DNA of 64,000 nt from Candidatus Kerfeldbacteria bacterium (GTDB taxonomy: Bacteria > Patescibacteriota > Patescibacteriia > UBA9570 > XYC2-FULL-38-9): the NCBI GenBank assembly GCA_016182555.1, contig JACPGJ010000008.1, positions 386,555 to 450,554 of the forward strand, in the 5' to 3' direction. Within the stretch, counting starts at the first letter, position 1, and every line of letters starts with the position of its first letter. This document shows, piece after piece, positions 1 to 64,000 of this stretch. Under the pieces are notes generated by a model. That model saw only the letters and a list, made by a program, of their open reading frames with translations. It did no database searches and was not told where the DNA came from. The translations under genes were made by a program, and so were the position numbers.

Positions 1-729
1 CTCATTCCGGAAGAAGTCGGATTTCTGGTGAACGATTTACTCGTAGAACATTTTCCAAATATTGTTGATTACGATTTCACCGCAAAAATGGAAGCGGACT
101 TAGATGAAATTGCTGAAGGCAAAAAAGAATGGCAACCGTTGTTGAAAGAATTTTATGATCCGTTTAAAAAACACCTCATGGAAAAAGACAAAGAAATTTC
201 CAAAGAATCGTTAACGCAAGAAACCACCAACGAAATTTGTCCAAAATGTGGAAAGCCGATGATTATCAAAATGGGTCGTTTCGGCAAATTCTTGGCGTGC
301 AGCGCTTACCCTGAATGTAAAACAACTCGGCCACTCGGTGAAGATGGCAAAGCCGCACCCGAAGAAGTGATTGATGTGAAATGCGATAAGTGTGGAAAAC
401 CGATGGTGAAAAAACGTGGTCGTTTCGGCGAATTCCTGGGCTGCTCCGACTACCCCACCTGCAAAAATATTGTGAATATTGAAAAAAAAGTTGGTGTCAC
501 GTGTCCGAAGTGCAACGCTGGTGACATTATTGAAAAACGCTCACGCTACGGCAAAACATTTTACGCGTGTAACCAATATCCAAAATGTGAAAATGCGTAT
601 TGGTCAAAACCCAACGGAGAAACATGCCCAAACTGTAAATCGTTACTCTTGTACGGTGCGAAAAACACCATCCGTTGTTCCAATAAAGAATGTGGCTTCA
701 AAAAAGAACAAGAAGAAGTTGCAGAATAA
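1..729 (+). CDS. topA: DNA topoisomerase I, C-terminal zinc-ribbon region (5'-truncated at window edge; ORF track start is GTG at 28 but the frame is open to base 1)
   Basis: Tandem C4 zinc-ribbon modules (CPKCGKPM...GRFGKFLACSAYPECK, CDKCGKPM..., CPKCNAGD..., CPNCKS...) are typical of the TopA C-terminus. Confidence 0.7.
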   Translation, partial: LIPEEVGFLVNDLLVEHFPNIVDYDFTAKMEADLDEIAEGKKEWQPLLKEFYDPFKKHLMEKDKEISKESLTQETTNEICPKCGKPMIIKMGRFGKFLACSAYPECKTTRPLGEDGKAAPEEVIDVKCDKCGKPMVKKRGRFGEFLGCSDYPTCKNIVNIEKKVGVTCPKCNAGDIIEKRSRYGKTFYACNQYPKCENAYWSKPNGETCPNCKSLLLYGAKNTIRCSNKECGFKKEQEEVAE

Positions 730-831
730 TTCCGGAGAATAAAAACAAAGGTTCAGGATATCGATGAGTGGTTTCATTCATCGACAATAGCTGAATTTGT
801 CAAGGGTGTACAATGGAGGTACACTCAAGAT

Positions 832-2364
832 ATGCAAGAAGAGATTATTCGCACCATTGACGGTAGAACTATTGATGACTTGGTGGTGATTATGAAAAAA
901 CATAACCCACAAGCGGATTTAGATTTGATTGTCCGCGCATTTCATTTCACGAAGGACGCCCACGCTGGACAACAGCGCAAATCAGGTGAACCGTATATGA
1001 CGCATCCACTCGCCACAGCCATCATGCTCGCGGAACTTGGGCTCGACGAACAAACTATTGCCGCAGGCTTGCTGCACGATGTGCCCGAAGACACGCAACG
1101 AACATTGAAAGATATAAAAAAAATATTTGGGAAAGACATTGCGTTTTTGGTGGAAAGCGTCACAAAATTAGGTATGTTAAAATATCGCGGGGTCGACCGC
1201 TATATTGAAAATTTACGCCGCATGTTTATTGCCATGGCGAAAGACGTTCGTGTGATTCTGATTAAATTCGCTGATCGGATTAACAATTTGCAAACATTAG
1301 ATGCACTGCCACCAGAAAAACAGCATCGCATCGCCCTAGAGAGCATGGAAATTTATGCACCGATTGCCAACCGTCTAGGCATGGGGAACATGAAGGGACA
1401 ACTTGAAGATCTTTCTTTCCCATTTGTCTATCCGGAAGAATATAAATGGATGATGAAAAAAATTGGCCCACGTTTGAAAGAGAAAGAAGCATTCATGCAG
1501 CGTTTTATGACCTTTATCCGCAATGAATTCAATATCCATGACCTCAAAGTCGTTTCTGTTGACGGCAGAACGAAACATCTCTATTCTCTCTATAAAAAAT
1601 TATTAAAACATAATCGTGATCTTTCTGAAATTTATGATCTTGTTGCATTACGCATTATTGTCAATGATGTCGCAACGTGTTATGCGGCTCTCGGAGTGAT
1701 TCACAAAATATGCAAACCATTAAAAGGACGAATTAAAGATTATATTGCACAACCAAAACCAAACGGATACCAATCATTACATACAACTGTTTTTGCTCCC
1801 ACTCAATTTTTTCATGAAGAAGCCGTGTATGGTGAGATTATTGAAATACAAATCCGCACGCTCGATATGCACAAGGAAGCTGAATTTGGCATTGCGGCTC
1901 ACTGGCAATATAAAGAAGGACGGTTCATGCCAGAAAAAATGGGGCAAAAACTGCATTGGATGAATGAAATTGTTGAATTACAAAAACAGGTACAAGATGA
2001 AAAACAATTACTAGAAACGCTCAAAATTGATGTATTTCAAAATTATATTTTTGTCTTTACACCAAAAGGTGATGTGATCGAACTTCCGGAAGATTCTACG
2101 CCAGTCGATTTTGCCTACCGAGTCCACACCGATCTTGGAAACAAATGTGTGGGGGTAAAAATTAATGATCAAATCGCTAGTTTGCAAACTCGTTTGAAAA
2201 ATGGAGATGTCGTTGAAATTACGACGGACTCGCATCGTAAGGGCCCATCAGCTAGCTGGCTCGAATTTGTGAAAACAAACGCCGCTCGTAGTGCGATTCG
2301 TCAGTATTTAAATAAACAATCGCGTGGATTATTGGAAACATTTTCTCGCGCACGAAAAAACTAA
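832..2364 (+). CDS. rel: RelA/SpoT-family bifunctional (p)ppGpp synthetase/hydrolase, short form (HD + synthetase + TGS, no ACT/RIS domain)
   Basis: HD motif HPLATAIMLAELGLDEQTIAAGLLHDVPED. RelA/SpoT synthetase block DLVALRIIVNDVATCYAALGVIH. TGS-like VFTPKGDVIELPEDSTPVDFAYRVHTDLGNKCVGVKINDQ. At 510 aa it is C-terminally short relative to canonical Rel. Confidence 0.85.
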   Translation: MQEEIIRTIDGRTIDDLVVIMKKHNPQADLDLIVRAFHFTKDAHAGQQRKSGEPYMTHPLATAIMLAELGLDEQTIAAGLLHDVPEDTQRTLKDIKKIFGKDIAFLVESVTKLGMLKYRGVDRYIENLRRMFIAMAKDVRVILIKFADRINNLQTLDALPPEKQHRIALESMEIYAPIANRLGMGNMKGQLEDLSFPFVYPEEYKWMMKKIGPRLKEKEAFMQRFMTFIRNEFNIHDLKVVSVDGRTKHLYSLYKKLLKHNRDLSEIYDLVALRIIVNDVATCYAALGVIHKICKPLKGRIKDYIAQPKPNGYQSLHTTVFAPTQFFHEEAVYGEIIEIQIRTLDMHKEAEFGIAAHWQYKEGRFMPEKMGQKLHWMNEIVELQKQVQDEKQLLETLKIDVFQNYIFVFTPKGDVIELPEDSTPVDFAYRVHTDLGNKCVGVKINDQIASLQTRLKNGDVVEITTDSHRKGPSASWLEFVKTNAARSAIRQYLNKQSRGLLETFSRARKN

Positions 2365-3287
2365 TTTTTCCGTAACAACTGTTTCATCACTCGCGTAAAA
2401 TCTTCTGACGAATGCGTTTCGATCATAATTTTTCGTACCCCCGAATTTTTGCTGGAAATTTTCACTTTGGTGCCGAGTGTCTTCTGCAATACATCTTCTG
2501 CCTGCTGCAATTCATAATTCATCACCGGTCGGCGTACTGGTTTTTTGCTAGTCGCTTGAACTGATTCCGATAGTTCTTTCACACTCATCGCCGCACCACT
2601 GGTCATACGTGCGTATACGGCCATCCGCTCTTCATTCGTTGGCAAACCGAGTAACACTTTTCCGTGACCTTCGGTAATTTTCCCCATAGCCAGACCAGTT
2701 TGAATTTCTGCAGGTAAATCAAGCAGACGAATAATATTGGCCAGCGTTGAACGCGCCATACCAATTTTTTTTGCTGCCTCTTCTTGCGTAAGACCAAATT
2801 CGTCTACCAACTTTGCCAGACTCACCGCTTTTTCCATCGGGTTCAAATCTTGACGTTGAATATTCTCAATTAACGCTAATTCCAATTTCTCTAATTCTGA
2901 GGTCGAACGAATAATCGCGGGAATAGTTTCTTTCTCCAACCGTTGAAAAGCACGGAAACGTCGCTCGCCAGCCACAATTTGCCAGCGTTGCGTTTTACCA
3001 CCAAGGGCATCTGCGGAATGCAATGGCGTTACCACGATGGGTTCCAGTAATCCGTATCGGCGGATAGATTCTGTGAGATCTTCCAAATTTTTCGGGTCGA
3101 AATGTTGGCGTGGCTGCAATGGATTCGGTTCAATGTGTGCAATCGGAATATCGACAACCGTGGTACTAGCAGAGCGTGGCATCTCTGAAGAAACTGGTGA
3201 CAATGTAAATACCGGTTGAGCCTGTGGTGCGCTCACCGGTTTTTGTGGTATGAGTGAACTTAATCCTCGTCCAAGTCCTGTTGCCAT
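2361..3287 (-). CDS. parB: Chromosome partitioning protein ParB/Spo0J
   Basis: ParB N-terminal box (IPIAHIEPNPLQPRQHFDPKNLEDLTESIRRYGLLEPIVV...GERRFRA) and HTH region. Overlaps rel stop by 4 nt and lies directly downstream of parA. Confidence 0.85.
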   Translation of the reverse strand: MATGLGRGLSSLIPQKPVSAPQAQPVFTLSPVSSEMPRSASTTVVDIPIAHIEPNPLQPRQHFDPKNLEDLTESIRRYGLLEPIVVTPLHSADALGGKTQRWQIVAGERRFRAFQRLEKETIPAIIRSTSELEKLELALIENIQRQDLNPMEKAVSLAKLVDEFGLTQEEAAKKIGMARSTLANIIRLLDLPAEIQTGLAMGKITEGHGKVLLGLPTNEERMAVYARMTSGAAMSVKELSESVQATSKKPVRRPVMNYELQQAEDVLQKTLGTKVKISSKNSGVRKIMIETHSSEDFTRVMKQLLRKN

Positions 3288-3295
3288 AAAAAAAT

Positions 3296-4117
3296 TTAAT
3301 TAATCTCTTCTTGATTGTTGATCTCATTGAGTGTAGTTCGTGGGTGTGGCCCCGTGGACGTGGTAGAGAGCACCTCTCGAGCCAGTTTACTATATGCTCG
3401 TGCTCCTTTGGAAAAACGGTCATACGCAGAAATCGGTTTCCCATGCGAAGGTGCTTCAGCCAAGCGCACATTACGCGGAATGACGGAACGAAATACACGG
3501 TTCGGAAAATATTTGTAAATATCGCGGAAGACCGCTTCAGACAATTTATTCCGTTTGTCATACATCGTTAACACTGCTCCAAGGAGGTGCAAATTCGGTT
3601 GTAAGTGCTGCTGCACTAATTCCACCGTGCGTAACAATTGTCCTAAACCTTCCAGGGCATAATACTCCGTTTGTACCGGTACCAAAATTTCATTGGCACC
3701 AACAATGCTGTTAATAGTGAGCAGCCCAAGCGAAGGCGGACAATCGATAAAAATAAAATCATAATGCGGTTCAACACTCGGAGTAGCATTGCGTAAACGA
3801 AACTCTCGTGCTTCCATTGGCACAAGTTCGACAGAGGCACCAGCCAAATCCACATTCGCTGGAGCAATGTGCAGGTTCTCCACAACGGTGGTGAGTAAAA
3901 TATCCGCAAGCGGCGTTTGATTCACCAACACGTCATACATCGTTTTTTCCACACGTTGAATATCAATCCCAACACCAGAACTCGCATTCCCCTGCGAATC
4001 CATATCAATTAAAAGCACACGTTGACCAAGAGCCGCGAGGCTGCTGGCCAGATTCACGGCAGTGGTCGTTTTCCCAACCCCACCTTTTTGATTCACGACC
4101 GCAATAATTCTTGCCAT
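3296..4117 (-). CDS. parA: ParA/Soj partitioning ATPase
   Basis: Deviant Walker A motif AVVNQKGGVGKTTTAVNLA. Gene pair with parB. Confidence 0.9.
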   Translation of the reverse strand: MARIIAVVNQKGGVGKTTTAVNLASSLAALGQRVLLIDMDSQGNASSGVGIDIQRVEKTMYDVLVNQTPLADILLTTVVENLHIAPANVDLAGASVELVPMEAREFRLRNATPSVEPHYDFIFIDCPPSLGLLTINSIVGANEILVPVQTEYYALEGLGQLLRTVELVQQHLQPNLHLLGAVLTMYDKRNKLSEAVFRDIYKYFPNRVFRSVIPRNVRLAEAPSHGKPISAYDRFSKGARAYSKLAREVLSTTSTGPHPRTTLNEINNQEEIN

Positions 4118-4187
4118 ATAGTGTATAGTATACCAAAAAAACGCACGCGTTGACAGTGGAGACGTTTTCTTTTAGGATAATAGTCAC

Positions 4188-4269
4188 GCCGGAGTGGCGG
4201 AACTGGCAGACGCACACGACTCAAGATCGTGCGGGGCAACCCATAAGAGTTCGATTCTCTTCTCCGGCA
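4188..4269 (+). tRNA. tRNA-Leu (anticodon CAA), type II with long variable arm, CCA not encoded
   Basis: Acceptor GCCGGAG/CTCCGGC. Anticodon stem-loop cacga-CTCAAGA-tcgtg. T-arm GAGTTCGATTCTC. Length 82 nt. Confidence 0.75.
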
Positions 4270-4283
4270 CATTTTTTTCTTCT

Positions 4284-4958
4284 ATGCCAAAAAAATCGCA
4301 CCCACACCAACGACTCACTCATTGTCGCGATGGGAAAATTCATTATGTTGATGTGCCACAAAAATTTGTTCGCACAATCGACCAACAGATCAATACCGCT
4401 ATTGCCCAGGCTGCAAAGTTATTTGAATATTCGTTTGATCCGCATATTATACTGTGCCACGATGAATATTCTATTATTCCGGAAACCGGCATTACTGGGC
4501 GCGCGGTCAATGCTCATCGTATCATGATCGAAATTGATTTTTCACGAACAGATATTGCCAGCATTATTTCTGAACAACTTCCTTCTACTCTCTATCACGA
4601 AACTTCTCACCTTGTTCGACAATATACCCATGGATTCAAATGGACTCTCCTAGACTGTCTTGTATCTGAAGGTATCGCAGGATACATTGAAAAGAGCACG
4701 CAGCCAGATATTTATGTTCCCTACATAGAACCAATGAAAAATGAAACGGCACTTATGAAAAAAGCACGGCGTGTGTTCAACAGCAAAAATTTTAATTACA
4801 ACGATTGGTTTTTTGGAGGAAATACAATTCCACGATGGGCAGGCTATCGGTTAGGGTATATTCTTGTTGAATCTTACATGAAAAAACACGACATCTCTAT
4901 TGCTAAACTGATTCGTCTTTCTTCAAAGAATTTTCTTCCAAAAAAAATAATCGTATGA
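4284..4958 (+). CDS. HExxH-motif putative zinc metallopeptidase (DUF2268-like); start moved to M31 to clear the tRNA
   Basis: HETSH zinc-binding motif. C-terminal block IPRWAGYRLGYILVESYMKKHDISIAKLIRLSSKNFL is shared with the frameshifted paralog at 43599-44146. Confidence 0.5.
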   Translation: MPKKSHPHQRLTHCRDGKIHYVDVPQKFVRTIDQQINTAIAQAAKLFEYSFDPHIILCHDEYSIIPETGITGRAVNAHRIMIEIDFSRTDIASIISEQLPSTLYHETSHLVRQYTHGFKWTLLDCLVSEGIAGYIEKSTQPDIYVPYIEPMKNETALMKKARRVFNSKNFNYNDWFFGGNTIPRWAGYRLGYILVESYMKKHDISIAKLIRLSSKNFLPKKIIV

Positions 4959-5542
4959 ATCGAAAAATTATTTTAGCATCGCAATCACAAGCACGGAAGA
5001 AAATTTTTTCCTTGTTAAATATTCCATTTGCCGTTGTGCCAGCACATATTGATGAACAAGCTATTCGACATGATGACCCAGGCATGCAAGCCGAACTGAT
5101 TGCTAGAGCAAAAGCAGAAGCCGTGGCGAAAGAACACCCCAATGCGATTATTATTGCGGCAGACACATTCACCGTGTGTGATGGTATTATTCTCGAAAAA
5201 CCGCACGACACAAAAGAAGCGGCACAAATGTTGCGCTTGCAATCCGGAAAACCAGGCATGGCCTATTCCGGTTTTTGTTACATCGATGCCGTGAACAAGA
5301 TACAGTATTCCACAACTGTCGAAACTGCATTCACTTTTCGAGAACTACAAGAAGAAGAAATAGCGGTATATGTACGAAAATTCCCTGTAACTACGTGGTC
5401 TGCGGCGTATTCTCCAGCCACCGCGTACACCCTCACCATGATTGCGTCGATGAACGGTTCCGCCACCAGCTTCACCCATGGTTTACCAATGGAAGTGCTC
5501 ATTTCCCTCCTCCAAAAATCTGGGTTCAGCGCACACCCATAA
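4955..5542 (+). CDS. maf: Maf-like nucleoside triphosphate pyrophosphatase
   Basis: N-terminal Maf signature IILASQSQARKKIFSLLNIPF and mid-protein IIAADTFTVCDGIILEKPHD. Confidence 0.7.
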   Translation: MNRKIILASQSQARKKIFSLLNIPFAVVPAHIDEQAIRHDDPGMQAELIARAKAEAVAKEHPNAIIIAADTFTVCDGIILEKPHDTKEAAQMLRLQSGKPGMAYSGFCYIDAVNKIQYSTTVETAFTFRELQEEEIAVYVRKFPVTTWSAAYSPATAYTLTMIASMNGSATSFTHGLPMEVLISLLQKSGFSAHP

Positions 5543-6976
5543 CTACCGCGCTTCCACACCTAAATATAATCGAATTATTTTTTTCATACCGCCAGCGTGT
5601 TGTAACACCAACGTATGGTGACGCACACGAATATGCTTGAGTGTTGAATCTGCGCTATACTTTTTTTTAAAAAATCGTTGTTCTTTTTTACCAGTCACTG
5701 TTTGAATTTTTTTTGAACGTTCAAATAGACTCACGACATACCGATCTCCTGTTCGGGCCACCTTCACCAAAATTTTTCGCCCTTGAAAATGAACAATTTT
5801 TTTATACACTTTATGAATCACTTCCTGCTGTTGAGATTTACCTAACGGATTATACAATGATTCATCAATCGTTGCCGCGCCCAACTGCGCCAGTGCTTGA
5901 TTATAATATCGCCAATCCGCATCCGGATCTTTGGCACTAAATGCTTTTTCTGATGGATTATAGAATGAACGCAATTCATCGATAAACGCTTCCTTTATAG
6001 AAGCATCTTGGCTAGATCCTTGTACACCGGCTGCCCACATGGCAACAGAAAGTTCATTATGCCATTCAACCGCATTACCACTTAAATCATACATTTTAAT
6101 TCCCGTTACTCCGCTCACATCCAAAACAGTTGGAAATACCTTATCCAAATATTCTTGAGCGCGTGGCTCACTGTTCCACAAAGCGTCAATTCCTATACGC
6201 CACGGTATACGAATGGCGTCATAGGTCATATTATACGGCCGGCCCGTTGGTGTTGGGTCTCCATTCTCTGTGCACCAATCAGGAATAATTCCATTATATC
6301 GCTCTGCAACTCGCAATAATATTTCGTACTGTTTATCAATCACTCCTTGCCAATCATGATCGGTACTTTCATATTCATCAAACACGCGGTACCATGCTGG
6401 TGCAAAATAGGACAAATTCAATTCTTGTGGGCTACCAAAAACATCACCAGGATACAAATAATCATTCTCGGTCATGTAATCAAAAATATTGTTAATCAAC
6501 ACCTGCGCTTTGGCGCGATATGCGCTGTTTGCACTCCACACGCCGCTCTTCTGCAACTGGTCAGCCATAATCAACGCAAATGCGACATCTTCATCAGCAT
6601 CCGTGGCGGCATTCGTTCCCCACTTCGCACCGTCAGTGGCAATTTTCCAATCATACGAATGCCCATTCCACATCCATTTCTCTGTTGCGGCAAAAATTTT
6701 ATCGAATGTTGCTTGGTCTTTCTGTGTCGCCGCAAGAATCAACCCATACCCCGCCCCTTCACTCACGGCATAGTCACATGAATCATTTGAGGTGAGGTTA
6801 CATGAACCAGCATCAAACAATAACCCATAGGCTGGATACGACGTATACCCTTCTATATTATGCTGCGTAAATGTTTCCCATGCATCATGGCGTTCTTGCG
6901 AAAAATCTGCTGCGTAGGTACGCTGAGCAAACCCCACAGTAAATAGAGTTATTAGTGCAATGAGTATCTTAGACAT
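5543..6976 (-). CDS. Secreted glycoside hydrolase family 8 (endoglucanase/chitosanase-like) with signal peptide and Lys/Arg-rich C-terminal tail
   Basis: GH8 signature ATDADEDVAFALIMADQLQ (A-[ST]-D-[AG]-D...). N-terminal signal MSKILIALITLFTVGFAQRTYA. C-terminal ~100 aa is highly basic. Confidence 0.7.
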   Translation of the reverse strand: MSKILIALITLFTVGFAQRTYAADFSQERHDAWETFTQHNIEGYTSYPAYGLLFDAGSCNLTSNDSCDYAVSEGAGYGLILAATQKDQATFDKIFAATEKWMWNGHSYDWKIATDGAKWGTNAATDADEDVAFALIMADQLQKSGVWSANSAYRAKAQVLINNIFDYMTENDYLYPGDVFGSPQELNLSYFAPAWYRVFDEYESTDHDWQGVIDKQYEILLRVAERYNGIIPDWCTENGDPTPTGRPYNMTYDAIRIPWRIGIDALWNSEPRAQEYLDKVFPTVLDVSGVTGIKMYDLSGNAVEWHNELSVAMWAAGVQGSSQDASIKEAFIDELRSFYNPSEKAFSAKDPDADWRYYNQALAQLGAATIDESLYNPLGKSQQQEVIHKVYKKIVHFQGRKILVKVARTGDRYVVSLFERSKKIQTVTGKKEQRFFKKKYSADSTLKHIRVRHHTLVLQHAGGMKKIIRLYLGVEAR

Positions 6977-7035
6977 ATATGTTTTTCATACCACGAACTT
7001 GAACATTGAGCAACCTGAACAATAACAGGCTATTT

Positions 7036-7056
7036 TGTGGATATAAATTATCCACA
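7036..7056. promoter_or_regulatory. Inverted pair of DnaA-box-like 9-mers (TGTGGATAT...TTATCCACA)
   Basis: Perfect E. coli-type DnaA box TTATCCACA at 7048-7056 and near-perfect inverted copy at 7036-7044, in the intergenic region upstream of the GH8 gene. Confidence 0.3.
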
Positions 7057-7344
7057 GACGATGTATGTAAGTATTGACAAATCGTCGCTCATCTACTAGG
7101 ATTTTTTCAACTTCGATTGGCTATATTGAAAATCGGAGTTTTTTGTTTCCAGGAGGAAGATTTCAATACGCACATGACAATAGAAAAAACCATGCGTTCA
7201 GCGAAAAGAATATTTTAAAAGTTGTATTCTCCTTGCTGAGCGCATGTTGCGCTCAAATCCTACCTATCGCCCGCACGGCGCGCTGATTTCCAGTGTGCCG
7301 TGGAAGAAAAAAAGAAAAGAAAGAAGGGAAAGAAGGGAAAGAAA

Positions 7345-7791
7345 ATGAAGAAACTTAGTTTGTTTGCGTTCGTTGTCGCCGCCGGCTTCATGACCGGCGT
7401 CTCGTCCTGCGACGTCGACAACGACAGCGACGGCTGGACCACTGAAGATGGCGACTGCGACGACAACAATCCGTCGATCCATCCGGGTGCCACCGAAGTG
7501 TGCGACGGGAAGGACGACGACTGCGATGGCCAGATCGATGAGGACGAAATAAATCCGGCCGTTGTCTATTACATAGATAGCGACCGCGATGGCAGTGGTG
7601 GAACCTCGTCCTTCTACTACTGCTCGGGAGCTTATCCCGAGTGCGCGGCTGTCAGTGATGATGCGTTGTGTGCATCGCTGCAGTCGGGTGACTGCGACGA
7701 TCGCAACGCCGCCGTGAACCCGGGCGCAACCGAGACCTGCAACAGCATCGATGACGACTGCGATGGTTCAATCGACGAGGCCTGCCTCTGA
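7345..7791 (+). CDS. GC-rich lipoprotein with three MopE-type putative metal-binding repeats (DCDDxNPxxxPGAxExCxxxDDDCDG)
   Basis: ATG at 7345 is preceded by a purine-rich RBS-like repeat gaaagaagggaaagaaggg. Signal with Cys (LFAFVVAAGFMTGVSSC). Three repeats of the Cys/Asp-rich motif. The gene and flanks (~7260-7930) are far more GC-rich than the surrounding genome. Confidence 0.6.
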   Translation: MKKLSLFAFVVAAGFMTGVSSCDVDNDSDGWTTEDGDCDDNNPSIHPGATEVCDGKDDDCDGQIDEDEINPAVVYYIDSDRDGSGGTSSFYYCSGAYPECAAVSDDALCASLQSGDCDDRNAAVNPGATETCNSIDDDCDGSIDEACL

Positions 7792-8196
7792 GCAGCCCAC
7801 AAACCGCCAAAACCACTGGCCATGCGAATAAAACCGCGTGATCAGTGACTGTTCTGGCGGGGACAAGGCTCAGACTCAGTACATCCACAAGGTGTATCGG
7901 GTCTGGGCTTCTTTTTTTTATCCTACACAAATATTCATCCTCCTCCTAAGTAACTCCTCACTGACCCCAGTGTGATATTTTTGCATTAGCTAATATTAGC
8001 AAATTTTATTTTTAGCCCCTCTATAATTTCAAAATTGATGTCGCTAACATTAGCCATTCTTAAAATTATTTTAAAGGGTCAGTGAGCACTTACCCTCCTA
8101 AACCTTGCATCTTTTTTCAGTATCTGGTATCGTATACTACGACTTCGACAGCGCCTCTAACCTGTGCATGATCCACTTTTCTTAAGGTTTATCATG

Positions 8197-8569
8197 CGCG
8201 GGGTGGAGCAGTCTGGCAGCTCGCCTGGCTTAGTCTCTTGGGAGATCAAGTTCTCTCAAGCGTTCTTTACAGAATGAATCTGGGCGTCTTTGTTAGAAAT
8301 AACAGAGATGATTACCTGTCAAATTCGGGGAAGTCCCCATCAGCTTTAGGCTGACGGATAATCCCGAGCTAACCTTGCTTGATATTTCATTGGGCAAGAA
8401 ACGTGTAGAGACTAGATGGCAGGCACCGCACTTTGTCAGAAATGGCAAAACGGTGAAGGGATAGTCCAGACCACGAACTCAACTGCATTGACTACAGCAG
8501 ACTGAGGCGATGAAAATCGAAGTGGTACGCATAACCAGGAGGTCGCCGGTTCAAATCCGGCCCCCGCAA
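8197..8569 (+). tRNA. Initiator tRNA-fMet (CAU) interrupted by a group I intron in the anticodon loop (exons 8197-8230 and 8530-8569)
   Basis: Exons join to CGCGGGGTGGAGCAGTCTGGCAGCTCGCCTGGCT|CATAACCAGGAGGTCGCCGGTTCAAATCCGGCCCCCGCAA. This is near-identical to E. coli tRNA-fMet, including the C1:A72 mismatch and CAU anticodon. Confidence 0.75.
8231..8529 (+). ncRNA. Group I self-splicing intron (no ORF) inserted between U33 and C34 of tRNA-fMet
   Basis: 5' exon ends in U and the intron ends in G. R-like element GAGACTAGATGG and S-like element GGGATAGTCC give the P7 pairing GACTA/TAGTC. P4/P6-like GCTGACGGA resembles the Tetrahymena core. Confidence 0.65.
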
Positions 8570-8598
8570 CAAGAAAAATTCCTCGCCAGGAAAATACA

Positions 8599-9123
8599 TT
8601 GATACCAAAATATATGACGCTTACGACGCATGCAGCGACGGGAATGATTATCACACAATGGACGAATAATCCTATCCTCGGTTTTTTTGCTGCACTCATG
8701 AGTCATTATCTCCTCGATGCTATCCCGCATGCAGATGAATGGATTTATTGGCGGCACGTCCACAATTCACGCGATACCATTGCATTGATTGTTGCTGCTT
8801 GTGATGTTTTTGTGTTGAGCATTCTCTTGATTGCCGTTCTCAATACGCATTCGGGTGCCGAATCTTCACGCATTACCGCTGGGGTGATTGGTGGCATTCT
8901 CCCCGATATTCTCATTACACTGCATACCAAAAGCCGACGGAAATTCCGCAACGCTTATCATGGCATTATGCAAAAATTACAGCACGCCTACCACTTTTTT
9001 TTACAAAAACATTATACCTTTCACATGACATTCCATAATGTCATGCATGCACCCATTCGCTTTCGCACCGCTCTTTTCTATCAATCGCTCTACATCATTT
9101 GGTTTGTGTTCTATTTTATCTAA
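8599..9123 (+). CDS. Hypothetical polytopic membrane protein (possibly membrane-bound metal-dependent hydrolase-like)
   Basis: Several hydrophobic helices and a His-rich loop (LDAIPHADEWIYWRHVH). No confident family assignment. Confidence 0.35.
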   Translation: MIPKYMTLTTHAATGMIITQWTNNPILGFFAALMSHYLLDAIPHADEWIYWRHVHNSRDTIALIVAACDVFVLSILLIAVLNTHSGAESSRITAGVIGGILPDILITLHTKSRRKFRNAYHGIMQKLQHAYHFFLQKHYTFHMTFHNVMHAPIRFRTALFYQSLYIIWFVFYFI

Positions 9124-9163
9124 GCACAGCTATACTGTAACCCTACACCAACCCCTTTCTTAT

Positions 9164-10774
9164 ATGAAAAAAGCTTTTCTTTTCCTTGGTCTTCTGCTCT
9201 GCATCACCATCCCCCACCACTTTGCGCAGGCGAAACAATTTCACAAATTAAAATCGAAAGAACCAAAAAGAATTGTGGTGCAATATGTCGCTGACCGCGT
9301 GACACCAAACGGTACGCATCTCTCGAATTTTGGTATGATCAAACTGGCAGAAGGCGAAACATTGGATGAAAAAATTGCTGAGTTAAAAAAAGACCCAAGC
9401 ATTTTGACTGTTGCTCCAAACTATAAGCGCGGCATGGTAGAAATTACGCCAAACGACACACATGTTGATGAACAATATAGCGTAAACCAAGACGCGGGAG
9501 CAAATATCGATATCACTAAAGCCTGGACCGTGACAAAAGGAAAAAAGGATACGGTGGTTGCGGTAATTGATACTGGAGTACAAACAAACCACGAAGATAT
9601 TAACGGGAAAATTTGGCATAATACCGCAGAGATCAAAAACAACGGCATTGATGATGATGGTAACGGATTTGTCGATGATCGTCGTGGGTGGGATTTTTTG
9701 CATGACAACAATGACCCGAACCCAGACCCTTGCACGGACGGTACGAGTAATGATGGGTTGGCACACGGCACGCATGTTGCCGGTATTGCCGCAGCAAATA
9801 CAGATAACTCAACAGGGGTAGCAGGGATTGGTTGGAAAACACAAATTATGGCGCTGCAAGTGGGTGACTGCGATGGCAGCATGACTGATGATGATATTGC
9901 ACAAGCGATTGAATATGCGGTGATGATGGGCGCAGATGTGATTAATATGAGCCTGGGTGGGTTTGGAACAAGCAGTGTTTTAGACAGTGTGGTTCAAGAT
10001 GCCATAAACGCGGGAGTGGTGGTCGTTGCCGCCGCCGGAAACAACGCAAAAAATGTGGATATTTTTTCTTTTATGCCCGGTTGCATTGACGGAGTGATTA
10101 CGGTTTCTTCTACGGACGAAAATGATAACGCGAGTAGCTTTAGTAATTTTGGAAGCGGGTGCGTGGATCTGGCTGCGCCCGGAGAAAATATGTTGAGTAC
10201 CGTCTATTTTGATCAAGACAGCAGCGAATTCAATGTGAAATATGATAGCTATTCTGGCACCTCTATGGCAACGCCGATTGTCGCCGGTGTAGTGGCCTTG
10301 CTGAAAGCACAAGAACCCGGTCTGACTCAAGAAGAAGTGCTGAACATTTTGCGTGATACCGCGGATGATGTGGGTGTAGACGATGCGTATGGCACGGGTC
10401 GTGTGAATGCGGTAGAAGCATTACTCGCACTGGATTCAGTGAATGAAGTGTATATCAAAGCCTTTAATAGTTCAGAAAAAAATCATCGTTTTCAAACCGG
10501 AGAAACACACGATGACCGCACTCCTTTCTTTAACTGGGTGACACCAAAGTTATTCAGCGAAAATATCTCCGGCTATTATGTTTATTTTGGTACTGATGAA
10601 GATGCCGATGCAAAAAAGAACGGCACATTCCAAACGAAAAACAAATTCGCACCCGACAAATTGCCGAGTGCGAATGGAAAAACCTATTACTTGAAGCTGG
10701 CCGTGAAGTTAGCTGATGGTTCAACTTACTCCCACCGCGGTAAATTCACTTATATTCTGGATTCGGAAGAATAA
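9164..10774 (+). CDS. Secreted subtilisin-like serine protease (peptidase S8)
   Basis: Catalytic triad motifs VAVIDTGV (Asp), HGTHVAGIAAA (His), GTSMATPIVAGVVALL (Ser). Signal peptide MKKAFLFLGLLLCITIPHHFAQA with RBS. The upstream in-frame extension from 9038 overlaps the previous gene and was rejected. Confidence 0.85.
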   Translation: MKKAFLFLGLLLCITIPHHFAQAKQFHKLKSKEPKRIVVQYVADRVTPNGTHLSNFGMIKLAEGETLDEKIAELKKDPSILTVAPNYKRGMVEITPNDTHVDEQYSVNQDAGANIDITKAWTVTKGKKDTVVAVIDTGVQTNHEDINGKIWHNTAEIKNNGIDDDGNGFVDDRRGWDFLHDNNDPNPDPCTDGTSNDGLAHGTHVAGIAAANTDNSTGVAGIGWKTQIMALQVGDCDGSMTDDDIAQAIEYAVMMGADVINMSLGGFGTSSVLDSVVQDAINAGVVVVAAAGNNAKNVDIFSFMPGCIDGVITVSSTDENDNASSFSNFGSGCVDLAAPGENMLSTVYFDQDSSEFNVKYDSYSGTSMATPIVAGVVALLKAQEPGLTQEEVLNILRDTADDVGVDDAYGTGRVNAVEALLALDSVNEVYIKAFNSSEKNHRFQTGETHDDRTPFFNWVTPKLFSENISGYYVYFGTDEDADAKKNGTFQTKNKFAPDKLPSANGKTYYLKLAVKLADGSTYSHRGKFTYILDSEE

Positions 10775-10780
10775 GTTATT

Positions 10781-11221
10781 TCAGACCCAGATCATTTTTC
10801 CAGTAATCCACGCGGAAAAAATCTGCTGGAGCAATAATCGAAGCAGTACAATTTCTTGTTGCCGCGGGGGAAGCTGGTCAAGAACAGCATAGACCCGTTG
10901 AAGGTCCATAGCGGTATCAACAGTGTTTTCTACCCGATCATGGTGGGCGATCTCTGCAGAAGATTCTGCCACGTCCAAAGAATCTGGTTGGTGATGTTGC
11001 TTTCGATAATAATCGATGAGCGTATTCCGAGCAATGGCAAAAATCCAGCTCCGAATGGTCGCTCCATGTTGTTGTTGAAATGTGTGCTGCTTTTTTAGTA
11101 TTTTCTCAAACACATCTGCGACGATGTCTTCCGCATCTTGTTGATTACGAACACGGAAAAAAACATACTTGTACACAGAGGTGAAATACTCGTCAAACAA
11201 GCTCGCAATGGAGGACTCCAT
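10781..11221 (-). CDS. ECF-type sigma-70 factor, apparently C-terminally truncated (region 2 and start of region 4 only)
   Basis: Region 2 block ASLFDEYFTSVYKYVFFRVRNQQDAEDIVADVFEKIL...IFAIARNTLIDYYRK. Region 4.1 LPPRQQEIVLLR is followed by a non-conserved 18-aa tail. The stop abuts the convergent protease gene. Confidence 0.55.
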   Translation of the reverse strand: MESSIASLFDEYFTSVYKYVFFRVRNQQDAEDIVADVFEKILKKQHTFQQQHGATIRSWIFAIARNTLIDYYRKQHHQPDSLDVAESSAEIAHHDRVENTVDTAMDLQRVYAVLDQLPPRQQEIVLLRLLLQQIFSAWITGKMIWV

Positions 11222-11275
11222 AGGAATAATGCGTGTTCATACCTCTGATAACGCAGGAAAAACCAAAATACTCGC

Positions 11276-11599
11276 TTAAAATAGTTCCCCTTTTACGATA
11301 CGTTCAAAGGTTTCTCGATCTTCCTCTAACACATGCATGACTTGACCCAATACCTCTTCTGGGTTTTCTAATAAACGCAACATCATCGCGTTATCGGCTC
11401 CACGCAATAAAATGGCATCATTCACTTTCACAATTGGCCCTTGCTCACAATCGCCCATACAATCCCCAACTTGAATTTGTAGCTGAGGATATTTCGAACG
11501 AAATTTTTCATCATATTCTGATTGCAAACGATACAACACCGCTTTGGAGCCTTTATTTTGACAAACGATATTTTGGCACACCGTAATTTTACGTAACAT
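11276..11599 (-). CDS. Thioredoxin-like [2Fe-2S] ferredoxin-like protein
   Basis: Cys pattern C..N.VC...GS ... GDCMGDCEQGPIV, as in NuoE/HoxF-type Trx-like ferredoxins. Confidence 0.45.
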   Translation of the reverse strand: MLRKITVCQNIVCQNKGSKAVLYRLQSEYDEKFRSKYPQLQIQVGDCMGDCEQGPIVKVNDAILLRGADNAMMLRLLENPEEVLGQVMHVLEEDRETFERIVKGELF

Positions 11600-11637
11600 A
11601 TAGAAGGAGTATACGAAGGAAGCCTGTTCTGGTCAAG

Positions 11638-12174
11638 CTAGAGGATATACAAATAAATGGGTAAATCTTTCTCTGTGGGTTTATCGACGCTACTGGGTGT
11701 AAGGCCAGCAATCGGGAATGTATAGGTAATCACTCGGGTTCCCGGTTTCAGTTCCGCCAGTAATTTCTGTTTCAATTTTTTGGCGAGTGAATTGGGCATA
11801 CCGAAAATATAGACAACGTTCGCGTCGCTGATGTTGTGGCGAAACAGGTTCCCCCACCGAAAGTGAATATCGAACCGCCAATTCAACAATTGATGTAACA
11901 GACAAATGATATAGAGTGGCAATGCCAATTCAATACCGGTCGCCTTGGCACGAAAATGGCGCGCCGCATACACCACGGTTTTTCCATTACCACAACCAAG
12001 ATCATAAAACACTTCTCTGGGTTGCAGACGCGCGAGTTCAAATACCCGCTTCAAATCGCGGCTCCGCATCGGTACCCAGGGCGCCAATGAAATTGCCGCT
12101 AAAAACGGAGTCAGCAGAAAGACAGAAAAAATAATAAGAAAACTGAGTAAAGAAGTATTCATAGAATGCAACAA
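11638..12174 (-). CDS. Membrane-anchored class I SAM-dependent methyltransferase (paralog of 20653-21225)
   Basis: N-terminal TM followed by MTase motif I VFYDLGCGNGKTVVYAA. Collinear similarity to the 20653-21225 product. Confidence 0.55.
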   Translation of the reverse strand: MLHSMNTSLLSFLIIFSVFLLTPFLAAISLAPWVPMRSRDLKRVFELARLQPREVFYDLGCGNGKTVVYAARHFRAKATGIELALPLYIICLLHQLLNWRFDIHFRWGNLFRHNISDANVVYIFGMPNSLAKKLKQKLLAELKPGTRVITYTFPIAGLTPSSVDKPTEKDLPIYLYIL

Positions 12175-12290
12175 GTATAAGGTGTAGCGAATTGAACGTC
12201 AATAGATTTTTCTCATGCAACATTGGTATATATTCAAAAAATATGCTTTAATAGTTCTGTATAAGCTCTATTATCAATAGCATAAACTCC

Positions 12291-15200
12291 ATGTATAATC
12301 GGCTGCAGACGATTATGGCGCGTCTGGAAATGAGAATGACACAAGAACATTCTTTTTTTTTACGTGTATTTTTATCTCTTGGATTTATTCCTCTTGCATG
12401 TCTTTCCATTCTCTATGCGACATTTTTATTAGTATTTTTTTCTCCTCAGAATAGTTTTTCAACACTATCTTCATTGGATCCTGATAAAGGATATTTGCAA
12501 TCCTATACATATCATCGATTATGGCAACGGAAAATACAAATTTCTGTTGTGGCCATTTCTATTCTCATGGTGCTTATTTCTGTTTTATCAGGAATACTTA
12601 TTCCGAAAGGTAGTGTGCATGCAAACACCTATAGCGTGACATGCTCAGGAACGTCTGATTCACCGACGAGCGTCACCGAATCTACATATACCAGTAGTGA
12701 TGATGTCACATTTACAGGCAGTGGTTATTGCACGCTGGATGCCGCATTCACAGCACAATCGGTAACCGTGCAAAATGGAGTCACACTGACACATCCGGCG
12801 AGTAATACCACCGGTGTATCTTTCACCGTCACAACACTCACTGTTGATACTGGCGGCTCTATCAATGTAGACGGAAAAGGATGCCAGGGCGCAACAACGA
12901 GTGGGGCGTATGGGCCTCAATCTAGTTCGCCTTATACCTGTTCAATGAGTGGGGGTGGTTATGGTAATAGTGCCTATGGAACAGCTGGTTCCGGAGCTGG
13001 CTATGGAGGCCGTGGAGGCAATGGTTCAACAGGTTCGTTGGGTGGAAATCGATATAATACGAACGGTAACGCAGGCGGTACACTTGGTGCCGGGGGAGGA
13101 AGAGATGCTAATGAATCAGGAGCAATCGGTGGATATGGTGGCGGAAAAATATATATTCAAGCGACGAATATAACGATCAATGGGATACTGAGTGCCGATG
13201 GAGCAGATGGAGCGGTTGGCACCACTTCAGCTGGTGGTGGAGGTGCGGGAGGAGCTGTATTCATGACAACAACAGCCATGGGCGGAACAGGAACGATTAC
13301 TGCTATAGGAGGGAATGGTGGCGATGGATCATCTCAAGATGGTGGTGGTGGAGGTGGTGGGCGTGTACTGGTGCAATATGCAACATTTGCAAGTGGGGAA
13401 ACTATTTCTAGTCAAACAACCGTCACTGGTGGACAATCCAGCACCACTGGATTGGGGGGAAGCGATGGTTCAGCGAGCTATACTGTACAGATACCGAATA
13501 CACCAACCATCAGTAGTCCAGAAAATGGAGCAACAAACGTGAGCGAAAATCCTACGTTCACCAGTTCTTCGTATTCCGCCAACTCTGGCACCCATACATC
13601 GAGTGATTGGAAAGTGACCAGTGATTCCAGTGGTAATACAACGGTGTGGAGTGCCACTGGTTCTACAACAAATAAAACCAGTATTATTGTCAATAGTACC
13701 AATGGTACTTTCAGCGGTACATTAAATGGACAAACAACTTTAGCGGCAAATACGCAATATTATGCATTTGTTCGCTACACGAACTCTTCCGGAAATTCTG
13801 ACTGGTCTTCAGCAGTGAACTTTGTCACATCATATACAGGCAATACAACTACACAAACCTGGCAATTTAATAATGCAACACCCACCGGTGCATTTTCTTA
13901 TCAAAATTCGTATATTGAAATCAATGCGAGCAGTAATAGTTTGGCACGCTTAAAAGATCAAGGTTCAAACACGTATGTACAGTCCACTGGTATAACAAAC
14001 TGGACAACACGCAAACAAATAACCATTAGTGGATTAAGCACTCCATCCGGAGTACTCACCAGCAATTATCCTGCGCGAATAACGGTAACCCATGCTACCG
14101 GAATGAATGCAGATTTTAGCGATGTTCGATTTACATCTTCTGATGGTATAACCGAATTGAGCTATTGGTTAGAATCGAAAACCAATTCGAGTAACGCCGT
14201 ATTTTATGTCAAAATTCCGACCTATAGCAGCGGTTCAGCAACAATATATATGTACTATGGTAATAGTAGTGCCACCACAACATCTGACATTTCATCACTA
14301 TTTATCTTTGCTGATGAGCTTGATAGTGCATTGAGTAGTTCGTGGACGGAAATTACTGCTGGTAACGCTTCTACGGGAACGTTTTCTGGTGGTAGTTGGA
14401 TAAAATCTTGTAACGGGGAATGTACGATGTCTACAACATCAGCCCTTGATGCGGGAATAACGACAAATATCCCCACGAGTTCTGTTGCATCCCAATGGGA
14501 AGCGATAACGAAACTTTCTGCAGTCACTGGAACAGGAAGCAGTCGTCAAGTTGGTATTATGCTGAATGAAGGATTAACAGATGCATATAATTTAGGATAT
14601 TATCCGGATACGCAGTATGGACTGTATACCACCAATACCGCGACATCGACATGTACTGTTGCTGGTACGAGTTTGCCGGTATATTTAAAAATAACCAAAA
14701 ATGCTACGGCAAATAGTTATTCATTTTCTACTTCCACGAATGGAACATCTTGGACAACCTGTACCACATTGACTGATTCTACTATCAGTACATATGGATT
14801 ATTCGTACGTGATTCTACCACCGGTGAAACTGCCGGAACATTTGATTACTTTATCGTAAAAAAACCAGCGACGACAGAACCCAGTGCGAGTTTTGGTAGT
14901 GCACAGTCGTTAGCGAGCTTGGATAATGTACAAATTATTCCTGCATCCACCGGGGATCATCCACAGTTTAATACGCTCTATACATTGAGTGAAACATTGG
15001 GTGGAAGCAATCAGGGAACTGTATATTACCAAATTGGGTTAGACAGTGATCGCGATGGAACGATAACGAATGATGTCGATGCGACGGAAGATGGCTGGTA
15101 TGTTGTATCCGAAAATACCTGGACATTGGCTGATAACGATAGCCAGGACAAAAATACTATTTCAACAATAAACAGTTATTTACCAAACTTTGCTTCTGAA

Positions 15201-16970
15201 ATTGGTAATGGCGATTTTTACTTCAAAACATTTTTATTTGGTACCGGTAGCCAACCAACAGAAATAGATTCTGTCACCCTCACCTATACGGTAGCACCTA
15301 CGTTTTCTGGCTCAATTTCCACCACTACAACGAATGAAGATACAAACGCCACTGATATTATTGCTCTTCCTTCCTATTTTAGCGATCCAGAAGATACGCT
15401 GAGCTATAGTATTGTTGACGATTTAGATCCGGCATTAGGAAGTCTTTCCATTGATGGGTCTGGAAATGTTCATGTCACAGTCATAACGAATGCAAATGGT
15501 TCCGACACGCTTCAATTTCGCGCTTCTGACGAAGAAGGATTGAATACAGATACCAATGCCTTTACGTTTAGCATCACTGCGGTCAATGACGCACCAACAG
15601 CCAATGCGGGCACAGACATCAATGCAAACGAAACAGACGGAACAGTGATATTGGATGGATCCGGTTCGAGTGATATTGACGAAGATGCATTACAATATAC
15701 GTGGGTTGAATTGATTGACGATGATAATGCCTGTAGTTTGAATGATGTAAATGCAATACAGCCAACAGTCAACATGAGTAACAACAGCTCGAATTACTCG
15801 TGTGCATTCCGTCTCACCGCTGATGACGGAACCACCACTGCAACTGATACGGTGAATGTGAATGTCACCGCGGTAAATGACCCACCGACATTTACTGGTT
15901 CAATTACAAATCAAAGCATGTACACGAATACATCTATTCAGGATGCGGTACAACTGGAACAATATTTCTCTGCAGGAGATAGTGATGATACATGTACATA
16001 TTCGGCATCTAATGATCTCGATACGAATATTGGTACCATGAATATTCAAGATGATGGCGCAGTAGATATAGATATCACTACGCAAACAAGTGCGACAGAT
16101 ACTCTCCAATTTCGTTGTACTGATACGGGAAATGAAACAATAGATTCAAATACTATTACCTTAACCATTACATCAACAAATGCTGCACCAGTGTTTTCAG
16201 ATGCATTACCCGAAATTTCATTTTTTGCAGGAACAACAACACGAACAGTTTTTAATCTCTCAAATTATTTTTCTGATCCCGAAGGTGAGCCGTTGACATA
16301 TAGTGTATCTGGAAATACGGCTGTTGAAGTCATGATCACAGATGGACAAGTTATTTTTTCAGCAGAGAGTGATTTTACTGGTACAGAATGGCTTACGTTT
16401 TTTGCTTCTGATGGTCAAGGAAATACAACAACGAGTAATATCATTGTGGTGACTGTTTCTGCTGCAATAACACCATCGATTATTAATTATGCGAGTGGAA
16501 CAGCAACAGGCGAAGGTATTATTACGCTTGTTGGCAACGACGAATCCACACTATATTCATGGGTGGCATTTCCAAAAGGTGGCGTGATTCCACGTATTGA
16601 AATATTCAATAATGACATTTTTGTTTTTTCGGTGAAACGGCAAACGGGCACGACTATGCATTTGTATAATCAGTACGGAAACATTTTAAAAAAAATGAAA
16701 GTGTCGCCCCGCGTGCATTGGCGCAAACTAGCGATTGGTTCTTTAGATAAAAACACAGATAGCATTGAAGTAGTGACGGGCACGAAAAGAGGAAAAAATA
16801 TTTATTTCAAAATTTTCTCCTATTACCCGGAACAGAATACATTTGTATTACGACGGCAAGCTCGCTATCACTCTTTTGCAAAAAAACGATATCAGATCGA
16901 TATTCAAGATAAACGTATTCAATTGCGAAATACACATGGACAAATACTGTTTATGTGGCGTCCGTATTAA
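12291..16970 (+). CDS. Giant surface protein (1559 aa): two-TM leader, FN3-like domain, Gly-rich repeat region, beta-sandwich/cadherin-like repeats, conserved basic C-terminal domain
   Basis: Two hydrophobic segments flank a DPDKGYLQSYTYHRLWQRK loop. GGxGxGG glycine-rich tract. Cadherin/Ig-like repeats (TAVNDAPT, APVFSD...FNLSNYFSDPEGEPLTYS). C-terminal ~150 aa are Lys/Arg-rich and homologous to the C-terminus of the 50264-54565 product. Confidence 0.7.
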   Translation: MYNRLQTIMARLEMRMTQEHSFFLRVFLSLGFIPLACLSILYATFLLVFFSPQNSFSTLSSLDPDKGYLQSYTYHRLWQRKIQISVVAISILMVLISVLSGILIPKGSVHANTYSVTCSGTSDSPTSVTESTYTSSDDVTFTGSGYCTLDAAFTAQSVTVQNGVTLTHPASNTTGVSFTVTTLTVDTGGSINVDGKGCQGATTSGAYGPQSSSPYTCSMSGGGYGNSAYGTAGSGAGYGGRGGNGSTGSLGGNRYNTNGNAGGTLGAGGGRDANESGAIGGYGGGKIYIQATNITINGILSADGADGAVGTTSAGGGGAGGAVFMTTTAMGGTGTITAIGGNGGDGSSQDGGGGGGGRVLVQYATFASGETISSQTTVTGGQSSTTGLGGSDGSASYTVQIPNTPTISSPENGATNVSENPTFTSSSYSANSGTHTSSDWKVTSDSSGNTTVWSATGSTTNKTSIIVNSTNGTFSGTLNGQTTLAANTQYYAFVRYTNSSGNSDWSSAVNFVTSYTGNTTTQTWQFNNATPTGAFSYQNSYIEINASSNSLARLKDQGSNTYVQSTGITNWTTRKQITISGLSTPSGVLTSNYPARITVTHATGMNADFSDVRFTSSDGITELSYWLESKTNSSNAVFYVKIPTYSSGSATIYMYYGNSSATTTSDISSLFIFADELDSALSSSWTEITAGNASTGTFSGGSWIKSCNGECTMSTTSALDAGITTNIPTSSVASQWEAITKLSAVTGTGSSRQVGIMLNEGLTDAYNLGYYPDTQYGLYTTNTATSTCTVAGTSLPVYLKITKNATANSYSFSTSTNGTSWTTCTTLTDSTISTYGLFVRDSTTGETAGTFDYFIVKKPATTEPSASFGSAQSLASLDNVQIIPASTGDHPQFNTLYTLSETLGGSNQGTVYYQIGLDSDRDGTITNDVDATEDGWYVVSENTWTLADNDSQDKNTISTINSYLPNFASEIGNGDFYFKTFLFGTGSQPTEIDSVTLTYTVAPTFSGSISTTTTNEDTNATDIIALPSYFSDPEDTLSYSIVDDLDPALGSLSIDGSGNVHVTVITNANGSDTLQFRASDEEGLNTDTNAFTFSITAVNDAPTANAGTDINANETDGTVILDGSGSSDIDEDALQYTWVELIDDDNACSLNDVNAIQPTVNMSNNSSNYSCAFRLTADDGTTTATDTVNVNVTAVNDPPTFTGSITNQSMYTNTSIQDAVQLEQYFSAGDSDDTCTYSASNDLDTNIGTMNIQDDGAVDIDITTQTSATDTLQFRCTDTGNETIDSNTITLTITSTNAAPVFSDALPEISFFAGTTTRTVFNLSNYFSDPEGEPLTYSVSGNTAVEVMITDGQVIFSAESDFTGTEWLTFFASDGQGNTTTSNIIVVTVSAAITPSIINYASGTATGEGIITLVGNDESTLYSWVAFPKGGVIPRIEIFNNDIFVFSVKRQTGTTMHLYNQYGNILKKMKVSPRVHWRKLAIGSLDKNTDSIEVVTGTKRGKNIYFKIFSYYPEQNTFVLRRQARYHSFAKKRYQIDIQDKRIQLRNTHGQILFMWRPY

Positions 16971-17156
16971 AAAAATATTTTTCAAAAAATTTTTGCGTAA
17001 ATAATTTTCATACATAAAAATTATTTTATGAATTATTTTTTCATGTAAAAAAATCTTTTCCACAGTTGTACACAACATCGCTATCTTTTTTTTAACAAAG
17101 CAGTTATACTATATGCACCGAATAATTATTTACTATTTTGAGAGGAGGTGAATAGT

Positions 17157-17279
17157 ATGCCAGTAAAAAAGAAAAAGAAACCAGCAAAAAGAAAAACAAC
17201 AACAAAGCGCAAACCAGCAAAGCGTAAAGCTGCAAAGAAAAAACCAGCGAAACGCAAACCAGCAAAGCGTAAGAAATAA
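17157..17279 (+). CDS. Unannotated 40-aa Lys/Arg-rich small protein (MPVKKKKKPAKRKTTTKRKPAKRKAAKKKPAKRKPAKRKK), histone H1/Hc1-like PAKRK repeats
   Basis: Perfect RBS agaggaggtg 7 nt upstream of the ATG. Open frame ends TAA at 17277-17279 and is followed by a bidirectional terminator. Not in the ORF track because it is under 60 aa. Confidence 0.5.
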   Translation: MPVKKKKKPAKRKTTTKRKPAKRKAAKKKPAKRKPAKRKK

Positions 17280-17304
17280 ACTCTAGCGAAGAGATCTTCG
17301 CAGA

Positions 17305-17340
17305 CAAAAAAAGATAGGCACTGATCGCCTATCTTTTTTA
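17305..17340. terminator. Bidirectional rho-independent terminator between the small basic ORF and hup
   Basis: A-run, then stem gataggc / loop actgatc / stem gcctatc, then T-run. Confidence 0.55.
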
Positions 17341-17353
17341 TTATTCTCTATCT

Positions 17354-17638
17354 TTAGAGCACCGCTTCCTTCGCTGCTTTCGCGACACGGAATTTACAAA
17401 CGGTCTTTGCAGGAATTTGAATTTGTTGGCCAGTAGCAGGGTTACGACCCATGCGTGCTTTTCGTGATTGTTTTACCATCTTTCCAAGTCCTGGCAATGT
17501 GATCATGCCAGCATCACGTACTTCGGTGTACGCAACATTCACGAGCATATCCCAAAATTCACCCACTTCTTTCTTGCTCATGCCAGATTTTTCTGCGAGC
17601 ATTGCAATGAACTGAGATTTTGTCATTGGCTTCTTCAT
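17354..17638 (-). CDS. hup: DNA-binding protein HU
   Basis: Canonical HU sequence MTKSQFIAMLAEKSGMSKKEVGEFWDMLVNV...GRNPATGQQIQIPAKTVCKFRVAKAAKEA. Confidence 0.9.
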   Translation of the reverse strand: MKKPMTKSQFIAMLAEKSGMSKKEVGEFWDMLVNVAYTEVRDAGMITLPGLGKMVKQSRKARMGRNPATGQQIQIPAKTVCKFRVAKAAKEAVL

Positions 17639-17784
17639 GGTTTTTTCTTAGTGATTAGTTATTTAACCCTCATATTGTACACGTTTTGTGAATAGCCGAC
17701 AAGTTTTTTGCCTGTGTATAGCCAAAATTAGATAAAATACCATAAAAACAGCCTAATATTAGCAAAATTTCATTTGCTATGCAT

Positions 17785-18081
17785 TTACACAGAATGAGTT
17801 GTCCCAGATTTCATGCTGCTACGCATATCCGTTTTATTCAAACCGCTACGTATCGCATCTACAATAATCAACAAGATAATTGCGCCAACCGTTGCCGTAA
17901 TGAAATCTCCCCAAATATTGTTTGGAGCGATGTCGAAATAACGGAAGACGATATTGCCAATCACTGCACCGAGAATACCCACCACGATATTGCCCATAAT
18001 ACCTAAACCGTGGCCCTCCACAATTTTACCGGCTATATAGCCAGCAACGAGACCAACAATAATTGCCCATAGAATATTCAT
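17785..18081 (-). CDS. GlsB/YeaQ/YmgE-family small membrane stress protein (transglycosylase-associated protein family)
   Basis: MNILWAIIVGLVAGYIAGKIVEGHGLGIMGNIVVGILGAVIGN with RBS aaggaggtg upstream. The longer upstream extension has no RBS. Confidence 0.7.
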   Translation of the reverse strand: MNILWAIIVGLVAGYIAGKIVEGHGLGIMGNIVVGILGAVIGNIVFRYFDIAPNNIWGDFITATVGAIILLIIVDAIRSGLNKTDMRSSMKSGTTHSV

Positions 18082-18227
18082 AATATTCACCTCCTTTCTT
18101 AATGATTTTAATGAAAAGTAGTATCTAAACTCAATCATAAATAGAAAAGATAAATAGAGATACAAAAAAATGGATAATATCTATTTTCATTTATTATCCA
18201 CTATGGCCGTTAAATATGAATATATGT

Positions 18228-19313
18228 TTATATATCGTGCAATTTTTTCAACATCATGGCTAAACCAAACTGAAGAGCATATTCAAACGATGCGGGGTTC
18301 ATGTCTGTTTGTTTTTGTATCGCATGCAAACGATATTCTAATGTATGCCGGTGAATACCTAAACTCTTTGCTGCACGCGAAACATTCAGATCATTATCCA
18401 ATAGGGCTTGTATTGAAGCAAATAACTGATCATCTTTTTTGTCCAGATGTTTACATACTAACTGCACAAAGCTGTTGGCGGCTTGAGGAGAAATATCGCT
18501 CAAAATAACGTACATGGGTATGGATTCATATAAAAATAACTGAGATTTTTTATACAAACGCGCAGCAATGCGAACCACATTTTTTAATGAAATAAATGCT
18601 GGTGACAACTGCTCAATAGAATAATGTTCTTCGCTTACTCCAATAATAATATGCGCACTAGCTAATTGTGGATGTGCATGTAGCTGTTTCAGAATATTGG
18701 ATGCATACACTTTCAGTTTCTGGCGCAACTTCGGTACAACAGAGCGCTTTGTTGGTGATAATTCCATCAATACCGCTATCTCTCCAAAACCTGTTGTATA
18801 GGTATACGTCATCGCAAATTCATTCATATATTGATTAAACACCTGTTGCACGAGCTGCAATATATCATCATTACATTTTACAGCCGGACTTATTTTTAAA
18901 AATGCATTGGCATAGGTATGCCCATTCGGAATATTAAATTTGTGTATAAACTCCACAAATTCATCTTTCTGTAAATCTCCATATAGCACATGTTTCCAAA
19001 ATGAACGCTTACTCTCTTGCAAGATACTCTGTCGTTCGTGGTTGACGTGCCTATCAATATCTTTGATATACTGTTCTATAATCATCTTTTCTCGCGGGGA
19101 AAGGGCTTCGTGGAGAACCGTATATCCAACAATGGAATTATTCGTTTGCAAAGGCAAAACCTCGATCGTGCGGTCTAATAAAAGAGTACTGATCTCTGAT
19201 GACAGTTCATGCGGCTGGGAGGCGAACAACACACGAGCGTTTACATCAATAATACTAAACTCAAACGGGAGGTGTTCGAATGTGTGCCGAATATGCTTGA
19301 TGAATAATTCCAT
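18228..19313 (-). CDS. PucR/CdaR-family transcriptional regulator
   Basis: C-terminal PucR-type HTH VSRAAKSLGIHRHTLEYRLHAIQKQTDMNP. Confidence 0.6.
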   Translation of the reverse strand: MELFIKHIRHTFEHLPFEFSIIDVNARVLFASQPHELSSEISTLLLDRTIEVLPLQTNNSIVGYTVLHEALSPREKMIIEQYIKDIDRHVNHERQSILQESKRSFWKHVLYGDLQKDEFVEFIHKFNIPNGHTYANAFLKISPAVKCNDDILQLVQQVFNQYMNEFAMTYTYTTGFGEIAVLMELSPTKRSVVPKLRQKLKVYASNILKQLHAHPQLASAHIIIGVSEEHYSIEQLSPAFISLKNVVRIAARLYKKSQLFLYESIPMYVILSDISPQAANSFVQLVCKHLDKKDDQLFASIQALLDNDLNVSRAAKSLGIHRHTLEYRLHAIQKQTDMNPASFEYALQFGLAMMLKKLHDI

Positions 19314-19381
19314 ATAGGTATATATACTCTAGTCTCATGAATTTCGGCAAGCTCAACTGTTGAAGTGTATCGTCCAGCTTA

Positions 19382-20401
19382 CTATTCATGAGTTCGATAT
19401 TGCTCAACTTCCGCCATCTCTGCAGCACGTTCTGCGGGAAGTTTCAAGGCAGCCATATATCCTTCGATGATTTCATTTTTTTCTTCGCCAGCACCTTCCT
19501 CAAACATCCATTCAATATGAAGTACTTGTGCAACGTGCTTCGGATCCTGCAATGCATATTGTAGCTGAACCCCCTCTTCCGTTATACGATATCCGGTAAT
19601 GAGGTAGTGAATATCGACATGAACATTTTTCCCGTGAATAGGAAATGAAGGGTTAAAATTCAGATAATCCACAATATCTTTTTCGGTGCCATAATCTGCA
19701 GTTTTTATTTTCGTGACAGCGGTCACCAGTCTACCGCTGACTCGATGTAACTGCCCATCATAGAATTCGGCAGTAAGCGTTGTATAGGAATAATAGCCAT
19801 CAACAACAACACGAACAATGGTTTTATTTTGAGTGGATTCCAACACATAATTCTTTCCAATCAGTAACTCCGGATGAGTTGCAATAAATTGTCGTATCAT
19901 CGACTCCTGTTCTGTATTAGTCAAATGTTTTTGATCTGAATAATCGAGGTATTTTACTGGAGTGAATAACTGAAATTCAAACATACTTGATTGATCGGGT
20001 CCACGAAATTCAATGTATGCACCATCCGTTCTATAGGTTATTCTGCCATCATCACTTTCTTCTATTGGAAAATTGAGAAATGCCGAATCAACACTTGCGA
20101 CGATAGGATCCGTATTCGATCGAGTCATTTCCATATACGTCATTTGATAGATGGGGAAAACCTGCGGCCACTCAAAAGTTGGTGAAAAACTATAATGCAC
20201 ATGTTTTCGAGTCCATTCATCAGCTACATAGATTGGATATGCTGTCGTTTGGTTGGTTTGTTCTGATATATTTCGAGTAACGATAACGCCAAGCACGGCA
20301 ATAAACACCAAAGAACTTGCCAATGCTGTTTTCCATTGCCAAGATGTCACAGGGGAATTTTTTTTCTTCATTTTTCTATCCATATTGTTTATTAATGCCA
20401 A
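19382..20401 (-). CDS. Membrane-anchored protein with large extracytoplasmic domain (anti-sigma-like topology), unknown function
   Basis: Short basic N-terminus, single TM (TALASSLVFIAVLGVIV), ~290-aa external domain. Overlaps a sigma-region-2 fragment gene by 10 nt. Confidence 0.4.
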   Translation of the reverse strand: MALINNMDRKMKKKNSPVTSWQWKTALASSLVFIAVLGVIVTRNISEQTNQTTAYPIYVADEWTRKHVHYSFSPTFEWPQVFPIYQMTYMEMTRSNTDPIVASVDSAFLNFPIEESDDGRITYRTDGAYIEFRGPDQSSMFEFQLFTPVKYLDYSDQKHLTNTEQESMIRQFIATHPELLIGKNYVLESTQNKTIVRVVVDGYYSYTTLTAEFYDGQLHRVSGRLVTAVTKIKTADYGTEKDIVDYLNFNPSFPIHGKNVHVDIHYLITGYRITEEGVQLQYALQDPKHVAQVLHIEWMFEEGAGEEKNEIIEGYMAALKLPAERAAEMAEVEQYRTHE

Positions 20402-20586
20402 TTTCCATTCCGGTCGAGGCGCGTCGCTGGAATGTGATGTTCAAATGCTTTCAAGAAAGTTTCACTGGCTAAATCTTCCGCAATTTCTTGCTGTTGATTC
20501 ACAGCAAAAAAGAGGAATCGATAAATTTCATCAATATGTTGTGTGTAGCGCTGTGCAAATAGCTGAGAATGATGATTCATGAACAT
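20392..20586 (-). CDS. Sigma-70 region-2-only fragment (64 aa), possibly pseudogene or split ECF sigma
   Basis: FLFFAVNQQQEIAEDLASETFLKAFEH matches ECF sigma region 2.1-2.2. No region 4. Confidence 0.4.
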   Translation of the reverse strand: MFMNHHSQLFAQRYTQHIDEIYRFLFFAVNQQQEIAEDLASETFLKAFEHHIPATRLDRNGNWH

Positions 20587-20652
20587 GAGTCAATGGTTCT
20601 GCTGGTATATACGTTTGGGAAGCAGAAAGGTGTCACAGACGCGTTTATGCCA

Positions 20653-21225
20653 TTACAATGAACATTTTGTGTATATCCATATTTGTTTTTTGGAATACGG
20701 AATGTTTATCTCTTGCTTTGAAAAGGCTGGGTGATCCGGCAGTGGAAAGGTGTGACAGATGACAACGGCCCCCGGGCGTAATTCTTTAGCGAATTTTTCC
20801 AGCAGTTGTGGCATGACCACTTGAATCCAGTAACCCACCACAGCGTCGACATTCTGGAGCGAGTACGCAAACATATCGCCGGTGATAATCGTGGGTCTGC
20901 CCTTCTTTCGCCAGAAGAAAAAACGTGCACGAGCAAAAAAATTTAATGCACGGTTATGCTCAACTCCTACCAATTCCGCAGCACGATGACGCTTTCCAAT
21001 GGCCAGCAGCAATTCACCCGTGCCAGAACCAAGGTCCACAATTTTTTTTCTGCCGTCGAGTACTGGTAACCGCGCAATCGCTCGTTGCGGAACCCAGTTA
21101 CTTGGTGCATACGGAAGTGATTCATGAAAGAATAAAATAAATAATACGAGTCGAATAACAATTCGAAATAATACAAACAGCAAAATGAATTGCACGCCAA
21201 CAAATATCCACGCAATCCAATTCAT
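20653..21225 (-). CDS. Membrane-anchored class I SAM-dependent methyltransferase (paralog of 11638-12174)
   Basis: N-terminal TMs followed by motif I KIVDLGSGTGELLLAIG. Confidence 0.55.
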   Translation of the reverse strand: MNWIAWIFVGVQFILLFVLFRIVIRLVLFILFFHESLPYAPSNWVPQRAIARLPVLDGRKKIVDLGSGTGELLLAIGKRHRAAELVGVEHNRALNFFARARFFFWRKKGRPTIITGDMFAYSLQNVDAVVGYWIQVVMPQLLEKFAKELRPGAVVICHTFPLPDHPAFSKQEINIPYSKKQIWIYTKCSL

Positions 21226-21238
21226 ACTTTATACTCCA

Positions 21239-21979
21239 CTATTCCACAATACTCTTAAAATCGAGACAACCTTTGTTCACTAGGTTTTGTGCAACATCAA
21301 AATTCACATTACTCGCTTTTTCAGCAATCGTATTTTTTAATGCCGTTGCCCCTTCTCCTGTTTTAAATACCTGTATTATTTGTTCTACTGTGCTTTGGGC
21401 ATTAGCTGTACTCGGCAAATCAAAAACATGTTCTTCGAAATTAATAACCACCAGTTTTGGATTTTTCGCATACTTCACCAAATCCACTGGGCTCGTGGGC
21501 AGTCCTTCTTCACCGTTAAATTGATATAACCCATACGCCAAAATCTTTTCGTGATCTTGCGTATCACCAAATATTGTTACTTTTTGTGGTGTCATACCCT
21601 TCGTCGCAAGCAACTTCTTGGCATTTGTCACACTTTGCCACAACATCAGCGAGCAATCGTCTCGCCATACCTGAACATTTCTTGCAGTAAGATCATTTTT
21701 ATCAACCACCGTGTTAAAATAATTCTCCATCACTGCTGCCTCAGAAGTATCTTTTAATGCGCTATACGTTCCCGTAAATATCACCGCATCTACATCATTT
21801 TTTTTATAGTTCACATACTCGACAACATCATCAATATAGGCTTTATACTGTTCGTTGGATTCCCCAACGATACCATACGCTGGCACAACCACCACATGTG
21901 TTTGGTCTTTTTTCAAGCACCCTGGAAGAATGATTAAAGCGACGGCAAGCACGAGGTAAAAACGTTTCATAGGTAACAT
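21239..21979 (-). CDS. Lipoprotein, unknown function (possibly DUF218/YdcF-like)
   Basis: Signal plus lipobox MKRFYLVLAVALIILPGC. No recognized catalytic motif. Confidence 0.4.
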   Translation of the reverse strand: MLPMKRFYLVLAVALIILPGCLKKDQTHVVVVPAYGIVGESNEQYKAYIDDVVEYVNYKKNDVDAVIFTGTYSALKDTSEAAVMENYFNTVVDKNDLTARNVQVWRDDCSLMLWQSVTNAKKLLATKGMTPQKVTIFGDTQDHEKILAYGLYQFNGEEGLPTSPVDLVKYAKNPKLVVINFEEHVFDLPSTANAQSTVEQIIQVFKTGEGATALKNTIAEKASNVNFDVAQNLVNKGCLDFKSIVE

Positions 21980-22019
21980 AGAGATAATATTTTATTGTAC
22001 TATACCATAAAAAATCTCA

Positions 22020-24299
22020 TTATTTGAATGTGACCGTTCGAGAATGAGTACGTGTATATTCTGCGCGATCTTTTTTTGCTGGCTTCCACACAGCGCGATA
22101 TTTTCCGCGGGTTCCCACAGCAAACTGTATTTGCACTTTCCCATTCGCGTTTGTTTTTACGGTATTCACTAACTTCCATTTTCCTAATTTCTTTTTATAG
22201 ATACCAACAACACGCTGGTCAAGCGCTATGTTAGTGGTGGCATCTTTCAGTGTAACAGCAAGCACACGCTGTGAATGCTTTTTCACCGTTAATTTTCCAA
22301 GTGAGTGTGCGTTAAATACTCCACGGTCATTGCCAAATGTTAACGCATCAAACAACAATGCGTAGAAAAATTCTTGCTTCAACCCGGTATAATACACCCC
22401 CCAACTCTCACCTGCGTCACTCGATTTATAAATCACTCCATTTCCGGAATCATCATCTTGGCCAGCCATATACAATGTTGTTGGTGAGCTGTCAGCATCA
22501 GCAACAATGGTGTCTAAGTGGTTCACCTGTTCCAATCCATCGCTGATTGTTGACCACGTGGAACCGCCATCTGTGGATTTATACAAACTGCCTTCTGTCG
22601 ATTCTGCCTCTGCAGTGATAAACATTGTTTGCGAATCATTGGGATCAACAAGAATATCATTGATAACAATATTATTAAAATTCTCTTCCAACTTCGTCCA
22701 TTCATCACCGTCAAATGTATATACACCGGTTGGTTGCGCATCACCGCCAATGCCCACAAACAAAGTATCATTGTCACCAACCGCCAACGCAGTCGCGGGC
22801 AAATCATCTGTCAAATTCAAACTCACCCACGTCGCGCCGGAATCAGTACTCTCGAGAACGCCGCCGGTATCATCTAATGAAATACTACCGTTCATAAACA
22901 CGGCATAAAATGTATTTTTATCCACACGCGAAGGCATAATCTCCAACACTTGCCCCGAAAATTCAGGTGTTTCTGCGGCTACCCAGGTGGAACCGCCGTC
23001 TGTAGAGCGGTAGATCACCGCACTCATTCCGGCAATCAAGGTATCGTTGTCATTCGGATCAACAAACATGCTCGTTGGTGTGGAAGAACCATCTGGTAAC
23101 ACCGGGTATTCCCAATCTGGCGCATCATCGGTAAAATTCGTGGTGTGCGCAAGCCCACCATTCGCCGCAATCCACACCACATCTTTATTTTCTGCTTGGC
23201 TAATACTGTAGGTTTTGACTTGGGTAATCCCTTCCACCACATCCACCCAACTGGAGCCACTATCTGTACTTTTCGCCACGCCATACGGGGTATTGCTGAA
23301 TAACACCGTTTCGTCAGTTGGATCAATAAATATACGATCAGCAGATACGCGAGAATTCGGTGTTTCTGTGGCCATCTCTGTCCAGGTCGGTGTTTCACTT
23401 TGCGCATTGTCGGAATAATATTGGCTGATATATAACCGGCCATTGGTATCAAACGCGCCGATCGTTGAACCAATCCTATTCTCGCCATTCGTTAATTCCA
23501 ACCAGGCCACGCCGCCGTCCAAGGTATGGTAACTGGCGGATTCCGGATCATAGGATACCAGAACCAAATGATCGTTGTTGGTTGGATCAACCAATATGGT
23601 ATAAAACCGGTCACCCGTTGCCACGCCAGCAGAAGTCACATCCATCGTTGTCCAAGTACTTCCATCATCTGTACTCGTAAACAGATAAGATGTATCGGCG
23701 TCATTCAATACCGCATACGCCGCACCATCTTGCGCTACCGCAAAACTGGTGACATAGACACCACTCTGTTCTTCAGAAAGATCTACAATAACAGCAGCAG
23801 ATTGATCCATAGTCATTGACAGAATTCCACCGCCGGTCAGTGCCACATGTAATCGAGTATCTGAAATGAACATCGCTTCCGAAAGCAATGCGCTCCCTAA
23901 ATCCAACTCCATCACCTCCCAGTTCTCACCATGGTCAGTGCTTTTGAGCAAATCATCGCCAATCAACGCATACACATCACCAGTTGCCGGATCTACTTCC
24001 ACCGCATACGCCGCACCAAAATTGGTGTCATTCGGCAGACCTTGCCACGTTTCACCACCATCACTGGAATGAAAAATACCATTCGGACCACTAATGGCCG
24101 CATACACATACGCATCGTCATTTGGATCGATAGCGATATCGTTTGGTGGCCCGCCAAACAACCCTAAATTTGTTGCTATTGCTGTTTTTTGAACATCGGC
24201 CAATAAATTATTTGTCGCTGCTATCGCTGGTACGGTGAATGACATAACACCAAACTGAATACAGAAAGCGTTTATCAATATAATGAAGAACCTCCTCAT
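22020..24299 (-). CDS. Secreted BNR/Asp-box repeat beta-propeller protein (sialidase/sortilin-Vps10-like fold) with basic C-terminal tail
   Basis: At least 9 Asp-box repeats S-x-D-x-G-x-T-W (SSDGGETWQ, STDHGENWE, STDDGSTWT, STDSGSSWV, STDGGSTWV, STDSGATWV, STDGGSTWS, SSDAGESWG). N-terminal signal peptide. Lys-rich C-terminal ~100 aa. Confidence 0.7.
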   Translation of the reverse strand: MRRFFIILINAFCIQFGVMSFTVPAIAATNNLLADVQKTAIATNLGLFGGPPNDIAIDPNDDAYVYAAISGPNGIFHSSDGGETWQGLPNDTNFGAAYAVEVDPATGDVYALIGDDLLKSTDHGENWEVMELDLGSALLSEAMFISDTRLHVALTGGGILSMTMDQSAAVIVDLSEEQSGVYVTSFAVAQDGAAYAVLNDADTSYLFTSTDDGSTWTTMDVTSAGVATGDRFYTILVDPTNNDHLVLVSYDPESASYHTLDGGVAWLELTNGENRIGSTIGAFDTNGRLYISQYYSDNAQSETPTWTEMATETPNSRVSADRIFIDPTDETVLFSNTPYGVAKSTDSGSSWVDVVEGITQVKTYSISQAENKDVVWIAANGGLAHTTNFTDDAPDWEYPVLPDGSSTPTSMFVDPNDNDTLIAGMSAVIYRSTDGGSTWVAAETPEFSGQVLEIMPSRVDKNTFYAVFMNGSISLDDTGGVLESTDSGATWVSLNLTDDLPATALAVGDNDTLFVGIGGDAQPTGVYTFDGDEWTKLEENFNNIVINDILVDPNDSQTMFITAEAESTEGSLYKSTDGGSTWSTISDGLEQVNHLDTIVADADSSPTTLYMAGQDDDSGNGVIYKSSDAGESWGVYYTGLKQEFFYALLFDALTFGNDRGVFNAHSLGKLTVKKHSQRVLAVTLKDATTNIALDQRVVGIYKKKLGKWKLVNTVKTNANGKVQIQFAVGTRGKYRAVWKPAKKDRAEYTRTHSRTVTFK

Positions 24300-24351
24300 A
24301 TATGCTTATAAAATCAATAGTTAATATGACTCCTATTATGATCCATTTCCT

Positions 24352-24780
24352 TCACAGATGCAATCTCAAAAATTTTTTTAGATAAGGATGTATGTAGTAA
24401 ACCACGAACATTGCGAGCAGCCCCCATATCAGCGCATGTATGGGGTCGGTGTAGCGGCCAAGTGTGAACGGAAAACCGCTATAATCCCATAACCGGCGCC
24501 CCAAAAACCATTCGCTAAACATTCCACCACTATATTCATACATGCCAGCAGTCACGGCATAGAACACGACCTGCTGCCAAAAATGCCATTTTTCAATAAC
24601 CGGATGAATCCAAATAATGGCGATAGCTGCAATGCCATACATTGGGCTAAATGGAATTCCTAATGCATTGCCTGTTTCCCAACGCATGTCGTAGAGTGAC
24701 CGTGTGGTTGAATCGATTGCCCACCCAAAAACACTATAGAAAATAAATGAAAAGAAAACCTCCTTTTTATTCATATACAC
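24352..24780 (-). CDS. Hypothetical small polytopic membrane protein
   Basis: Four predicted hydrophobic helices, Trp/Tyr-rich. No family assignment. Confidence 0.35.
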   Translation of the reverse strand: MYMNKKEVFFSFIFYSVFGWAIDSTTRSLYDMRWETGNALGIPFSPMYGIAAIAIIWIHPVIEKWHFWQQVVFYAVTAGMYEYSGGMFSEWFLGRRLWDYSGFPFTLGRYTDPIHALIWGLLAMFVVYYIHPYLKKFLRLHL

Positions 24781-24894
24781 ATATTACAATATTTTCGTGA
24801 ATACAGAAAATACAATCGTATGCCGTATATCAATTTAGACAAGCGGAAAAATTTTTCCCTTATATTCCGACAACAAATTGTATATAAAAAACGG

Positions 24895-25017
24895 TGTCCC
24901 GATAGGCAAACTCATGTGCAGTGAGTGTATGCCCCGAACACCGTTTGACTACTCTTTACTCAGGTGGCACCTGAGAAGAGTGTTGATTGCGCACGAGGGC
25001 GAGCTGCCCTCTTTTTT
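24895..25017 (+). ncRNA. Candidate small structured RNA (two long hairpins plus intrinsic terminator), antisense to the 3' end of ORF 24956-25399
   Basis: Hairpin 1: AAACGGTGT...ACACCGTTT with nested GGCA/TGCC and ACTCA/TGAGT. Hairpin 2: ACTCTT-ta-CTCAGG-tggca-CCTGAG-AAGAGT. Terminator GAGGGC-gagct-GCCCTC-TTTTTT at 24995-25017. Locally elevated GC. Confidence 0.3.
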
Positions 25018-25399
25018 CGGATGGGCCAGCACCCTCTCCGGGGATGAGCCGGAGAAGCGGTTTTGGTCTGGTGCCCTGTGGTTGTGATTCCATAGGGATG
25101 AGCCAACCGAAACCTGTTAATACCAGCCATGGTATTGACCCAAATCCAACCACCGTCACCGTTAACAATACCACCCGCAGGGAGGCCGGTGCGGCAAGTT
25201 GATTACAAAAATCGTTTGCTTCCTCCACCCCATATACAATATTTGCCCAAGCCATCCCAGCGATGGCCAAAAAAGCGATAAACGTAGCCCTATCGTAAAA
25301 CTTCATAAGCCCTCCACTTGCCCCATACACCACAATCACAGTGGCACGGGGGCATAAATTTTTCAAAAAACAGTTCCGCAACATTGCAGAACAGTACAC
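24956..25399 (-). CDS. Hypothetical small membrane protein (C-terminal 40 aa low-complexity, overlaps candidate sRNA)
   Basis: Hydrophobic helices (FIAFLAIAGMAWANIVYG; VVLLTVTVVGFGSIPWLVLTGFGWLI). Start site uncertain. Confidence 0.3.
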   Translation of the reverse strand: MYCSAMLRNCFLKNLCPRATVIVVYGASGGLMKFYDRATFIAFLAIAGMAWANIVYGVEEANDFCNQLAAPASLRVVLLTVTVVGFGSIPWLVLTGFGWLIPMESQPQGTRPKPLLRLIPGEGAGPSEKRGQLALVRNQHSSQVPPE

Positions 25400-25512
25400 T
25401 ATATTTCAAAAGTATTATTTTGTCAATATATATATGGTGATAATTATATGACAAAATATACTTGATTTATTTATTCAATATGCTATAATGTCATATATAA
25501 CATGACAAAAAT

Positions 25513-26271
25513 ATGATTTATTCAAAAGATCTTCAAACAATTGGATTTTCAAAAAACCAAGCAAAGGTCTATCTTGCTCTTTTTAATCTTGGGCAAGCGA
25601 AGGCATCCGCACTTATTGAAGCTACAGCATTGCATCGCAATCTTGTGTATACAGCCTTACAATCACTGGTGACGAAAAAACTGATTACCACCACCACAAT
25701 CCGCGGTGTTGCCTATTTCAAAATGCTTGATCCCGAACGAATTCTGAATGAAATTAAAATGAAAGAAACCGTCGCCCAACAATTCGTTGAAGAACTGCGT
25801 GCACAACGCAAACCACATGCGCAAGAAATTGTTGTATATGAAGGAATCGATGAAGTACGAAGGAAAGAATTAGAAAGTTATACGAATATGAAAAAAGAAG
25901 GAAGCATGTATTATCTTGGAGCATCTCCTCATTGGCATGAAGCCATGGGTGAACAACTGATACGTCAAATGACGCGTATCCAACGCGAAAAACAAATCAC
26001 TATTTATGGTATTGTCAGCACCAAAACACCAGAACTTGATTATTTTATGCATAATCGCAAACTCACGCACATTCAATATATTCCACACATCACTTCAGCA
26101 ATCAGTGAAACACAAATTCTTGCTGATCGTATCATGATTAAAACTTTTCTACCCCCTTACGCTGTTGTGGAAATTATCAACCCTGATATTGCCAAAAACT
26201 ACCGTGACTATTTTGATTTTATGTGGAAAGGCGCAAAAAATACAGTTGAACACGATATCACCACTGCGTGA
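25513..26271 (+). CDS. TrmB-family transcriptional regulator (paralog of 31088-31855)
   Basis: N-terminal TrmB wHTH (LQTIGFSKNQAKVYLALFNLGQAKASALIEATALHRNLVYTALQSLVTKKLI) and C-terminal sensor-like domain. Confidence 0.6.
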   Translation: MIYSKDLQTIGFSKNQAKVYLALFNLGQAKASALIEATALHRNLVYTALQSLVTKKLITTTTIRGVAYFKMLDPERILNEIKMKETVAQQFVEELRAQRKPHAQEIVVYEGIDEVRRKELESYTNMKKEGSMYYLGASPHWHEAMGEQLIRQMTRIQREKQITIYGIVSTKTPELDYFMHNRKLTHIQYIPHITSAISETQILADRIMIKTFLPPYAVVEIINPDIAKNYRDYFDFMWKGAKNTVEHDITTA

Positions 26272-26307
26272 ATTCGCTCTCGATGAAGTTTATTCCGACT
26301 CACAATT

Positions 26308-27090
26308 TTATACCGGCCGTAATGTACCAGCAAATACTTGCCAAGCCAGTAAAGACTTGGCAACCAAACTCATAATAATGTAGACTTTCTCACCGTAGGT
26401 GTAGTCTTTCCACTTGCCTACCTTCTTGTACTGTAGCACCATATTCACCGCAAACGAGTTGAAGAAGAGAAACATTGAGAAGAAAATCCAATACACAAAT
26501 GTTGGCGCATGATGATCCGCATCACCGGAAAAAACTAAATAGCACGCAATCACGATCCACGGAATGGCGCCAGCAATGCAACCAAAAATGTAGGCTGTCC
26601 AATTGGTTTTTTTAGTCGATTGATTATGCAATTCCATCATCCAACCAAATAAAATCATCATCGCATTTAAACCAAACATGAGGAGTAAGCTAAAAACATC
26701 ATAGATGCCAACGAGCATGCCAATCACTACAATCATGAGCGACGAGCTCAGTGAATATTCAACCCAACGCGCATAGTTCGCGCCTTTTTTCAAATTCTTC
26801 ACATACCATTCATATATACCGGGTAATGACACCAATAAATGTGCCAAGGCCGACAGCGCAAAAAAACCCGCAACCAATGGTCCAACGGGTATTGTGGTTA
26901 ACTGCTGCAAATGTTGTTGCAGTGTAAATGTACGCGTATTAAAATTTAAAAATGCGGTCGTTAATGGCACTGCAAAAGAATTGCTCAACACCAGCACAGC
27001 CATAGCTTGTATGGCATGCAAGAAAAACATGACGATGTTCCACCGCCGAAGATTACGAAACGTTTTTGTATTTGGCATACTCCTCCTCAA
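26308..27090 (-). CDS. Heliorhodopsin (7-TM retinal-binding protein)
   Basis: Strong collinear identity to heliorhodopsin 48C12: RWVEYSLSSSLMIVVIG (48C12: RWVEYSLSSSVMIVLIA), MILFGW, FGCIAGAIPWI, SMFLFFNSFA, and the TM7 Schiff-base lysine in YIIMSLVAKSLLAWQVFAGTL (48C12: YIVLSLVAKSALAWQIFSGTL). Confidence 0.85.
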   Translation of the reverse strand: MRRSMPNTKTFRNLRRWNIVMFFLHAIQAMAVLVLSNSFAVPLTTAFLNFNTRTFTLQQHLQQLTTIPVGPLVAGFFALSALAHLLVSLPGIYEWYVKNLKKGANYARWVEYSLSSSLMIVVIGMLVGIYDVFSLLLMFGLNAMMILFGWMMELHNQSTKKTNWTAYIFGCIAGAIPWIVIACYLVFSGDADHHAPTFVYWIFFSMFLFFNSFAVNMVLQYKKVGKWKDYTYGEKVYIIMSLVAKSLLAWQVFAGTLRPV

Positions 27091-27221
27091 TTAATTTAAT
27101 TATAAAATATACTATAGCATAATAGTAAAATATATTCCTAAAAATGGCTATCATACATTCGCATTTTCAAAATTCGATAGTTTAAAGGAGCGTCGGCCCA
27201 TATACTCGATTTCTTTTTCAT

Positions 27222-28763
27222 TTAATGTAAACGGCGAGTTTCAAAATGTAATTTTCCCCCATGTACTGCTTGAAGATACAAAAATGATTTTTCTACTGAT
27301 TTAAATTGTTCCTCTACCGATATTATTTCTGTTCCTACATCAATTGGCTGTGCTAAAAAAAATAATTTTTTTTGTATAGTTGAATCTTTCCCCCGTCCTA
27401 CCTGCACATTGATTTCAAATTGATTATAGTCCGCAGAAATTGATCGAGCAGTATCAGCATTACAAATGAGATAACGACCATATAATGTTCTCTCAACATC
27501 TCGCATAATAAATTCATGCTCTAATTTCATAAATCCAGATCGACCTTCTATTGCGTTCACTTGATCAATAAGCTGTATAAAATGCTGATTACGTTCTTCA
27601 CTAGGAATATTAGTGTTTACATTTTCAAAATATGCTGAAGTGACTACCTGCTCAAGTAAACCATTGTCAAATAAACGATCTAACTCTTTACGTTCATCTA
27701 CATAAGAAGTTGAACCTTTGTAAGCATTTTCTTGTTGATCGTCATCATAACCAGATAAACGAACGGCGAGCCATTCTGTAATGGCTTCGTTCAACCAGTT
27801 AAACTTCATCTCCCATGAATCATATTTTTTTACTACAACACCGCTTTTACGAGATAAAAGGTCATGAACTGAAGATAGAGGATTATCTTGTTTCGTGTAT
27901 ATGTTAATTGATTTGCCTGCAATTTCATGAAGTAATTCATGAAAAATTGTTTTTCTCAAACGTGTCAATAATTTTGGCTGTAGTTGCTCATTGCTTACAG
28001 TAATTTTACCAGTATCAGAATGATCCCCTAATTTCGAAGATAATATATCTTCCATTTTATCTTGCAAGCATACTGTAACATCATCTATACGTGATAATGC
28101 ATTTTCAGCTTCTTGCGGTAACCAGCCATTTGTTACTGCTTCTTTTACTGCTTGCTTAAATTCTTGCTTTGTTTGCTGAACAAATTGTTCTAATTGTTCT
28201 TCCTGTTGTTGAACATGTTCTGAATGCTGTTTTGCGACTGCAAATAACAAATCGTCTGAAATGGAACCATCAGCAATTTTTCCATATAAGTTAGATGCTG
28301 TAAATTGAGAAAAATCATTACCAAAATGCTTTTGTAATTCTGCACGTATCCCGCTTGCACCAAACATCTGTTGTATTTCACTCATAACAAAGCCTCTTGC
28401 TCTTTCAAATTTATCATATATGAATAATTGCTCTAAATTTTGGACCATCCGTAGAAAAGGTGCACGGATGAATTCACTCATTTCTTTTTTCAATTGCTCA
28501 ATCAATTTAGTATTATGAGATATTCTACTTTGAATTGATTCCGTGCTGAGATTAGAATGACCGACTGAATCTAATTCTTGCTGTAATTCGTTGTTTTGTT
28601 GCTGCACATGCTCAATATCTTGCTTGTTACGTTCATAGATCTGCATGCCAACTCGTGCAAATACACGACTACTAGCAAAGCGACGGCTATTTTTGCGCTC
28701 TTTTATATATACGGCGTCACTCTCCGGTACCTGTGTACGAATTGACCAATTTTCATGTTGCAT
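27222..28763 (-). CDS. Hypothetical 513-aa cytoplasmic protein with coiled-coil N-terminus and HExxH motif (HELLHEIAG)
   Basis: Gln/Glu-rich coiled-coil segments. Single HExxH zinc-peptidase-like motif. No recognized family. Confidence 0.35.
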   Translation of the reverse strand: MQHENWSIRTQVPESDAVYIKERKNSRRFASSRVFARVGMQIYERNKQDIEHVQQQNNELQQELDSVGHSNLSTESIQSRISHNTKLIEQLKKEMSEFIRAPFLRMVQNLEQLFIYDKFERARGFVMSEIQQMFGASGIRAELQKHFGNDFSQFTASNLYGKIADGSISDDLLFAVAKQHSEHVQQQEEQLEQFVQQTKQEFKQAVKEAVTNGWLPQEAENALSRIDDVTVCLQDKMEDILSSKLGDHSDTGKITVSNEQLQPKLLTRLRKTIFHELLHEIAGKSINIYTKQDNPLSSVHDLLSRKSGVVVKKYDSWEMKFNWLNEAITEWLAVRLSGYDDDQQENAYKGSTSYVDERKELDRLFDNGLLEQVVTSAYFENVNTNIPSEERNQHFIQLIDQVNAIEGRSGFMKLEHEFIMRDVERTLYGRYLICNADTARSISADYNQFEINVQVGRGKDSTIQKKLFFLAQPIDVGTEIISVEEQFKSVEKSFLYLQAVHGGKLHFETRRLH

Positions 28764-28963
28764 ATGAATTATTTAGCAATAAAGAAAAATCGAGTATCAT
28801 GTATTGGCATATTTTGAATACCATTTCTGAATAACCTGCTTGGCTGACTACTGACGATGAAATTCGAACATATTATACCCAAAATTCGCATGAAACGAAA
28901 TAGGTTTGCTTAAAAAAAGAAATACTATCGCTATTGATAAATGAATGAATTCTATGTACACAA

Positions 28964-29701
28964 TTATTCACTCTTCTGTTCTTCTTTTAGTTTCGCAAAT
29001 TCTTCATTAAGAACACGTATAGCATAAGCATACTCTTTATCACTCATTTTGTCGGCTCCCAAAAACGGATTTTTTTTGAGCTTCTTTATAGATTGCTCTA
29101 TTTTTAATACGAACTGAACTATAGTTTGTTTGACTAATTTCTCTATTTCAGAACGAGACACCGATTGTATATCTTCTTCTGATATTTCTGATTCGTCCGC
29201 ATGAAATGCTACATATAATTGTTTTTCCAACGTATCAAGTTCTGGATAACTACGGGGTTCTCTGTAATATTCTATAGACCTTGCGCATACAGAAAGCCTT
29301 CCATTAATTGTCGCCATAAAACTATTACGTAAATCGTGTATATTCATAGCAGGAGGTGCAGCGACAGTGAAGCGCAGGCGTAATAATTTCTGCTCCTTCA
29401 TTTCATCACTTAATGATGGGTCATTTTCTATTGCCTGACGCTTATCTACTAAGACTTTTGTAAAGTCTGTTTCATCTGCAATCCTTTCTAATGCATTTGA
29501 AATAGCCTCATCATATAATCTTGTTTCCGCTGCACATTGTTGAATAACTTTCACCTGTGTTTCTAAATCACTACTAACCGCTTGTGTAAGCTTTTGCACA
29601 ACAACAGTAAGTGAACCCTCAAACGGAAGTTCATAGACTCTCTCACGTTCCTGCTCCGCTGTTCTTTTTGGACCATCTAACCCCATTCTGTTTTCTCCCA
29701 T
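28964..29701 (-). CDS. Hypothetical 245-aa coiled-coil protein
   Basis: Same strand and tight spacing with flanking genes. Charged, helical composition. Confidence 0.3.
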   Translation of the reverse strand: MGENRMGLDGPKRTAEQERERVYELPFEGSLTVVVQKLTQAVSSDLETQVKVIQQCAAETRLYDEAISNALERIADETDFTKVLVDKRQAIENDPSLSDEMKEQKLLRLRFTVAAPPAMNIHDLRNSFMATINGRLSVCARSIEYYREPRSYPELDTLEKQLYVAFHADESEISEEDIQSVSRSEIEKLVKQTIVQFVLKIEQSIKKLKKNPFLGADKMSDKEYAYAIRVLNEEFAKLKEEQKSE

Positions 29702-29728
29702 AAATATATCGTTAAGAATCTTTATAAT

Positions 29729-30892
29729 TTATTTCGCTTGAATAACAGTTACATTATGTTCATTATCAAAATCATGCTCCATAGGTCTGAGCAATGGATG
29801 TTGTTCAGCTAAATCTATAAACTTATCTTTTAGTTCAGCTAACTCACTTACCCTATAGCGCAAGGATGAAGAAAAAATAGCGTATCCTCCTGGCTTTACC
29901 AGAGATAACGCATTAAACAACGCTTCTCCATATACACTGTCTACTTCTGTGACAAATGTCATAGTGGAAATAACGGCATCATATTGTTGATTTCTAATGT
30001 TCTCAGGCACTGTATGCATATCAGAAATATCTCCTCTATGCACGATAGAATCATCCGGATCATTTGGAAATTGTATATCCAACCCAAATACTTCTGCACC
30101 AAATTCTTGAAGGGACTTCACGAACCTTCCTTGTCTTCCACATCCAATATCTAAAATGCGCATGCCTTGTAACACTTGTCTTTCTTTTAATTCATTTATG
30201 TTGGTTTTTTCGTAGCTTTCTCTTTGAGTTTTTAAAACTGTAGATAACACTTCTGTATTTTCCGGTCTTTCTAGGGCATATCCTAACAACATACCCATAG
30301 TGTATCCTAAATACTTAGAACCTTCTGTCCTCGTATCATAAAAACCGGAGGATATTAACCATTTACTCCGTAAATAATGATGAGCTCTATGTATCAAGCC
30401 AGATCGCATCCGTTGTTTTATTTTTGCATCATCCATGAATTCATAAAATGCTTCAGGGTGGGCAATGAAATTACGAATGTCGTTTAAACTATAGAGTTGA
30501 ATATCGTTACTATAATGTTTGACCGGAATATGCCCAACACATTTACTCTCTACACTATATTTTTTACTTTTATTAACGGTTACCCAAGCACCGTTTTCAT
30601 TTACATAACGTACACTGTATCCAGTGTATAGTTCGCTTTCCGGTAATGGTTCAACCGAGAATGAGATATCTGGAAACGCCACTTGTAGTGCTTCAATTAT
30701 TTGATCTGAGGAAAGATATTCAGGATTCAAATACCATGGTCTTTCCGGATTATAACGCTTGGGAAAAAGCTTTTGCCATTCTTCTGTAATACGCTGAGCA
30801 GTTGATTCATGCTCTATATTTTGATTTGGGGTACCAAATTTTTCCTCCCTCATAGGTATATTATTAATGATTGAGCTCTCTTTGGCAACCAT
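29729..30892 (-). CDS. Two-domain protein: N-terminal unknown domain + C-terminal class I SAM-dependent methyltransferase
   Basis: MTase motif I ILDIGCGRQGRFVKSL, acidic post-I FGLDIQ, motif IV-like LVKPGGYAIFSS. Confidence 0.5.
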   Translation of the reverse strand: MVAKESSIINNIPMREEKFGTPNQNIEHESTAQRITEEWQKLFPKRYNPERPWYLNPEYLSSDQIIEALQVAFPDISFSVEPLPESELYTGYSVRYVNENGAWVTVNKSKKYSVESKCVGHIPVKHYSNDIQLYSLNDIRNFIAHPEAFYEFMDDAKIKQRMRSGLIHRAHHYLRSKWLISSGFYDTRTEGSKYLGYTMGMLLGYALERPENTEVLSTVLKTQRESYEKTNINELKERQVLQGMRILDIGCGRQGRFVKSLQEFGAEVFGLDIQFPNDPDDSIVHRGDISDMHTVPENIRNQQYDAVISTMTFVTEVDSVYGEALFNALSLVKPGGYAIFSSSLRYRVSELAELKDKFIDLAEQHPLLRPMEHDFDNEHNVTVIQAK

Positions 30893-31042
30893 GTGTCGTG
30901 CTGCGTTCTCTTTCGCAGCACTTTGCCACGATCAAGGAACTTTATATACTATCAAATGTTTGAAATTTTTACACTTATATTTATTAACAAGGCATGAATT
31001 TAGAAAATGATCCACTTATAATAAAGAGTATTTTAAAAATAT

Positions 31043-31063
31043 AATGTCAAAAAACGTGACATT
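31043..31063. promoter_or_regulatory. Palindrome AATGTCA-N7-TGACATT upstream of TrmB paralog 2 (candidate autoregulatory operator); similar ATGTCA-N8-TGACAA at 25488-25508 before paralog 1
   Basis: Perfect 7-bp inverted arms 25 nt before the ATG. Both loci also carry an extra TATGACA half-site. Confidence 0.35.
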
Positions 31064-31087
31064 ATTAAAATTCTATGACATAATAGC

Positions 31088-31855
31088 ATGATGAATATCC
31101 AACAATCCCTGCAAGAATTTGGAATGACTGAACGTGAAGCTACAATCTACACAACACTTCTCCAAATAGGTGAAGGCAGTATTTTGGATATAGCAAAAAA
31201 TTCCAGCTTAAAGCGACCAACTATTTATACTGCCATGGAAGCCTTGGAAAATAAGGGGCTAATTTATCGTGTTATGCACGGGAAACGGACAAAATTTAAA
31301 GCAGCTCCGCCGCAAATGTTGCAATTGTTTTTGAAAAAAAGGGAACAACAGTTAACCGATTTACTGCCACAGTTGGAAGTTATGAGTAACTCTTCTTCTG
31401 GGGCAAAGCCAGAAATTCGCTATTTTGAAGGAAAAGAGGCGGTGATGTCATTATATCGTGCATTATTCACACGACTGGATAAAAAAGATGAAATATATTT
31501 TATTTCTTCAATTCGTGATCTCAAAATCAACTTTGCGGAACTGATGCATTATTTTGATGCACAATCTATCAAATGGCAGTGGAAAGTTCGCGAAATTGTG
31601 CCACACACAGCAAGCTCTCTTCAATACGTTCAAGAACATGGTCGTTCAGTGAATAAAAATTCACTACATTCTGTGCGCCTATTGCCGAAGGGATTGGATC
31701 TCTTTGATATGGAAATGATAATGACTAAAAATGCCATTATTCTTATTTCCGTTCAAAAAGAGATATTTGCGCTCTCAATGCATAGTCAAGCATTTGTGGA
31801 ATCATTTCGCTCCATTTTTCAAGCAGCTTGGATGGTTTCTATTGAACCAAAATAG
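31088..31855 (+). CDS. TrmB-family transcriptional regulator (paralog of 25513-26271)
   Basis: N-terminal wHTH QEFGMTEREATIYTTLLQIGEGSILDIAKNSSLKRPTIYTAMEALENKGLI. Confidence 0.6.
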   Translation: MMNIQQSLQEFGMTEREATIYTTLLQIGEGSILDIAKNSSLKRPTIYTAMEALENKGLIYRVMHGKRTKFKAAPPQMLQLFLKKREQQLTDLLPQLEVMSNSSSGAKPEIRYFEGKEAVMSLYRALFTRLDKKDEIYFISSIRDLKINFAELMHYFDAQSIKWQWKVREIVPHTASSLQYVQEHGRSVNKNSLHSVRLLPKGLDLFDMEMIMTKNAIILISVQKEIFALSMHSQAFVESFRSIFQAAWMVSIEPK

Positions 31856-31866
31856 CAGTCTACTTT

Positions 31867-32589
31867 TTAGGCATGATGATTGTGATGCTCACAATGTTTG
31901 TTATGCTGACCTTTCTCTGTACGGATCACCTGTCCATCCTCAAACCAAATCACTGTTTTTGCAATTTCTTGTAAACGCATATCATGACTGACAATAACCA
32001 CTGAACGATTTTCTGTACAGGCTATACTACAGAGCAATTTCATCACTTCATGACCAGATGTTGAATCGAGGTTTGCTGTTGGTTCATCTGCTAAAATGAG
32101 CGTTGGATTATTGACCAGTGCCCGAGCAATAGATACACGCTGTTTTTCACCACCTGAGAGATCACGTGGAAGATTATGTAAACGACCTCCTAAGCCAAGT
32201 TTTTGTAATGCTCCTGTAGCAATCATCATGGCCTCCTTTTTACTCTTTCCTGCGGCAATCAGTGGAACGGCGGTATTTTCTTGGGCAGTGAGTGAAGCAA
32301 GTAAGTTAAACGATTGAAAGATAAAACCGAGTTCTTTTAATCGTAATTGCGCTAATTCCTGTTCATGTAAATTGCCTAACACCTTTCCATGAATTTTAAC
32401 TTTGCCTTTTGATGCTTTGAGTAATGCACCAATCATAGTAATAAGTGTAGTTTTGCCAGAACCACTGGGACCCATAATGAGCATGATATCTCCTTTTTTT
32501 ACGTTCAAAGATACATCATTCACTGCGGTGACTTGTGTATTTCCAGAACCGTATATTTTGGATAAATGTTCTATTTCTGCAACAAACAT
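31867..32589 (-). CDS. ABC transporter ATP-binding protein (MacB/LolD-like) with His-rich C-terminal tail
   Basis: Walker A GPSGSGKTT. ABC signature LSGGEKQRVSIARAL. Walker B ILADEPT. C-terminal HNKHCEHHNHHA. Start set at MFVAEIEHL, just after the upstream permease stop. Confidence 0.8.
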   Translation of the reverse strand: MFVAEIEHLSKIYGSGNTQVTAVNDVSLNVKKGDIMLIMGPSGSGKTTLITMIGALLKASKGKVKIHGKVLGNLHEQELAQLRLKELGFIFQSFNLLASLTAQENTAVPLIAAGKSKKEAMMIATGALQKLGLGGRLHNLPRDLSGGEKQRVSIARALVNNPTLILADEPTANLDSTSGHEVMKLLCSIACTENRSVVIVSHDMRLQEIAKTVIWFEDGQVIRTEKGQHNKHCEHHNHHA

Positions 32590-32602
32590 ATAGATCAAGG
32601 AA

Positions 32603-33715
32603 TTAATTTTTAAATACCTCTGCTGGATCAATGGACGCCAAACGACGAACCGGGATATAGGTTGCAATAAGCGCCATTCCAATAGTAGCGCCGAACACCC
32701 ACACAATATCGATCAGTCTAAACTCAGTCATAAAACCTGCCACAAAATAGCGTGATAATCGAGCAACAGGATATGCAAGAATTAATCCAACAACATACCC
32801 AATGATTCCTGAAACAAGGGATTGAAACATGACAATGGCGTAGAGTTGTCGGTGAGTAACACCAATTGCTTTGAGCACGCCATATTCACGTGATTTTTCT
32901 ACAGTCGCCGAATAAATCGTAACACCGATGACCGCACTTCCGATAATGAACCCGATAATGACTAATACGTAAATAATAGGTAAGAAGCTATCTTTGATCA
33001 CTTGACGAGATGTATCAACAAACTCTTGCTTTGTTAGAACTTTGACACCTGGAATATCATTGATAATGGTATTTTTAATTTTTTCCTGATCTGCTTGCGG
33101 TGCAACTTGAATAACATAAAAGTTGACTTTGTCGCCTAATTGAAATAATTCCTTTGCCTCATTGAGTGTGACAAAGGCATATTGAAAAACCATCATGTTT
33201 CCACCACTTGAGATACCTCCTATCTTCAGCTTGCGTTCAGCAATCTGTATTTCATCACCAATGTTAAGATGCTGTTTTTTTGCAAACACCTCATCAATAA
33301 TGATTTCTCCATCTTTAAGGTCTTCCCATCGTCCATCTTCCATTGTTTTGGGTTTTCCAAAACCGGTTGCGGGATCCACTGCAACAATAAATAAAGACGT
33401 GTCTTCTCCATTCAATTTCAGTAACGTTTGACGGCCAAGGTATGGGTGAACCGTATTTACTCCATCGATCTGTTTCAGTTGGTCTGATAAATTATTGGGT
33501 AGAAATGATAATGCGTGGAACATATCTCCTACTCCATCCTGTTCGACCCATAAATCAGCTGGGATACTCTTGGGATACGCCCCCATGGATTCATTCCATC
33601 CTTCGTATAATCCATTGAGTAAAATAATAAGCACTACAGCAAAAGCAACGCCTCCTATACTCATGAAGAGTTTTGTGCGCTCTTGAAGTAAATTTTTTAA
33701 AGCGATAAATAACAT
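32603..33715 (-). CDS. ABC transporter permease, FtsX/MacB-type
   Basis: N-terminal TM, large periplasmic loop, C-terminal FtsX-like 3-TM bundle (AIGVTHRQLYAIVMFQSLVSGIIG). Confidence 0.75.
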   Translation of the reverse strand: MLFIALKNLLQERTKLFMSIGGVAFAVVLIILLNGLYEGWNESMGAYPKSIPADLWVEQDGVGDMFHALSFLPNNLSDQLKQIDGVNTVHPYLGRQTLLKLNGEDTSLFIVAVDPATGFGKPKTMEDGRWEDLKDGEIIIDEVFAKKQHLNIGDEIQIAERKLKIGGISSGGNMMVFQYAFVTLNEAKELFQLGDKVNFYVIQVAPQADQEKIKNTIINDIPGVKVLTKQEFVDTSRQVIKDSFLPIIYVLVIIGFIIGSAVIGVTIYSATVEKSREYGVLKAIGVTHRQLYAIVMFQSLVSGIIGYVVGLILAYPVARLSRYFVAGFMTEFRLIDIVWVFGATIGMALIATYIPVRRLASIDPAEVFKN

Positions 33716-33728
33716 AAAAAATAGTGTA

Positions 33729-35804
33729 TTAAATTAATTGATGCTCTACTCGTTTTAACAACACTGCATTCGTGGCCACAATAATAGAGGAGCCAGACAT
33801 TAACAACGCTGAAATTTCGGGACGTAAGTACCAACCAAACGTGGTGTAGAATACACCAGCTGCTACGGGAATGGCTAATATATTATAAATCGCTGCCCAA
33901 AACAGATTTTGTTTCATTTTTCTTACTGTCGCTTTACTTAATTGAATCGCTCGAACAATATCAAAGGGGTCTGATTTCATAAGCACTACACTAGCCGTTT
34001 CTATGGCTACATCGGTACCAGCGCCAATCGCAATGCCAATATCGGCTTGAGCTAATGCGGGCGCATCATTCACGCCATCACCCACCATTGCTACAAATTT
34101 ACCTTCATGTTGTAGTTGTTTCACATGATCGGCTTTTTTAGCTGGTAAGACATTGGCAAAAATTCGTTGAATACCAAGTTTCTTACCCACAGCTTCCGCT
34201 ACCGCCTGATGATCGCCTGTAATCATAGCAGGTTCAATCCCTAGCTCTTGTAAAGCAATAATGGCTTGCTTGGCGGTGGATTTAATAGTATCCGCTGCGG
34301 CAATAATGCCAGCACACTTGTCATTAACCGCTACAATGATTACTGTTTTACCTTCTTGCCCTAACTGTTGAATTGATTCTTGGATACTCATAGTATCAAT
34401 CTTCTGCTGTCTGAATAAATCTTCTTTGCCTACTAAAATAGTTTTACCTGCGATAGTTGCTTTTAAACCATAGCCAGTAATGGATTCAAAGTGTTCTACA
34501 GTATCCTTTAAACTAATCTTACGTTGTTGTGCTTCAGTCACCACAGCTTTCGCTAAAGGATGATTTGAGCCAGCCTCAACTACTGCTGCGTATTCGAGTA
34601 CTTGCGTTTCAGAAAATGCGTTCACCGCTATTACATCCGTCACTTTAGGTTTACCCTCTGTGAGGGTACCTGTTTTATCTAGCACAATAGCTGTTATTTT
34701 AGAAACATTTTCAAGCGTGGCAGCATCTTTAATTAAGATATTATGTTTTGCACCAATCCCTGTGCCAACCGCTACTGCAGTAGGCGTGGCTAAACCCAAG
34801 GCATCCGGACAGGCAATGACCACAGCTGAAATGGCAAAGGTAAGCGCTGTAATAAAGTTCACTTCACCAAATACAAACCAACCCACAAATGTAATGACAC
34901 CCGAGCCAATAGCTAGAATCACTAGCCAGGCAGCGGCTTTGTCGGCAATGCGTTGCCCAGGGGCTTTGGAATTTTGAGCGGTTTCAACTAACTTAATGAT
35001 TTGAGCCAGTACAGTTTCTGAACCTACTTGGGCAGCGGTAAATTTTAATACCCCCGTTTGATTCACTGAACCACCAACGACTTGATCGCCTTTTTGTTTG
35101 GTGACGGGAATAGATTCACCAGTGACTAATGATTCATCGACCGCAGATTCACCTTCAATTACTGCACCATCAACAGGAATTTTATCGCCAGGTTTTACTA
35201 GAACAATATCGTTATGCTGAATGTCTTTACTATCCACCTGTAACTCTTTACCGTCTCGAATTACGATCGCTTGTGGTGGTATTAAATCAAACAACGCTCG
35301 TAATGCATCCGACGTTCCTCGCCTGGACCTCATCTCCATCCAGTGGCCAAACAACACGAATGTCACTAATAACGCTGCTGCTTCATAAAAGCTCTCCCCA
35401 CCAACCGTAAACGTAAGTAATACACTAAATAGATATGATGCTAACACACCCGTCGCAATGAGCACCGACATGTCTAATTTGCGAGCTTTGAGCGCATAAT
35501 AGGTACCGGTAATAAAAATAGACCCTGCCCAGAACACCACCGGTGTCGTTAAGATAAATAATATCCAGTTCACAGGTATCGGTGCAGGTAACACAATCTT
35601 CAGCACATTCATACCAACAGGTGAATACAAAAAGATGGGAATCGATAAAATAAAAGAAATTAAAAATCGTCGTCGCATATCGGCTTCCATCTGTTTGGCC
35701 ATGCGCGGGTCGGTCATGGCTGCAGCATGATCGTGATGACTCATGTGCTGCATGGAATTATCTGTGTGTTTCGCTGTATGTTCCAAGTGTTGATGATCCT
35801 CCAT
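33729..35804 (-). CDS. P1B-type heavy-metal ATPase with His/Met-rich N-terminus and atypical CPD transmembrane motif
   Basis: [12 protein letters not shown] (CPx variant), [18 protein letters not shown]-terminal [30 protein letters not shown] metal-binding-like stretch. No HMA domain. Confidence 0.85.
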
Positions 35805-35969
35805 ATATATTACTGATTTATCATAACATATTTACATGCAAAAAACTTCATTCAGTGCATTTGATTGTGATCACGAGCATTTGAATGATCCTTATTTTCG
35901 GCATGATGTCCGCCATGCATAAACAGGTGAAAAAATCCGATTTTTGCTTGTTTTTTCATAGGTGTGCTA

Positions 35970-36248
35970 TTATTTTTTCTTTGATAGTTTATACACATTC
36001 ATGATCTCTCCTGTTGCTTTAGCAATATTTCCACTCTTCATCTGCTGCGCAACACATCCTGAAAGATGATTTTCTAAAATAAGATCTTCCACGGAAGAAA
36101 GCGCCTGTTTAACCGCTGCTGATTGAGTCAATATATCAATACAATATGTTCCTTCTTCAAGCATGCGTTGTAATGCACGCACTTGTCCTTCAACTATTTT
36201 TAGGCGACGAATCCCTTTGGTTTTATTGTCTTTCTTCATATGTGTCAT
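35970..36248 (-). CDS. csoR: CsoR/RcnR-family metal-sensing transcriptional repressor
   Basis: DUF156 fold with metal ligands (YCIDILTQ ... ENHLSGC). Confidence 0.75.
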   Translation of the reverse strand: MTHMKKDNKTKGIRRLKIVEGQVRALQRMLEEGTYCIDILTQSAAVKQALSSVEDLILENHLSGCVAQQMKSGNIAKATGEIMNVYKLSKKK

Positions 36249-36267
36249 TATACCCCTCTAGGGTATA
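36249..36267. promoter_or_regulatory. Candidate CsoR operator TATACCC-N5-GGGTATA between csoR and the divergent Met-rich gene
   Basis: 7-bp perfect inverted arms. Same ATACCC-N5-GGGTAT architecture recurs at 42981-42997, and both resemble the B. subtilis CsoR site TACCC...GGGTA. Confidence 0.45.
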
Positions 36268-36377
36268 TAGATCAAATTATTGGAAAATTATTGTATAAAA
36301 TATTTTAACCTATTGCTATTCTGTTTTTTATGGACTATACTTTGTACATAATCAATAAAATTATTAAGGAGGAATTT

Positions 36378-36704
36378 ATGGACAACAAAATTTTAACAAC
36401 AGTAGTAATAACACTTATTGTTGCTGGACTTGGTGGGTTTTATATCGGTAGAGCAAACCAACCATTCTCAAATTCATATATGCAGGGTTCTGCTTCAATG
36501 ATGAAAGAAAACGGAACAACAATGACGCAAATGGGACAAATGATGATGGGCGGAGGAAAAATGATGAAAGAAAAGGGCACACAGTACAATGACACTGACA
36601 TGATGCAACAAGGAAAAGAATGGGAAACAAAAGGACAAATGATGAATGATAAAGGTACAGAAATGATGGGTCGAGGCAACGGCATGATGGACATGATGAA
36701 ATAA
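36378..36704 (+). CDS. Methionine-rich small secreted/membrane-anchored protein (putative Cu(I)-binding MxxM protein)
   Basis: RBS aaggagg, N-terminal TM, then many MxxM / MMxxGxxMM motifs (QMGQMMMGGGKMMKEKG...GRGNGMMDMMK). Followed by terminator. Confidence 0.5.
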   Translation: MDNKILTTVVITLIVAGLGGFYIGRANQPFSNSYMQGSASMMKENGTTMTQMGQMMMGGGKMMKEKGTQYNDTDMMQQGKEWETKGQMMNDKGTEMMGRGNGMMDMMK

Positions 36705-36724
36705 CAAACGTATCTAAATAAAAA

Positions 36725-36757
36725 TACTCCCCTGAAATTATTGGGGAGTATTTTTTT
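36725..36757 (+). terminator. Rho-independent terminator after the Met-rich gene
   Basis: Stem tactcccc / ggggagta with loop tgaaattatt, then T7. Confidence 0.55.
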
Positions 36758-36772
36758 GTATAACAGGTATAT

Positions 36773-39700
36773 CTATTCTATACGGAACTCAGAACCAACC
36801 AAGTGCATTTGATCAAGAACAGTTCCAGTTTGCGGAAGCACGCCTGCAATAATCACATTATTCCCAAAGAAGTTATCCATACGATCACCTTCCTTCTGAA
36901 ATAGATTCTCCTTGCGCATAATTTCTGCCTCTTGCGAACCAATATACATCGATTGATAATTCTTTCCACCAATTGCTACTGTCGAAAAACTCTCTTTTCC
37001 AATTATGATATCCTTGTACACTGCTGGAATTGAATTTCCTTTTATTGGATAGAATAGTTTTAATTCATCACCTACTCGAACAGTCAATACCGGGTTTCCT
37101 TGGATCTGATCAAACGTTGGTATGGTAAGTATATGATAATCATCAAGAATACTGCCGGTGGGATTGAGTATTCCATTGATAGTGATTGTTGGAATTCCAA
37201 AAAAATTCGCTGTTGAATCCCCGGGTTTCTGAAGCAACTGTTTCTGCTTCATGATACTGGCTTCTGTTGCTCCCACAATCATAGCATTCGCATCAATTGA
37301 GGCATTTCCTTCTACCGATCCCACTGCCGGATCAAATTGATTCACTCCCAAGAAGAGTTTCACTTCATCATCAATATAGGCTATTTTTGTTTTTCCAGAA
37401 GAAATAAAGTTTGTTACTTCAGCTGTACTCTGGGTGGGCATCGTCTGTTCTGACTGTTCTTTTTCCATGCCACTACTCAAACGAGCAAATTGGAAAAATA
37501 CTCCTGTAAAGAGAATAACTAATATCACCGGGGCAATAAACGAAAGGTAATTTCGTTTTTGTGGACGGAATAAACGAAGCAGTAATGCATTCCCTACGAC
37601 TGAGATAGAACTGAATGCCATAGCAAGTCCAGCAAGTTCGGGTTTTAAGACTAAACCAAATGACACAAAGATACGTGCGGCAATTGGTATACCAATAATG
37701 TTGTAAAAAAGTGCAAAGAATAAATTTTGTTTAATTTTATTCATTGTCTCCTTTGCGAGTTGGAATGCAGTCACCACATCACGCAAATCACTCTTCATCA
37801 AAATAATACCACCCGTTTCCATGGCCACATCTGTTCCGGAACCCATTGCAATACCCAAATTCGCTTGAGCGAGAGCAGGTGCATCATTGACCCCGTCCCC
37901 TACCATAGCAACTCTGTTTCCGGCATCTTGTAATTTTTTCACTTCACTGGCTTTATGCTCTGGTAATACTTCAGCGAGTACATTCGTAATGCCTACCTGC
38001 TGTGCAATAGCGTGTGCGGTGCGTTGATTGTCACCTGTAATCATATACACATCCATGCCCATGGTTTGCAATTTTTCAATTGCTTGCTTGGATGTGTCTT
38101 TCACTGTATCCGCAACCGCAACAATACCCACAACTTCCTTTTCTGTTGCCAAAATCATCACCGTTTTCCCTTGTTCTTCTAAACGCACCAGTTTTCGATT
38201 TATTTTATCAATGGATAAACCAACTTTTTCACCAATCAATTTTCTGTTACCGAAGAAATAGACCATCGTATCAACAGTTCCTTGTACACCATGTCCTGGA
38301 ATGGCTTGAAATTGTTGAACATCAGCAAAAGATACAGACTCTTCTTGAGCATAGGAATATATTGCTTCAGCCAGTGGATGTTCAGAGAGTTTCTCTAGGC
38401 TTGCAGCAATTGCCAACACATCATCCTCATCAGTCACACCAAGACTCACCACATCAGTTACTTCTGGCTTCCCTTTTGTGATCGTTCCCGTTTTATCAAA
38501 TATCACCGTCGTAATCTTTTGGGCTGCTTGAAGTGGTTCACCTCCTTTAATCAAGATGCCCTGTTCAGCACCTTTCCCTGTCCCAACCATAATGGCTGTT
38601 GGCGTGGCGAGTCCCAACGCACACGGACAAGCAATTACAATCACCGCGGTAAATGCCATTAACGCAAATGTAATGCTAGCGCCCAGAACGAGATACCATA
38701 CAATGAACGTGAGAATAGCAATACCAATAACAATGGGAACAAACTTCGCAGAAATTCTGTCAGCAAAATTTTGAATCGGCGCTTTTGATCCTTGAGCTTC
38801 TTCAATCAGGCGAATAATTTGAGCGAGCGATGTTTCGCTGCCCACTCGAGTTGCTTCAAATTCGAAGCTCCCTTGTTTATTCATTGTTCCACCAATAACG
38901 GTATCGCCCCCATTTTTTTCGACCGGCAAACTCTCCCCGGTAATCATTGATTCATCTACAGCAGAAGAACCACTCACAATTTTTCCATCAACAGGAATTG
39001 TTTCTCCTGGACGCACAATCACCCTGTCGCCATGCAATACATCCTCTACAGGAATATCTTCTGTGATGCCGCCACGAATAACACGAGCCGTTTTTGCTTG
39101 CAAGCCCATCAGTTTTTTAATGGCATCAGATGTCTTTCCTTTGGTGCGTGATTCTAGCCATTTCCCCAACACCACAAACGTAATCAAGAACGCCGCTGTT
39201 TCAAAATACAATTCACCAATTTTTTCACCACCAACACCAATGAGTGAACGATTATTCACTACGTACAGAATGTAATTTACCAAACTGTAGAAAAACGCTG
39301 TGGATGTTCCAATGGCAATGAGACTATCCATATTAAATGTCTTCATGCGCAAGGAAGACCACATGCCTTTATAAAATCCATAGCCAATCACAAATTGCAC
39401 AGGAATGGTGAGGATAAGTGACACAATGCCAATGTATGGTAAGAGTGTTTGCGCACCGGGCATCCACTTGAAAAAATCGAGCAGCATGAAATAGAACATT
39501 GGAAGACTCAGTACTGCGCTAGCGATAAATTTTTTCCAATATAATCGAATTTCCTTTTGACGTTTTCGTGTTTCAAATTCTGTGTCTTTTACATCAACTT
39601 CTTGCGCTTTGTATCCCGCTTTTTCAACGGCTGCAATCAGTTGTGGAATTTGCACTACACTCGGGTTATACGTCACCAACGCTTTTTCTGCAGCAAAATT

Positions 39701-40408
39701 GGCACTTGCCTGCTGTACCCCATTTACTTTTTTAAGCGAGCGCTCAATAATATTGGCGCACGATGCGCAATGCATACCAGATAACGATAAATTCACCCGC
39801 TTCTGTGTTTCGGTTATTGAATCTATCGGTGTTTTTGCTGAAGCTACGGAAGAAACGGTCGTATGATTCTGTGTATTCGTTGGCGTAATCAATGTTTGCT
39901 GTTCTGGAGAAGAACTAAACAACGTTGATACATGCAGCGATTTCATAATTTGTTCAATCAATCCAACAGCAACGGGAGTTTGATCTTGTCCGTCAAATGT
40001 TGTTTTCTTTTGTGTTTTTACATTTCCATCAAAATATGGTTTCCCATCAGCATCAGAAAATATTTTTCCCTCAGCCTCTATGGTTGTTTCCCACGTTGCT
40101 TTGAATGGTTGCCCATTTTGTTGTTCTGTTTCACTTTTTGGAACGATTGGTGCGTGTTGTTCAGGTTTTTGTACAGATTCAATATTCTCTTCTGATGTCA
40201 GAGTGGCAGTATAGCCAGCACGTGTAATCGCATCAAGAACATCTTGAGTACTTTGTTGAGTTGTATCGAGCATTGCGGTGTATATTCCAGTACGATGGTC
40301 AACAACAATTTCACTCAACCCTGATAACTCCTCACATTCTGCGTGAATGATTTTTTCGCATGCATCGCATGTCATGCCTTGTACTTGTATAGTAATTTTT
40401 TTCTTCAT
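36773..40408 (-). CDS. copA: Copper-translocating P1B-ATPase CopA-like with two N-terminal HMA domains and a ~300-aa C-terminal extracytoplasmic tandem-repeat extension
   Basis: Two GMTCDAC/GMHCASC HMA domains. [27 protein letters not shown]. After the last TM there is a duplicated ~100-aa module ([42 protein letters not shown] / [41 protein letters not shown]). Confidence 0.85.
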
Positions 40409-40423
40409 AAGTGTATGTATTTA

Positions 40424-40627
40424 CTACTCAACAATGGTGTATTCTGTATCTTGAAATACTGCTCGAATTTCATCAAGAGAAATTTCTCTATCAGTTTGAA
40501 TTTCCGTTTTCCCATCCAACCCAGAAATATTCACCTCTTGAACTCCGGCAATTTTTTTGAGTTTCATAGTGCTTAAACGAATACATGCATCACAGTGAAA
40601 GCCCTGTATTATAAATGTAATATTCAT
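40424..40627 (-). CDS. copZ: HMA-domain copper chaperone (CopZ-like)
   Basis: MNITFIIQGFHCDACIRLSTMKLKKIAGVQEVNI ferredoxin-like HMA fold with CxxC. Confidence 0.6.
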   Translation of the reverse strand: MNITFIIQGFHCDACIRLSTMKLKKIAGVQEVNISGLDGKTEIQTDREISLDEIRAVFQDTEYTIVE

Positions 40628-40644
40628 ATAGATATAAATTATTT

Positions 40645-42486
40645 TTATAGTACGGTAATTGTTCCTCGTGGCACTCCCATTGCACATGTAATTTCATATG
40701 TTCCTGGTTGTGTTGGAGTGAAATTCATTGCAACTGTTTTGCCTTTCTCCAATAACTCTGGTGTATTGTACAATGTAGGAATCATAATAGTGCTCATACA
40801 ACCAGAACCATTTTCTTTTGCTTCAATTTCAAATCGTACTGGTTTTCCAGATTGAACAGTAAATGTATTTGGCTGAATATCTGTATTATATGTATACGCT
40901 GTTTTAATTAACTGTATATCAGCAGAATCTTGTTGCTGAGTAACTCCTTGGATTTTTTCTGCGCTCACGTTACTGCCTGCACCACAACTCCCTGATCCAC
41001 CACCGCATCCACATCCTCCACTTTTTTGAGCATTCCCACAGGAACCTCCCTGCTGCCCAGACGCAATAGCACTATTACTATTTGAATCAACTTGATTTGA
41101 AGTGGGTTGAACATTATTTGTTTGGCTGGCAGGATTAACTACTTCAAATGACCCTCGATACATTCCCATTGAACAAGAAAACGCGATTTTCCCTGTTTCG
41201 GTTGGAGTAAATTCAATAATATTTTCGCCAGCAACAAGCCTCTTTTGTACATTTAATGCTGATGACACTAGACTACTTGCACAAGAATATGAATCCTGTG
41301 CATCAATGATCCATCGAACAGGAATGCCTTTTTGAATAGTAAACTTATTTGGTGAATACCCACGAGCGGTTTCTGTCATACGCACAATTTGCACTCCGTT
41401 TTCCATTGTGACATTTGGGTCGGCTGCAGTGGTTTCATTGGAGTCTGCAAGACCAGCGTTGAATCCAGTGAGATGATATCCATTAGAAATATTAAACAAG
41501 GCAAATAAGATTACGACAACCCCTGCAAACTTGAAGAACCGTTGTGCAAACACTCCTTTGACTGCAGAAGAAATTCCCCCAATACCTAGTAATCCCGGAG
41601 CTGTACCAAGAGCAAATACCCCCATAATGAGAGCACCTTTTGTAAAGCTGCCACTACTCATTGCATATAATTGCATCGCTTGCGTAAATCCACATGGCAA
41701 GAAAAAGGTGAGCGCGCCAAGAACGGCTGCACCTCGGTGGTTATATTCTTTTTCATGCCGCTCGATTCCCAAAAACTTACTAATGCTTGATGGAAGTGTA
41801 ATGCTCACATCGTCTAATTTTGGAAATATGCCAACAAGTTTTGCTCCAAGAAGCAACATGACTACGCCAATAACTAGAGTTAATATACCAAGTGTAATTG
41901 TTGATAGTTGCAATACTGAACCAACTGCTCCCAAAAGACCACCCAGCACTACATACGACGCAATACGTCCAAAATTAAAGAAAAGATGTGGTCGAAATTT
42001 TTGCATGACCGTTGCTTCCGGATGCCTTTCTGCGTGCCGTGCTGACAAACCAAGAATTAATCCACCAACCAAAGCCATACATGTTGAAAATCCTGCGGTT
42101 AGTCCAATAAGTAATACAATGGGAATACTACTTGGGTTTGATCCTGAAGATATATTGATATTCAATAGTCCTGTTTCTTTTAATAGCAGATATGCGCCAA
42201 AAAGAAATAAGAATGCAATACCAAGGTCTTTATAGTCACGTGGATTTTTACTGAGCCACGTTTTCTTATCTGGGTTGCCAATCGAATATCCAGCTTCCTG
42301 AATTGCTTGTTCAACCTCACTCATTTTTGGCTTCTGCTGATCATAATAAATATGTGCTTTGTGGTTTTTATAACTCACTTCTGCTTTTGATACTTCAGGA
42401 ATTTCTGATAATTTATCACCAATGAGAATTTCACATGATCGACAATGCATTCCACGAATAGGAACTGTAAGACAGTGTTTTTTCAT
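40645..42486 (-). CDS. Fusion protein: N-terminal HMA domain + DsbD/CcdA-like polytopic membrane domain + two C-terminal cupredoxin-like (Cupredoxin_1) domains joined by a Gly/Cys-rich linker
   Basis: MHCRSCE HMA. About 8 TMs. Duplicated FTIQKGIPVRW...SCSMGMYRGSFEVV and FTVQSGKPVRF...TCAMGVPRGTITV. Linker GGSCGNAQKSGGCGCGGGSGSCG. Confidence 0.6.
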   Translation of the reverse strand: MKKHCLTVPIRGMHCRSCEILIGDKLSEIPEVSKAEVSYKNHKAHIYYDQQKPKMSEVEQAIQEAGYSIGNPDKKTWLSKNPRDYKDLGIAFLFLFGAYLLLKETGLLNINISSGSNPSSIPIVLLIGLTAGFSTCMALVGGLILGLSARHAERHPEATVMQKFRPHLFFNFGRIASYVVLGGLLGAVGSVLQLSTITLGILTLVIGVVMLLLGAKLVGIFPKLDDVSITLPSSISKFLGIERHEKEYNHRGAAVLGALTFFLPCGFTQAMQLYAMSSGSFTKGALIMGVFALGTAPGLLGIGGISSAVKGVFAQRFFKFAGVVVILFALFNISNGYHLTGFNAGLADSNETTAADPNVTMENGVQIVRMTETARGYSPNKFTIQKGIPVRWIIDAQDSYSCASSLVSSALNVQKRLVAGENIIEFTPTETGKIAFSCSMGMYRGSFEVVNPASQTNNVQPTSNQVDSNSNSAIASGQQGGSCGNAQKSGGCGCGGGSGSCGAGSNVSAEKIQGVTQQQDSADIQLIKTAYTYNTDIQPNTFTVQSGKPVRFEIEAKENGSGCMSTIMIPTLYNTPELLEKGKTVAMNFTPTQPGTYEITCAMGVPRGTITVL

Positions 42487-42550
42487 ATAGTATAGTTACT
42501 TGTTTAGAATAGGAAACACAGACACGAGCGTGTCTTAACTGTATACTATT

Positions 42551-42931
42551 CTATTCCCGCAAAATGACTGTATTAAACAAATAATGTGGAAAATACCAGA
42601 ATTGCCGTTGCCACTGAAATAGCGGTCTTACCTGAGGAATGATGAACCAATACATCACGGTCACTAATAACGCAAAAACAAATGGTAGTGAAAAACTGAC
42701 AATATTTACTGGTGAAGCGGCACTCAAACAATGTGAAACACATTCAACAGATTTTTGAATAGGTAATTGACAATCTGCAGATTGAACTTGACATGACTCC
42801 ACGGCAAGGTGTTCATTGCTATGTATAGGTATATGATTCACATTTGAAGAATCATGTATGACAAAAAAAGCACCGCCCCACATATACGCAGCGAATGATA
42901 CTCCAATAATGATACTGATCCAATGCTTCAT
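42551..42931 (-). CDS. Small Cys/His-rich membrane protein, first gene of the operator-controlled copper operon
   Basis: Two TMs flank CQVQSADCQ...ECVSHC. Operator-like palindrome immediately upstream. Confidence 0.35.
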   Translation of the reverse strand: MKHWISIIIGVSFAAYMWGGAFFVIHDSSNVNHIPIHSNEHLAVESCQVQSADCQLPIQKSVECVSHCLSAASPVNIVSFSLPFVFALLVTVMYWFIIPQVRPLFQWQRQFWYFPHYLFNTVILRE

Positions 42932-42980
42932 AGATTGTGTATAACCTTATTGTTCATCAACTTTCGTTACCAATGATATA

Positions 42981-42997
42981 ATACCCCTATAGGGTAT
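42981..42997. promoter_or_regulatory. Candidate CsoR operator ATACCC-N5-GGGTAT upstream of the 42931-36773 operon
   Basis: Near-perfect palindrome ATACCCCTATAGGGTAT, same architecture as 36249-36267. Confidence 0.45.
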
Positions 42998-43022
42998 ATG
43001 TGTCAATCAATAGTTATATTTT

Positions 43023-43280
43023 TTACTTTATATCTACATTCACTCCAAAATGTTTTTTGTATACCGCTTTACGCTTTTTAAACATTTGCTCAAAGAAACC
43101 AATCCATTGATCATGATAATCATACACCATACACGGTTGCTGCGATCCACGTTGCAAGCGACCAATGTATTGTTTTAATTTGATCGCTGATGAAAATGGG
43201 TACACTAAAAACAGCACATCAAAGTGAACAATATCTGTACCCTCACCTACTAATTGACCAGTTGCGATCACAATTTCAGG
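43023..43280 (-). pseudogene. Helicase C-terminal domain remnant (superfamily 2 motif V/VI fragment)
   Basis: IVIATGQLVGEGTDIVHFDVLFLVYP...YIGRLQRG matches helicase motifs V-VI. Only ~85 aa remain. The N-terminal part of the ORF is antisense to the IS fragment. Confidence 0.45.
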
Positions 43281-43519
43281 CTTTCTGGGGACGTTCGGAA
43301 AATGCTGTGAAAACCCAAATTTGGTTTGCTGTGGCAACATATGCGCTCGTCGCTATCATTCGAAAAAAACTTGAATTGAGTAAAAGCATGCATGAAATTC
43401 TACAAATTTTAAGTATCTCTCTCTTCGATAAAATGTCCGTAAAACAGTTCCTTTCTGAATATGAAAACAGACTCGAAAACAATACATCAAAAAAACAACT
43501 TACTTTACAGGATTTTTAA
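43262..43519 (+). mobile_element. IS4-family-like transposase C-terminal remnant
   Basis: ENAVKTQIWFAVATYALVAIIRKKLEL resembles the conserved C-terminal segment of IS4/DDE_Tnp_1 transposases. The DDE core is absent and the fragment abuts the helicase remnant. Confidence 0.4.
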
Positions 43520-43555
43520 CCGGCCAGTAGTGTGCGACTATTCGTGAATAACAAG

Positions 43556-43596
43556 AAAAGCTCTACAGACTGTACGCAGGTTTGTAGAGCTTTTTC
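43556..43596. terminator. Bidirectional intrinsic terminator
   Basis: GCTCTACA ... TGTAGAGC stem with 15-nt loop, flanked by A-run and T-run. Confidence 0.45.
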
Positions 43597-43598
43597 TT

Positions 43599-44146
43599 TT
43601 ATAAAAAATTCTTTGCTGAGAATGTAACTAGTTTGCTAATCGCAATATCTGGATGCTCCTGCATGTAGTGTTGAATAAGAAGAAATCCAAGCGTGTATCC
43701 TGTCCAACGTGGAATATTGCGTTTTTTTGAACCGACGATGTGTTTCCTGTCAGGGTAAAGACAACATAATCTGCTAAGCCCTCGCTCACAATGTTGTCTG
43801 CCAACGTTTTGCCCATTACTCCTGCTTCCCAGCGTTTCACATGACACAATTCATGCGCAATGGTTTGACTAAGTACCGTATGCAAATTCTTCTTTACATC
43901 TTTGTGATCAGGATCAATCGTTATCTGCACAAAATGAGCTGAAGGAGAATATCCACCAATGCCTCCCATATTTTTCAGTGGCTCTGGATATAATGCTTCC
44001 ATCACAAGAATATCTACATTATCGATAGCCAACAACTTTTGTACTTTTTGTGATGTGTGTCGAATAATCCGTTTTGCGTCATTTTGTACTGCATTCAAAC
44101 GCCCAGAACTATTTAATACGTGAATTGAAATACTCATACTATTCAC
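43599..44146 (-). pseudogene. Frameshifted paralog of the DUF2268-like HExxH protein (4284-4958)
   Basis: Frame A (43628-44146) carries the HELCH motif and VSEGLADYV. Frame B (43599-43847) carries RNIPRWTGYTLGFLLIQHYMQEHPDIAISKLVTFSAKNFL, collinear with the intact copy. Requires one frameshift near SEGLADYV. Confidence 0.5.
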
Positions 44147-44269
44147 TGGTGTCCGGTTAATTTTTTTGAGAGGTAAGAAATTATTTGCAGGTTAGCCAAT
44201 AATTGGTATTTTTGATATTTTTCTCAAATATTGGCTAATTGTAGAATACAATACGATCTGAATGGAAAA

Positions 44270-44491
44270 TTAACGGGACACGAGTGATTTTGGTATAAAC
44301 TTTTTTTGCCATGTTTCATCATTTATTGATGAATAGCCATTTTTATTTAAATAAGGTAAGAAAATACTCTTCCATTTATCCGCAGTCATAGGATTATCGC
44401 TAGTAGATAATCCCATTTTAACTATATGTATACAATCAACATTCTGCATATCTGCTATATGTTGCATATAAGAATCCAATTTTTTATACAA
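44270..44491 (-). CDS. Hypothetical protein (73 aa)
   Basis: ORF only. Possibly the downstream half of a gene split at the poly-G tract. Confidence 0.25.
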   Translation of the reverse strand: MYKKLDSYMQHIADMQNVDCIHIVKMGLSTSDNPMTADKWKSIFLPYLNKNGYSSINDETWQKKFIPKSLVSR

Positions 44492-44595
44492 CTCTAAACC
44501 AATGCCCTTTGGTAATGTTTCTTGAGAATCAAACTTTTGAATTTGTGTATAAATTTTAAATGGTTCTTCTACCTGTCTAACATAGATAGTTAATT

Positions 44596-44895
44596 TTATG
44601 TACCCCCCCCTGATTGATTACCTAAAATAAATTCCTCATTTATATCAATCTTTTTTCTCATACCACGATTTTCAAATTCTGTAACTATTCTTCTACAATC
44701 CAATGATATACTTTGTTCACCTAAACACATATTTTCTTTTGCTTGAAATGAGGTAACATCTCTATTCCCATAAACTGGATCGGCTATTTCAGCTATCCAT
44801 TGCAAATCAGCTAATTGAAATTCTGAAAAATTCACACCTTCAATTGGACGTATAGCCAAGTCTGGGTTTTTAAAAAAATAATTTTTTTCAGTCAT
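44596..44895 (-). CDS. Hypothetical protein (99 aa) ending in a G8 homopolymer-encoded GGGT
   Basis: ORF ends two codons after an 8-nt homopolymeric tract (C8 on + at 44603-44610). Confidence 0.3.
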   Translation of the reverse strand: MTEKNYFFKNPDLAIRPIEGVNFSEFQLADLQWIAEIADPVYGNRDVTSFQAKENMCLGEQSISLDCRRIVTEFENRGMRKKIDINEEFILGNQSGGGT

Positions 44896-45112
44896 AAAAT
44901 TACTATTAAGCTATAATACTATAGCAATTTTCAAATATAATGCCAAATGCAACACATAAACCAATGTTTTGCAGATTACAAAAAAAAATTCAACCATACT
45001 TCATTTATTATTCCCGCCAACAGAACGAGTTTTAAATTTCGTTTGAAAGACAGTATTTTTTGATGTACTTAATGCACATATTTTTCAATTTGATACATCT
45101 ACATTAAACATA

Positions 45113-45754
45113 ATGAAAGACAACTGTAAAAACAGAAGGAGAAACTTGACCACATTTTCAAAAAAAAATACTGATTTATTAAGGCAAAAATTCCTTCCCC
45201 AAATTTTGTCTATTGATGCCCAGGTCACTGAACTGAAAGAATATGCCAAGCGAGAAGGGCTGAATATTGTTTATACTTTTATTGAATCACAGACCGCAAA
45301 AGAACCAGGACGACCCATATTCAACGAAATGCTTGATTTAATGGAACACGGTAATATTAATGGCACCATTTCTTGGCATCCAGATCGCTTGGCAAGAAAC
45401 TCGGTTGATGGTGGCAGAGTCATTCACTTAATTGATAGAGGAAAAATTTGTGCCCTTAAATTTCCCACTTTTTGGTTTGATAACACTCCGCAAGGAAAAT
45501 TTATGCTCAATATTGCTTTTGGGCAATCCAAATACTACATCGACAATTTATCCGAGAATGTCGCTTTTGATAAAGATTATGAAGAACTGAGCAATTTCCT
45601 CAAAACGGTCGGCTTGAACGCCCAATTGCGGGAGCGGAAGGTGGAACTGCAATTCAAAAAACCCTTTCAACTGCTACACAAAACGCGCCTTCGGTTCGGC
45701 GCGCTCGTGGAACAAAATTCACTTCATCCTTACTGGCTGACCGCTGTGGTCTAG
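45113..45754 (+). pseudogene. Serine recombinase (resolvase/integrase) catalytic-domain remnant
   Basis: ILSIDAQVTELKEYAKREGLNIV and SWHPDRLARN match resolvase motifs (GYSLEAQ..., DRLxR). The catalytic RVSTxxQ serine block is missing. The 3' third is GC-rich and non-homologous. Confidence 0.5.
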
Positions 45755-45846
45755 AACCTCGGCCATTGCAACCTAGTATACAGTATTTTCCGAGTTACCA
45801 ACAAGGCACCTGAGTCACTTACAGGAGGCAGTAAAAATTTATTAAG

Positions 45847-46878
45847 CTACACCTTTTTTTGAGCACCCACTAAATACCAACCATATTCTTTATAATTTTG
45901 GTCAAGGACTTGTTGCCCCTCATCATTAATTTTGCTCCCATATAACTTGTCTGCTTCTTTCTGAAATCTCAGCATTTGTTTAGTTGCAGAAATAGGAGGA
46001 GAGAGAGTTTTCCATTGTTGTCCTAAACTAGCAAGATCTGATTGAGTTTTAGTAAATTTTTTGTAATTACTTTTTCTCGCTTTAGCTTGAAAAGTTGTAT
46101 CTCCATGCTTTTGGGTAATAGAAAGGTTTTGGGACATCCCCATAATAACACTTGCTTGTTCCTTAGTATATTTATCCAAAATATTAGTTAAATTACCATA
46201 CCCCAAGCTTGAATCAAACATCGATTTTTCATAGTAACAATCAATTTTACTTTGCCCAAGAATTTCTTTTATATGATCCGGATCTCTAATGTCACCATTC
46301 GCAATAGTAATCTCTCGTAATCGTTTTTGCGATTCACCTGGATACGCCCAAGGAAAAGATAACTGAATAGAACATGCTCCCTGAACTTTACTAATTTGTA
46401 CTTTATGGAGATCAACTCCTAAAGAACGTAACTCTAATATAATTAGATATGCTGCGTCACTTTCCTCAATAATATTTGCATGATAGAATCCAGATCGTCT
46501 TTTCTTGAATAAAATTTCTTTATTAATAGGATTTTCATCTTGCCATTCATCAATAATTTTCTGAAAATTTTCTACCTGAACCGGACCATAACTCAACCCA
46601 CCAAATTTAATATCAACTCCAATAACATGTGTGGCATCCGACAATAATAATGCCGAACTAATATCAGGGCCAATCCCGCCATACAAGATGCCAAACTCGC
46701 TGTCTTTTTGTGTGGCTGCAGCATCTCCCCTGATTCTTTCTTTCCAACTCATAAAATAGGCTGCCTGTTCTGGAGAATATAAACCACTCTCAACAATAGA
46801 AGATCGTTTAGCAGTATCAAAAATGCGCTTGTACTCAGGATCAATATTATTTCGTTCTATTGTTGATCTTGGTTCCAT
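45847..46878 (-). CDS. Hypothetical 343-aa protein (weak class I MTase-like GxG motif)
   Basis: GILYGGIGPDISSALLLSDATHVIGVDI resembles SAM-MTase motif I/post-I. Otherwise unassigned. Confidence 0.35.
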   Translation of the reverse strand: MEPRSTIERNNIDPEYKRIFDTAKRSSIVESGLYSPEQAAYFMSWKERIRGDAAATQKDSEFGILYGGIGPDISSALLLSDATHVIGVDIKFGGLSYGPVQVENFQKIIDEWQDENPINKEILFKKRRSGFYHANIIEESDAAYLIILELRSLGVDLHKVQISKVQGACSIQLSFPWAYPGESQKRLREITIANGDIRDPDHIKEILGQSKIDCYYEKSMFDSSLGYGNLTNILDKYTKEQASVIMGMSQNLSITQKHGDTTFQAKARKSNYKKFTKTQSDLASLGQQWKTLSPPISATKQMLRFQKEADKLYGSKINDEGQQVLDQNYKEYGWYLVGAQKKV

Positions 46879-46925
46879 ACTAATATAATGCTGTATATTT
46901 TAGGTTGGCGGGTCACCTCTAGAAC

Positions 46926-47000
46926 TTTGTAAACTTGGCTGGGGAGGTAGGGATCGAACCCACGAATGGCAGGACCAGAACCTGCTGCCTTACCGCTTGG
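46926..47000 (-). tRNA. tRNA-Gln (anticodon CTG), CCA encoded
   Basis: TGGGGAG acceptor (U1:A72 as in bacterial tRNA-Gln). Anticodon arm GCAGG-TTCTGGT-CCTGC. T-arm GTGGG-TTCGATC-CCTAC. 3' end CTCCCCA-G-CCA. Confidence 0.8.
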
Positions 47001-47091
47001 CGACTCCCCAATAGAGTTTCTATACAATAGCGAACCAGCCAAAAAATTTCAAGAGCACCATAACAGAGCACCGTATAGATGCAACGTTTTC

Positions 47092-48738
47092 CTACTCTGC
47101 TTGCGCTTTTGGTTGCCCAAATGCCGTGCTCGCTAAATCCCACACATTGGCCACCTCTTCTTCCGAAGGTTGTTCAATATTCGTCACTGGGTTATCTGCT
47201 TTTTTACCGTATTCTTTGCCAATGATCACCTCGACCATCACTGGACCGCCAAATATTTTCTCAAATACTGTGCCGATGACCGGAATATTACGTGCATCCC
47301 GTAATCGGTCTTGATAAAATTGATATTCGAAACCGAGTGTGACCGTATTCCCTTCCGCTGCAACAATTTGCCCCACTTGCAATGTGACATGCAACCCATG
47401 ATTATGGTGTTTCATCTCTTCAAGAACAGCGCTCCATTGCGCCTCAACAGCCTCAATACTGAGGGTTATCGGCAACCGTGGTTTATCCGGTTGAACCGAA
47501 GTTGCTTGTGTGGTGGGTCGCTGCTGACGAATGGTCGATGGCGCAACTGATGCTATTTTTTTTCCTATGCTCGTTGGAGTTGAACGTGGGGCTGTCGTTT
47601 GCTTGGATGGTGGAAGTGTAGACGTTGCCGGCAGACGAACCGGTAAGGGCTTCTCTTTCGCCGAATCAATAATCGCCAATTCTATAGGAAGCTGTGGAAT
47701 GCTTGCAGAACGAAGCTGCTCTGCGGCGCGCATCCAAACATGAATGATCCGTGATAGATCATTCGTACCAAAATCCATGACCAACGTTTTCAGAACTTCC
47801 TGTTCACTACTCACTGCCATATAGTCGAAGACATTGGTGTCTTGCTGAACACTGTACAATAATAACGCACGTAAAAATTCAATAGCATCTTTCGTGAATT
47901 GTGTAAGCACCGCTCCGTCATGATATAGTCGGTTCACTCTCGTTATTGCTGCGGCAATATCTTTTTTCTGAATTTCTTGAAAAAGATTGATCAATTCATC
48001 AGCATCCGAATACGGTAATACTTGGCGTGCAGCGGCCAAGGTAATTGGTGAACTCTGTAAAGACAATACTTGCCCAAGCAAACTTTCTGCATCTCGTAAT
48101 GCTCCTTCACAACGCCGAGTAATAGCATGAAGCACTTCTGGATCCACTTCCACTCCCTCCGCCTGGGCAATATGTGTGAGTCGAGCGACAACATCCGCAG
48201 GGCGAATCGTATGAAACGTAAAACGCTCGCAACGTGAAGCAATCGTGGCTGGCACTTTATGTATTTCAGTAGTGGCCAGAATAAAGATCGTCTGTTTCGG
48301 TGGTTCTTCCAATGTTTTCAATAAAGCATTAAACGCTGAAGTTGATAACATATGCACTTCATCGATGATAAATACTTTCCAAGGCAATCGTGAAGGTGCT
48401 ACACGAGCATTTTCAATAATATGTTCACGCACATGATCTACACCGGTATGCGACGCGGCATCAATTTCCACAACATCTAAAGCGCGGTTTTGCAAAATAC
48501 TCACGCAATATTCACAGGTATTACATGGCTCTCCGTCTGTTATTTGTTGACAGTTTACTGCACGCGCCAGCAACCGAGCCGTACTGGTTTTCCCGGTGCC
48601 GCGTGGACCACAAAATAAATAGGCGTGCGCAACAGCCTGGTCACGGAGTTCATTCTGCAATGTGGTGCGAATATGCTCTTGGCCGACCATGTCGGCAAAT
48701 CGTTGTGGTCGATATTTTTGATATAAGGATGTAGACAT
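47092..48738 (-). CDS. dnaX: DNA polymerase III subunit gamma/tau
   Basis: LYQKYRPQRFADMVGQEHI, Walker A GPRGTGKTSTARLLARAVNC, zinc module CNTCEYC, DEVHML. Confidence 0.9.
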   Translation of the reverse strand: MSTSLYQKYRPQRFADMVGQEHIRTTLQNELRDQAVAHAYLFCGPRGTGKTSTARLLARAVNCQQITDGEPCNTCEYCVSILQNRALDVVEIDAASHTGVDHVREHIIENARVAPSRLPWKVFIIDEVHMLSTSAFNALLKTLEEPPKQTIFILATTEIHKVPATIASRCERFTFHTIRPADVVARLTHIAQAEGVEVDPEVLHAITRRCEGALRDAESLLGQVLSLQSSPITLAAARQVLPYSDADELINLFQEIQKKDIAAAITRVNRLYHDGAVLTQFTKDAIEFLRALLLYSVQQDTNVFDYMAVSSEQEVLKTLVMDFGTNDLSRIIHVWMRAAEQLRSASIPQLPIELAIIDSAKEKPLPVRLPATSTLPPSKQTTAPRSTPTSIGKKIASVAPSTIRQQRPTTQATSVQPDKPRLPITLSIEAVEAQWSAVLEEMKHHNHGLHVTLQVGQIVAAEGNTVTLGFEYQFYQDRLRDARNIPVIGTVFEKIFGGPVMVEVIIGKEYGKKADNPVTNIEQPSEEEVANVWDLASTAFGQPKAQAE

Positions 48739-48743
48739 GAAAA

Positions 48744-49403
48744 TTAAATTAACTCTGCATTGGATCCCCCACCCAGTTCTAAGTCATCGCCCATCGGCAG
48801 TTCCGCGTTCATGCCGTCATTCAACAATAGTTGCATGTGCGCATCCATATCATCAACATCATCGGTCTGCTTAATCACATTTTCAACCGCTGCCCAACGA
48901 GCCGGCATATCTGCTGGAATCAACATAATCACTCCGTCATTTGGTTCACCTTTATAATACGTCACGCTCGCGGTAATGAGGCGATAACTTTTTCCGCGTT
49001 GGGTCACAACCCGGTATGCACCAGTTTCAGCATCGCGAACAAGCGTACCAACTTCTCGGTTCCGTTTCACTGGTCCAATTTGCTTGTAAATAAATGATCC
49101 ATCTTGCTTAATGGTCAACTTCATAATATCGCCTTCAACCAACTTCGACTTACTCGCATAATTAGCAGGAACAGTGTACACACGACCATCAGGACCCACC
49201 ATATTTTGACCATCAAAAACCCCTTCAATAATAGTATCGCGATTATCAGATTCAACACTGCCAAATTCGAGCGCTTTTTCTTTCGATGCCCGTTGTTCGT
49301 CCACTGGACCAAGCGAATCGAGTAACTGTTGAACCTGAGTGAGCTGCGCTTGAATATCTTCAATTTTACGATGAATTTTCTCTACGAATGGTTCTTGATT
49401 CAT
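48744..49403 (-). CDS. Conserved hypothetical protein (219 aa)
   Basis: Directly downstream of dnaX on the same strand. No recognizable motif. Confidence 0.35.
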   Translation of the reverse strand: MNQEPFVEKIHRKIEDIQAQLTQVQQLLDSLGPVDEQRASKEKALEFGSVESDNRDTIIEGVFDGQNMVGPDGRVYTVPANYASKSKLVEGDIMKLTIKQDGSFIYKQIGPVKRNREVGTLVRDAETGAYRVVTQRGKSYRLITASVTYYKGEPNDGVIMLIPADMPARWAAVENVIKQTDDVDDMDAHMQLLLNDGMNAELPMGDDLELGGGSNAELI

Positions 49404-49539
49404 AAGGATATTTATTTTTGTTGTTTGTTAATCCGTTAGGCATCTTACCTGAAAAGCGCCATGTTGTAAATACAAAAAATCGCCCCTATTTCGAGCGTTT
49501 TTCTCGTCACACAAGACATTATTCACACGCTATCCACTC

Positions 49540-49890
49540 CTATGCAGGCAAAGCAAAAGAATCATCGTTGATTTCCTCTTCTGTTTGCTGACCGCGCAAT
49601 TTTTGAATCATAATCCGTTCTTGCGCAAATAATCTATTCAACTCTTCAATATTATGATCAACTAATAACTGTTTTTTCTTTTTGACATAATCCACCACCG
49701 TACGAATTTTTTCTGGATGATCCATAAAATAATCCATTGCCCCTTCCATTTGCTCTGGAGCCAACATATCAAGAATACGAAAAAATACATCTTGCTCACC
49801 CCGTGTTAAATCCTGAAATGGATCTAATGGAGCAAATGTTTCCGGTTCACCAAATTCATCTAATTGTTCATCCTCCTGATACGCTGCCAT
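49540..49890 (-). CDS. Hypothetical acidic protein (116 aa)
   Basis: ORF with high Asp/Glu content. Confidence 0.3.
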   Translation of the reverse strand: MAAYQEDEQLDEFGEPETFAPLDPFQDLTRGEQDVFFRILDMLAPEQMEGAMDYFMDHPEKIRTVVDYVKKKKQLLVDHNIEELNRLFAQERIMIQKLRGQQTEEEINDDSFALPA

Positions 49891-49905
49891 AGAAAATTTC
49901 CTTAA

Positions 49906-50172
49906 TTATGCGGCATGTCTTGCGGTAAAACGTTCTTTAAAACGCTCTTCAACTTCAGCGGCTGGTGCTACACCCTCGGCTAAAGCCAAGTTGCCGGTTT
50001 CAGTCATTTGAAAACTATCAAAAGCATTTGAACCTTCTTGAACCAAAGATTCAAGAACTACAAAAACCCCTGCTAAACCTTCACGTTGTTCTTTAGGCAA
50101 TGGAGCAATACGTTCATCGAGAGAACCTTCGGTTTTGCGCTCTTTTGCGTTTCCAATAGTGCGTTCATCCAT
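49906..50172 (-). CDS. Hypothetical protein (88 aa)
   Basis: ORF only. Confidence 0.3.
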   Translation of the reverse strand: MDERTIGNAKERKTEGSLDERIAPLPKEQREGLAGVFVVLESLVQEGSNAFDSFQMTETGNLALAEGVAPAAEVEERFKERFTARHAA

Positions 50173-50263
50173 AAAATATAGTATAACTTATTTTTCGTAT
50201 ACCGTAAATATCGCTGTCTTTATTGTATTTATCACACTTTTTTGATTTTGTCAAGGGCAAAAA

Positions 50264-53200
50264 TTAAGAAGGAAATGGGGTCCACATAAACTCTGTTTGG
50301 CCACGTTTATTCAACAATTTTACTCGTTTTTTCTGGATATGAATACGAAATTTTTTGTGGTGTATAGGAAAATAGCGAGCTAATTTTCTCAACGTAAATT
50401 TTGCTGTTGCGGTGTTATAAGAAAAAATTTTAAAGTAAATCGTTGCCCCACGTTTTGTACCCATCACCACTTCAACAGTGCTATTGGTTTGATCCAAATT
50501 ACCCACCGCAATTTTGCGTAAATGTAATTTCGGAGACAACCGTTTCTTCTTCAAAATGGTTCCTAATTTAGAGTATACGTGTGTCGTCGTACCTGTTTTA
50601 TTTTTCACAGTAAAAATATACGCCGCTCCACTCACGCTTATCAACCGTGGAGAAACTCCACCAATAGCAAATGCTTCCCAGGAAGCCACCAATTCATTTT
50701 GCTTATTATACACATAGACAATCCCTTTTCCTTTTCGTTTACCACTCACATGATCCACATCAATCTCGGCTCCACTTTCATCCGGTTCTGAAACCGTCAC
50801 CGTTATCTCATTACTCGTTGCACTCGCACCTTGTGGGTCGCGTGCACGAAAATAAATATCTTCGCTACCCGCAAAATAATCTGGTGCAGACATCGTCACA
50901 TTCCCCTCATCATCAATATCCACCGTAATCACGTCTGTACCAACTGCACTGAAGGTGAGTACATCCCCATCCGCATCAGAAAAATAATCGCTCAAATTAA
51001 ACAGGGTATTCGTGGTATCCCCGGCGAGAAAAGAAATATTATCTACACTGCCGGAAAACACCGGAGCCATATTTTCGCCTTCCCCATTACTTTCATACGC
51101 CCCCATATCAACTCCATTTCCTCGTGGCCGACCGGTTCCGAAATAATCAGTTGCCGGCGCATTTGCTGTATCTCCTTCATCCACCACAATAGATTCATCA
51201 GAAATGTTGCCAGAGAGAATTTGATATGACACACCAGAAGAAACGAAATCGGACAATTCATAATCTGTGCTGGTATATAGCGTCAACGTATTTCCGGTAT
51301 GCTGTTGAATCATCCAAACGTGACGCTTCGTTATATCCGTGGTGGCATCAGCAACGAGAAAATAGGGAACGCCAGCTTCAGACATGTCCCATTCACTCTG
51401 TGTCCATGTCGCTGAAGTATCTGTCAATGTGTCGGCGGTGATGCTTGTACTGATGCCAGAAGCCTCTTCCTCAAATAGATTGGTGTCTGCAATGGCAATG
51501 CTCTGATCACCACTCTCCGGGCAATCTGGTGTTGCCGCAAAAAAATTCGTTTCGTTATAGTAACTATAATTATAATTTTCGGTCACGTTTGGGTTACTCG
51601 TCACACAAGTAATGCCACCGCCGTCGCCATACGCCACGATATTATTGAATACCGTAAATGCCGCCGTTGCATCATTCAAGGTCAATTGACCAACATTCGA
51701 TTCTGTAGAACGATTACCCAAAAACGTATTATTGCGAATGCTACCACTCGTATTCATCGCGCTGGCGAGATATCCATAATCATCATTACCAACAACAAAA
51801 TTGTTTTCAATAGTTCCCGGGGTACAGGCAATACCAGAGCCATTACCCGCCACCACACTGGTGCTCAATGAACAGTTATCAAATGTACCATCTACTGCTG
51901 CTGTACCATTACCAGCAATAATTGTATCTTCTACGATCAACTGAGCCGTGTCATCTACACCGCTAATCCCCGCACCCGTTACCGCAGAAATTAAAGAACG
52001 ATCAATCGTTGTGGAAGATGACCCAACATCAATACCATTCTGTCCACAGGATCGTAATTCAACAGAGTCCACAGTCATGATACTGGAGGAGGAAGCGCCG
52101 CCAGCCAGAATACAACTCCCACCAAATTCACCAATAATCATATCTTTAACCGTCGCTTGAGTGAGTGCGCTATCATTCATGATGACCGCCGGAGCATTTG
52201 TGAAATATAATCCAAGCAACGTGGTCGTGTCCTGACCAGTGCGCCCGGCTCCATCAATAATTAAATTTTTGGAACCGAGGTCAATATATTCTACAAAAAC
52301 ACCATAGGGGACGGTAATGGTTTCTCCACTACTGGCTGCAGACACAGCTTCCGCAATAGAATCATACGTTCCCCCACCTCCGCTTCGAGTCACACCATTA
52401 TGGACAAAAACAACCACGTCAAATGAATCGTCACTTTGCACCGTGTTCGTATGATCAATAACAGAAAAATGAAACGTATAATTCGGAATCACTGAAGGAG
52501 TAAAGCTCGGTGTGGCAGTTTGTTCATTTGTGACGGTCAAGGAACTCCCTTCTTGTGTGAAAACATACGTTTTCGCATCACCTTCTGCTATGGAATCACT
52601 AAAATCGAATGTGACTAATTCATTTATCGTGGAATGGATATTTCGTTTAGCTACTACGGGAACAGGAACACTCGCTGTTCCACCCGTAAAACCCATATCA
52701 TTTTGCGAAAGATCATCATCATCATACCGGTCACTAGGATCCCCCGCATTTCTTGCTGACGAAAGCGATTGCAATGTGACATTTGTGACGACATACGGAT
52801 CACCATGGTTGCTACTCGTTTCATAGTTCAACATACTATAACTATTACTGGTACTAGCAACCGTAATAGTCGTAGCGGTATTGGACAGAATATACCAGGC
52901 ACGACGATTCGTACTATTGTTCGTTGTATTTGCAAATAAAAATGAACCAGCAAACTGATTCGCCGTCCAAGATGTACTGGTATCGGTCAGGATGGTATTT
53001 GTCAAATCGCTCGTGTTGCCGGACGCGTTTGTTGTAAATAACGGATCACTGGTGATACCATTACTGAATGTACATTCCGTACTATCTTCATCACCATTGG
53101 TATTATTATAGATATCATTATACGCTGCATCACAGCTCGTCACTGTTTCACTAGTCGTATCAATCGCATTCACATTATTATGAGCGATAATGTTATTGTG

Positions 53201-54565
53201 AATATCTAACGTTTGCAACATATTCTCTGACAAATCTATACCATCTGAATCATTGGCGAGTATCGTGTTGTTGCGGATATACACACTGATGGGGTAATAA
53301 TTTTCTGCTCCCACAACCCGAATACCACTACCGTCTGTTCCAGCCGTACCATTACCGATAATTTTATTATGGTCAACAACGATAGTGCGTTCTTGCGTGG
53401 TGGCGGAATCTGTCTGCAAAAAATCAGCAAATATTCCATTCAATCCATTGCTTGCAATCGTATTATCATGAATAAATGCTGTGGCCTGTGCATCAACCAA
53501 CGCAATACCGGAACCATTGTTATCGACGATATCGCAATCATACACGGTCCCACCAGCTTCCGTCGTTTCTGTACTCATGATTGCCACGCCATCACTCATC
53601 GCATTACGGATAGAAAATCCATGTAATTTTGACCTCAACGTTGTCCCCTCATCAAAGACGACCGCACGCTGGTTTCCACTGGCATCAATAATACTACTAT
53701 TATTCCCAGTCGCACCATTTCCGTTAATATCAATACTCTTTCCGTCAAAATCAACTGATTCCTGATATGTTCCTGCAGCCACCATAATCACATCACCATG
53801 AGAAGATTGATCAATGGTGTAATTGATAGTTAAACAAGGAGAACTTTGGCTAGTGCACGACCCAGTATCAACCCCTCCAGTATCATCGACATATCTCTCC
53901 GTGCGCGTCGTAAAAGCAGAAGCCGCTGACCACGCAGAATCACCGTTACTGTTTGTATAACGCACAAAAGCATAATAGGTGGTATTTGGAGTCAACGTGG
54001 TTGCCACCGTTACTTGTTCACGATCAGTCGTGTCATTATCTTGGCTCCAAACTACACTACTCCCACCACTATCGCTGGTGACTTTCCAATCGGTAGAATC
54101 GTGAAACGCAGAAGAACGATATGTTGAACCAACCAATATTGGATTGAGGCCTATTCCAGCTAAACCAGCACTTGGATAAATGATTGTTGGAGTGTCTGGT
54201 TCATTCGCTGCATGCGTTGGCGATTGCACCAAAAAAATACCATTCGTGCTAACGATAATGATAATAACGATGATCGTTGAGAGCGCACTGGCTTGAACAC
54301 GCCGATGCCAGCGACGATGCTGCGTATAGGAATGCATATATCCTGTATGTGGGTCCACGGTGTAGGCCATAGAAAATACGGAAGCCGGCGGAAGAAATAA
54401 CACCATGACGGTATATGTCAGCGCAAAAACCACATACGCAAAAAATAACACCACACTCAACAAAAAACGGTTGAGAAAAAAATTTCCTTGGTCGCGTACA
54501 CGCGTTTCAATACGAAAAATATATCCTTGTATCTGCGAATAAAGAAAAGAAAATATTCTCCCCAT
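50264..54565 (-). CDS. Giant surface protein (1433 aa): two-TM leader, FN3-like domain, long right-handed parallel beta-helix (PbH1-type) region, cadherin/Ig-like domain, conserved basic C-terminal domain
   Basis: Leader loop DPHTGYMHSYTQHRRWHRR and FN3-like block DWKVTSDSGGSSVVWS...YYAFVRYTNSNGDSAWS are shared with the 12291-16970 product. Many NNTI/NNII asparagine-ladder repeats. C-terminal APVFSGSVDNISFLAGDTTNTLFNLSDYFSDADGDVLTFS plus Lys-rich tail are homologous to the other giant protein. Confidence 0.7.
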   Translation of the reverse strand: MGRIFSFLYSQIQGYIFRIETRVRDQGNFFLNRFLLSVVLFFAYVVFALTYTVMVLFLPPASVFSMAYTVDPHTGYMHSYTQHRRWHRRVQASALSTIIVIIIIVSTNGIFLVQSPTHAANEPDTPTIIYPSAGLAGIGLNPILVGSTYRSSAFHDSTDWKVTSDSGGSSVVWSQDNDTTDREQVTVATTLTPNTTYYAFVRYTNSNGDSAWSAASAFTTRTERYVDDTGGVDTGSCTSQSSPCLTINYTIDQSSHGDVIMVAAGTYQESVDFDGKSIDINGNGATGNNSSIIDASGNQRAVVFDEGTTLRSKLHGFSIRNAMSDGVAIMSTETTEAGGTVYDCDIVDNNGSGIALVDAQATAFIHDNTIASNGLNGIFADFLQTDSATTQERTIVVDHNKIIGNGTAGTDGSGIRVVGAENYYPISVYIRNNTILANDSDGIDLSENMLQTLDIHNNIIAHNNVNAIDTTSETVTSCDAAYNDIYNNTNGDEDSTECTFSNGITSDPLFTTNASGNTSDLTNTILTDTSTSWTANQFAGSFLFANTTNNSTNRRAWYILSNTATTITVASTSNSYSMLNYETSSNHGDPYVVTNVTLQSLSSARNAGDPSDRYDDDDLSQNDMGFTGGTASVPVPVVAKRNIHSTINELVTFDFSDSIAEGDAKTYVFTQEGSSLTVTNEQTATPSFTPSVIPNYTFHFSVIDHTNTVQSDDSFDVVVFVHNGVTRSGGGGTYDSIAEAVSAASSGETITVPYGVFVEYIDLGSKNLIIDGAGRTGQDTTTLLGLYFTNAPAVIMNDSALTQATVKDMIIGEFGGSCILAGGASSSSIMTVDSVELRSCGQNGIDVGSSSTTIDRSLISAVTGAGISGVDDTAQLIVEDTIIAGNGTAAVDGTFDNCSLSTSVVAGNGSGIACTPGTIENNFVVGNDDYGYLASAMNTSGSIRNNTFLGNRSTESNVGQLTLNDATAAFTVFNNIVAYGDGGGITCVTSNPNVTENYNYSYYNETNFFAATPDCPESGDQSIAIADTNLFEEEASGISTSITADTLTDTSATWTQSEWDMSEAGVPYFLVADATTDITKRHVWMIQQHTGNTLTLYTSTDYELSDFVSSGVSYQILSGNISDESIVVDEGDTANAPATDYFGTGRPRGNGVDMGAYESNGEGENMAPVFSGSVDNISFLAGDTTNTLFNLSDYFSDADGDVLTFSAVGTDVITVDIDDEGNVTMSAPDYFAGSEDIYFRARDPQGASATSNEITVTVSEPDESGAEIDVDHVSGKRKGKGIVYVYNKQNELVASWEAFAIGGVSPRLISVSGAAYIFTVKNKTGTTTHVYSKLGTILKKKRLSPKLHLRKIAVGNLDQTNSTVEVVMGTKRGATIYFKIFSYNTATAKFTLRKLARYFPIHHKKFRIHIQKKRVKLLNKRGQTEFMWTPFPS

Positions 54566-54574
54566 GTTGAATGA

Positions 54575-57109
54575 TTAAATAAAAGATTCTGGACCAGTCA
54601 TGCCACCACCACCAAGCTTATCCCACTGGGCACGTTCGCGAATCGTATCTTCCACTTCTTGGCGGTCACGTCCATATTTCATGCGTGATAATTCTCGGAG
54701 TAATGGGCTCATTGAGCGGTTACCATCTGGTGGCAAAATCGTATTCATATTGAATGGCCGTGATGCGGTATTATCAATCAATAACTTAATATTCGCCGTA
54801 TACTGCTCTACATTAATAATATCGTTTTTATTAAAAACCGGAATAAATTCTTTTTCCAGAAATTCGGCGTCTTCCGCGCCTACACGAAATGCCGCCATCG
54901 TACCTGCGTTCCCAAACACCGCATCGCGAATTTTTGTATCGTTATTTGTGGTCAGTTGCGCAATATACTGGTGAGCCATAATCAAATTCAACAAATATTT
55001 ACGAGCTTCAGATAAAATCGTCGCAATCGAATCGGTAGAAAAATTTTGAAATTCGTCCATGTATAAGTAAAAATCTTTGCGTTTTTCTTTTGGCATATCG
55101 GCACGCGCCATTGCGGCCATCTGAATTTTTGACACCATGATTAACCCCAACAAACTAGAGTTCACTTCTCCAATTTTTCCTTTAGACAAATTCACTAACA
55201 AAATCTTTTGGTTATCCATTACATCACGCAAATTAAACGCTGAACGGGACTGACCAATGATATTACGCATCATGTCATTGGTCAGGAAACGACCAATTTT
55301 CGAAATCACGTAAGACAACATATCTGCCGCAGATTGCCCAGCTTGCGACTGTTCATATTCCTGTTCCCAAAAATTTTTCACAATCATGTTTTTCACTTTC
55401 GCTACCTTCTCTTTGCGGAATTTATCATCCGTGAACATGCGTGGAATTTCAATCAACGTTGCTCCGGCTTCTTTGTCTTCCATCAATGCCAACATGGCGT
55501 TACGCATGTAGTGTTCAAACATCGGGCCAATCATTTCTTGACCAAACAATTTGTAGAAAATAGCCACCATCTCCTGCACCGCAAAATCTTTCTGTTCATC
55601 ATTTTCATATTCCAACATGTTCAATCCCATTGGTCGCGTACTATCCGACGGATCAAAAATAATCACATCGTCTATGCGCTCTTTTGGAATGTGCGGCAAA
55701 ATATCTTCCACTAATTCTCCATGCGGATCAATCACGCCAACCCCTTCTCCATTTTGGATATCTTGCAACGCCATTTGGGTCAACAACACCGATTTACCGG
55801 AACCAGATTTACCAATCACATACATATGGCGTCGGCGGTCGGCGCGTTTAATACGCACCATAGTTTCAGTGCTACGATATTTCACCTTTCCAATAATAAT
55901 CCCCTCTTTCGGCATATTCGCGGGTGGTGCAGATTTGCGCGCCATGAGCCAGCGAATATTTGGTGTTTCCGTCGTCGGTAATGGCAAATGCCACAATGAC
56001 GCCATTTCTTTGGTGTTCAATACAAAGCTGTGTTTTGAATCAAACGTACGATAAATAAAACTATTCACCAAATCTTGTTTGTCACTTGGTTTACTGGCCA
56101 CAAATTTATTGCCATATTGGTAACCCGCATATTGCGAAAACACATTCAAAATATTCATCAGTTTTGATTCGGCCTGTTGTGGGCTTGGGCCCGAAGCAAT
56201 CACCCGAATATTCACATCAAAACCAGATTTGGATGTTTTTTCTTCCAACGATTTCACTATTTGGTCTTCCATAGGTGACAAACGGTAATCTCGGTCGGTT
56301 TGTGGATCAATACCAGAATCCCGTTTTGATTTCTTGGGGAAAAATGTGTGCCAAATTTCACGAAATGCTTTTACAAAAATATTGGACATCACTTCGTTAT
56401 AGGCTTGCTCCATACTTTTCCCCTGCTGCATGGTGTGCGCCACTTTTGACGGGTATTCATGCCAATCTGCTTTTGCCGAACGAATAACAAACTGAATGGC
56501 TGCGCCTTCATTTTTTTCAAACTTGGACAAGACATTCGTAATCGCATTCAACGGATCAGATTCCATTTTGTCGTATGTTTGAATCGCAAACATTTGATCT
56601 TTGTCCAGCTTCAGCGAAGAGGCCACAATCGCTCCTTGCGGATCAAAAATATTGTAATCCTCAACTTCATAAATTTCTGCCGTTTCATATTGTGCTTGAA
56701 TTTGGTGTTCAAAATACTGCTTCATATAGCGGGGCACCGCCGCATAAAATGTCACCTGGCCTTCTTTATCTGCCACAATTTCAAGTGATAGATGATCGTT
56801 GCGACCAAAGAGAAAATGCATAAACCCACGCTGTGCTTTTACACCGCCAAGTGTAGCGAAAAATACTTCGGCAACAGAAATTTTTTCTTTAATCTGGTCT
56901 CCGCTTGGCGGCTGGCTACTCTCATCTTCTTGTCCTTCTTTCGGAATCAGAATTTGCAACACCACCATGTGGAAGGCGCTAGGACGTTTCAAACTGCGCT
57001 GAATAATATGGCGAATTACTAACAACACCAGAAATAAAAATACCCCAGAAAGCAAAACATATCCGATGATCAGAATAATGCTATTGAGTGCTAAAATAGT
57101 ATCCAACAT
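54575..57109 (-). CDS. Membrane-anchored VirB4/TrbE-like (TraG/FtsK/HerA superfamily) P-loop ATPase with ~400-aa unique N-terminal domain
   Basis: N-terminal TM segment. Walker A YVIGKSGSGKSVLL followed by IDPHGE. Walker B FYLYMDEFQNF. RK...LIMAHQYIAQL motif analogous to the VirB4/VirD4 RK...TQS..QL box. Walker A is mid-protein, as in VirB4. Confidence 0.6.
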   Translation of the reverse strand: MLDTILALNSIILIIGYVLLSGVFLFLVLLVIRHIIQRSLKRPSAFHMVVLQILIPKEGQEDESSQPPSGDQIKEKISVAEVFFATLGGVKAQRGFMHFLFGRNDHLSLEIVADKEGQVTFYAAVPRYMKQYFEHQIQAQYETAEIYEVEDYNIFDPQGAIVASSLKLDKDQMFAIQTYDKMESDPLNAITNVLSKFEKNEGAAIQFVIRSAKADWHEYPSKVAHTMQQGKSMEQAYNEVMSNIFVKAFREIWHTFFPKKSKRDSGIDPQTDRDYRLSPMEDQIVKSLEEKTSKSGFDVNIRVIASGPSPQQAESKLMNILNVFSQYAGYQYGNKFVASKPSDKQDLVNSFIYRTFDSKHSFVLNTKEMASLWHLPLPTTETPNIRWLMARKSAPPANMPKEGIIIGKVKYRSTETMVRIKRADRRRHMYVIGKSGSGKSVLLTQMALQDIQNGEGVGVIDPHGELVEDILPHIPKERIDDVIIFDPSDSTRPMGLNMLEYENDEQKDFAVQEMVAIFYKLFGQEMIGPMFEHYMRNAMLALMEDKEAGATLIEIPRMFTDDKFRKEKVAKVKNMIVKNFWEQEYEQSQAGQSAADMLSYVISKIGRFLTNDMMRNIIGQSRSAFNLRDVMDNQKILLVNLSKGKIGEVNSSLLGLIMVSKIQMAAMARADMPKEKRKDFYLYMDEFQNFSTDSIATILSEARKYLLNLIMAHQYIAQLTTNNDTKIRDAVFGNAGTMAAFRVGAEDAEFLEKEFIPVFNKNDIINVEQYTANIKLLIDNTASRPFNMNTILPPDGNRSMSPLLRELSRMKYGRDRQEVEDTIRERAQWDKLGGGGMTGPESFI

Positions 57110-57117
57110 CTTGCGTG

Positions 57118-57765
57118 CTATTGGCCAAACTGTTTAGTGCGCTGTTCTTTGCGTAACTTGCGTTGGAGCTTCATCATACGGTCGGTTTTAATTTTGGATT
57201 CCTGTTCAAGAAAGTATTTATTCACGCGCGGAATGGTTGCTAACCAATCACGAATCAACTGTAATACGCGCCGAGCGGTGGCGGAAAATGTGGTCATCAT
57301 CTGTTCAATAGCGCTAGCAGATTCCTCTCCTTTTGTTCGGAATTTTAACTGTTCTTCTGGGGTCATCGATTGATAAATTTTGGTTAAACCATCAGATAAA
57401 ATAGATTCAATATCAACACGAGCGGCGGTTTTTACTGGAACAATAGGCGCAACCGGAGCGACGGGCTGTTGAACAGCGGTCGTCGTGCCCCGCACTCCCG
57501 GGCGCTGCACTTCTGGAATAGCCGGCTGTTGTTGGTCATAGGAAATTTCTTGTTCTTGCTTGTTTTTTTCAACAGGGATGGGAGCAGTAACTTCTGGCTG
57601 GGGTGCCGTCACCGGATAATTCAAAGAAACCTCCGGTGGTTGAGGCGACAATGGTGCATCCAGGACAATACCTAAGTCCTGCTCTTTGCCTCTTTTTTTG
57701 TTCTTACTTAAGATCGGCATGAAATATGAAAAATATGCAAAAAGGATGTAGCTAGTATAACACAA
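57118..57765 (-). CDS. Proline-rich membrane-anchored protein (215 aa), first gene of putative ATPase/giant-protein operon
   Basis: N-terminal hydrophobic segment, PxP-rich spacer (PQPPEVSLNYPVTAPQPEVTAPIPV...QPVAPVAPIVPV), helical basic C-terminus. 9-nt gap to the ATPase gene. Confidence 0.4.
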   Translation of the reverse strand: MCYTSYILFAYFSYFMPILSKNKKRGKEQDLGIVLDAPLSPQPPEVSLNYPVTAPQPEVTAPIPVEKNKQEQEISYDQQQPAIPEVQRPGVRGTTTAVQQPVAPVAPIVPVKTAARVDIESILSDGLTKIYQSMTPEEQLKFRTKGEESASAIEQMMTTFSATARRVLQLIRDWLATIPRVNKYFLEQESKIKTDRMMKLQRKLRKEQRTKQFGQ

Positions 57766-57802
57766 AATTGCCTCTTCTGCAATATATGGTACACTCTTTT
57801 GT

Positions 57803-59197
57803 ATGACACTACAACTGTTTAATACGATGTCGCGCCAAAAGGAAGTATTTACTCCCCTGGCTCCTCCGTCGGTTTCCTTATATACCTGTGGATTGACGGT
57901 CTATGATTATGCGCATATTGGTAATTTGCGTGCATTTATTTTTGAAGATGTGTTGCGGCGGGTATTCGTCGCCAATGGGTATACCGTAAAACATGTACAA
58001 AATATTACCGACGTGGGGCATTTAACCGATGATGGAGATAGTGGTGAAGACAAAATGGAGAAAGGCGCCGCGCGCGAAGGCAAAACCGCTTGGGATATTG
58101 CGAAATTTTTTACTGCCGCGTTTCGTGAAGACGCCGCGGCATTGCATATTGTATTACCCGCATTGATGCCCAAAGCCACTGAACATATTCCAGAGCAAAT
58201 TGCGTTAATTGAACAACTAGAAAAAAAAGATTTTACCTATCGTATTGATGACGGCATCTACTTTGACACCAGTAAATTAACAGATTACGGAAAATTAGCT
58301 CAACTGGATATTGCGGGCTTGCAAGAAGGTGCACGTGTAGAAAAAAATGTGCAGAAAAAAAACGCCACTGACTTTGCGCTGTGGAAATTTTCCCCGGCTG
58401 GTGTAAGACGCGATATGGAATGGAATTCACCGTGGGGCGTTGGCTTCCCTGGGTGGCACATTGAATGTTCAGCGATGGCGATGAAATATTTAGGTGAAAC
58501 GATTGATGTTCATGCAGGAGGAGTGGATCATATTGCTGTACATCATACGAATGAAATTGCGCAATCTGAGGCGGTAACGGGGAAACCGTTTGCGCGTGTT
58601 TGGATGCATGGCGAATTTTTGTTGGTCGACGGGCAAAAAATGAGCAAGTCGAAACAAAATTTTTATCGGGTCACGGATATTATTGAACACGGCTTTGACC
58701 CGCTCGCCTACCGATATTTGTTATTGGGTGCGCACTACCGTTCGAAATTAAACTTTACCTGGGCCGCATTGAAAGGCGCACAGCAAGCCTACGATAAATT
58801 GATCACCCTTTGTGCGGGGTGGGAAGAAGGTGGAAGTGTCCTGGAAGAGTTTCGCGTGCAGTTTTTGGCGGCACTGAACGATGATTTGAATACTCCCCAA
58901 GCACTAGCTGTGCTGTGGGAGATGGTGAAATCTTCTGCCGAACCAGCAGATAAAAAAACGACACTACTGGCAATGGATGAGCTACTCGGATTATCTTTGT
59001 TCTCCAAAGCCGAAGCACTGCGTACGCACCTGGCAGAACTGGGTGGCAAAATGGAAGTGCTTATACGTGAGCGTGAAGAAGCACGCGCGGAAAAAAATTA
59101 TGAACGAGCAGATGCGTTGCGCGCAGAAATTCTGCACATGGGTATTCAGGTAGAAGATAGCGCAGAAGGACCAATATTGAAATTGGCACGCGCATGA
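57803..59197 (+). CDS. cysS: Cysteine--tRNA ligase
   Basis: HIGH-class motif region (YTCGLTVYDYAHIGNLRA), Zn ligands, KMSKS. Confidence 0.9.
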   Translation: MTLQLFNTMSRQKEVFTPLAPPSVSLYTCGLTVYDYAHIGNLRAFIFEDVLRRVFVANGYTVKHVQNITDVGHLTDDGDSGEDKMEKGAAREGKTAWDIAKFFTAAFREDAAALHIVLPALMPKATEHIPEQIALIEQLEKKDFTYRIDDGIYFDTSKLTDYGKLAQLDIAGLQEGARVEKNVQKKNATDFALWKFSPAGVRRDMEWNSPWGVGFPGWHIECSAMAMKYLGETIDVHAGGVDHIAVHHTNEIAQSEAVTGKPFARVWMHGEFLLVDGQKMSKSKQNFYRVTDIIEHGFDPLAYRYLLLGAHYRSKLNFTWAALKGAQQAYDKLITLCAGWEEGGSVLEEFRVQFLAALNDDLNTPQALAVLWEMVKSSAEPADKKTTLLAMDELLGLSLFSKAEALRTHLAELGGKMEVLIREREEARAEKNYERADALRAEILHMGIQVEDSAEGPILKLARA

Positions 59198-60147
59198 AAA
59201 ACCCATGGGCTGATCTTCCAAAACCGTTGGTGTATTTAGCGCCAATGAGCGGTGTTACTAACCGTGCATACCGACAAATAGTGAAACAATTTCACTCCGA
59301 TGTATTGTTTCCCGAATTCGTTTCTATTGATGGCATGCATTTTGGTTCTGAAAAAACAAATGTCCTGTTAGAATATGATGAAATTGAACGTCCAATTATT
59401 GCGCAAGTATTTGGTGCACGGCCAGCATATTTTTTTGAAGCCGCGCAGAAGGTGGTGGAACTCGGTTTTGATGGCGTGGATATTAACTTTGGCTGCCCAG
59501 CACCAAAAGTGGCCAAAAACGGCGGTGGGTGTGCTTTGCTTGGTGACCTGGGTTTGTGTCGCGAAATTATTCAAGCCACACTCGATGGTGCAGCTGGGCG
59601 TATACCGGTTTCGGTAAAAACCCGAATGAGCTTTGGGAAAACCCATGTGCGGGAATTTTGCCGTGTGATTGCCGATTTACCACTAGCAAACTTGTGCGTA
59701 CATGGTCGTCCATTTGAAAAACCATATCTTGGTTCTGCAAACCTAGACCCCATTCGTGAAGCAAAAACCCTTATCCCCTTTCCGGTCACCGCTTCAGGAC
59801 ATGCACATACACCAGAAGCTGCAAAAGAAACACTAGACTATACCGGCTGTGATGGCGTGGCACTCGCTCGTGGTACATTTGGAAAACCTTGGATAGGTAA
59901 ACAAATTAAAGATTATTTGGAAACTGGAACATATACCGAACCAACCTTAAGCGAAAAACTCAATGTGATGTTAGAACATGCGCGCTTGGTAGAACGCTAC
60001 CACACCAATCGCCCATTTGTAGAAATTCGCAAAATTCTCGGTTGGTATGTACGCGATTTCCCAAATGCCGCAAACTATCGCTCACAATTAGTGCGCGTGA
60101 ATACGATACAAGAAATTGAACAGATTGTTACACAAATTCAAAAATAA
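59194..60147 (+). CDS. dus: tRNA-dihydrouridine synthase
   Basis: LAPMSGVTNRAYRQI and INFGCPAPKVAKNGGGCALL flavin/active-site motifs. Overlaps cysS stop by 4 nt. Confidence 0.85.
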   Translation: MKNPWADLPKPLVYLAPMSGVTNRAYRQIVKQFHSDVLFPEFVSIDGMHFGSEKTNVLLEYDEIERPIIAQVFGARPAYFFEAAQKVVELGFDGVDINFGCPAPKVAKNGGGCALLGDLGLCREIIQATLDGAAGRIPVSVKTRMSFGKTHVREFCRVIADLPLANLCVHGRPFEKPYLGSANLDPIREAKTLIPFPVTASGHAHTPEAAKETLDYTGCDGVALARGTFGKPWIGKQIKDYLETGTYTEPTLSEKLNVMLEHARLVERYHTNRPFVEIRKILGWYVRDFPNAANYRSQLVRVNTIQEIEQIVTQIQK

Positions 60148-60176
60148 TTCTCCAAATCTGCCCTTCGTATTTCTGT

Positions 60177-60986
60177 TTACTCGTCTTCTTTTTTGCTACG
60201 CCCAAAAAGCATCATCGCGAGAATAGGCGCAGCAATCCAAGCAAACGCTGGCCATTCATGCGTAAAAATAGTTTGTGTGAGTGGAGCGAACTTTTGCAGA
60301 ACCTGTGGAGGCAAAAACGACAAGGTAATCGAAATCATCAAACCGACATGCAGAATAGAAAAAATCATGGTTTGGTACCAGGTGCCATCGTTAGAATTTG
60401 CGCCGAGTGTACGGCGAAGCGCTGAACGTGAAATAAGAAAAAATAATATGACAAAAACAGTGATGAACGTGGTAATTTTAAATGCGTACTGACCATTAAG
60501 TGTGACATTCAGCACAAATGCTGGTAGCGCATGAACAACGGTAAGGGACATATAAATAGAAACGAGAATCACAATAATGCGGTCGCGCCCAAGTGAAAAC
60601 CCGTAAAGCAATGAAGCAACTACAAAAAAGAGGACAATGAACATATCCCAAGACGGGTTGCTGAAATTCAACTGGGAAAAAAATTGTTGCGTTTGCTCTT
60701 TTGTTTGAGTGATAGCGATTGGCTCGTTCGTGTTGGTAGTTTCTGTGTTCGTTGCGCTTAGGGTTTCTGTCGTGGCTGTTGTATCGATATGTACATTTGT
60801 TTCTGTGGAATTATCTGTTGCTGTGATATTGATATTGCTGTTGGTATTCGCATCAGCAGTTGTATTCGTATTATCTGTGTTTGTATCTGTGGAACCTTTT
60901 TCATCGTTATGAGTTACGCTAAGATCATCATATTTTTTCTTTGCAATCTGGGCAGTTGTGGTTAAAACAATATGCTCCTTCTCCAT
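60177..60986 (-). CDS. Membrane protein with Thr/Asn-rich low-complexity N-terminal region (CvpA-like 4-TM C-terminal half?)
   Basis: TDTNTDNTNTTADANTNSNINITATDNSTETN tract followed by four hydrophobic helices. Confidence 0.35.
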   Translation of the reverse strand: MEKEHIVLTTTAQIAKKKYDDLSVTHNDEKGSTDTNTDNTNTTADANTNSNINITATDNSTETNVHIDTTATTETLSATNTETTNTNEPIAITQTKEQTQQFFSQLNFSNPSWDMFIVLFFVVASLLYGFSLGRDRIIVILVSIYMSLTVVHALPAFVLNVTLNGQYAFKITTFITVFVILFFLISRSALRRTLGANSNDGTWYQTMIFSILHVGLMISITLSFLPPQVLQKFAPLTQTIFTHEWPAFAWIAAPILAMMLFGRSKKEDE

Positions 60987-61112
60987 ATAGAGTAATTATA
61001 CCACAACTATTGACTTTATTCAATAAAACTCTCTATTGGCGCTCTCCTCCTGGACTCTTTTTTATAGAAAGCGTATCTTGAAGAACATAGTTCATTTATT
61101 ACATAGCATGAT

Positions 61113-61538
61113 ATGCCACAACCTTCACCAAAAACAATCCCTTGGGACGAGTTACAAAAAGATTTAACCTTTATTTATCTTTACGTTGAAGGACAAAGTC
61201 CACAACAAGCGGCACGAACGGCGAAAGCATCGATGCAAGATTTACGTCGTTTTGTAGCCACTAATGAAATTACAAAAATCCACGGTACAATCACCCTGTA
61301 TGATCAGGAGCTGGGTGCGCTAGGGCGTTTATTTCCTACTCAAATGTGGGAAAAAATGAAACCCGCTATTCAACGCGCGTATACACAAGAAAATGGCAGT
61401 GTGGAAGAGATGCTCCTGGAAATTATTCTGCCGCAAACAAAAGAATGGAGTAGTGAAGCATTAAGAAGTGCAGCGAAGGAAGATATCGAAGCTACAGGGC
61501 GCGAATACAAGAAAACTTTTTATAGAGGCGCTCGATAA
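61113..61538 (+). CDS. Hypothetical protein (141 aa)
   Basis: ORF followed by putative terminator CCCAGC...GCTGGG-T-run (~61554-61610). Confidence 0.3.
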   Translation: MPQPSPKTIPWDELQKDLTFIYLYVEGQSPQQAARTAKASMQDLRRFVATNEITKIHGTITLYDQELGALGRLFPTQMWEKMKPAIQRAYTQENGSVEEMLLEIILPQTKEWSSEALRSAAKEDIEATGREYKKTFYRGAR

Positions 61539-61750
61539 CAGTATTCATGAATACCCCAGCTGTGCATAACTTGGCTGGACAGTATTTTGCGCTGGGTATA
61601 TATTTTTTTTGTTCTTGTATTCCAAAATAGAATTCACCTTCTTCCATTAGTTATTTTGTAGCATGAGGCGCTTCACGTGTTGAAGCGGCTATAGAAGCAG
61701 CCAGTGGTGGTAGCTGAACTCACTCAACCTGAAGCGGAAAGGAGATCGCC

Positions 61751-62140
61751 ATGCAACTCAGCATGAATGATCTCGTCAACGCCGTCGGGGACCGCTCCCA
61801 CGATGGCGACTTTTTGGCTATGCTCGTCTCTATTGGAATTCCGAATCCCAATGTTGACGAGCGTTTAACGCTGCTCACCGAATTCCGCGCAATTGCCCGC
61901 GAATTGCGCCAAGAACTTGGCGAGCGACAGCCGGCCCCGGGCTTTATCGGGGCGGTAACTATTTGGTTGACGACGGAAGACCGCCTCGCTCCAACATTGG
62001 GGCAGGCGTGGTCTATCGTTCGCGACGAGCTCCTTCAGCGTGCAGCGCAGATGGTGCGGTATGCTGAAGGCGACCTGCCTGTGTTGCCCCCGGCAGTGCA
62101 GGCGCTGCTAGACGCGCAAGCAGCACAAAAAAGCGCGTAA
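61751..62140 (+). CDS. GC-rich hypothetical protein (129 aa)
   Basis: RBS ggaaaggag. Markedly higher GC than surroundings. Followed by bidirectional terminator. Confidence 0.35.
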   Translation: MQLSMNDLVNAVGDRSHDGDFLAMLVSIGIPNPNVDERLTLLTEFRAIARELRQELGERQPAPGFIGAVTIWLTTEDRLAPTLGQAWSIVRDELLQRAAQMVRYAEGDLPVLPPAVQALLDAQAAQKSA

Positions 62141-62172
62141 AAAAACTGAGCCCGCACGAGGGCTCAAAAAAA
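62141..62172. terminator. Bidirectional intrinsic terminator (A-run / GAGCCC-gcacga-GGGCTC / A-run)
   Basis: Perfect 6-bp GC stem with poly-A/T on both sides. Confidence 0.5.
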
Positions 62173-62275
62173 GAGGAAACATGGGTAATCCGAAAAGCCC
62201 TGGCGAGCACGCGACCGTACAGCGTGCACGACAGGGCATCTTTTTTTACAAAAAATACCATCCGCCAATCTTTCA

Positions 62276-62304
62276 TTGACAATGAGAGATTTGTGTGCTA
62301 TATT
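62276..62304 (+). promoter_or_regulatory. Sigma-70-like promoter (TTGACA-17 nt-TATATT with TGc extended -10) for the AAA ATPase gene
   Basis: Consensus -35 and 5/6 -10 with 17-nt spacer, 33 nt upstream of the ATG at 62337. Confidence 0.45.
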
Positions 62305-62336
62305 TTCATTACTAATGAAAGAGCTATTTTACGTTT

Positions 62337-63608
62337 ATGAATACTGAAACACTAAAAGAAATCATCCTTGAACAAACAGAAGAATTACAACAAATGGACT
62401 CCCCGCTTATTGAGCGTGAGCAGTTTTCTTCTGTACTGAAAAATGCTCCCCTTCCGCATGTGGTCACCATTGCGGGTATACGGCGTTGTGGAAAGTCTAC
62501 CTTACTATTACAAACAATGAAACGCCTTCAGGCAAATAGTTATTATTGCAATTTTGAAGATGAACGTTTTGTGGATTTTACGGTGAATGATTTTAATACA
62601 CTCTATGAAGTGTTTGTGCAACTACACGGTGAACAGAATATATTCTTCTTTGATGAAATTCAAAATATTCCTGGCTGGGAACGCTTTGTTCGGCGCATGT
62701 ATAATAACGGGCACAAATTTTATGTCACTGGTTCCAATGCCGCATTACTCAGCAAAGAATTTAGCACAAAGCTCACTGGCAGACATGTCACTGTTCCGCT
62801 CTATCCATTTTCTTTTAACGAATTTCTCGATTTTCATAAACAAAAATGGTCAAAAAAAGATTTTCAATATACAAAACGTAGAGCTATACTTCTTGGTTTA
62901 TTTGAAAAATATATGGAAGAAGGTGGTATGCCAGAATATCTCAAATATCATAATACGAATGTCTTAACAGAGGTGTACAACGATATTTTGTACCGAGATA
63001 TTGTTGCGCGATATGAAATTAAAGAAGTGAAAGTATTGCGCGAATTAGCACTGTATTTGCTCAGCAACGTTGCAACGCAGTTTTCGTACAATGCATTAAA
63101 AAAGATGCTCCAATTGGGCAGCATGAATACCGTAAAAAGTTATATTGAATATTTAGAAAACAGTTTTTTATTTAGCACCGTAAATCAATTTGACTATTCG
63201 CTAAAAAAACAACAATTTGCTCCAAAAAAAATCTATTGTATTGATACCAGCTTTATCAATACCATTGCCTTTAAGCACTCTGAAAATGAGGGGCATATAC
63301 TCGAAAATATTGTCTATATGGCATTACGCCGAAACAAAGAAGATATTTTTTATTATCGTACCGAAAAAGGAAAAGAGGTAGATTTTTTGATTCGTAAAGG
63401 CACAAAACCGACACTCTTGATTCAAGTAGCGCTCAATCTTGCATCGGCAAAAACGAAAGAACGAGAACTTTCTGCTCTCATAGAAGCTATGGATGAATGG
63501 AAGATGAAAACCGGCTACATCCTCACTAAAAATACGACCGATACCATTAAACAAAATGGTAAAACTATTTACATTCTTCCAGTGTATCAATGGTTATTAT
63601 CTCTGTAA
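62337..63608 (+). CDS. AAA-family ATPase with DUF4143-like C-terminal domain
   Basis: Walker A IAGIRRCGKSTLLLQ, Walker B-like FFFDEIQNIPGW. This architecture is common in the AAA_14 + DUF4143 family. Confidence 0.65.
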   Translation: MNTETLKEIILEQTEELQQMDSPLIEREQFSSVLKNAPLPHVVTIAGIRRCGKSTLLLQTMKRLQANSYYCNFEDERFVDFTVNDFNTLYEVFVQLHGEQNIFFFDEIQNIPGWERFVRRMYNNGHKFYVTGSNAALLSKEFSTKLTGRHVTVPLYPFSFNEFLDFHKQKWSKKDFQYTKRRAILLGLFEKYMEEGGMPEYLKYHNTNVLTEVYNDILYRDIVARYEIKEVKVLRELALYLLSNVATQFSYNALKKMLQLGSMNTVKSYIEYLENSFLFSTVNQFDYSLKKQQFAPKKIYCIDTSFINTIAFKHSENEGHILENIVYMALRRNKEDIFYYRTEKGKEVDFLIRKGTKPTLLIQVALNLASAKTKERELSALIEAMDEWKMKTGYILTKNTTDTIKQNGKTIYILPVYQWLLSL

Positions 63609-63644
63609 TCATCTCATTTGCGTCAGTACACTGAAGCGAACAAT

Positions 63645-64000
63645 CTAATTTCCTTCAATGTCCGCTAATTCTTTGAGTATTTTTTTATAATGGCGGTCAA
63701 TATGTTGCGGCACGGCAACGTTCACTTTCAAAATATGGTCACCCCGGCCGCTCGCATTCAACCGCTGCACACCCTTTCCACGCAAACGCATAGCTGTTCC
63801 AGATGTGGTTCCCGTCGGAATTTTCACTACTAAATCACCATCAAGCGTGGGCACCGTTATTTTTCCACCCAACACCATGGTGCTATATGGCACTTCGGCT
63901 TCTGAAAGAACATCATCGCCTTCACGCACAAAATCGCGGCTCGGGCGAACGTGCACCGTGACATATAAATCCCCTGCCTGGCCACCATGCTGCGCTGCTT
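63645..64000 (-). CDS. dnaJ: Chaperone DnaJ, C-terminal domain (N-terminus beyond window)
   Basis: GKITVPTLDGDLVVKIPTGTTSGTAMRLRGKGV...GDHILKVNVAVP matches DnaJ CTD II. The frame continues to the window end. Confidence 0.7.
   Translation of the reverse strand, partial: AAQHGGQAGDLYVTVHVRPSRDFVREGDDVLSEAEVPYSTMVLGGKITVPTLDGDLVVKIPTGTTSGTAMRLRGKGVQRLNASGRGDHILKVNVAVPQHIDRHYKKILKELADIEGN

What the first reader, a model, noticed from the sequence alone, without database searches (positions are those of the whole stretch)
8197..8569. Initiator tRNA-fMet gene split by a group I intron inserted between U33 and C34
The spliced exons reconstruct a near-E. coli-identical tRNA-fMet with the C1:A72 mismatch, CAU anticodon and GGTTCAAATCC T-loop. 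The 299-nt intervening sequence carries group I core elements: R GAGACTAGATGG, S GGGATAGTCC, P4/P6-like GCTGACGGA, U at -1 and a terminal G. It has no ORF. Introns in bacterial initiator tRNA are rare and best known from cyanobacteria. This insertion site, 5' of the anticodon, appears atypical. Translation initiation here depends on self-splicing.
Basis: seen in the sequence. Interest (0 to 1): 0.6.

Follow-up and report, generated by a model that had tools for sequence, protein, structure and literature searches.

The report
Self-splicing intron in initiator tRNA gene
The initiator tRNA gene of this tiny uncultured (CPR/Patescibacteria) bacterium really is interrupted by a 299-base self-splicing group I intron, but it is an ordinary, ORF-less member of a long-known and widespread intron class sitting at that class's standard position.

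Summary
Window 8197-8230 plus 8530-8569 join into a 74-nt tRNA-fMet. The 299 nt between them (8231-8529) are a group I intron: Rfam RF00028 scores 54.2 bits. A model built only from 24 other tRNA-fMet introns scores the window at 102.5 bits.

I could place P1-P10 by hand. The guide sequence CUGGGC (8280-8285) pairs with GCU|UAG to form P1, with a U33-G8283 wobble. It pairs with the 3' exon CA to form P10. The core pairs are intact, and the helices P3, P6a, P7, P8 and P9 covary across 28 family members.

U33/C34 is the classical "fMet.2Ug" site (subgroup IC3). All 27 homologous introns I retrieved from many phyla, including Cyanobacteriota, sit there. Longer relatives carry orthologues of the Synechocystis homing endonuclease I-Ssp6803I.

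The host is a Candidatus Kerfeldbacteria-like CPR bacterium. Five relatives have the same syntenic tRNA-fMet without an intron, so the intron is sporadic. The window copy has no ORF and no detectable endonuclease remnant.

Verdict: real, most likely functional, a new member of a known kind, of low interest.

The parts
8197..8230 (+). tRNA-fMet exon 1 (positions 1-33: acceptor 5' strand, D arm, anticodon stem 5' strand CCUGG, then C32 and U33)
   Evidence: ARAGORN -i. 71/75 identity of the spliced gene to intronless orthologues.
8231..8529 (+). Group I intron, 299 nt, subgroup IC3-like, class fMet.2Ug, no ORF
   Evidence: Rfam RF00028 54.2 bits. Family model R1 102.5 bits, E 8e-24, the only hit in the window. 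MFE z-score -5.19.
8228..8233 (+). P1 5' strand: G31 C32 U33 | U+1 A+2 G+3. The 5' splice site lies between 8230 and 8231.
   Evidence: Pairs with 8285-8280 as GC, CG, UG, UG, AU, GC. The first four pairs are kept in 28/28 family members.
8234..8279 (+). L1 insert: a 9-bp hairpin 8237-8245/8252-8260 and a 6-bp hairpin 8261-8266/8271-8276
   Evidence: L1 length varies from 4 to 448 nt in the family and is where the endonuclease ORF starts in long members. No endonuclease remnant is detectable here.
8280..8285 (+). Internal guide sequence CUGGGC (P1 3' strand). G8282 and U8281 also form P10 with C34 and A35.
   Evidence: GGGC directly 5' of P2 is invariant in 28/28. P10 C34-G is kept in 28/28 and A35-U in 24/28.
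8286..8309 (+). P2 hairpin, 10 bp, GAAA tetraloop 8296-8299
   Evidence: The family P2 covaries.
8315..8321 (+). P3 5' strand CCUG(U)CA, followed by J3/4 AAU
   Evidence: Pairs with 8417-8423. 100% paired in the family, with compensatory changes at 5/5 positions.
8325..8367 (+). P4 (8325-8330/8362-8367) enclosing J4/5 AA, P5 (8333-8336/8356-8359) and the P5a extension (8340-8345/8349-8354)
   Evidence: P4 is 100% paired in the family. P5a is an insertion of about 12 nt relative to the family.
8368..8404 (+). P6 (8368-8369/8403-8404) and P6a (8374-8383/8389-8398). The third P6 pair is a U8370-C8402 mismatch.
   Evidence: The family has C-G at this pair in 27/28.
8408..8414 (+). P7 5' strand G(A)GACUA, with bulged A8409. 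G8410-C8466 is the inferred guanosine-binding pair.
   Evidence: Pairs with 8462-8467. 99% paired in the family, compensatory changes at 3/6 positions.
8417..8423 (+). P3 3' strand UG(G)CAGG
8424..8455 (+). P8 (8424-8428/8451-8455) plus an inner helix 8432-8438/8443-8449
   Evidence: P8 base is 99% paired in the family, compensatory changes at 4/5 positions.
8456..8467 (+). J8/7 (AAGGGA) and the P7 3' strand UAGUCC
8470..8526 (+). P9.0-like helix ACCAC/GUGGU (8470-8474/8522-8526). It encloses P9a (8478-8506) and the P9 hairpin 8508-8519 with GAAA loop 8512-8515.
8529..8529 (+). Terminal (omega) G. The 3' splice site lies between 8529 and 8530.
   Evidence: Read from the sequence. All 27 family introns end in G before CATAA.
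8530..8569 (+). tRNA-fMet exon 2 (positions 34-73: CAU anticodon, anticodon stem 3' strand CCAGG, variable loop, T arm, acceptor 3' strand, discriminator A). CCA is not encoded.
   Evidence: ARAGORN -i. The C27:G43 pair, compared with G27:C43 in relatives, is a compensatory change spanning the intron.

Best explanation
Window 8197-8569 is the functional initiator tRNA (tRNA-fMet) gene of a Candidatus Kerfeldbacteria-like CPR bacterium. [quoted passage not shown]

The proposed mechanism is inferred from the anatomy and from established group I chemistry:
1. The precursor is transcribed as one RNA.
2. The intron folds so that its guide sequence CUGGGC (8280-8285) pairs with G31-C32-U33|U-A-G. 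This forms P1 with the U33-G8283 wobble at the 5' splice site.
3. Free guanosine or GTP binds in P7 at the G8410-C8466 pair next to bulged A8409, and attacks after U33.
4. The terminal G8529 then takes the same pocket. C34-A35 of exon 2 pair with G8282-U8281 to form P10.
5. The 3'-OH of U33 attacks after G8529, which ligates the exons into a 74-nt tRNA.
6. That tRNA still needs end processing and CCA addition.

The intron was acquired by lateral transfer, or is a relic of a once-mobile intron that has lost its homing endonuclease gene.
For: Shown:
- The split gene and exact junctions.
- A group I covariance-model hit above the curated threshold.
- 102.5 bits, E 8e-24, with model R1, which was built from 24 other tRNA-fMet introns and excluded the window.
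- Whole-length homology to 16 tRNA-fMet introns from many phyla.
- Every helix placed at window coordinates, with standard pairs except one P6 mismatch.
- The unconstrained MFE fold recovers P2-P6, P8 and P9, with z = -5.19.
- Family helices are 94-100% paired, against 10-65% when the partner is slid by 1-2 nt. Compensatory changes occur at 5/5 (P3), 5/5 (P6a), 3/6 (P7), 4/5 (P8) and 4/4 (P9) positions.
- The guide sequence GGGC, the U-1:G wobble and omega-G are invariant in 28/28.
- The exons are under tRNA constraint: the spliced gene is 71/75 identical to intronless syntenic orthologues, and the 27:43 pair shows a compensatory change across the intron.
- The link to the published class: long family members at the same site encode orthologues of I-Ssp6803I (PDB 2OST, E 5e-66; Pfam PDDEXK_5). 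fMet.2Ug is listed as a classical IC3 type.
- Host assignment: RelA hits named Candidatus Kerfeldbacteria at 65-71% identity.

Inferred: self-splicing activity, the chemistry of the two steps, and the lateral origin.
Against: - There is no transcript or splicing data.
- The third P6 pair is a U-C mismatch where 27/28 relatives have C-G.
- P8 lacks the CCUAAC...GAGGG motif that most relatives carry, so a tertiary contact may differ.
- The Rfam score of 54.2 is only just above threshold. This is typical for the family, however: 11 of 16 members score 50-70 bits and 5 fall below threshold.
- No close relative of this particular intron was found. Identity over the core is at most about 83%, and at most about 75% to metagenome hits. 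Constraint on this lineage therefore cannot be measured directly.
- Only 64 kb of the genome is visible, so a second initiator tRNA gene cannot be excluded.
Confidence: 0.88

Rival explanations
1. The intron is a decayed, splicing-defective relic. This copy is a pseudogene and a second, intact initiator tRNA gene elsewhere in the genome does the work.
For: - One core mismatch in P6.
- The P8 receptor-like motif is absent.
- There is no endonuclease, so nothing maintains the intron by homing.
- Only 64 kb of a contig of at least 598 kb is visible.
Against: - All other core pairs and all family-invariant nucleotides are intact, and the family model scores 102.5 bits.
- The exons keep every initiator feature found in the relatives and show a compensatory 27:43 change.
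- The gene sits where five relatives keep an intronless tRNA-fMet, next to tRNA-Leu(caa).
- No other tRNA-Met is found in the window.
- My own knowledge, not tested here: CPR genomes usually carry single tRNA gene copies.
Confidence: 0.05
2. The intron is real and is removed in vivo, but it is not autonomously self-splicing. It needs a host protein or chaperone because of its weakened P6 and altered P8 periphery.
For: The P6 U-C mismatch and the non-consensus P8. [quoted passage not shown]
Against: - The two GAAA tetraloops (L2, L9) and the extended P5a and P6a helices are present, and the thermodynamic stability is strong, with z = -5.19.
- No maturase-like ORF lies in or next to the intron. 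The flanking ORFs are a MopE-type metal-binding protein and an unannotated 174-aa ORF.
- From my own knowledge, not retrievable here: small IC3 tRNA introns (Azoarcus, Anabaena, Synechocystis fMet) self-splice in vitro.
Confidence: 0.07
3. It is not an intron. The tRNA gene has been split by integration of some other mobile element, for example an island using the tRNA as its attachment site.
For: Two loci from the genome scan (L012, L032) do show a duplicated 5' part of tRNA-fMet 2.5-3.6 kb upstream of an intact gene. That is the signature of an integrated element.
Against: Here there is no duplication. The two halves join without overlap or gap into one tRNA. The insert is a group I ribozyme by two covariance models and by covariation.
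Confidence: 0.01

Closest known systems
Cyanobacterial tRNA-fMet group I intron. Described in Synechocystis PCC 6803, Scytonema and Dermocarpa by Biniszkiewicz, Cesnaviciene & Shub 1994 (EMBO J 13:4629). Class 'fMet.2Ug', subgroup IC3, in Williams 2020 (bioRxiv 10.1101/2020.01.27.920355).
   Same: - Same host gene and same insertion site (after U33, before C34), with U at -1 and omega-G.
- Same guide sequence, complementary to GCU|CAU.
- Same conserved core blocks. Identity to cyanobacterial members L017, L035 and L043 over 134 anchored core positions is 77-80%.
- Scores 102.5 bits against a model of this family.
   Different: - No homing endonuclease ORF. The Synechocystis intron is 655 nt with the 150-codon I-Ssp6803I (PMC1995217). 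Orthologous ORFs are present in L020, L060, L070, L077 and L080, with a frame-disrupted copy in L039.
- A 46-nt two-hairpin insert in L1 and a P5a extension of about 12 nt.
- A non-consensus P8 and one P6 mismatch.
- The host is a CPR (Kerfeldbacteria-like) bacterium rather than a cyanobacterium.
- The exon anticodon stem has U29:A41.
Azoarcus tRNA-Ile(CAU) and Agrobacterium tRNA-Arg(CCU) group I introns (Reinhold-Hurek & Shub 1992). Classes Ile2.5Ug and Arg.5Ug, subgroup IC3.
   Same: Small IC3 ribozymes in a bacterial tRNA anticodon loop. The core sequence motifs are very similar (UCAAAUUCGG..AA, GAGCCAAGC, GGUGUAGAGACUAGA.GG, AUAGUCCAG). The Azoarcus sequence is recalled from my memory and was not aligned with a tool.
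   Different: A different tRNA and a different site: after loop position 5, that is 3' of the anticodon. The guide sequence also differs.
[quoted passage not shown] 1990; class Leu.3Ug, IC3).
   Same: The same kind of element and the same subgroup. It is ORF-less, about 250 nt long, and located in the anticodon loop.
   Different: It is inserted between U34 and A35 of tRNA-Leu. It is thought to be ancient and vertically inherited in cyanobacteria and plastids, whereas the fMet intron is sporadic (PMC3610870; here).
Group I introns in CPR/Patescibacteria structural RNA genes.
   Same: The same host radiation. Lui et al. 2021 (PMC8172020) note that some tRNAs of circularised CPR genomes have group I introns that make them hard to detect. 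They also note that CPR 16S genes often carry large introns with LAGLIDADG endonucleases.
   Different: Those reports do not describe this particular gene or intron. The rRNA introns are larger and carry endonuclease genes.

Membership tests
Group I intron (Rfam RF00028) | Covariance-model match at or above the curated gathering score | tested here: met
   54.2 bits against a gathering score of 50, E 5.7e-11, at 8247-8477 +. Same hit in a local search at E 1.4e-12.
Group I intron (Rfam RF00028) | P1 helix between the 5' exon end and an internal guide sequence, with a U-G wobble at the 5' splice site | tested here: met
   G31-C8285, C32-G8284, U33-G8283, U8231-G8282, A8232-U8281, G8233-C8280. 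The first four pairs are kept in 28/28 relatives.
Group I intron (Rfam RF00028) | Terminal (omega) G, and P10 pairing of the 3' exon with the guide sequence | tested here: met
   G8529. C34-G8282 and A35-U8281.
Group I intron (Rfam RF00028) | Conserved core P3-P8, with the P3/P7 pseudoknot and a G-binding G-C pair next to a bulged A in P7 | tested here: met
   All helices are placed at window coordinates. The family shows covariation against slid-partner controls. P7 pairs are 27-28 of 28.
Group I intron (Rfam RF00028) | Guanosine-dependent self-splicing | not testable with these tools
   Needs in-vitro splicing or RNA-seq.
tRNA-fMet intron class fMet.2Ug (Synechocystis type, IC3) | Inserted between anticodon-loop nucleotides 2 and 3 (U33/C34) of a CAU initiator tRNA | tested here: met
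   The same junction GGCT|...G|CATAA occurs in 27 homologous genes.
tRNA-fMet intron class fMet.2Ug (Synechocystis type, IC3) | Sequence and structure homology to other members of the class | tested here: met
   Model R1, built from 24 members with the window excluded, scores 102.5 bits, E 8e-24. MAFFT alignment A1. 69-83% identity over 134 core positions.
tRNA-fMet intron class fMet.2Ug (Synechocystis type, IC3) | The class is the one carrying I-Ssp6803I-type (PD-(D/E)XK) homing endonucleases. This is a link to the published intron, not a requirement for membership. | tested here: not met
   The window intron has no ORF and no remnant. Relatives at the same site do carry one: the L060 ORF matches PDB 2OST at E 5e-66. 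ORF-less members are common, 17 of the 27 relatives.
tRNA-fMet intron class fMet.2Ug (Synechocystis type, IC3) | Subgroup IC3 assignment | not tested
   Taken from Williams 2020, who cites the GISSD database for the class. The resemblance to the Azoarcus core is from memory only.
Bacterial initiator tRNA (tRNA-fMet) | Mismatch at 1:72 (C1 opposite A72), A11:U24, CAU anticodon | tested here: met
   Spliced sequence and cloverleaf.
Bacterial initiator tRNA (tRNA-fMet) | Three consecutive G:C pairs at 29:41, 30:40 and 31:39 | tested here: not met
   The stem is CCUGG/CCAGG, which gives U29:A41, G30:C40, G31:C39. The same U29:A41 is present in all five intronless relatives, so it is a lineage trait and not damage. 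Natural exceptions are known, but as A29:U41 (PMC5389676).

The most novel reading that the evidence does not exclude
In this reduced CPR genome the intron-containing gene may be the only initiator tRNA gene. All translation initiation would then pass through a guanosine-dependent ribozyme step. The cell might exploit this, for example by coupling supply of initiator tRNA to the guanine-nucleotide pool or to stress, rather than merely tolerating a selfish element. A further possibility is that the intron reached the CPR cell from a host bacterium. No close relative of this intron was found in either scan.
Probability: 0.08. Interest if true: 0.45.

Novelty: new member of a known kind. Interest (0 to 1): 0.18.

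Why it matters
The practical points are annotation and natural history.

- Default tRNA finders and the Rfam tRNA model miss this gene. An automatic annotation of this small genome would therefore report no initiator tRNA.
- 5 of 16 homologous introns fall below Rfam's group I threshold, so the class is under-annotated.
- The case adds a CPR/Patescibacteria host to a classical intron class. Its sporadic distribution fits the known picture of lateral spread followed by loss of the endonuclease: present in the window lineage, absent from five syntenic relatives.
- It does not open a new question about splicing or translation.

Tried and rejected
(1) An alternative extended P1. GGCU|UAGUCUC can pair with GAGAUCAAGUU (about 8243-8253). 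That would put U33 opposite an A. I rejected it because the family-invariant GGGC directly 5' of P2 gives the canonical U-G wobble and also explains P10.

(2) The idea that the 46-nt L1 insert is a remnant of an I-Ssp6803I-type endonuclease gene. By eye, CUUGGGAG..AUC resembles the ...AWELI codons. Local alignment against the L1 regions of 15 relatives gave z of at most 2.3; for the best-scoring case by z, 13 of 300 shuffles did as well. tblastn gave only a 7-residue hit, E 1.4, and that hit lies in the ribozyme core. Not supported.

(3) A search for the same split gene in related CPR metagenome contigs, using the Kerfeldbacteria-type exon 1 followed by T. It found 0 hits.

(4) A search for close relatives of this intron with a P7/P3 pattern. 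It returned at least 120 loci, none more than about 75% identical to the window intron.

(5) Promoter and terminator scans were at chance level. By eye, TTGCAT occurs upstream of the tRNA both here and in L105. I did not treat this as evidence.

(6) The original papers (Biniszkiewicz 1994, Paquin 1997, Zhao 2007) are not held. The insertion site of the classical intron was therefore taken from Williams 2020 and from the cyanobacterial loci themselves.

(7) My genome-scan pattern required a non-C as the first intron base. It therefore missed members that begin with C, which are common in the metagenome hits. This may explain why Synechocystis PCC 6803 itself was not returned.

(8) The window's own NCBI contig (598,550 bp) could not be fetched. 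Only short Logan contigs of SRR12113422 came back.

Full report
**The observation**

The sequence at 8197-8569 reads CGCGGGGTGGAGCAGTCTGGCAGCTCGCCTGGCT, then 299 nt beginning TAGTCT and ending GGTACG, then CATAACCAGGAGGTCGCCGGTTCAAATCCGGCCCCCGCAA. ARAGORN in default mode and the Rfam tRNA model find only tRNA-Leu(caa) and tRNA-Gln(ctg) in the window. ARAGORN with intron search calls tRNA-Met(cat) with a 299-nt intron between tggct and cataa.

The spliced 74-mer has these properties:
- It has C1 opposite A72, A11:U24, a CAU anticodon and the GGTTCAAATCC T-loop.
- No other placement of the splice sites restores a 7-nt CUCAUAA loop with U before the intron and G at its end.

Rfam RF00028 (Intron_gpI) hits 8247-8477 on the + strand at 54.2 bits (gathering score 50, E 5.7e-11).

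**What the intron belongs to**

I scanned one genome per species for tRNA-fMet exon 1 followed by a non-C base. This gave 102 loci. Scripts showed that 27 of them are tRNA-fMet genes split at exactly the same junction, GGCT|T...G|CATAA. Their inserts are 210-1268 nt long.

The hosts include:
- Cyanobacteriota (L017, L035, L043)
- Blastocatellia / Acidobacteriota
- Omnitrophota
- Planctomycetota
- Desulfatirhabdium
- Parabeggiatoa
- Competibacteraceae
- Heliobacteriaceae and Clostridia
- Elusimicrobia

Two other loci (L012, L032) are duplicated tRNA halves, the signature of an integrated element, and not introns.

MAFFT alignment A1 shows the window intron is homologous to these along the whole core. 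The conserved blocks are:
- TCAAATTCGGGGAA
- AATCCCGAGCCAAGC
- GAAGGTGTAGAGACT..GG.AGGCACC
- GGTGAAG.GA.AGTCCAGACCAC
- GGCAGTGAAAACTGTAGTGGTAAG

Covariance model R1 was built from 24 of these introns without the window. It finds one hit in the 64-kb window, 8310-8474, at 102.5 bits, E about 8e-24.

The window's Rfam score is typical for the family. Of 16 members, 11 score 50-70 bits and 5 miss the threshold.

**The link to the literature**

The family members of about 640-670 nt carry ORFs that start a few bases into the intron. The L060 ORF matches PDB 2OST, the Synechocystis I-Ssp6803I endonuclease, at E 5e-66, and Pfam PDDEXK_5 at E 2e-50. The Synechocystis intron is tabulated as 655 nt with a 150-codon ORF (PMC1995217).

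Williams 2020 (bioRxiv 10.1101/2020.01.27.920355) lists four classical bacterial tRNA intron types: Leu.3Ug, Arg.5Ug, fMet.2Ug and Ile2.5Ug. All four are subgroup IC3. In that paper's numbering, position 2 is after the second anticodon-loop nucleotide, which is U33/C34.

The window intron therefore sits at the standard site of its class. Metagenome loci add further tRNA-Met(cat) genes split at this site, many with introns that begin with C and which my genome pattern excluded. They also show related introns in Leu, Ser, Pro, Val and Arg tRNAs.

**Anatomy and likely mechanism**

In all 28 introns a GGGC lies directly 5' of the P2 hairpin. In the window this is CUGGGC, 8280-8285.

- P1: G31-C8285, C32-G8284, U33-G8283 (the wobble at the splice site), U8231-G8282, A8232-U8281, G8233-C8280.
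- P10: the same G8282 and U8281 can pair with C34 and A35 of exon 2.
- The family consensus guide AUGGGC is complementary to the ligated GCU|CAU.

The other helices, at window coordinates:

| Element | Coordinates | Note |
|---|---|---|
| P2 | 8286-8309 | GAAA loop |
| P3 | 8315-8321 / 8417-8423 | |
| P4 | 8325-8330 / 8362-8367 | |
| P5/P5a | 8333-8359 | |
| P6/P6a | 8368-8404 | |
| P7 | 8408-8414 / 8462-8467 | bulged A8409; G8410-C8466 |
| P8 | 8424-8455 | |
| P9.0-like | 8470-8474 / 8522-8526 | encloses P9a and a GAAA-capped P9 (8508-8519) |
| omega-G | 8529 | |

An unconstrained fold recovers P2-P6, P8 and P9 on its own, with MFE -103.4 kcal/mol and z = -5.19.

Across the 28 sequences these helices are 94-100% paired. 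When the 3' partner is slid by 1-2 nt, pairing drops to 10-65%. Compensatory double changes occur at 5/5 (P3), 5/5 (P6a), 3/6 (P7), 4/5 (P8) and 4/4 (P9) positions.

The window deviates in four ways:
- The third P6 pair is U8370-C8402, where 27/28 relatives have C-G.
- P8 is non-consensus.
- P5a carries an insertion of about 12 nt.
- L1 carries a 46-nt insert forming two hairpins.

From this I infer ordinary two-step guanosine-initiated self-splicing. The chemistry is established knowledge. Activity of this particular RNA has not been shown.

**Host and evolutionary context**

The RelA/SpoT protein at 832-2364 is identical to a protein on an NCBI MAG contig of 598,550 bp. Its next-best hits, at 65-71% identity, are named Candidatus Kerfeldbacteria or Patescibacteria. 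Fragments of the same genome occur in Logan assemblies of SRR12113422.

Five relatives keep the neighbourhood RelA-ParB-ParA ... tRNA-Leu(caa) ... tRNA-Met(cat):
- L105 (GCA_964344485.1)
- L106, L107 and L108 (three contigs carrying the same RelA protein P0028, counted as one relative)
- L230 (GCA_001818355.1)
- L231

In all of them the tRNA-fMet has no intron. It is 66-71/75 identical to the spliced window gene. The window has C27:G43 where the relatives have G27:C43. This is a compensatory change that spans the intron, and it argues that the spliced product is under selection.

The intron is thus sporadic within the lineage, as reported for cyanobacteria (PMC3610870). No endonuclease ORF or remnant is detectable in it. 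Neither flanking ORF is a nuclease: 7300-7791 is a MopE-type metal-binding protein, and 8599-9123 matched no NCBIfam or Pfam family.

Group I introns in tRNAs of CPR genomes have already been remarked on (PMC8172020). Williams 2020 found high frequencies in metagenomic assemblies of unnamed phyla.

**Verdict**

It is nevertheless a routine, ORF-less member of the classical fMet.2Ug IC3 intron class, at that class's standard site, in a new host lineage.

The claim that initiation depends on splicing is plausible but cannot be checked from 64 kb. Interest is low. The main value is for annotation, because the initiator tRNA is invisible to default tools. There is also one side observation: the Kerfeldbacteria-type initiator tRNAs carry U29:A41 instead of the first of the three conserved G:C pairs.

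Noticed in passing
window 8223-8227 / 8535-8539 (anticodon stem). Also L105:15313-15387, L106:15450-15524, L107:14341-14415, L230:13446-13520, L231:15393-15467.: The initiator tRNA of the window and of five Kerfeldbacteria-like relatives has U29:A41 in place of the first of the three conserved G:C pairs of the anticodon stem. Published natural exceptions (mycoplasmas, alpha-proteobacteria) are A29:U41, which keeps a purine:pyrimidine pair (PMC5389676). U29:A41 reverses that orientation.
   Followed up: partly
L060:999-1655, L077:3242-3899, L039:3961-4614, L080:2546-3184, L070:5465-6102, L020:1910-2578: The I-Ssp6803I-type endonuclease ORFs start 6-20 nt into the intron, in L1, and read on through P2, P3, P4 and P5 into P6 of the ribozyme. 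For example...KFGEP... is encoded by UCAAAUUCGGGGAAC. Protein and ribozyme core therefore share the same nucleotides. This is why tblastn with the endonuclease 'hits' residues 139-172 in many ORF-less introns.
   Followed up: partly
L067:3229-3688, L085:2243-2599, L045:3110-3415, L053:119-456: These ORF-less family members retain clear fragments of the endonuclease gene upstream of the ribozyme core (tblastn E 1e-15 to 1e-38). They are snapshots of endonuclease decay within the intron family.
   Followed up: partly
L024:5264-6198, L036:2460-3411, L015:2593-3860: Three tRNA-fMet introns carry a different endonuclease, a LAGLIDADG ORF of 225-237 aa (Pfam LAGLIDADG_2, E 2e-15 for the L024 ORF, the only one scanned). 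It is inserted right after the P7 5' strand. L015 also holds a decayed PD-(D/E)XK gene in L1.
   Followed up: partly
L090, L021, L041, L072, L096 (intron coordinates): Five of 16 clear tRNA-fMet group I introns do not reach the Rfam RF00028 gathering score. Default ARAGORN and the Rfam tRNA model miss the split genes. The class is therefore systematically under-annotated.
   Followed up: yes
L012:1022-3492, L032:308-3907: A truncated 5' part of tRNA-fMet lies 2.5-3.6 kb upstream of an intact tRNA-fMet gene. This looks like the attachment-site duplication left by an element integrated into the tRNA gene, not an intron.
   Followed up: no
metagenome loci L109-L228 (for example L109, L110, L117; list): The same P7/P3 core motif occurs in introns that ARAGORN places in the anticodon loops of tRNA-Leu(caa/taa/cag), Ser(cga/tga), Pro, Val, Arg and elongator-type tRNA-Met/Ile2(cat) genes. 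Some initiator-like tRNAs there have unusually short D arms (L124, L129, L224).
   Followed up: no
window 8570-8572, and the relatives' tRNA 3' ends: The tRNA-fMet genes of the window and its relatives do not encode the 3' CCA. The discriminator A is followed by CAA/CAAC. CCA must therefore be added after transcription.
   Followed up: no
L008:5596-5670 (Shigella flexneri SFBU1023): An initiator-tRNA-like gene reads GAU instead of CAU at the anticodon and lacks one base in the T-loop (GGTTCAATCC). It is probably a pseudogene or a sequencing error.
   Followed up: no

What the first reader, a model, noticed from the sequence alone, without database searches (positions are those of the whole stretch)
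12291..16970. Modular giant surface-protein paralogs with a shared two-TM leader, FN3-like domain and ~300-aa C-terminal Ig-like + lysine-rich module
The 1559-aa protein here and the 1433-aa protein at 50264-54565 are homologous in three places. (1) The N-terminus has TM1, a loop DP..GY..SYT.HR.W.R and TM2, then a VHA/THA-type cleavage-like site. (2) An FN3-like block reads DWKVTSDS.G..VWS...YYAFVRYTNS.G.S.WS. (3) The C-terminus has APVFS...FNLS(D/N)YFSD..G..LT(Y/F)S, then SW.AF..GGV.PR... and the tail GTKRG..IYFKIFSY...MW.P. Their centres are unrelated: Gly-rich/beta-sandwich repeats versus a PbH1 beta-helix. The GH8 hydrolase (5543-6976) and BNR propeller (22020-24299) also end in ~100-aa Lys/Arg-rich tails. 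The conserved leader and tail could be a lineage-specific sorting/anchoring system with swappable passenger domains.
Basis: seen in the sequence. Interest (0 to 1): 0.65.

Follow-up and report, generated by a model that had tools for sequence, protein, structure and literature searches.

The report
Shared head and tail on surface proteins
Two large exported proteins of an uncultivated Kerfeldbacteria-like (CPR) bacterium share an unusual long N-terminal leader and a previously undescribed, strongly basic, propeller-like C-terminal domain; about 70 otherwise unrelated proteins of this lineage carry the same tail, which probably holds them on the cell surface.

Summary
ORF A (12291-16970, +) and ORF B (50264-54565, -) share four modules: a leader, an FN3-like domain, a Big_9 Ig-like domain and a 165-aa tail. 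Their centres are unrelated.

- **Tail:** it is a folded domain, not low complexity (AF2 pLDDT 96, 14 strands). Its best structural matches are beta-propellers. It has no Pfam, NCBIfam or PDB match.
- **Distribution:** a profile search of 1.84 billion proteins found 79 clusters. Apart from four spurious or repeat-only matches, the tail lies within ~25 aa of the C-terminus, on very different passengers. Every named member is Kerfeldbacteria or Patescibacteria.
- **Charge:** the tail has pI ~10.5; the passenger has pI ~4.
- **Independence:** leader and tail occur without each other.
- **Leader:** it ends in a canonical h-region plus AxA site. It also exists as a free-standing 126-137-aa gene under purifying selection, always directly after the orphan VirD4-like ATPase that precedes ORF B.
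- **GH8 and BNR tails:** they are basic but not homologous to this tail.

Best reading, partly inferred: these are Sec-exported modular surface proteins held on the cell by a basic half-propeller anchor. This is a new variant of a known kind.

The parts
12291..16970 (+). ORF A, 1559 aa: leader, Gly-rich AgmC-like region, FN3-like domain, DUF2341, Big_9/PKD stalk and basic C-terminal tail.
   Evidence: It is identical to P0002 from residue M9.
12291..12623 (+). Leader of A (aa 1-111). In order: a charged N-terminal helix; hydrophobic segment H1 (~aa 22-50); the loop DP..GY..SYT.HR.W.R; hydrophobic segment H2 (~aa 84-104); and VHA, the predicted signal-peptidase site after A111.
   Evidence: Family-wide mean net charge is +4.35 in the loop and -3.3 after H2.
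13488..13829 (+). FN3/Ig-like block of A (aa ~400-513).
   Evidence: 45.5% identity to B, E 6e-24; weak Ig_J_second match.
15291..16466 (+). Ig-like stalk of A: Big_9/tandem-95 repeats and a K319L-type PKD domain (aa 1001-1392). The last Big_9 (16179-16466) is the copy shared with B.
16476..16967 (+). C-terminal tail domain of A (aa 1396-1559). It has pI 10.1 and 14 beta-strands, and its fold looks like part of a propeller.
   Evidence: (pLDDT 96.3, pTM 0.89)
50264..54565 (-). ORF B, 1433 aa: leader, FN3-like domain, right-handed beta-helix passenger, choice-of-anchor Q domain, Big_9 and tail.
   Evidence: It is identical to P0001.
54209..54565 (-). Leader of B (aa 1-119), ending in THA before ANEPD. 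Its start codon lies 9 nt after the stop codon of the ATPase gene.
53906..54202 (-). FN3/Ig-like block of B (aa ~122-220).
   Evidence: (Ig_J_second 26.5 bits; fn3 E 1.2e-3)
50780..51199 (-). Choice-of-anchor Q domain (aa 1123-1159) followed by the Big_9 Ig-like domain (aa 1165-1262) that precedes the tail.
   Evidence: 34.8 bits against a cut-off of 25
50267..50779 (-). C-terminal tail domain of B (aa 1263-1433); pI 10.6 for its last 166 aa.
54575..57109 (-). 844-aa membrane ATPase resembling an orphan VirD4/TrwB-type coupling protein (T4CP), with one N-terminal TM segment, DUF8128 and TrwB_AAD_bind. It lies immediately upstream of ORF B. In related genomes a free-standing leader-like gene occupies B's position.
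5546..5845 (-). Basic last ~100 aa of the GH8 hydrolase (pI 10.8; body pI 4.3). Not homologous to the A/B tail.
22023..22322 (-). Basic last ~100 aa of the BNR/sortilin-type propeller protein (pI 11.0; body pI 4.1). Not homologous to the A/B tail.

Best explanation
A and B are two paralogs of a Kerfeldbacteria-restricted family of modular, Sec-exported cell-surface proteins. These are assembled by domain shuffling from a small set of terminal modules and very diverse, highly acidic passengers.

**Shown**
1. The last ~165 aa form an autonomous, well-folded, strongly basic all-beta domain. It resembles about half of a beta-propeller and has one degenerate FG-GAP-like blade.
2. This domain lies within about 25 aa of the C-terminus of all ~70 confident cluster representatives, which are otherwise unrelated. 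A Big_9 Ig-like domain usually sits just before it.
3. The domain also occurs alone behind a signal peptide.
4. The N-terminal leader consists of a charged helix, a 30-aa hydrophobic segment, a positively charged conserved loop and a canonical signal-peptide h-region with an AxA site.
5. Leader and tail occur independently of each other.

**Inferred**
1. H2 plus AxA directs Sec export, and signal peptidase I probably cleaves there.
2. The acidic passenger (an enzyme or adhesin) is displayed outward on the Ig-like stalk.
3. The basic tail holds the protein non-covalently on the anionic envelope of a monoderm-type CPR cell. It may do so by binding a wall polymer or by completing a propeller with a partner.
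4. The non-homologous basic tails on the GH8 and BNR proteins suggest that electrostatic C-terminal retention is a general strategy in this genome.
For: - **The tail is a real domain.** A and B are 46% identical here. A 54-sequence alignment gives AF2 pLDDT 96.3 and pTM 0.89 with 14 strands.
- **The fold is propeller-like.** All top Foldseek matches in PDB and BFVD are beta-propellers (WD40, Nup, Lis1, Sec12, Kelch), with TMq 0.5-0.62.
- **One blade looks like FG-GAP.** hhalign aligns tail residues 56-115 to the last FG-GAP_3 blade of P0074 at 72% probability.
- **The position is invariant.** 65 clusters score E<1e-10. After allowing for partial alignments, the tail ends within about 25 aa of the C-terminus.
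- **The lineage is restricted.** Only 79 of 1.84 billion representatives match. All named members are Kerfeldbacteria or Patescibacteria.
- **The charge split is extreme.** Tail pI is 10.1-10.7; the rest of A and B has pI 4.05.
- **Many members lack any N-terminal anchor.** They have ordinary cleavable signal peptides, so only the tail could retain them on the cell.
- **The layout fits a C-terminal anchor.** Catalytic or binding domains are N-terminal or central. The Ig-like stalk is next to the tail in 39 of 59 members. B has a choice-of-anchor Q domain just upstream.
- **A stand-alone form exists.** P0073 is a signal peptide plus the tail only.
- **The leader behaves like a signal peptide at H2.** Mean net charge is +4.35 in the loop and -3.3 after H2, and an AxA-type site occurs in nearly all members.
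- **The cell is probably monoderm.** The window encodes a heliorhodopsin. From my own knowledge, these are reported only from monoderms.
Against: - No binding partner is known and no experiment exists for any family member.
- Sequence data alone cannot distinguish anchoring from ligand or host binding.
- A half-propeller is an unusual anchor fold. I inferred the blade count from strand counts and partial structural matches (TMq at most 0.62, E at least 8e-4), not from inspecting coordinates.
- The leader also exists as a selected, free-standing protein. It therefore does something beyond acting as a signal peptide, and this model does not explain what.
- Cleavage at AxA is predicted, not shown.
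Confidence: 0.5

Rival explanations
1. The polarity is reversed. The leader is an uncleaved two-segment membrane anchor, and the conserved basic tail is the distal tip. That tip would be a lectin or adhesin module binding a common anionic receptor on the host cell of this presumed episymbiont.
For: - The leader has two hydrophobic segments.
- Propeller-like folds are common lectin and receptor-binding modules (own knowledge).
- CPR bacteria are episymbionts that need host adhesins (abstract of PMC11623550, listed).
Against: - About half of the full-length tail proteins have ordinary cleavable signal peptides and no anchor.
- AxA sites follow H2 in nearly all leaders.
- The binding or catalytic domains are N-terminal and the Ig-like stalk adjoins the tail. 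This is the layout of C-terminally anchored proteins.
- One identical tip on beta-helix enzymes, LamG, FG-GAP and cadherin-like passengers is hard to rationalise as the functional end.
Confidence: 0.2
2. The tail is mainly an assembly module. As an open half-propeller, it would be completed by a second tail or by a complementary partner such as the stand-alone P0073-type protein. This would dimerise or lattice the proteins into a surface layer.
For: - The model has 14 strands and matches only about half of 6-8-bladed propellers.
- A secreted tail-only protein exists.
- Tandem arrays of two or three tail-bearing genes occur.
- Oligomeric propellers are known in lectins such as RSL (own knowledge).
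Against: - The monomer model is very confident and compact (pTM 0.89).
- No multimer prediction could be run.
- This reading does not explain the extreme basic charge.
- It is compatible with the anchoring model rather than exclusive of it.
Confidence: 0.15
3. The leader and/or the basic tail are recognition elements for the adjacent orphan VirD4-like ATPase. That ATPase would drive or assist export of these giant proteins, as T4SS coupling proteins recognise positively charged C-terminal signals.
For: - ORF B starts 9 nt after the ATPase stop codon.
- Free-standing leader homologues sit at exactly that position at all five places where context is known (four distinct sequences). They are under purifying selection.
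- The tail is C-terminal and basic.
Against: - A and five other leader-bearing genes (in L086, L087, L089 and L091) are not next to the ATPase.
- Most Kerfeldbacteria loci have no leader gene there.
- The ATPase is conserved in many CPR lineages, and the tail and leader HMMs found nothing within 10 kb of it there. All named tail-family members are Kerfeldbacteria or Patescibacteria.
- The proteins carry Sec-type signals, and the tail is folded rather than a disordered T4SS-type signal.
- No virB4 or other T4SS gene is in the window.
- T4CP homologues in Patescibacteria are mostly orphan. The one in Southlakia is not essential for epibiotic growth (PMC12102498).
Confidence: 0.08

Closest known systems
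T9SS C-terminal domain (CTD; Por_Secre_tail, PF18962) of Bacteroidota cargo proteins
   Same: It is a conserved, folded beta domain at the extreme C-terminus of many otherwise unrelated, Sec-exported large enzymes and adhesins. It is restricted to one lineage and marks a 'surface proteome'.
   Different: - The T9SS CTD is a ~80-100-aa Ig-like sandwich. This tail is ~165 aa and propeller-like.
- There is no significant sequence match: 2 of 54 members hit at E of 0.011 or worse.
- The host is a CPR bacterium that is probably monoderm, and no T9SS gene appears among the window ORFs scanned.
Non-covalent cell-wall-binding modules of monoderm bacteria (SLH, CWB2, WxL, GW, LysM, choline-binding repeats)
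   Same: These are terminal modules, often basic, that retain diverse enzymes and adhesins on the wall. This is the functional analogy I favour.
   Different: There is no sequence match to any of them. The fold is different, and binding has not been demonstrated.
FG-GAP / FG-GAP_3 (VCBS-type) beta-propeller repeats
   Same: The fold is propeller-like. The central blade carries a degenerate 'A.G.LD....EVV.G..RG..YFKI' motif, which aligns to an FG-GAP_3 blade at 72% probability.
   Different: - The tail has only about 3-4 blades rather than 7.
- No Pfam FG-GAP hit appears in any of 54 members, even at E of 1 or less.
- It is strongly basic.
- It is used as a terminal module rather than as a full propeller.
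Extended signal peptides of very large surface proteins (ESPR of autotransporters, YSIRK-G/S, KxYKxGKxW of serine-rich adhesins)
   Same: A conserved N-terminal extension sits in front of a canonical h-region and AxA site, on giant surface proteins.
   Different: - This extension is ~85 aa long and contains its own 30-aa hydrophobic segment and a conserved basic loop.
- It has no sequence match to those families.
- It exists as an independent gene next to a T4CP-like ATPase.
Orphan VirD4-like coupling proteins of Patescibacteria (PMC12102498)
   Same: The 844-aa neighbour of ORF B is one of these. It matches TrwB_AAD_bind, TraG-D_C and the CD1115-type VirD4 model and is encoded away from any virB4.
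   Different: The paper passages I retrieved (a term search of PMC12102498) do not mention a leader-like small membrane protein or a giant surface protein fused to it. I found that association here.

Membership tests
T9SS C-terminal sorting domain (PF18962/TIGR04183) | Significant match to the CTD profile | tested here: not met
   Only 2 of 54 tails hit PF18962, with best E 0.011. NCBIfam gives no hit at E of 1 or less.
T9SS C-terminal sorting domain (PF18962/TIGR04183) | A ~80-100-aa seven-strand Ig-like beta-sandwich | tested here: not met
   The tail is 164 aa with 14 strands, and only propellers match it structurally.
T9SS C-terminal sorting domain (PF18962/TIGR04183) | Extreme C-terminal position on diverse Sec-exported cargo | tested here: met
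Sortase/exosortase-type C-terminal signals (LPXTG, PEP-CTERM, GlyGly-CTERM and similar) | A short motif followed by a C-terminal hydrophobic helix and a basic cluster | tested here: not met
   The proteins end in ...RIQLRNTHGQILFMWRPY and ...NKRGQTEFMWTPFPS, with no hydrophobic helix. NCBIfam gives no hit.
SLH / CWB2 / WxL / GW / LysM wall-binding modules | Match to the respective Pfam profile | tested here: not met
   None of these families appears for A or B. None is among the 25 families listed (of 53 matched) for the 54 tails.
SLH / CWB2 / WxL / GW / LysM wall-binding modules | Binds peptidoglycan or a secondary wall polymer | not testable with these tools
   This needs a binding assay. 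Only the charge (pI 10-10.7) argues for it.
FG-GAP / FG-GAP_3 beta-propeller | Propeller blade fold | tested here: inconclusive
   All top Foldseek matches are propellers, but with TMq 0.5-0.62 and E of 8e-4 or worse. I could not inspect the model coordinates.
FG-GAP / FG-GAP_3 beta-propeller | Repeat profile match and about 7 blades | tested here: not met
   No FG-GAP hit appears in the 54 tails at E of 1 or less. Only one blade aligns, at 72% probability. 14 strands amount to about 3.5 blades.
Sec (type I) signal peptide | A positive n-region, a ~20-aa h-region and a small-x-small site 5-7 aa later | tested here: met
   Mean loop charge is +4.35, H2 is 22 aa, and the sites read VHA, THA, FAA, EAA, LAA and so on. 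This rests on sequence inspection; no dedicated predictor was available.
ESPR / YSIRK / KxYKxGKxW extended signal peptides | Match to the family profile | tested here: not met
   Pfam gives no hit and NCBIfam gives no hit to any signal-peptide family for either leader or for P0085 at E of 1 or less.
T4SS substrate recognised by a VirD4 coupling protein | Encoded with a T4SS and exported without a Sec signal through a disordered, positively charged C-terminus | tested here: not met
   No virB4 or other T4SS gene is in the window. The proteins carry a Sec-type signal. The tail is folded. Only adjacency to the T4CP homologue holds, and only for B.
Phage tailspike or fibre (because of the beta-helix and the weak Ig_J_second hit) | Similarity to phage proteins, or a prophage context | tested here: not met
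   tblastn of B against 50,697 phage records gives no match. The neighbours are chromosomal housekeeping genes.

The most novel reading that the evidence does not exclude
The leader is not just a long signal peptide. It would be a membrane module that docks onto the orphan VirD4-like ATPase of Kerfeldbacteria. In some species it is encoded as a separate gene, translationally coupled to the ATPase. In others it is fused to giant acidic surface proteins, which would then use the ATPase for targeting or export. The basic half-propeller tail would then be completed in trans by a partner to lock the cargo on the surface. This would give the widespread orphan T4CPs of CPR bacteria a function, and it would define a new protein-display pathway.
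Probability: 0.12. Interest if true: 0.85.

Novelty: new variant of a known kind. Interest (0 to 1): 0.55.

Why it matters
CPR/Patescibacteria live attached to other microbes, yet how they build and hold their surface proteome is almost unknown.

- **A marker for surface proteins.** This finding defines an unannotated C-terminal domain family. It flags dozens of large enzymes and adhesins in one CPR lineage as a common surface class. The profile can be used as a search handle for that surface proteome.
- **A testable anchoring principle.** Acidic passenger plus basic folded tail suggests electrostatic retention. Two non-homologous basic tails in the same genome fit the same principle.
- **A lead on orphan ATPases.** It links a peculiar leader module to the orphan VirD4-like ATPases that are common in CPR genomes and have no assigned role.

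Tried and rejected
- **Word-index protein search with the two tails.** It found nothing. A 54-sequence profile found only the tail-only proteins P0073 and P0080. That index seems to lack most of the family, so I drew no conclusion from its silence. The exhaustive search found the family.
- **Genome-contig scan with the tail.** No confirmed locus.
- **Single-sequence AF2 of Big_9 plus tail.** pLDDT was 46, so I discarded it.
- **Homology of the GH8 and BNR tails to the A/B tail.** Rejected.
- **Phage origin of B.** Rejected.
- **A conserved accessory gene next to tail genes.** None is apparent in six contexts.
- **Contig ends at the ATPase.** The L006 and L027 contigs end just after the ATPase gene, so they say nothing about a B-like neighbour there.
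- **Weak, multi-stretch tail matches.** P0075 and P0078 turned out to be spurious. P0074 is a genuine FG-GAP_3 propeller.
- **Literature.** Searches for Kerfeldbacteria surface proteins and for DUF8128 returned nothing.

Full report
**1.

ORF A (12291-16970, +, 1559 aa) and ORF B (50264-54565, -, 1433 aa) are intact ORFs. BLASTP between them gives three independent, highly significant segments:
- The last 267 aa: 46% identity, E 2e-68.
- The first ~113 aa: 32% identity, E 2e-17.
- An FN3-like block that sits at different positions in the two proteins. Its core is 45.5% identical over 112 aa, E 6e-24 by tblastn.

The 267-aa C-terminal segment splits into two parts:
- A Big_9 Ig-like domain.
- A ~165-aa terminal region with no Pfam or NCBIfam match.

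The centres are unrelated:
- A has a Gly-rich AgmC-like region, DUF2341, a PKD domain and further Big_9 repeats.
- B has three right-handed beta-helix stretches and a choice-of-anchor Q domain.

With family HMMs at maximum sensitivity, no other ORF in the window carries the leader or the tail.

**2. Where the window comes from**

- The window is chromosomal. It carries ParAB, RelA, DnaX, CysS, Dus and topoisomerase genes.
- The contig is a Logan assembly of SRR12113422.
- The ATPase next to ORF B is 76% identical to that of Candidatus Kerfeldbacteria RIFOXYC2_FULL_38_9. Gene order matches Kerfeldbacteria genomes.
- A heliorhodopsin gene is present. From my own knowledge these are reported only from monoderms, which fits a cell without an outer membrane.

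**3. The tail is a new, folded, lineage-restricted C-terminal domain**

- *Family size.* A profile of the two tails was searched exhaustively against 1.84 billion cluster representatives. It found 79 proteins, 65 of them at E<1e-10.
- *Position.* Once partial alignments are allowed for, every confident match ends within about 25 aa of the C-terminus. The proteins range from about 400 to 3100 aa, not counting fragments.
- *Taxonomy.* The named members are all Kerfeldbacteria or 'Patescibacteria group'. They are annotated only by their passengers: DUF2341, cadherin-like, Ig-like or beta-helix.
- *Passengers.* These include LamG, fn3, FG-GAP, NosD/beta-helix, PKD and cadherin-like domains.
- *Ig-like neighbour.* In 39 of 59 members a Big_9 domain directly precedes the tail.
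- *Gene arrangement.* Several genomes carry tandem arrays of two or three such genes.
- *Structure.* With a 54-sequence alignment, AlphaFold2 gives pLDDT 96.3 and pTM 0.89 with 14 beta-strands.
- *Fold.* Foldseek against PDB and BFVD returns almost only beta-propellers, matching about half of each target at TMq 0.5-0.62.
- *FG-GAP relation.* hhalign relates the central blade to an FG-GAP_3 blade at 72% probability. No member reaches any Pfam propeller family significantly, and PDB sequences give nothing. I therefore describe the domain as a divergent partial propeller of about 3-4 blades, with moderate confidence.
- *Charge.* The tail has pI 10.1-10.7 across the family. The remainder of A and B has pI 4.05.
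- *Stand-alone form.* P0073, a signal peptide plus the tail only, lies between dnaK and dnaJ in a Kerfeldbacteria genome.

**4. The leader**

Across 23 leaders the plan is constant:
- A charged N-terminal helix, mean net charge +2.5.
- A hydrophobic segment that is 30 aa long in all intact sequences.
- A 33-aa loop with the motif SF...(D/N)P..GY..SY..H..W.R, mean net charge +4.35.
- A 22-aa hydrophobic segment (H2).
- A small-x-small site 5-7 residues later: VHA in A, THA in B, and FAA, EAA, LAA and similar in others.
- An acidic mature N-terminus, mean net charge -3.3.

H2 with its flanks is therefore a canonical Sec signal peptide oriented N-in, C-out. Because both the N-terminal helix and the loop are positive, H1 may be a re-entrant hairpin. 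That is an inference.

No ESPR, YSIRK or KxYKxGKxW profile matches.

Leader and tail are separable:
- About half of the full-length tail proteins have ordinary short signal peptides.
- A 1770-aa protein in L089 and a 1304-aa protein in L091 have leader-type N-termini but no tail.

**5. An unexpected link to the neighbouring ATPase**

ORF B starts 9 nt after the stop codon of an 844-aa membrane ATPase with DUF8128, TrwB_AAD_bind and TraG-D_C matches. It is a VirD4-like coupling-protein homologue with no T4SS genes nearby. Such orphan T4CP homologues are common in Patescibacteria (PMC12102498).

- *Ancestral gene order.* In 80 related loci the order is ATPase, ~80-aa gene, ~110-aa gene, ~220-aa gene, DnaX. 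ORF B is an insertion directly after the ATPase.
- *Free-standing leader genes.* In L009, L010, L028, L090 and the P0085 contig, a 126-137-aa gene occupies exactly that position and abuts or overlaps the ATPase stop codon. P0085 duplicates the L028 sequence, so these are four distinct sequences at five places.
- *Homology.* The product aligns with the whole leader and ends precisely at the position of the AxA site.
- *Selection.* Synonymous sites are saturated (pS 0.69-0.76) while pN is 0.20-0.27. The gene is therefore maintained by selection as an independent protein.

A signal peptide without a passenger has no purpose. The leader module must therefore have a membrane function of its own, possibly connected with the ATPase.

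The link has limits:
- A and five other leader-bearing genes are elsewhere in their genomes.
- Most Kerfeldbacteria loci have no leader gene at the ATPase.
- The ATPase is conserved in many CPR lineages, and neither family HMM found a hit within 10 kb of it there.

**6. Mechanism**

My best-supported reading has four steps:
1. Export through Sec, using H2 and the AxA site.
2. Display of an acidic enzymatic or adhesive passenger on an Ig-like stalk.
3. Non-covalent retention on the cell by the basic C-terminal half-propeller.
4. Retention either by binding an anionic envelope polymer or by completing a propeller with a partner.

The arguments for this are:
- The invariant C-terminal position.
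- The extreme charge split.
- The stalk-next-to-tail layout, which is typical of C-terminally anchored monoderm proteins.
- The choice-of-anchor Q domain in B.
- Many members have no other possible anchor.

The GH8 hydrolase and the BNR protein carry equally basic but non-homologous tails. This suggests that electrostatic C-terminal retention is general in this genome.

None of this has been shown experimentally. Three rivals remain: the tail as a distal host-binding tip, the tail as an oligomerisation module, and recognition by the T4CP-like ATPase. I weigh them in the rival-explanations section.

**7. Comparison and novelty**

In logic the tail most resembles the T9SS CTD and the Gram-positive wall-binding modules. 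It fails every membership test for them on profile match and on fold. It also fails the tests for sortase- or exosortase-type signals.

It is best filed as a new variant of the known kind 'conserved terminal sorting or anchoring modules on modular surface proteins'. Two features look new:
- A half-propeller fold used as the C-terminal module.
- A leader that is homologous to a free-standing small membrane protein encoded next to an orphan VirD4-like ATPase.

Noticed in passing
window 8197-8560 (+): An initiator-type tRNA-Met(CAU) gene is interrupted in its anticodon loop by a 299-nt group I intron (8231-8529). The Rfam RF00028 match covers 8247-8477 at 54.2 bits, above the gathering cut-off. 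The 5' exon ends in U and the intron ends in G. ARAGORN missed the gene.
   Followed up: partly
window 26308-27090 (-): A heliorhodopsin gene (PF18761, 340 bits) in this CPR-type genome. It fits a monoderm envelope.
   Followed up: no
window 5546-5845 (-) and 22023-22322 (-): The GH8 hydrolase and the BNR/sortilin-type propeller protein each end in a ~100-aa beta-rich tail with pI about 11 on a body with pI about 4. These tails are not homologous to the A/B tail or to each other. They may be further anchoring modules.
   Followed up: partly
L009 12498-12914, L010 6929-7363, L028 1668-2102, L090 3937-4350: Free-standing 126-137-aa homologues of the leader lie immediately after the VirD4-like ATPase gene. 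They are under purifying selection (pN 0.20-0.27, pS 0.69-0.76) and end exactly where the AxA site lies in the giant proteins.
   Followed up: yes
L028 2494-3462, L010 7657-8748, L009 14973-15953: Downstream of the free-standing leader genes lies a GC-rich gene (64-72% GC against a background of about 43%). It encodes a 323-364-aa protein with a signal peptide and is unrelated to the tail, leader or Big_9 profiles.
   Followed up: partly
L002-L005 10001-10657 / 7597-8253; L007 170-838: In Kerfeldbacteria CG15, a 218-aa protein consisting only of a signal peptide and the tail domain (P0073) is encoded between dnaK and dnaJ.
   Followed up: partly
window 48744-50172 (-): Three small acidic proteins of unknown function (88, 116 and 219 aa) lie between the ATPase/ORF B and dnaX. 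The 116-aa and 219-aa ones have recognisable counterparts, and an ~80-aa gene holds the first position, in the same order downstream of the ATPase in several Kerfeldbacteria loci. None has a Pfam match.
   Followed up: no
L091 5824-6345 (-): An ORF that looks like signal peptidase I (motif RSMENTF, judged by eye) lies between two leader-type giant genes, one of which also has the tail.
   Followed up: no
window 33729-42486 (-) and 7300-7791 (+): A copper or heavy-metal cluster: two P-type ATPases (one with HMA domains), a DsbD_2-cupredoxin-HMA fusion protein, and a secreted protein with MopE-like Cu-binding motifs.
   Followed up: no

Follow-up and report, generated by a model that had tools for sequence, protein, structure and literature searches.

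A canonical and very probably stand-alone heliorhodopsin gene in a Candidatus Kerfeldbacteria genome

Introduction

The closest characterised relatives of the heliorhodopsin (HeR) described here are TaHeR, from the Thermoplasmatales archaeon SG8-52-1 (PDB 6is6, 7clj, 7u55), and 48C12, the founding HeR, of actinobacterial-type origin (PDB 6su3, 6uh3, 9ljj). HeRs modulate glutamine synthetase, photolyase and an ABC exporter in a light-dependent manner through their cytoplasmic loops; 38.6% of HeR genes are co-transcribed with their neighbours, and about 61% stand alone (PMC11109279). A sensory role has also been proposed (Bulzu et al., 2021, PMC8612252).

A screen of 1,326 CPR genomes found HeRs in Saccharimonadia, Dojkabacteria, ABY1 and others, with SLVAK one of the commonest retinal motifs; the genomes that bear them have reduced metabolic capacities, and a role in mitigating oxidative stress was proposed (Chiriac et al., 2022, PMC9166423). 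CPR bacteria that carry rhodopsins lack blh, and uptake of retinal from their hosts has been suggested (Jaffe et al., PMC9296517). The same paper, citing Shihoya 2019, describes the TaHeR host as lacking a retinal pathway and gives uptake through a lateral opening as the proposed route.

We analysed a 64-kb stretch of DNA (the window) from the genome of a Candidatus Kerfeldbacteria bacterium (CPR/Patescibacteria). We take the Kerfeldbacteria to be placed in class ABY1 (GTDB). The gene content of the window is bacterial and CPR-like, with TopA, RelA/SpoT, ParAB, DnaX, CysS, Dus, large surface proteins and a TrwB-like ATPase. The features discussed below are collected in Table 1.

Table 1. Coordinates of HeR, its neighbours and their expression signals in the window
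Feature	Position	Strand	Remarks
Heliorhodopsin (HeR) CDS	26308..27078	(-)	256 aa, stop codon included; ATG at 27078
HeR expression signals (predicted)	27080..27119	(-)	extended -10 TGcTATAGT 27119..27111; ribosome-binding site GAGGAGGAG 27088..27080; read from sequence
TrmB1, TrmBL2-like winged-helix regulator	25513..26271	(+)	PF01978, E 1.3e-11, 44.6 bits (cut-off 25.6)
TrmB1 promoter/operator region (predicted)	25421..25507	(+)	TATAAT 25484..25489 and two inverted repeats
TrmB1 distal inverted repeat, TGTCA-N23-TGACA	25421..25453	(+)
TrmB1 proximal palindrome, TGTCA-N9-TGACA	25489..25507	(+)	begins at last base of TATAAT
TrmB2, TrmB-type winged-helix protein	31088..31855	(+)	PF01978, E 3.4e-15, 56.1 bits (cut-off 25.6)
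TrmB2 promoter/operator (predicted)	31040..31080	(+)	TATAAT 31040..31045; palindrome TGTCA-N7-TGACA 31045..31061; half-site 31076..31080
513-aa protein	27222..28763	(-)	HExxH/NEAxTE motifs, no Pfam match; 143-bp gap to HeR
245-aa protein	28964..29701	(-)	acidic, probably coiled-coil
387-aa protein	29729..30892	(-)	SAM-methyltransferase domain

Results

Family assignment and conserved residues

The HeR protein matches Pfam PF18761 over the full length of the profile (positions 1-242 of 242; 340.4 bits against a cut-off of 26.7; E 6.5e-102) and the NCBIfam equivalog NF038020, "heliorhodopsin HeR" (347.9 bits, cut-off 100), and no other Pfam family, type-1 bacteriorhodopsin included, reaches E<=0.01. 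In the PDB it finds TaHeR 6is6 (E 1e-77), the 48C12 entries (6su3 at E 7e-67; 6su3, 6uh3 and 9ljj at about 1e-66) and 9vfc, a 317-aa HeR (E 4e-45). The lysine of TM7, K241, falls in the same alignment column as the Schiff-base lysines of 48C12 (Lys241) and TaHeR (Lys238). Because the best profile match is to HeRs and this lysine is aligned, assignment to another seven-transmembrane family fails, and the gene is a heliorhodopsin, as the first-pass annotation had proposed.

We compared residues in a MAFFT alignment of HeR with its 120 closest database homologues. HeR is 55% identical to TaHeR over 246 aligned residues and 48% identical to 48C12, with which it is collinear apart from two small indels; the "near-collinear identity" with 48C12 claimed earlier thus amounts to collinearity at which about half of the residues are identical, TaHeR being the closer of the two. 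The motifs quoted in its support are all present, namely RWVEYSLSSS (residues 104-113), FGCIAGAIPW (165-174), FLFFNSFA (203-210) and SLVAKSLLAW (237-246), and the first and third are identical in 48C12. The SxxxK motif, S237-L-V-A-K241, runs column for column with the 48C12 and TaHeR structures, and the K241 column is 100% conserved among the 120 homologues. The counterion Glu107 on TM3 is present, as are the two histidines beside the Schiff base, His21 (H23 of 48C12) and His80. Twenty-two of the 25 functionally discussed positions that we checked agree with 48C12. Residues shared with it are N14, H21, Q24, S76, H80, N101, R104, W105, E107, Y108, S112, N138, M141, E149, W174, F203, F206, A210, Y226, E230, S237, K241 and W246; the numbering of the two proteins coincides at H80, E107, S237 and K241. 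Among the exceptions is the position of 48C12 Q213, where HeR has Met, as do TaHeR and 91% of the 120 closest homologues. Only at one position, L73F, does HeR depart from a consensus of at least 90% among these homologues.

TaHeR, an archaeal protein where HeR is from a CPR bacterium, shares with it length, seven-helix layout, SxxxK motif, Glu counterion, both histidines and the Met at 48C12 Q213. S112 and N138 of HeR follow 48C12, where TaHeR has Ala113 and Thr139, the TM5-TM6 loop (GDADHHAP) is four residues longer than that of TaHeR, and the extracellular TM1-TM2 hairpin is two residues longer than that of 48C12. Like published CPR HeRs (PMC9166423), HeR carries SLVAK.

The protein has seven hydrophobic segments, delimited by reference to aligned 48C12; these replaced an automatic hydropathy segmentation that gave six segments, TM3 and TM4 being merged. 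Lys and Arg number 14 on the N-terminal side (N-terminus and loops 2-3, 4-5 and 6-7) against 2 on the opposite side, which predicts an inverted topology with a cytoplasmic N-terminus. This N-in arrangement is a trait that sets HeRs apart from type-1 rhodopsins. Loops 2-3 and 6-7 are strongly basic and resemble the interaction surfaces described for other HeRs (PMC11109279).

An identical 256-aa protein is deposited at NCBI as [quoted passage not shown]; the contig that encodes it is 598,550 bp long, and its locus tags have the form HYV32_*. HeR has 7,999 homologues at E<=1e-10, the nearest labelled Patescibacteria, Kerfeldbacteria or Dojkabacteria. The gene is thus already annotated in GenBank, and nothing about it is unusual for its family.

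Start codon and expression signals

The gene had first been placed at 26308-27090, an open reading frame of 260 codons on the minus strand if counted from a TTG at 27090. The gene is real there; its start is not. Because the TTG falls within the ribosome-binding site, and because gene callers and GenBank agree on the ATG, we set the coding sequence as given in Table 1.

The extended -10 box lies about 30 nt 5' of the ATG. A ATGCTATA(A/G)T box is common to the upstream regions of HeR and TrmB1, and boxes resembling TGnTATACT or TATAGT occur 25-45 nt 5' of HeR in the relatives at loci L002, L003, L010 and L014. HeR therefore appears to be transcribed from an extended -10 promoter of its own and to have a strong ribosome-binding site.

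We found no intrinsic terminator between the gene for the 513-aa protein and HeR, nor between the convergent HeR and TrmB1 genes, where folding z-scores of 0.16 and 0.45 for the spacer indicate that there is no hairpin; read-through from upstream, or antisense overlap at HeR, is thus possible. A terminator-like match at 26363..26338 was rejected, as it lies within the HeR coding sequence. Horizontal acquisition of HeR, which we also weighed, has left no compositional signal, the GC content of the gene (0.416) being the same as the window mean (0.41).

TrmB-type genes and their predicted operators

HeR had been described as flanked by TrmB-family regulators. Both genes exist and TrmB1 is indeed adjacent, in convergent orientation with 36 bp between the stop codons, but TrmB2 lies 4 kb upstream of the HeR start, behind three minus-strand genes. 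TrmB1 and TrmB2 share 22% identity (BLASTP, E 6e-9). An AF2 model of TrmB1 (pLDDT 86) retrieves TrmBL2 (5bpd, E 5e-13) and TrmB (3qph, 3e-9) with Foldseek, and its C-terminal domain retrieves Zucchini/PLD6 at 4e-5. The modelled TrmB1 would thus share with TrmBL2 (5bpd) an N-terminal winged helix, a long helix and a PLD-like C-terminal domain, at a sequence identity of 13-14% to TrmBL2 and TrmB. TrmBL2 is an archaeal chromatin protein. Both TrmBL2 and TrmB are archaeal, whereas TrmB1 and TrmB2 are bacterial; the latter two are also shorter than TrmB (about 250 aa against about 340 aa) and lack its sugar-binding subdomain. Against the NCBIfam equivalogs for TrmB, TrmBL1 and TrmB-Halo they score 18-38 bits, where the cut-offs are 500-650. 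They are TrmB-family winged-helix proteins and not orthologues of the sugar-sensing TrmB.

A TGTCA-N-TGACA palindrome stands just upstream of each gene, as had been noted before. Palindromes of the form TGTCA-N(0-12)-TGACA occur exactly twice in the 64 kb, at these two places. The count is not unusual, because 44 of 100 shuffled sequences contain at least two; the weight rests on placement instead. In both cases the first base of the palindrome is also the final base of a TATAAT box, and the palindrome lies 5 nt (TrmB1) or 26 nt (TrmB2) 5' of the start codon. Half-sites are dense around them, with four in the 87 bp of the TrmB1 operator region and three in 31045..31080, whereas the window averages 0.18 per 100 bp. 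The one further cluster of half-sites, at 42697..42870, lies within an ORF for a 126-aa membrane protein of a copper cluster and was treated as chance. The layout recurs in related genes: at locus L093, a TrmB1 orthologue at 60% identity keeps the distal TTGTCA...TGACAA repeat together with ATGCTATAAT-aTCATATATActATGACA at its start codon, orthologues at 45-50% identity have multiple upstream half-sites, and half-sites are enriched 5' of three of the four other TrmB-type genes examined. As the palindromes overlap the -10 boxes of the TrmB genes themselves, they point to autoregulation, with TrmB1 and TrmB2 probably acting as independent regulators, each with an operator over its own promoter.

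The first-pass annotation had gone further, suggesting that the two paralogues bind these palindromes and jointly control the HeR locus. TrmB1 is after all a direct neighbour of HeR, convergent at 36 bp, and a terminator hairpin is lacking from the spacer; the 195-bp divergent region that TrmB2 shares with the string of genes (methyltransferase, 245-aa, 513-aa) running toward HeR contains the TrmB2 operator; and, within the window, such palindromes accompany the two TrmB genes alone. However, the palindromes sit where autoregulation would place them, and HeR has a predicted promoter and a ribosome-binding site to itself. TGTCA/TGACA half-sites are absent from the 143 bp 5' of HeR (27079..27221), from 28764..28963 and from the 36-bp HeR/TrmB1 spacer.

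Nor is the association conserved. Among 80 other species-representative HeR loci from GTDB genomes, taken with 10-kb flanks, just one (L015) has a TrmB-type gene within 10 kb of HeR, at a distance of 1.8 kb and with 23% identity. The three closest HeR relatives have no TrmB linkage, which is absent overall from 80 of 81 other HeR loci, and the closest relatives (91%, 86% and 81% identity, and L014 at 78%) have entirely different neighbours. Conversely, four TrmB1 homologues (45-60% identity) adjoin genes for AdoMet decarboxylase, a Mg-chelatase-like protein, a T4SS pilin and alanine racemase, and HeR is beside none of them. A metagenome scan with TrmB1 returned only two weak fragments, too little to be informative. 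Our literature searches found no paper on heliorhodopsin and TrmB together. Given the lack of half-sites at HeR, its own promoter and the unconserved linkage, a regulatory link between TrmB and HeR is not supported, and we regard joint control of the locus as very unlikely. The proximity of TrmB to HeR appears incidental, and TrmB1 is best seen as an independent neighbour outside any HeR unit.

The same adjacency can be read in the other direction, with HeR and the convergent TrmBL2-like protein forming a relay from light to transcription, in which the cytoplasmic loops of illuminated HeR would bind or release the winged-helix protein and so change the occupancy of the TGTCA/TGACA operators. 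Such a relay would resemble the reported control of a helix-turn-helix regulator by Gloeobacter rhodopsin (PMC11217422). We consider it extremely doubtful for this locus.

Upstream genes and neighbours at other HeR loci

HeR and the genes for the 387-, 245- and 513-aa proteins are all on the minus strand, which raises the alternative that they form a four-gene operon ending with HeR. Its light-regulated partner would then be the 513-aa protein, a putative metalloprotease in which FHELLHEIAG and NWLNEAITEW form a gluzincin-like HExxH...NEAxTE pattern, as read from its sequence. HeRs are known to regulate enzymes of their own operon (PMC11109279), and no convincing terminator separates the 513-aa gene from HeR. 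Against this, intergenic distances of 143 and 200 bp would be large within an operon, and the 143-bp gap, 5' of HeR, holds a good extended -10 box. None of the 80 other HeR loci contains a homologue of the 513-, 245- or 387-aa protein, and a 42%-identical homologue of the 513-aa protein, whose unannotated family comprises about 309 clusters, is not beside a HeR. The three genes also have a GC content (0.35-0.37) below that of HeR. An operon of this kind is very improbable, and we treat the three genes as an unrelated, lineage-specific block.

When homologues of every neighbour in the window were sought in the 80 HeR loci, generic ABC ATPases alone recurred. When the ORFs lying up to 6 kb from HeR were clustered all against all, no family extended to more than 14 of the 83 loci. 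Of the ten published classes of HeR neighbour, none adjoins HeR here on the same strand within co-transcription distance; the nearest ABC transporter, of MacB type (31867..33715), is 4.8 kb from HeR, beyond TrmB2. Histidine kinases and response regulators are enriched near HeRs (PMC8612252), but none lies near the Kerfeldbacteria HeR, whose neighbours are lineage-specific hypothetical genes and the TrmBL2-like regulator.

Other HeR loci gave several observations of their own. In the HeR clade nearest to this gene, a conserved 337-aa protein without a Pfam match is encoded directly beside HeR at L082, L084 and L014 and 5 kb from it at L002. For 11 of the 30 closest HeR homologues, the size of the contig equals that of a contig bearing a member of this family, some of these contigs being 2.8-6.6 kb long. 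An AF2 model of the protein (pLDDT 85.6) has an acetoacetate-decarboxylase-like (ADC-fold) beta-cone with a C-terminal membrane anchor, and Foldseek matches it to 3c8w and 3bgt (E 3e-6 to 1e-5). The family has no BLASTP match at E<=1e-3 among all ORFs of at least 60 aa in the window, and none of its 120 best database homologues is on the 598,550-bp contig. A general linkage of this family to HeR was rejected, as its members in Saccharibacteria and WWE3 are not HeR-linked. The 337-aa protein may reflect clade-specific synteny or be a real HeR partner; it could be the usual HeR partner of the clade, or a retinal-handling factor, that was lost or moved in this genome. A literature search combining heliorhodopsin and acetoacetate decarboxylase found nothing relevant. 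Separately, a pyrimidine-dimer glycosylase adjoins HeR in six CPR loci, and SDR, DUF2177 and DUF1295 genes recur at CPR HeR loci, in agreement with published groupings.

Retinal supply

About 58 ORFs of the 64-kb window, among them all plausible genes of 110 aa or more, were scanned against Pfam. The scans showed neither a further rhodopsin nor any member of the blh/BCD, RPE65 or crtB/I/Y-type families (phytoene synthase, desaturase, lycopene cyclase). For the window, which makes up 64 kb of the 598,550-bp contig, this bears out the earlier reading that HeR is its only rhodopsin-like gene and that retinal-biosynthesis genes (blh/crt) are absent. To our knowledge, CPR genomes generally lack blh and crt genes. 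Because of this and of the absence of such genes nearby, retinal is probably taken up from other organisms or cells.

Discussion

We suggest that the locus is very probably best explained as a stand-alone, canonical heliorhodopsin gene in a Candidatus Kerfeldbacteria (CPR/Patescibacteria) genome. By analogy with its characterised homologues (48-55% identity), HeR would form a protonated Schiff base between K241 and all-trans retinal, with E107 as the counterion, and would absorb green light. Characterised HeRs absorb in the visible range, OcHeR for instance at 554 nm (PMC11109279). The photocycle of HeR, like those of TaHeR and 48C12, is expected to be slow and to pump no ions, and the protein would sense light and, by way of its positively charged cytoplasmic loops, modulate a partner protein. 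HeR would belong to the "helR alone" class, transcribed from its own promoter.

A different role would be that of an ion transporter, building up or draining the membrane potential of a CPR cell that is short of energy. Light energy would benefit CPR cells, and a proton-transporting HeR, V2HeR3, is known from giant viruses (cited in PMC11109279 and PMC12873467). However, the closest characterised relatives, TaHeR and 48C12, are described as non-transporting, the residues of the Schiff-base region of HeR are all of the non-transporting type, and transport has been assigned in the literature only to viral HeRs that have no neighbouring partner genes (PMC11109279). We consider transport extremely unlikely, and retain a sensory, stand-alone HeR as the preferred reading.

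As it stands, HeR adds one more heliorhodopsin to thousands and matters little. HeRs in CPR bacteria (PMC9166423) and scavenging of retinal by CPR rhodopsin bearers that lack blh (PMC9296517) are both published, so that the identification of HeR and the scavenging idea are already in the literature. The conserved, membrane-anchored ADC-fold protein beside HeR in the nearest relatives may be a more useful lead than the gene flagged at the outset. The value of this locus is modest: it offers a clean "HeR alone" case in a very small genome and, as whatever partner HeR has is not encoded beside it, helps to confine the search for what most HeRs do in the cell.

Features of the window away from heliorhodopsin

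Within its anticodon loop, the initiator-type tRNA-Met(CAT) gene of the window harbours a group I intron of 299 nt, matched by Rfam RF00028 at 8247..8477 (54.2 bits). The default tRNA scan of the window overlooked this gene, and ARAGORN recovers it only when introns are permitted.

A large copper/heavy-metal cluster encodes two P-type ATPases, one carrying HMA domains, an HMA-DsbD_2-cupredoxin fusion, a small Cys-rich membrane protein and a CsoR-type repressor. Upstream lies a perfect palindrome, ATACCCTATAGGGGTAT (42981..42997), which looks like a CsoR-type operator. The low-GC stretch adjoining tRNA-Gln is probably a decayed integrated element: it holds a serine-resolvase gene, a truncated DUF2268 protease, and short fragments that have no Pfam match and look like broken genes.

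Coordinates of features in the window and in heliorhodopsin (HeR) loci of other genomes (L-numbers, own coordinates)
Feature	Location	Strand	Basis or remark
Initiator-type tRNA-Met(CAT), group I intron	8197..8570	+	Rfam RF00028, ARAGORN
513-aa protein, immediately upstream of HeR	27222..28763	-	sequence motifs
MacB/FtsX-type ABC transporter genes	31867..33715	-	
Copper/heavy-metal cluster	33729..42997		
CsoR-type repressor	~35970..36239	-	in copper cluster
Low-GC stretch	43000..47010		GC 0.34 at 44-46 kb
Serine-resolvase gene	45113..45754		within low-GC stretch
tRNA-Gln	46936..47010		adjoins low-GC stretch
HeR paralogues	L082:6883-7653; 10001-10771		81%; 91% identity to window HeR
337-aa family beside HeR	L082:8962-9975; L084:10780-11793; L014:7370-8374; L002:3730-4719		outside window; 5 kb from HeR in L002
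PF03013 glycosylase beside HeR	L021:10772-11101; L027:10775-11104; also L009, L028, L064, L070		

Heliorhodopsin neighbourhoods

Among the nearest relatives of the window HeR, a conserved 337-aa protein directly adjoins HeR. It has no Pfam match; an AF2 model and Foldseek searches with it show a predicted acetoacetate-decarboxylase-like beta-cone fold and, at the C-terminus, a membrane anchor. Its family numbers ~921 members in CPR, the remoter ones without HeR linkage, and we found no paper in the literature connecting HeR with an acetoacetate-decarboxylase-like protein. No member was found in the window, where the TrmBL2-like gene holds the equivalent position. In the genome with the closest HeR (L082), two HeR paralogues are separated by 2.3 kb and adjoin a block of terminase, recombinase, SduA_C, HEPN and TerB_N genes resembling a prophage or a defence island.

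In the window itself, the 513-aa protein beside HeR belongs to an unannotated family of ~309 representative clusters. Its HExxH (FHELLHEIAG) and NWLNEAITEW motifs are, judged by sequence, typical of gluzincin metalloproteases, and are preceded by a long N-terminal region that is probably coiled-coil. MacB/FtsX-type ABC genes lie 1-5 kb from HeR both at this locus and at several others from Kerfeldbacteria/CPR (L010, L022, L084), and ABC ATPases were the sole family to reach 14 of the 83 HeR neighbourhoods clustered. A functional link between HeR and an ABC transporter has been published (PMC11109279); given how abundant ABC genes are, the proximity may be coincidence.

In six of the 83 loci HeR has a pyrimidine-dimer DNA glycosylase (PF03013, E 3e-25) as its neighbour, and in two of these six the glycosylase lies downstream at a distance of just 7 bp. 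This arrangement fits the published association of HeR with photolyase and UV repair (PMC11109279), the repair enzyme here being a pyrimidine-dimer DNA glycosylase rather than a photolyase.
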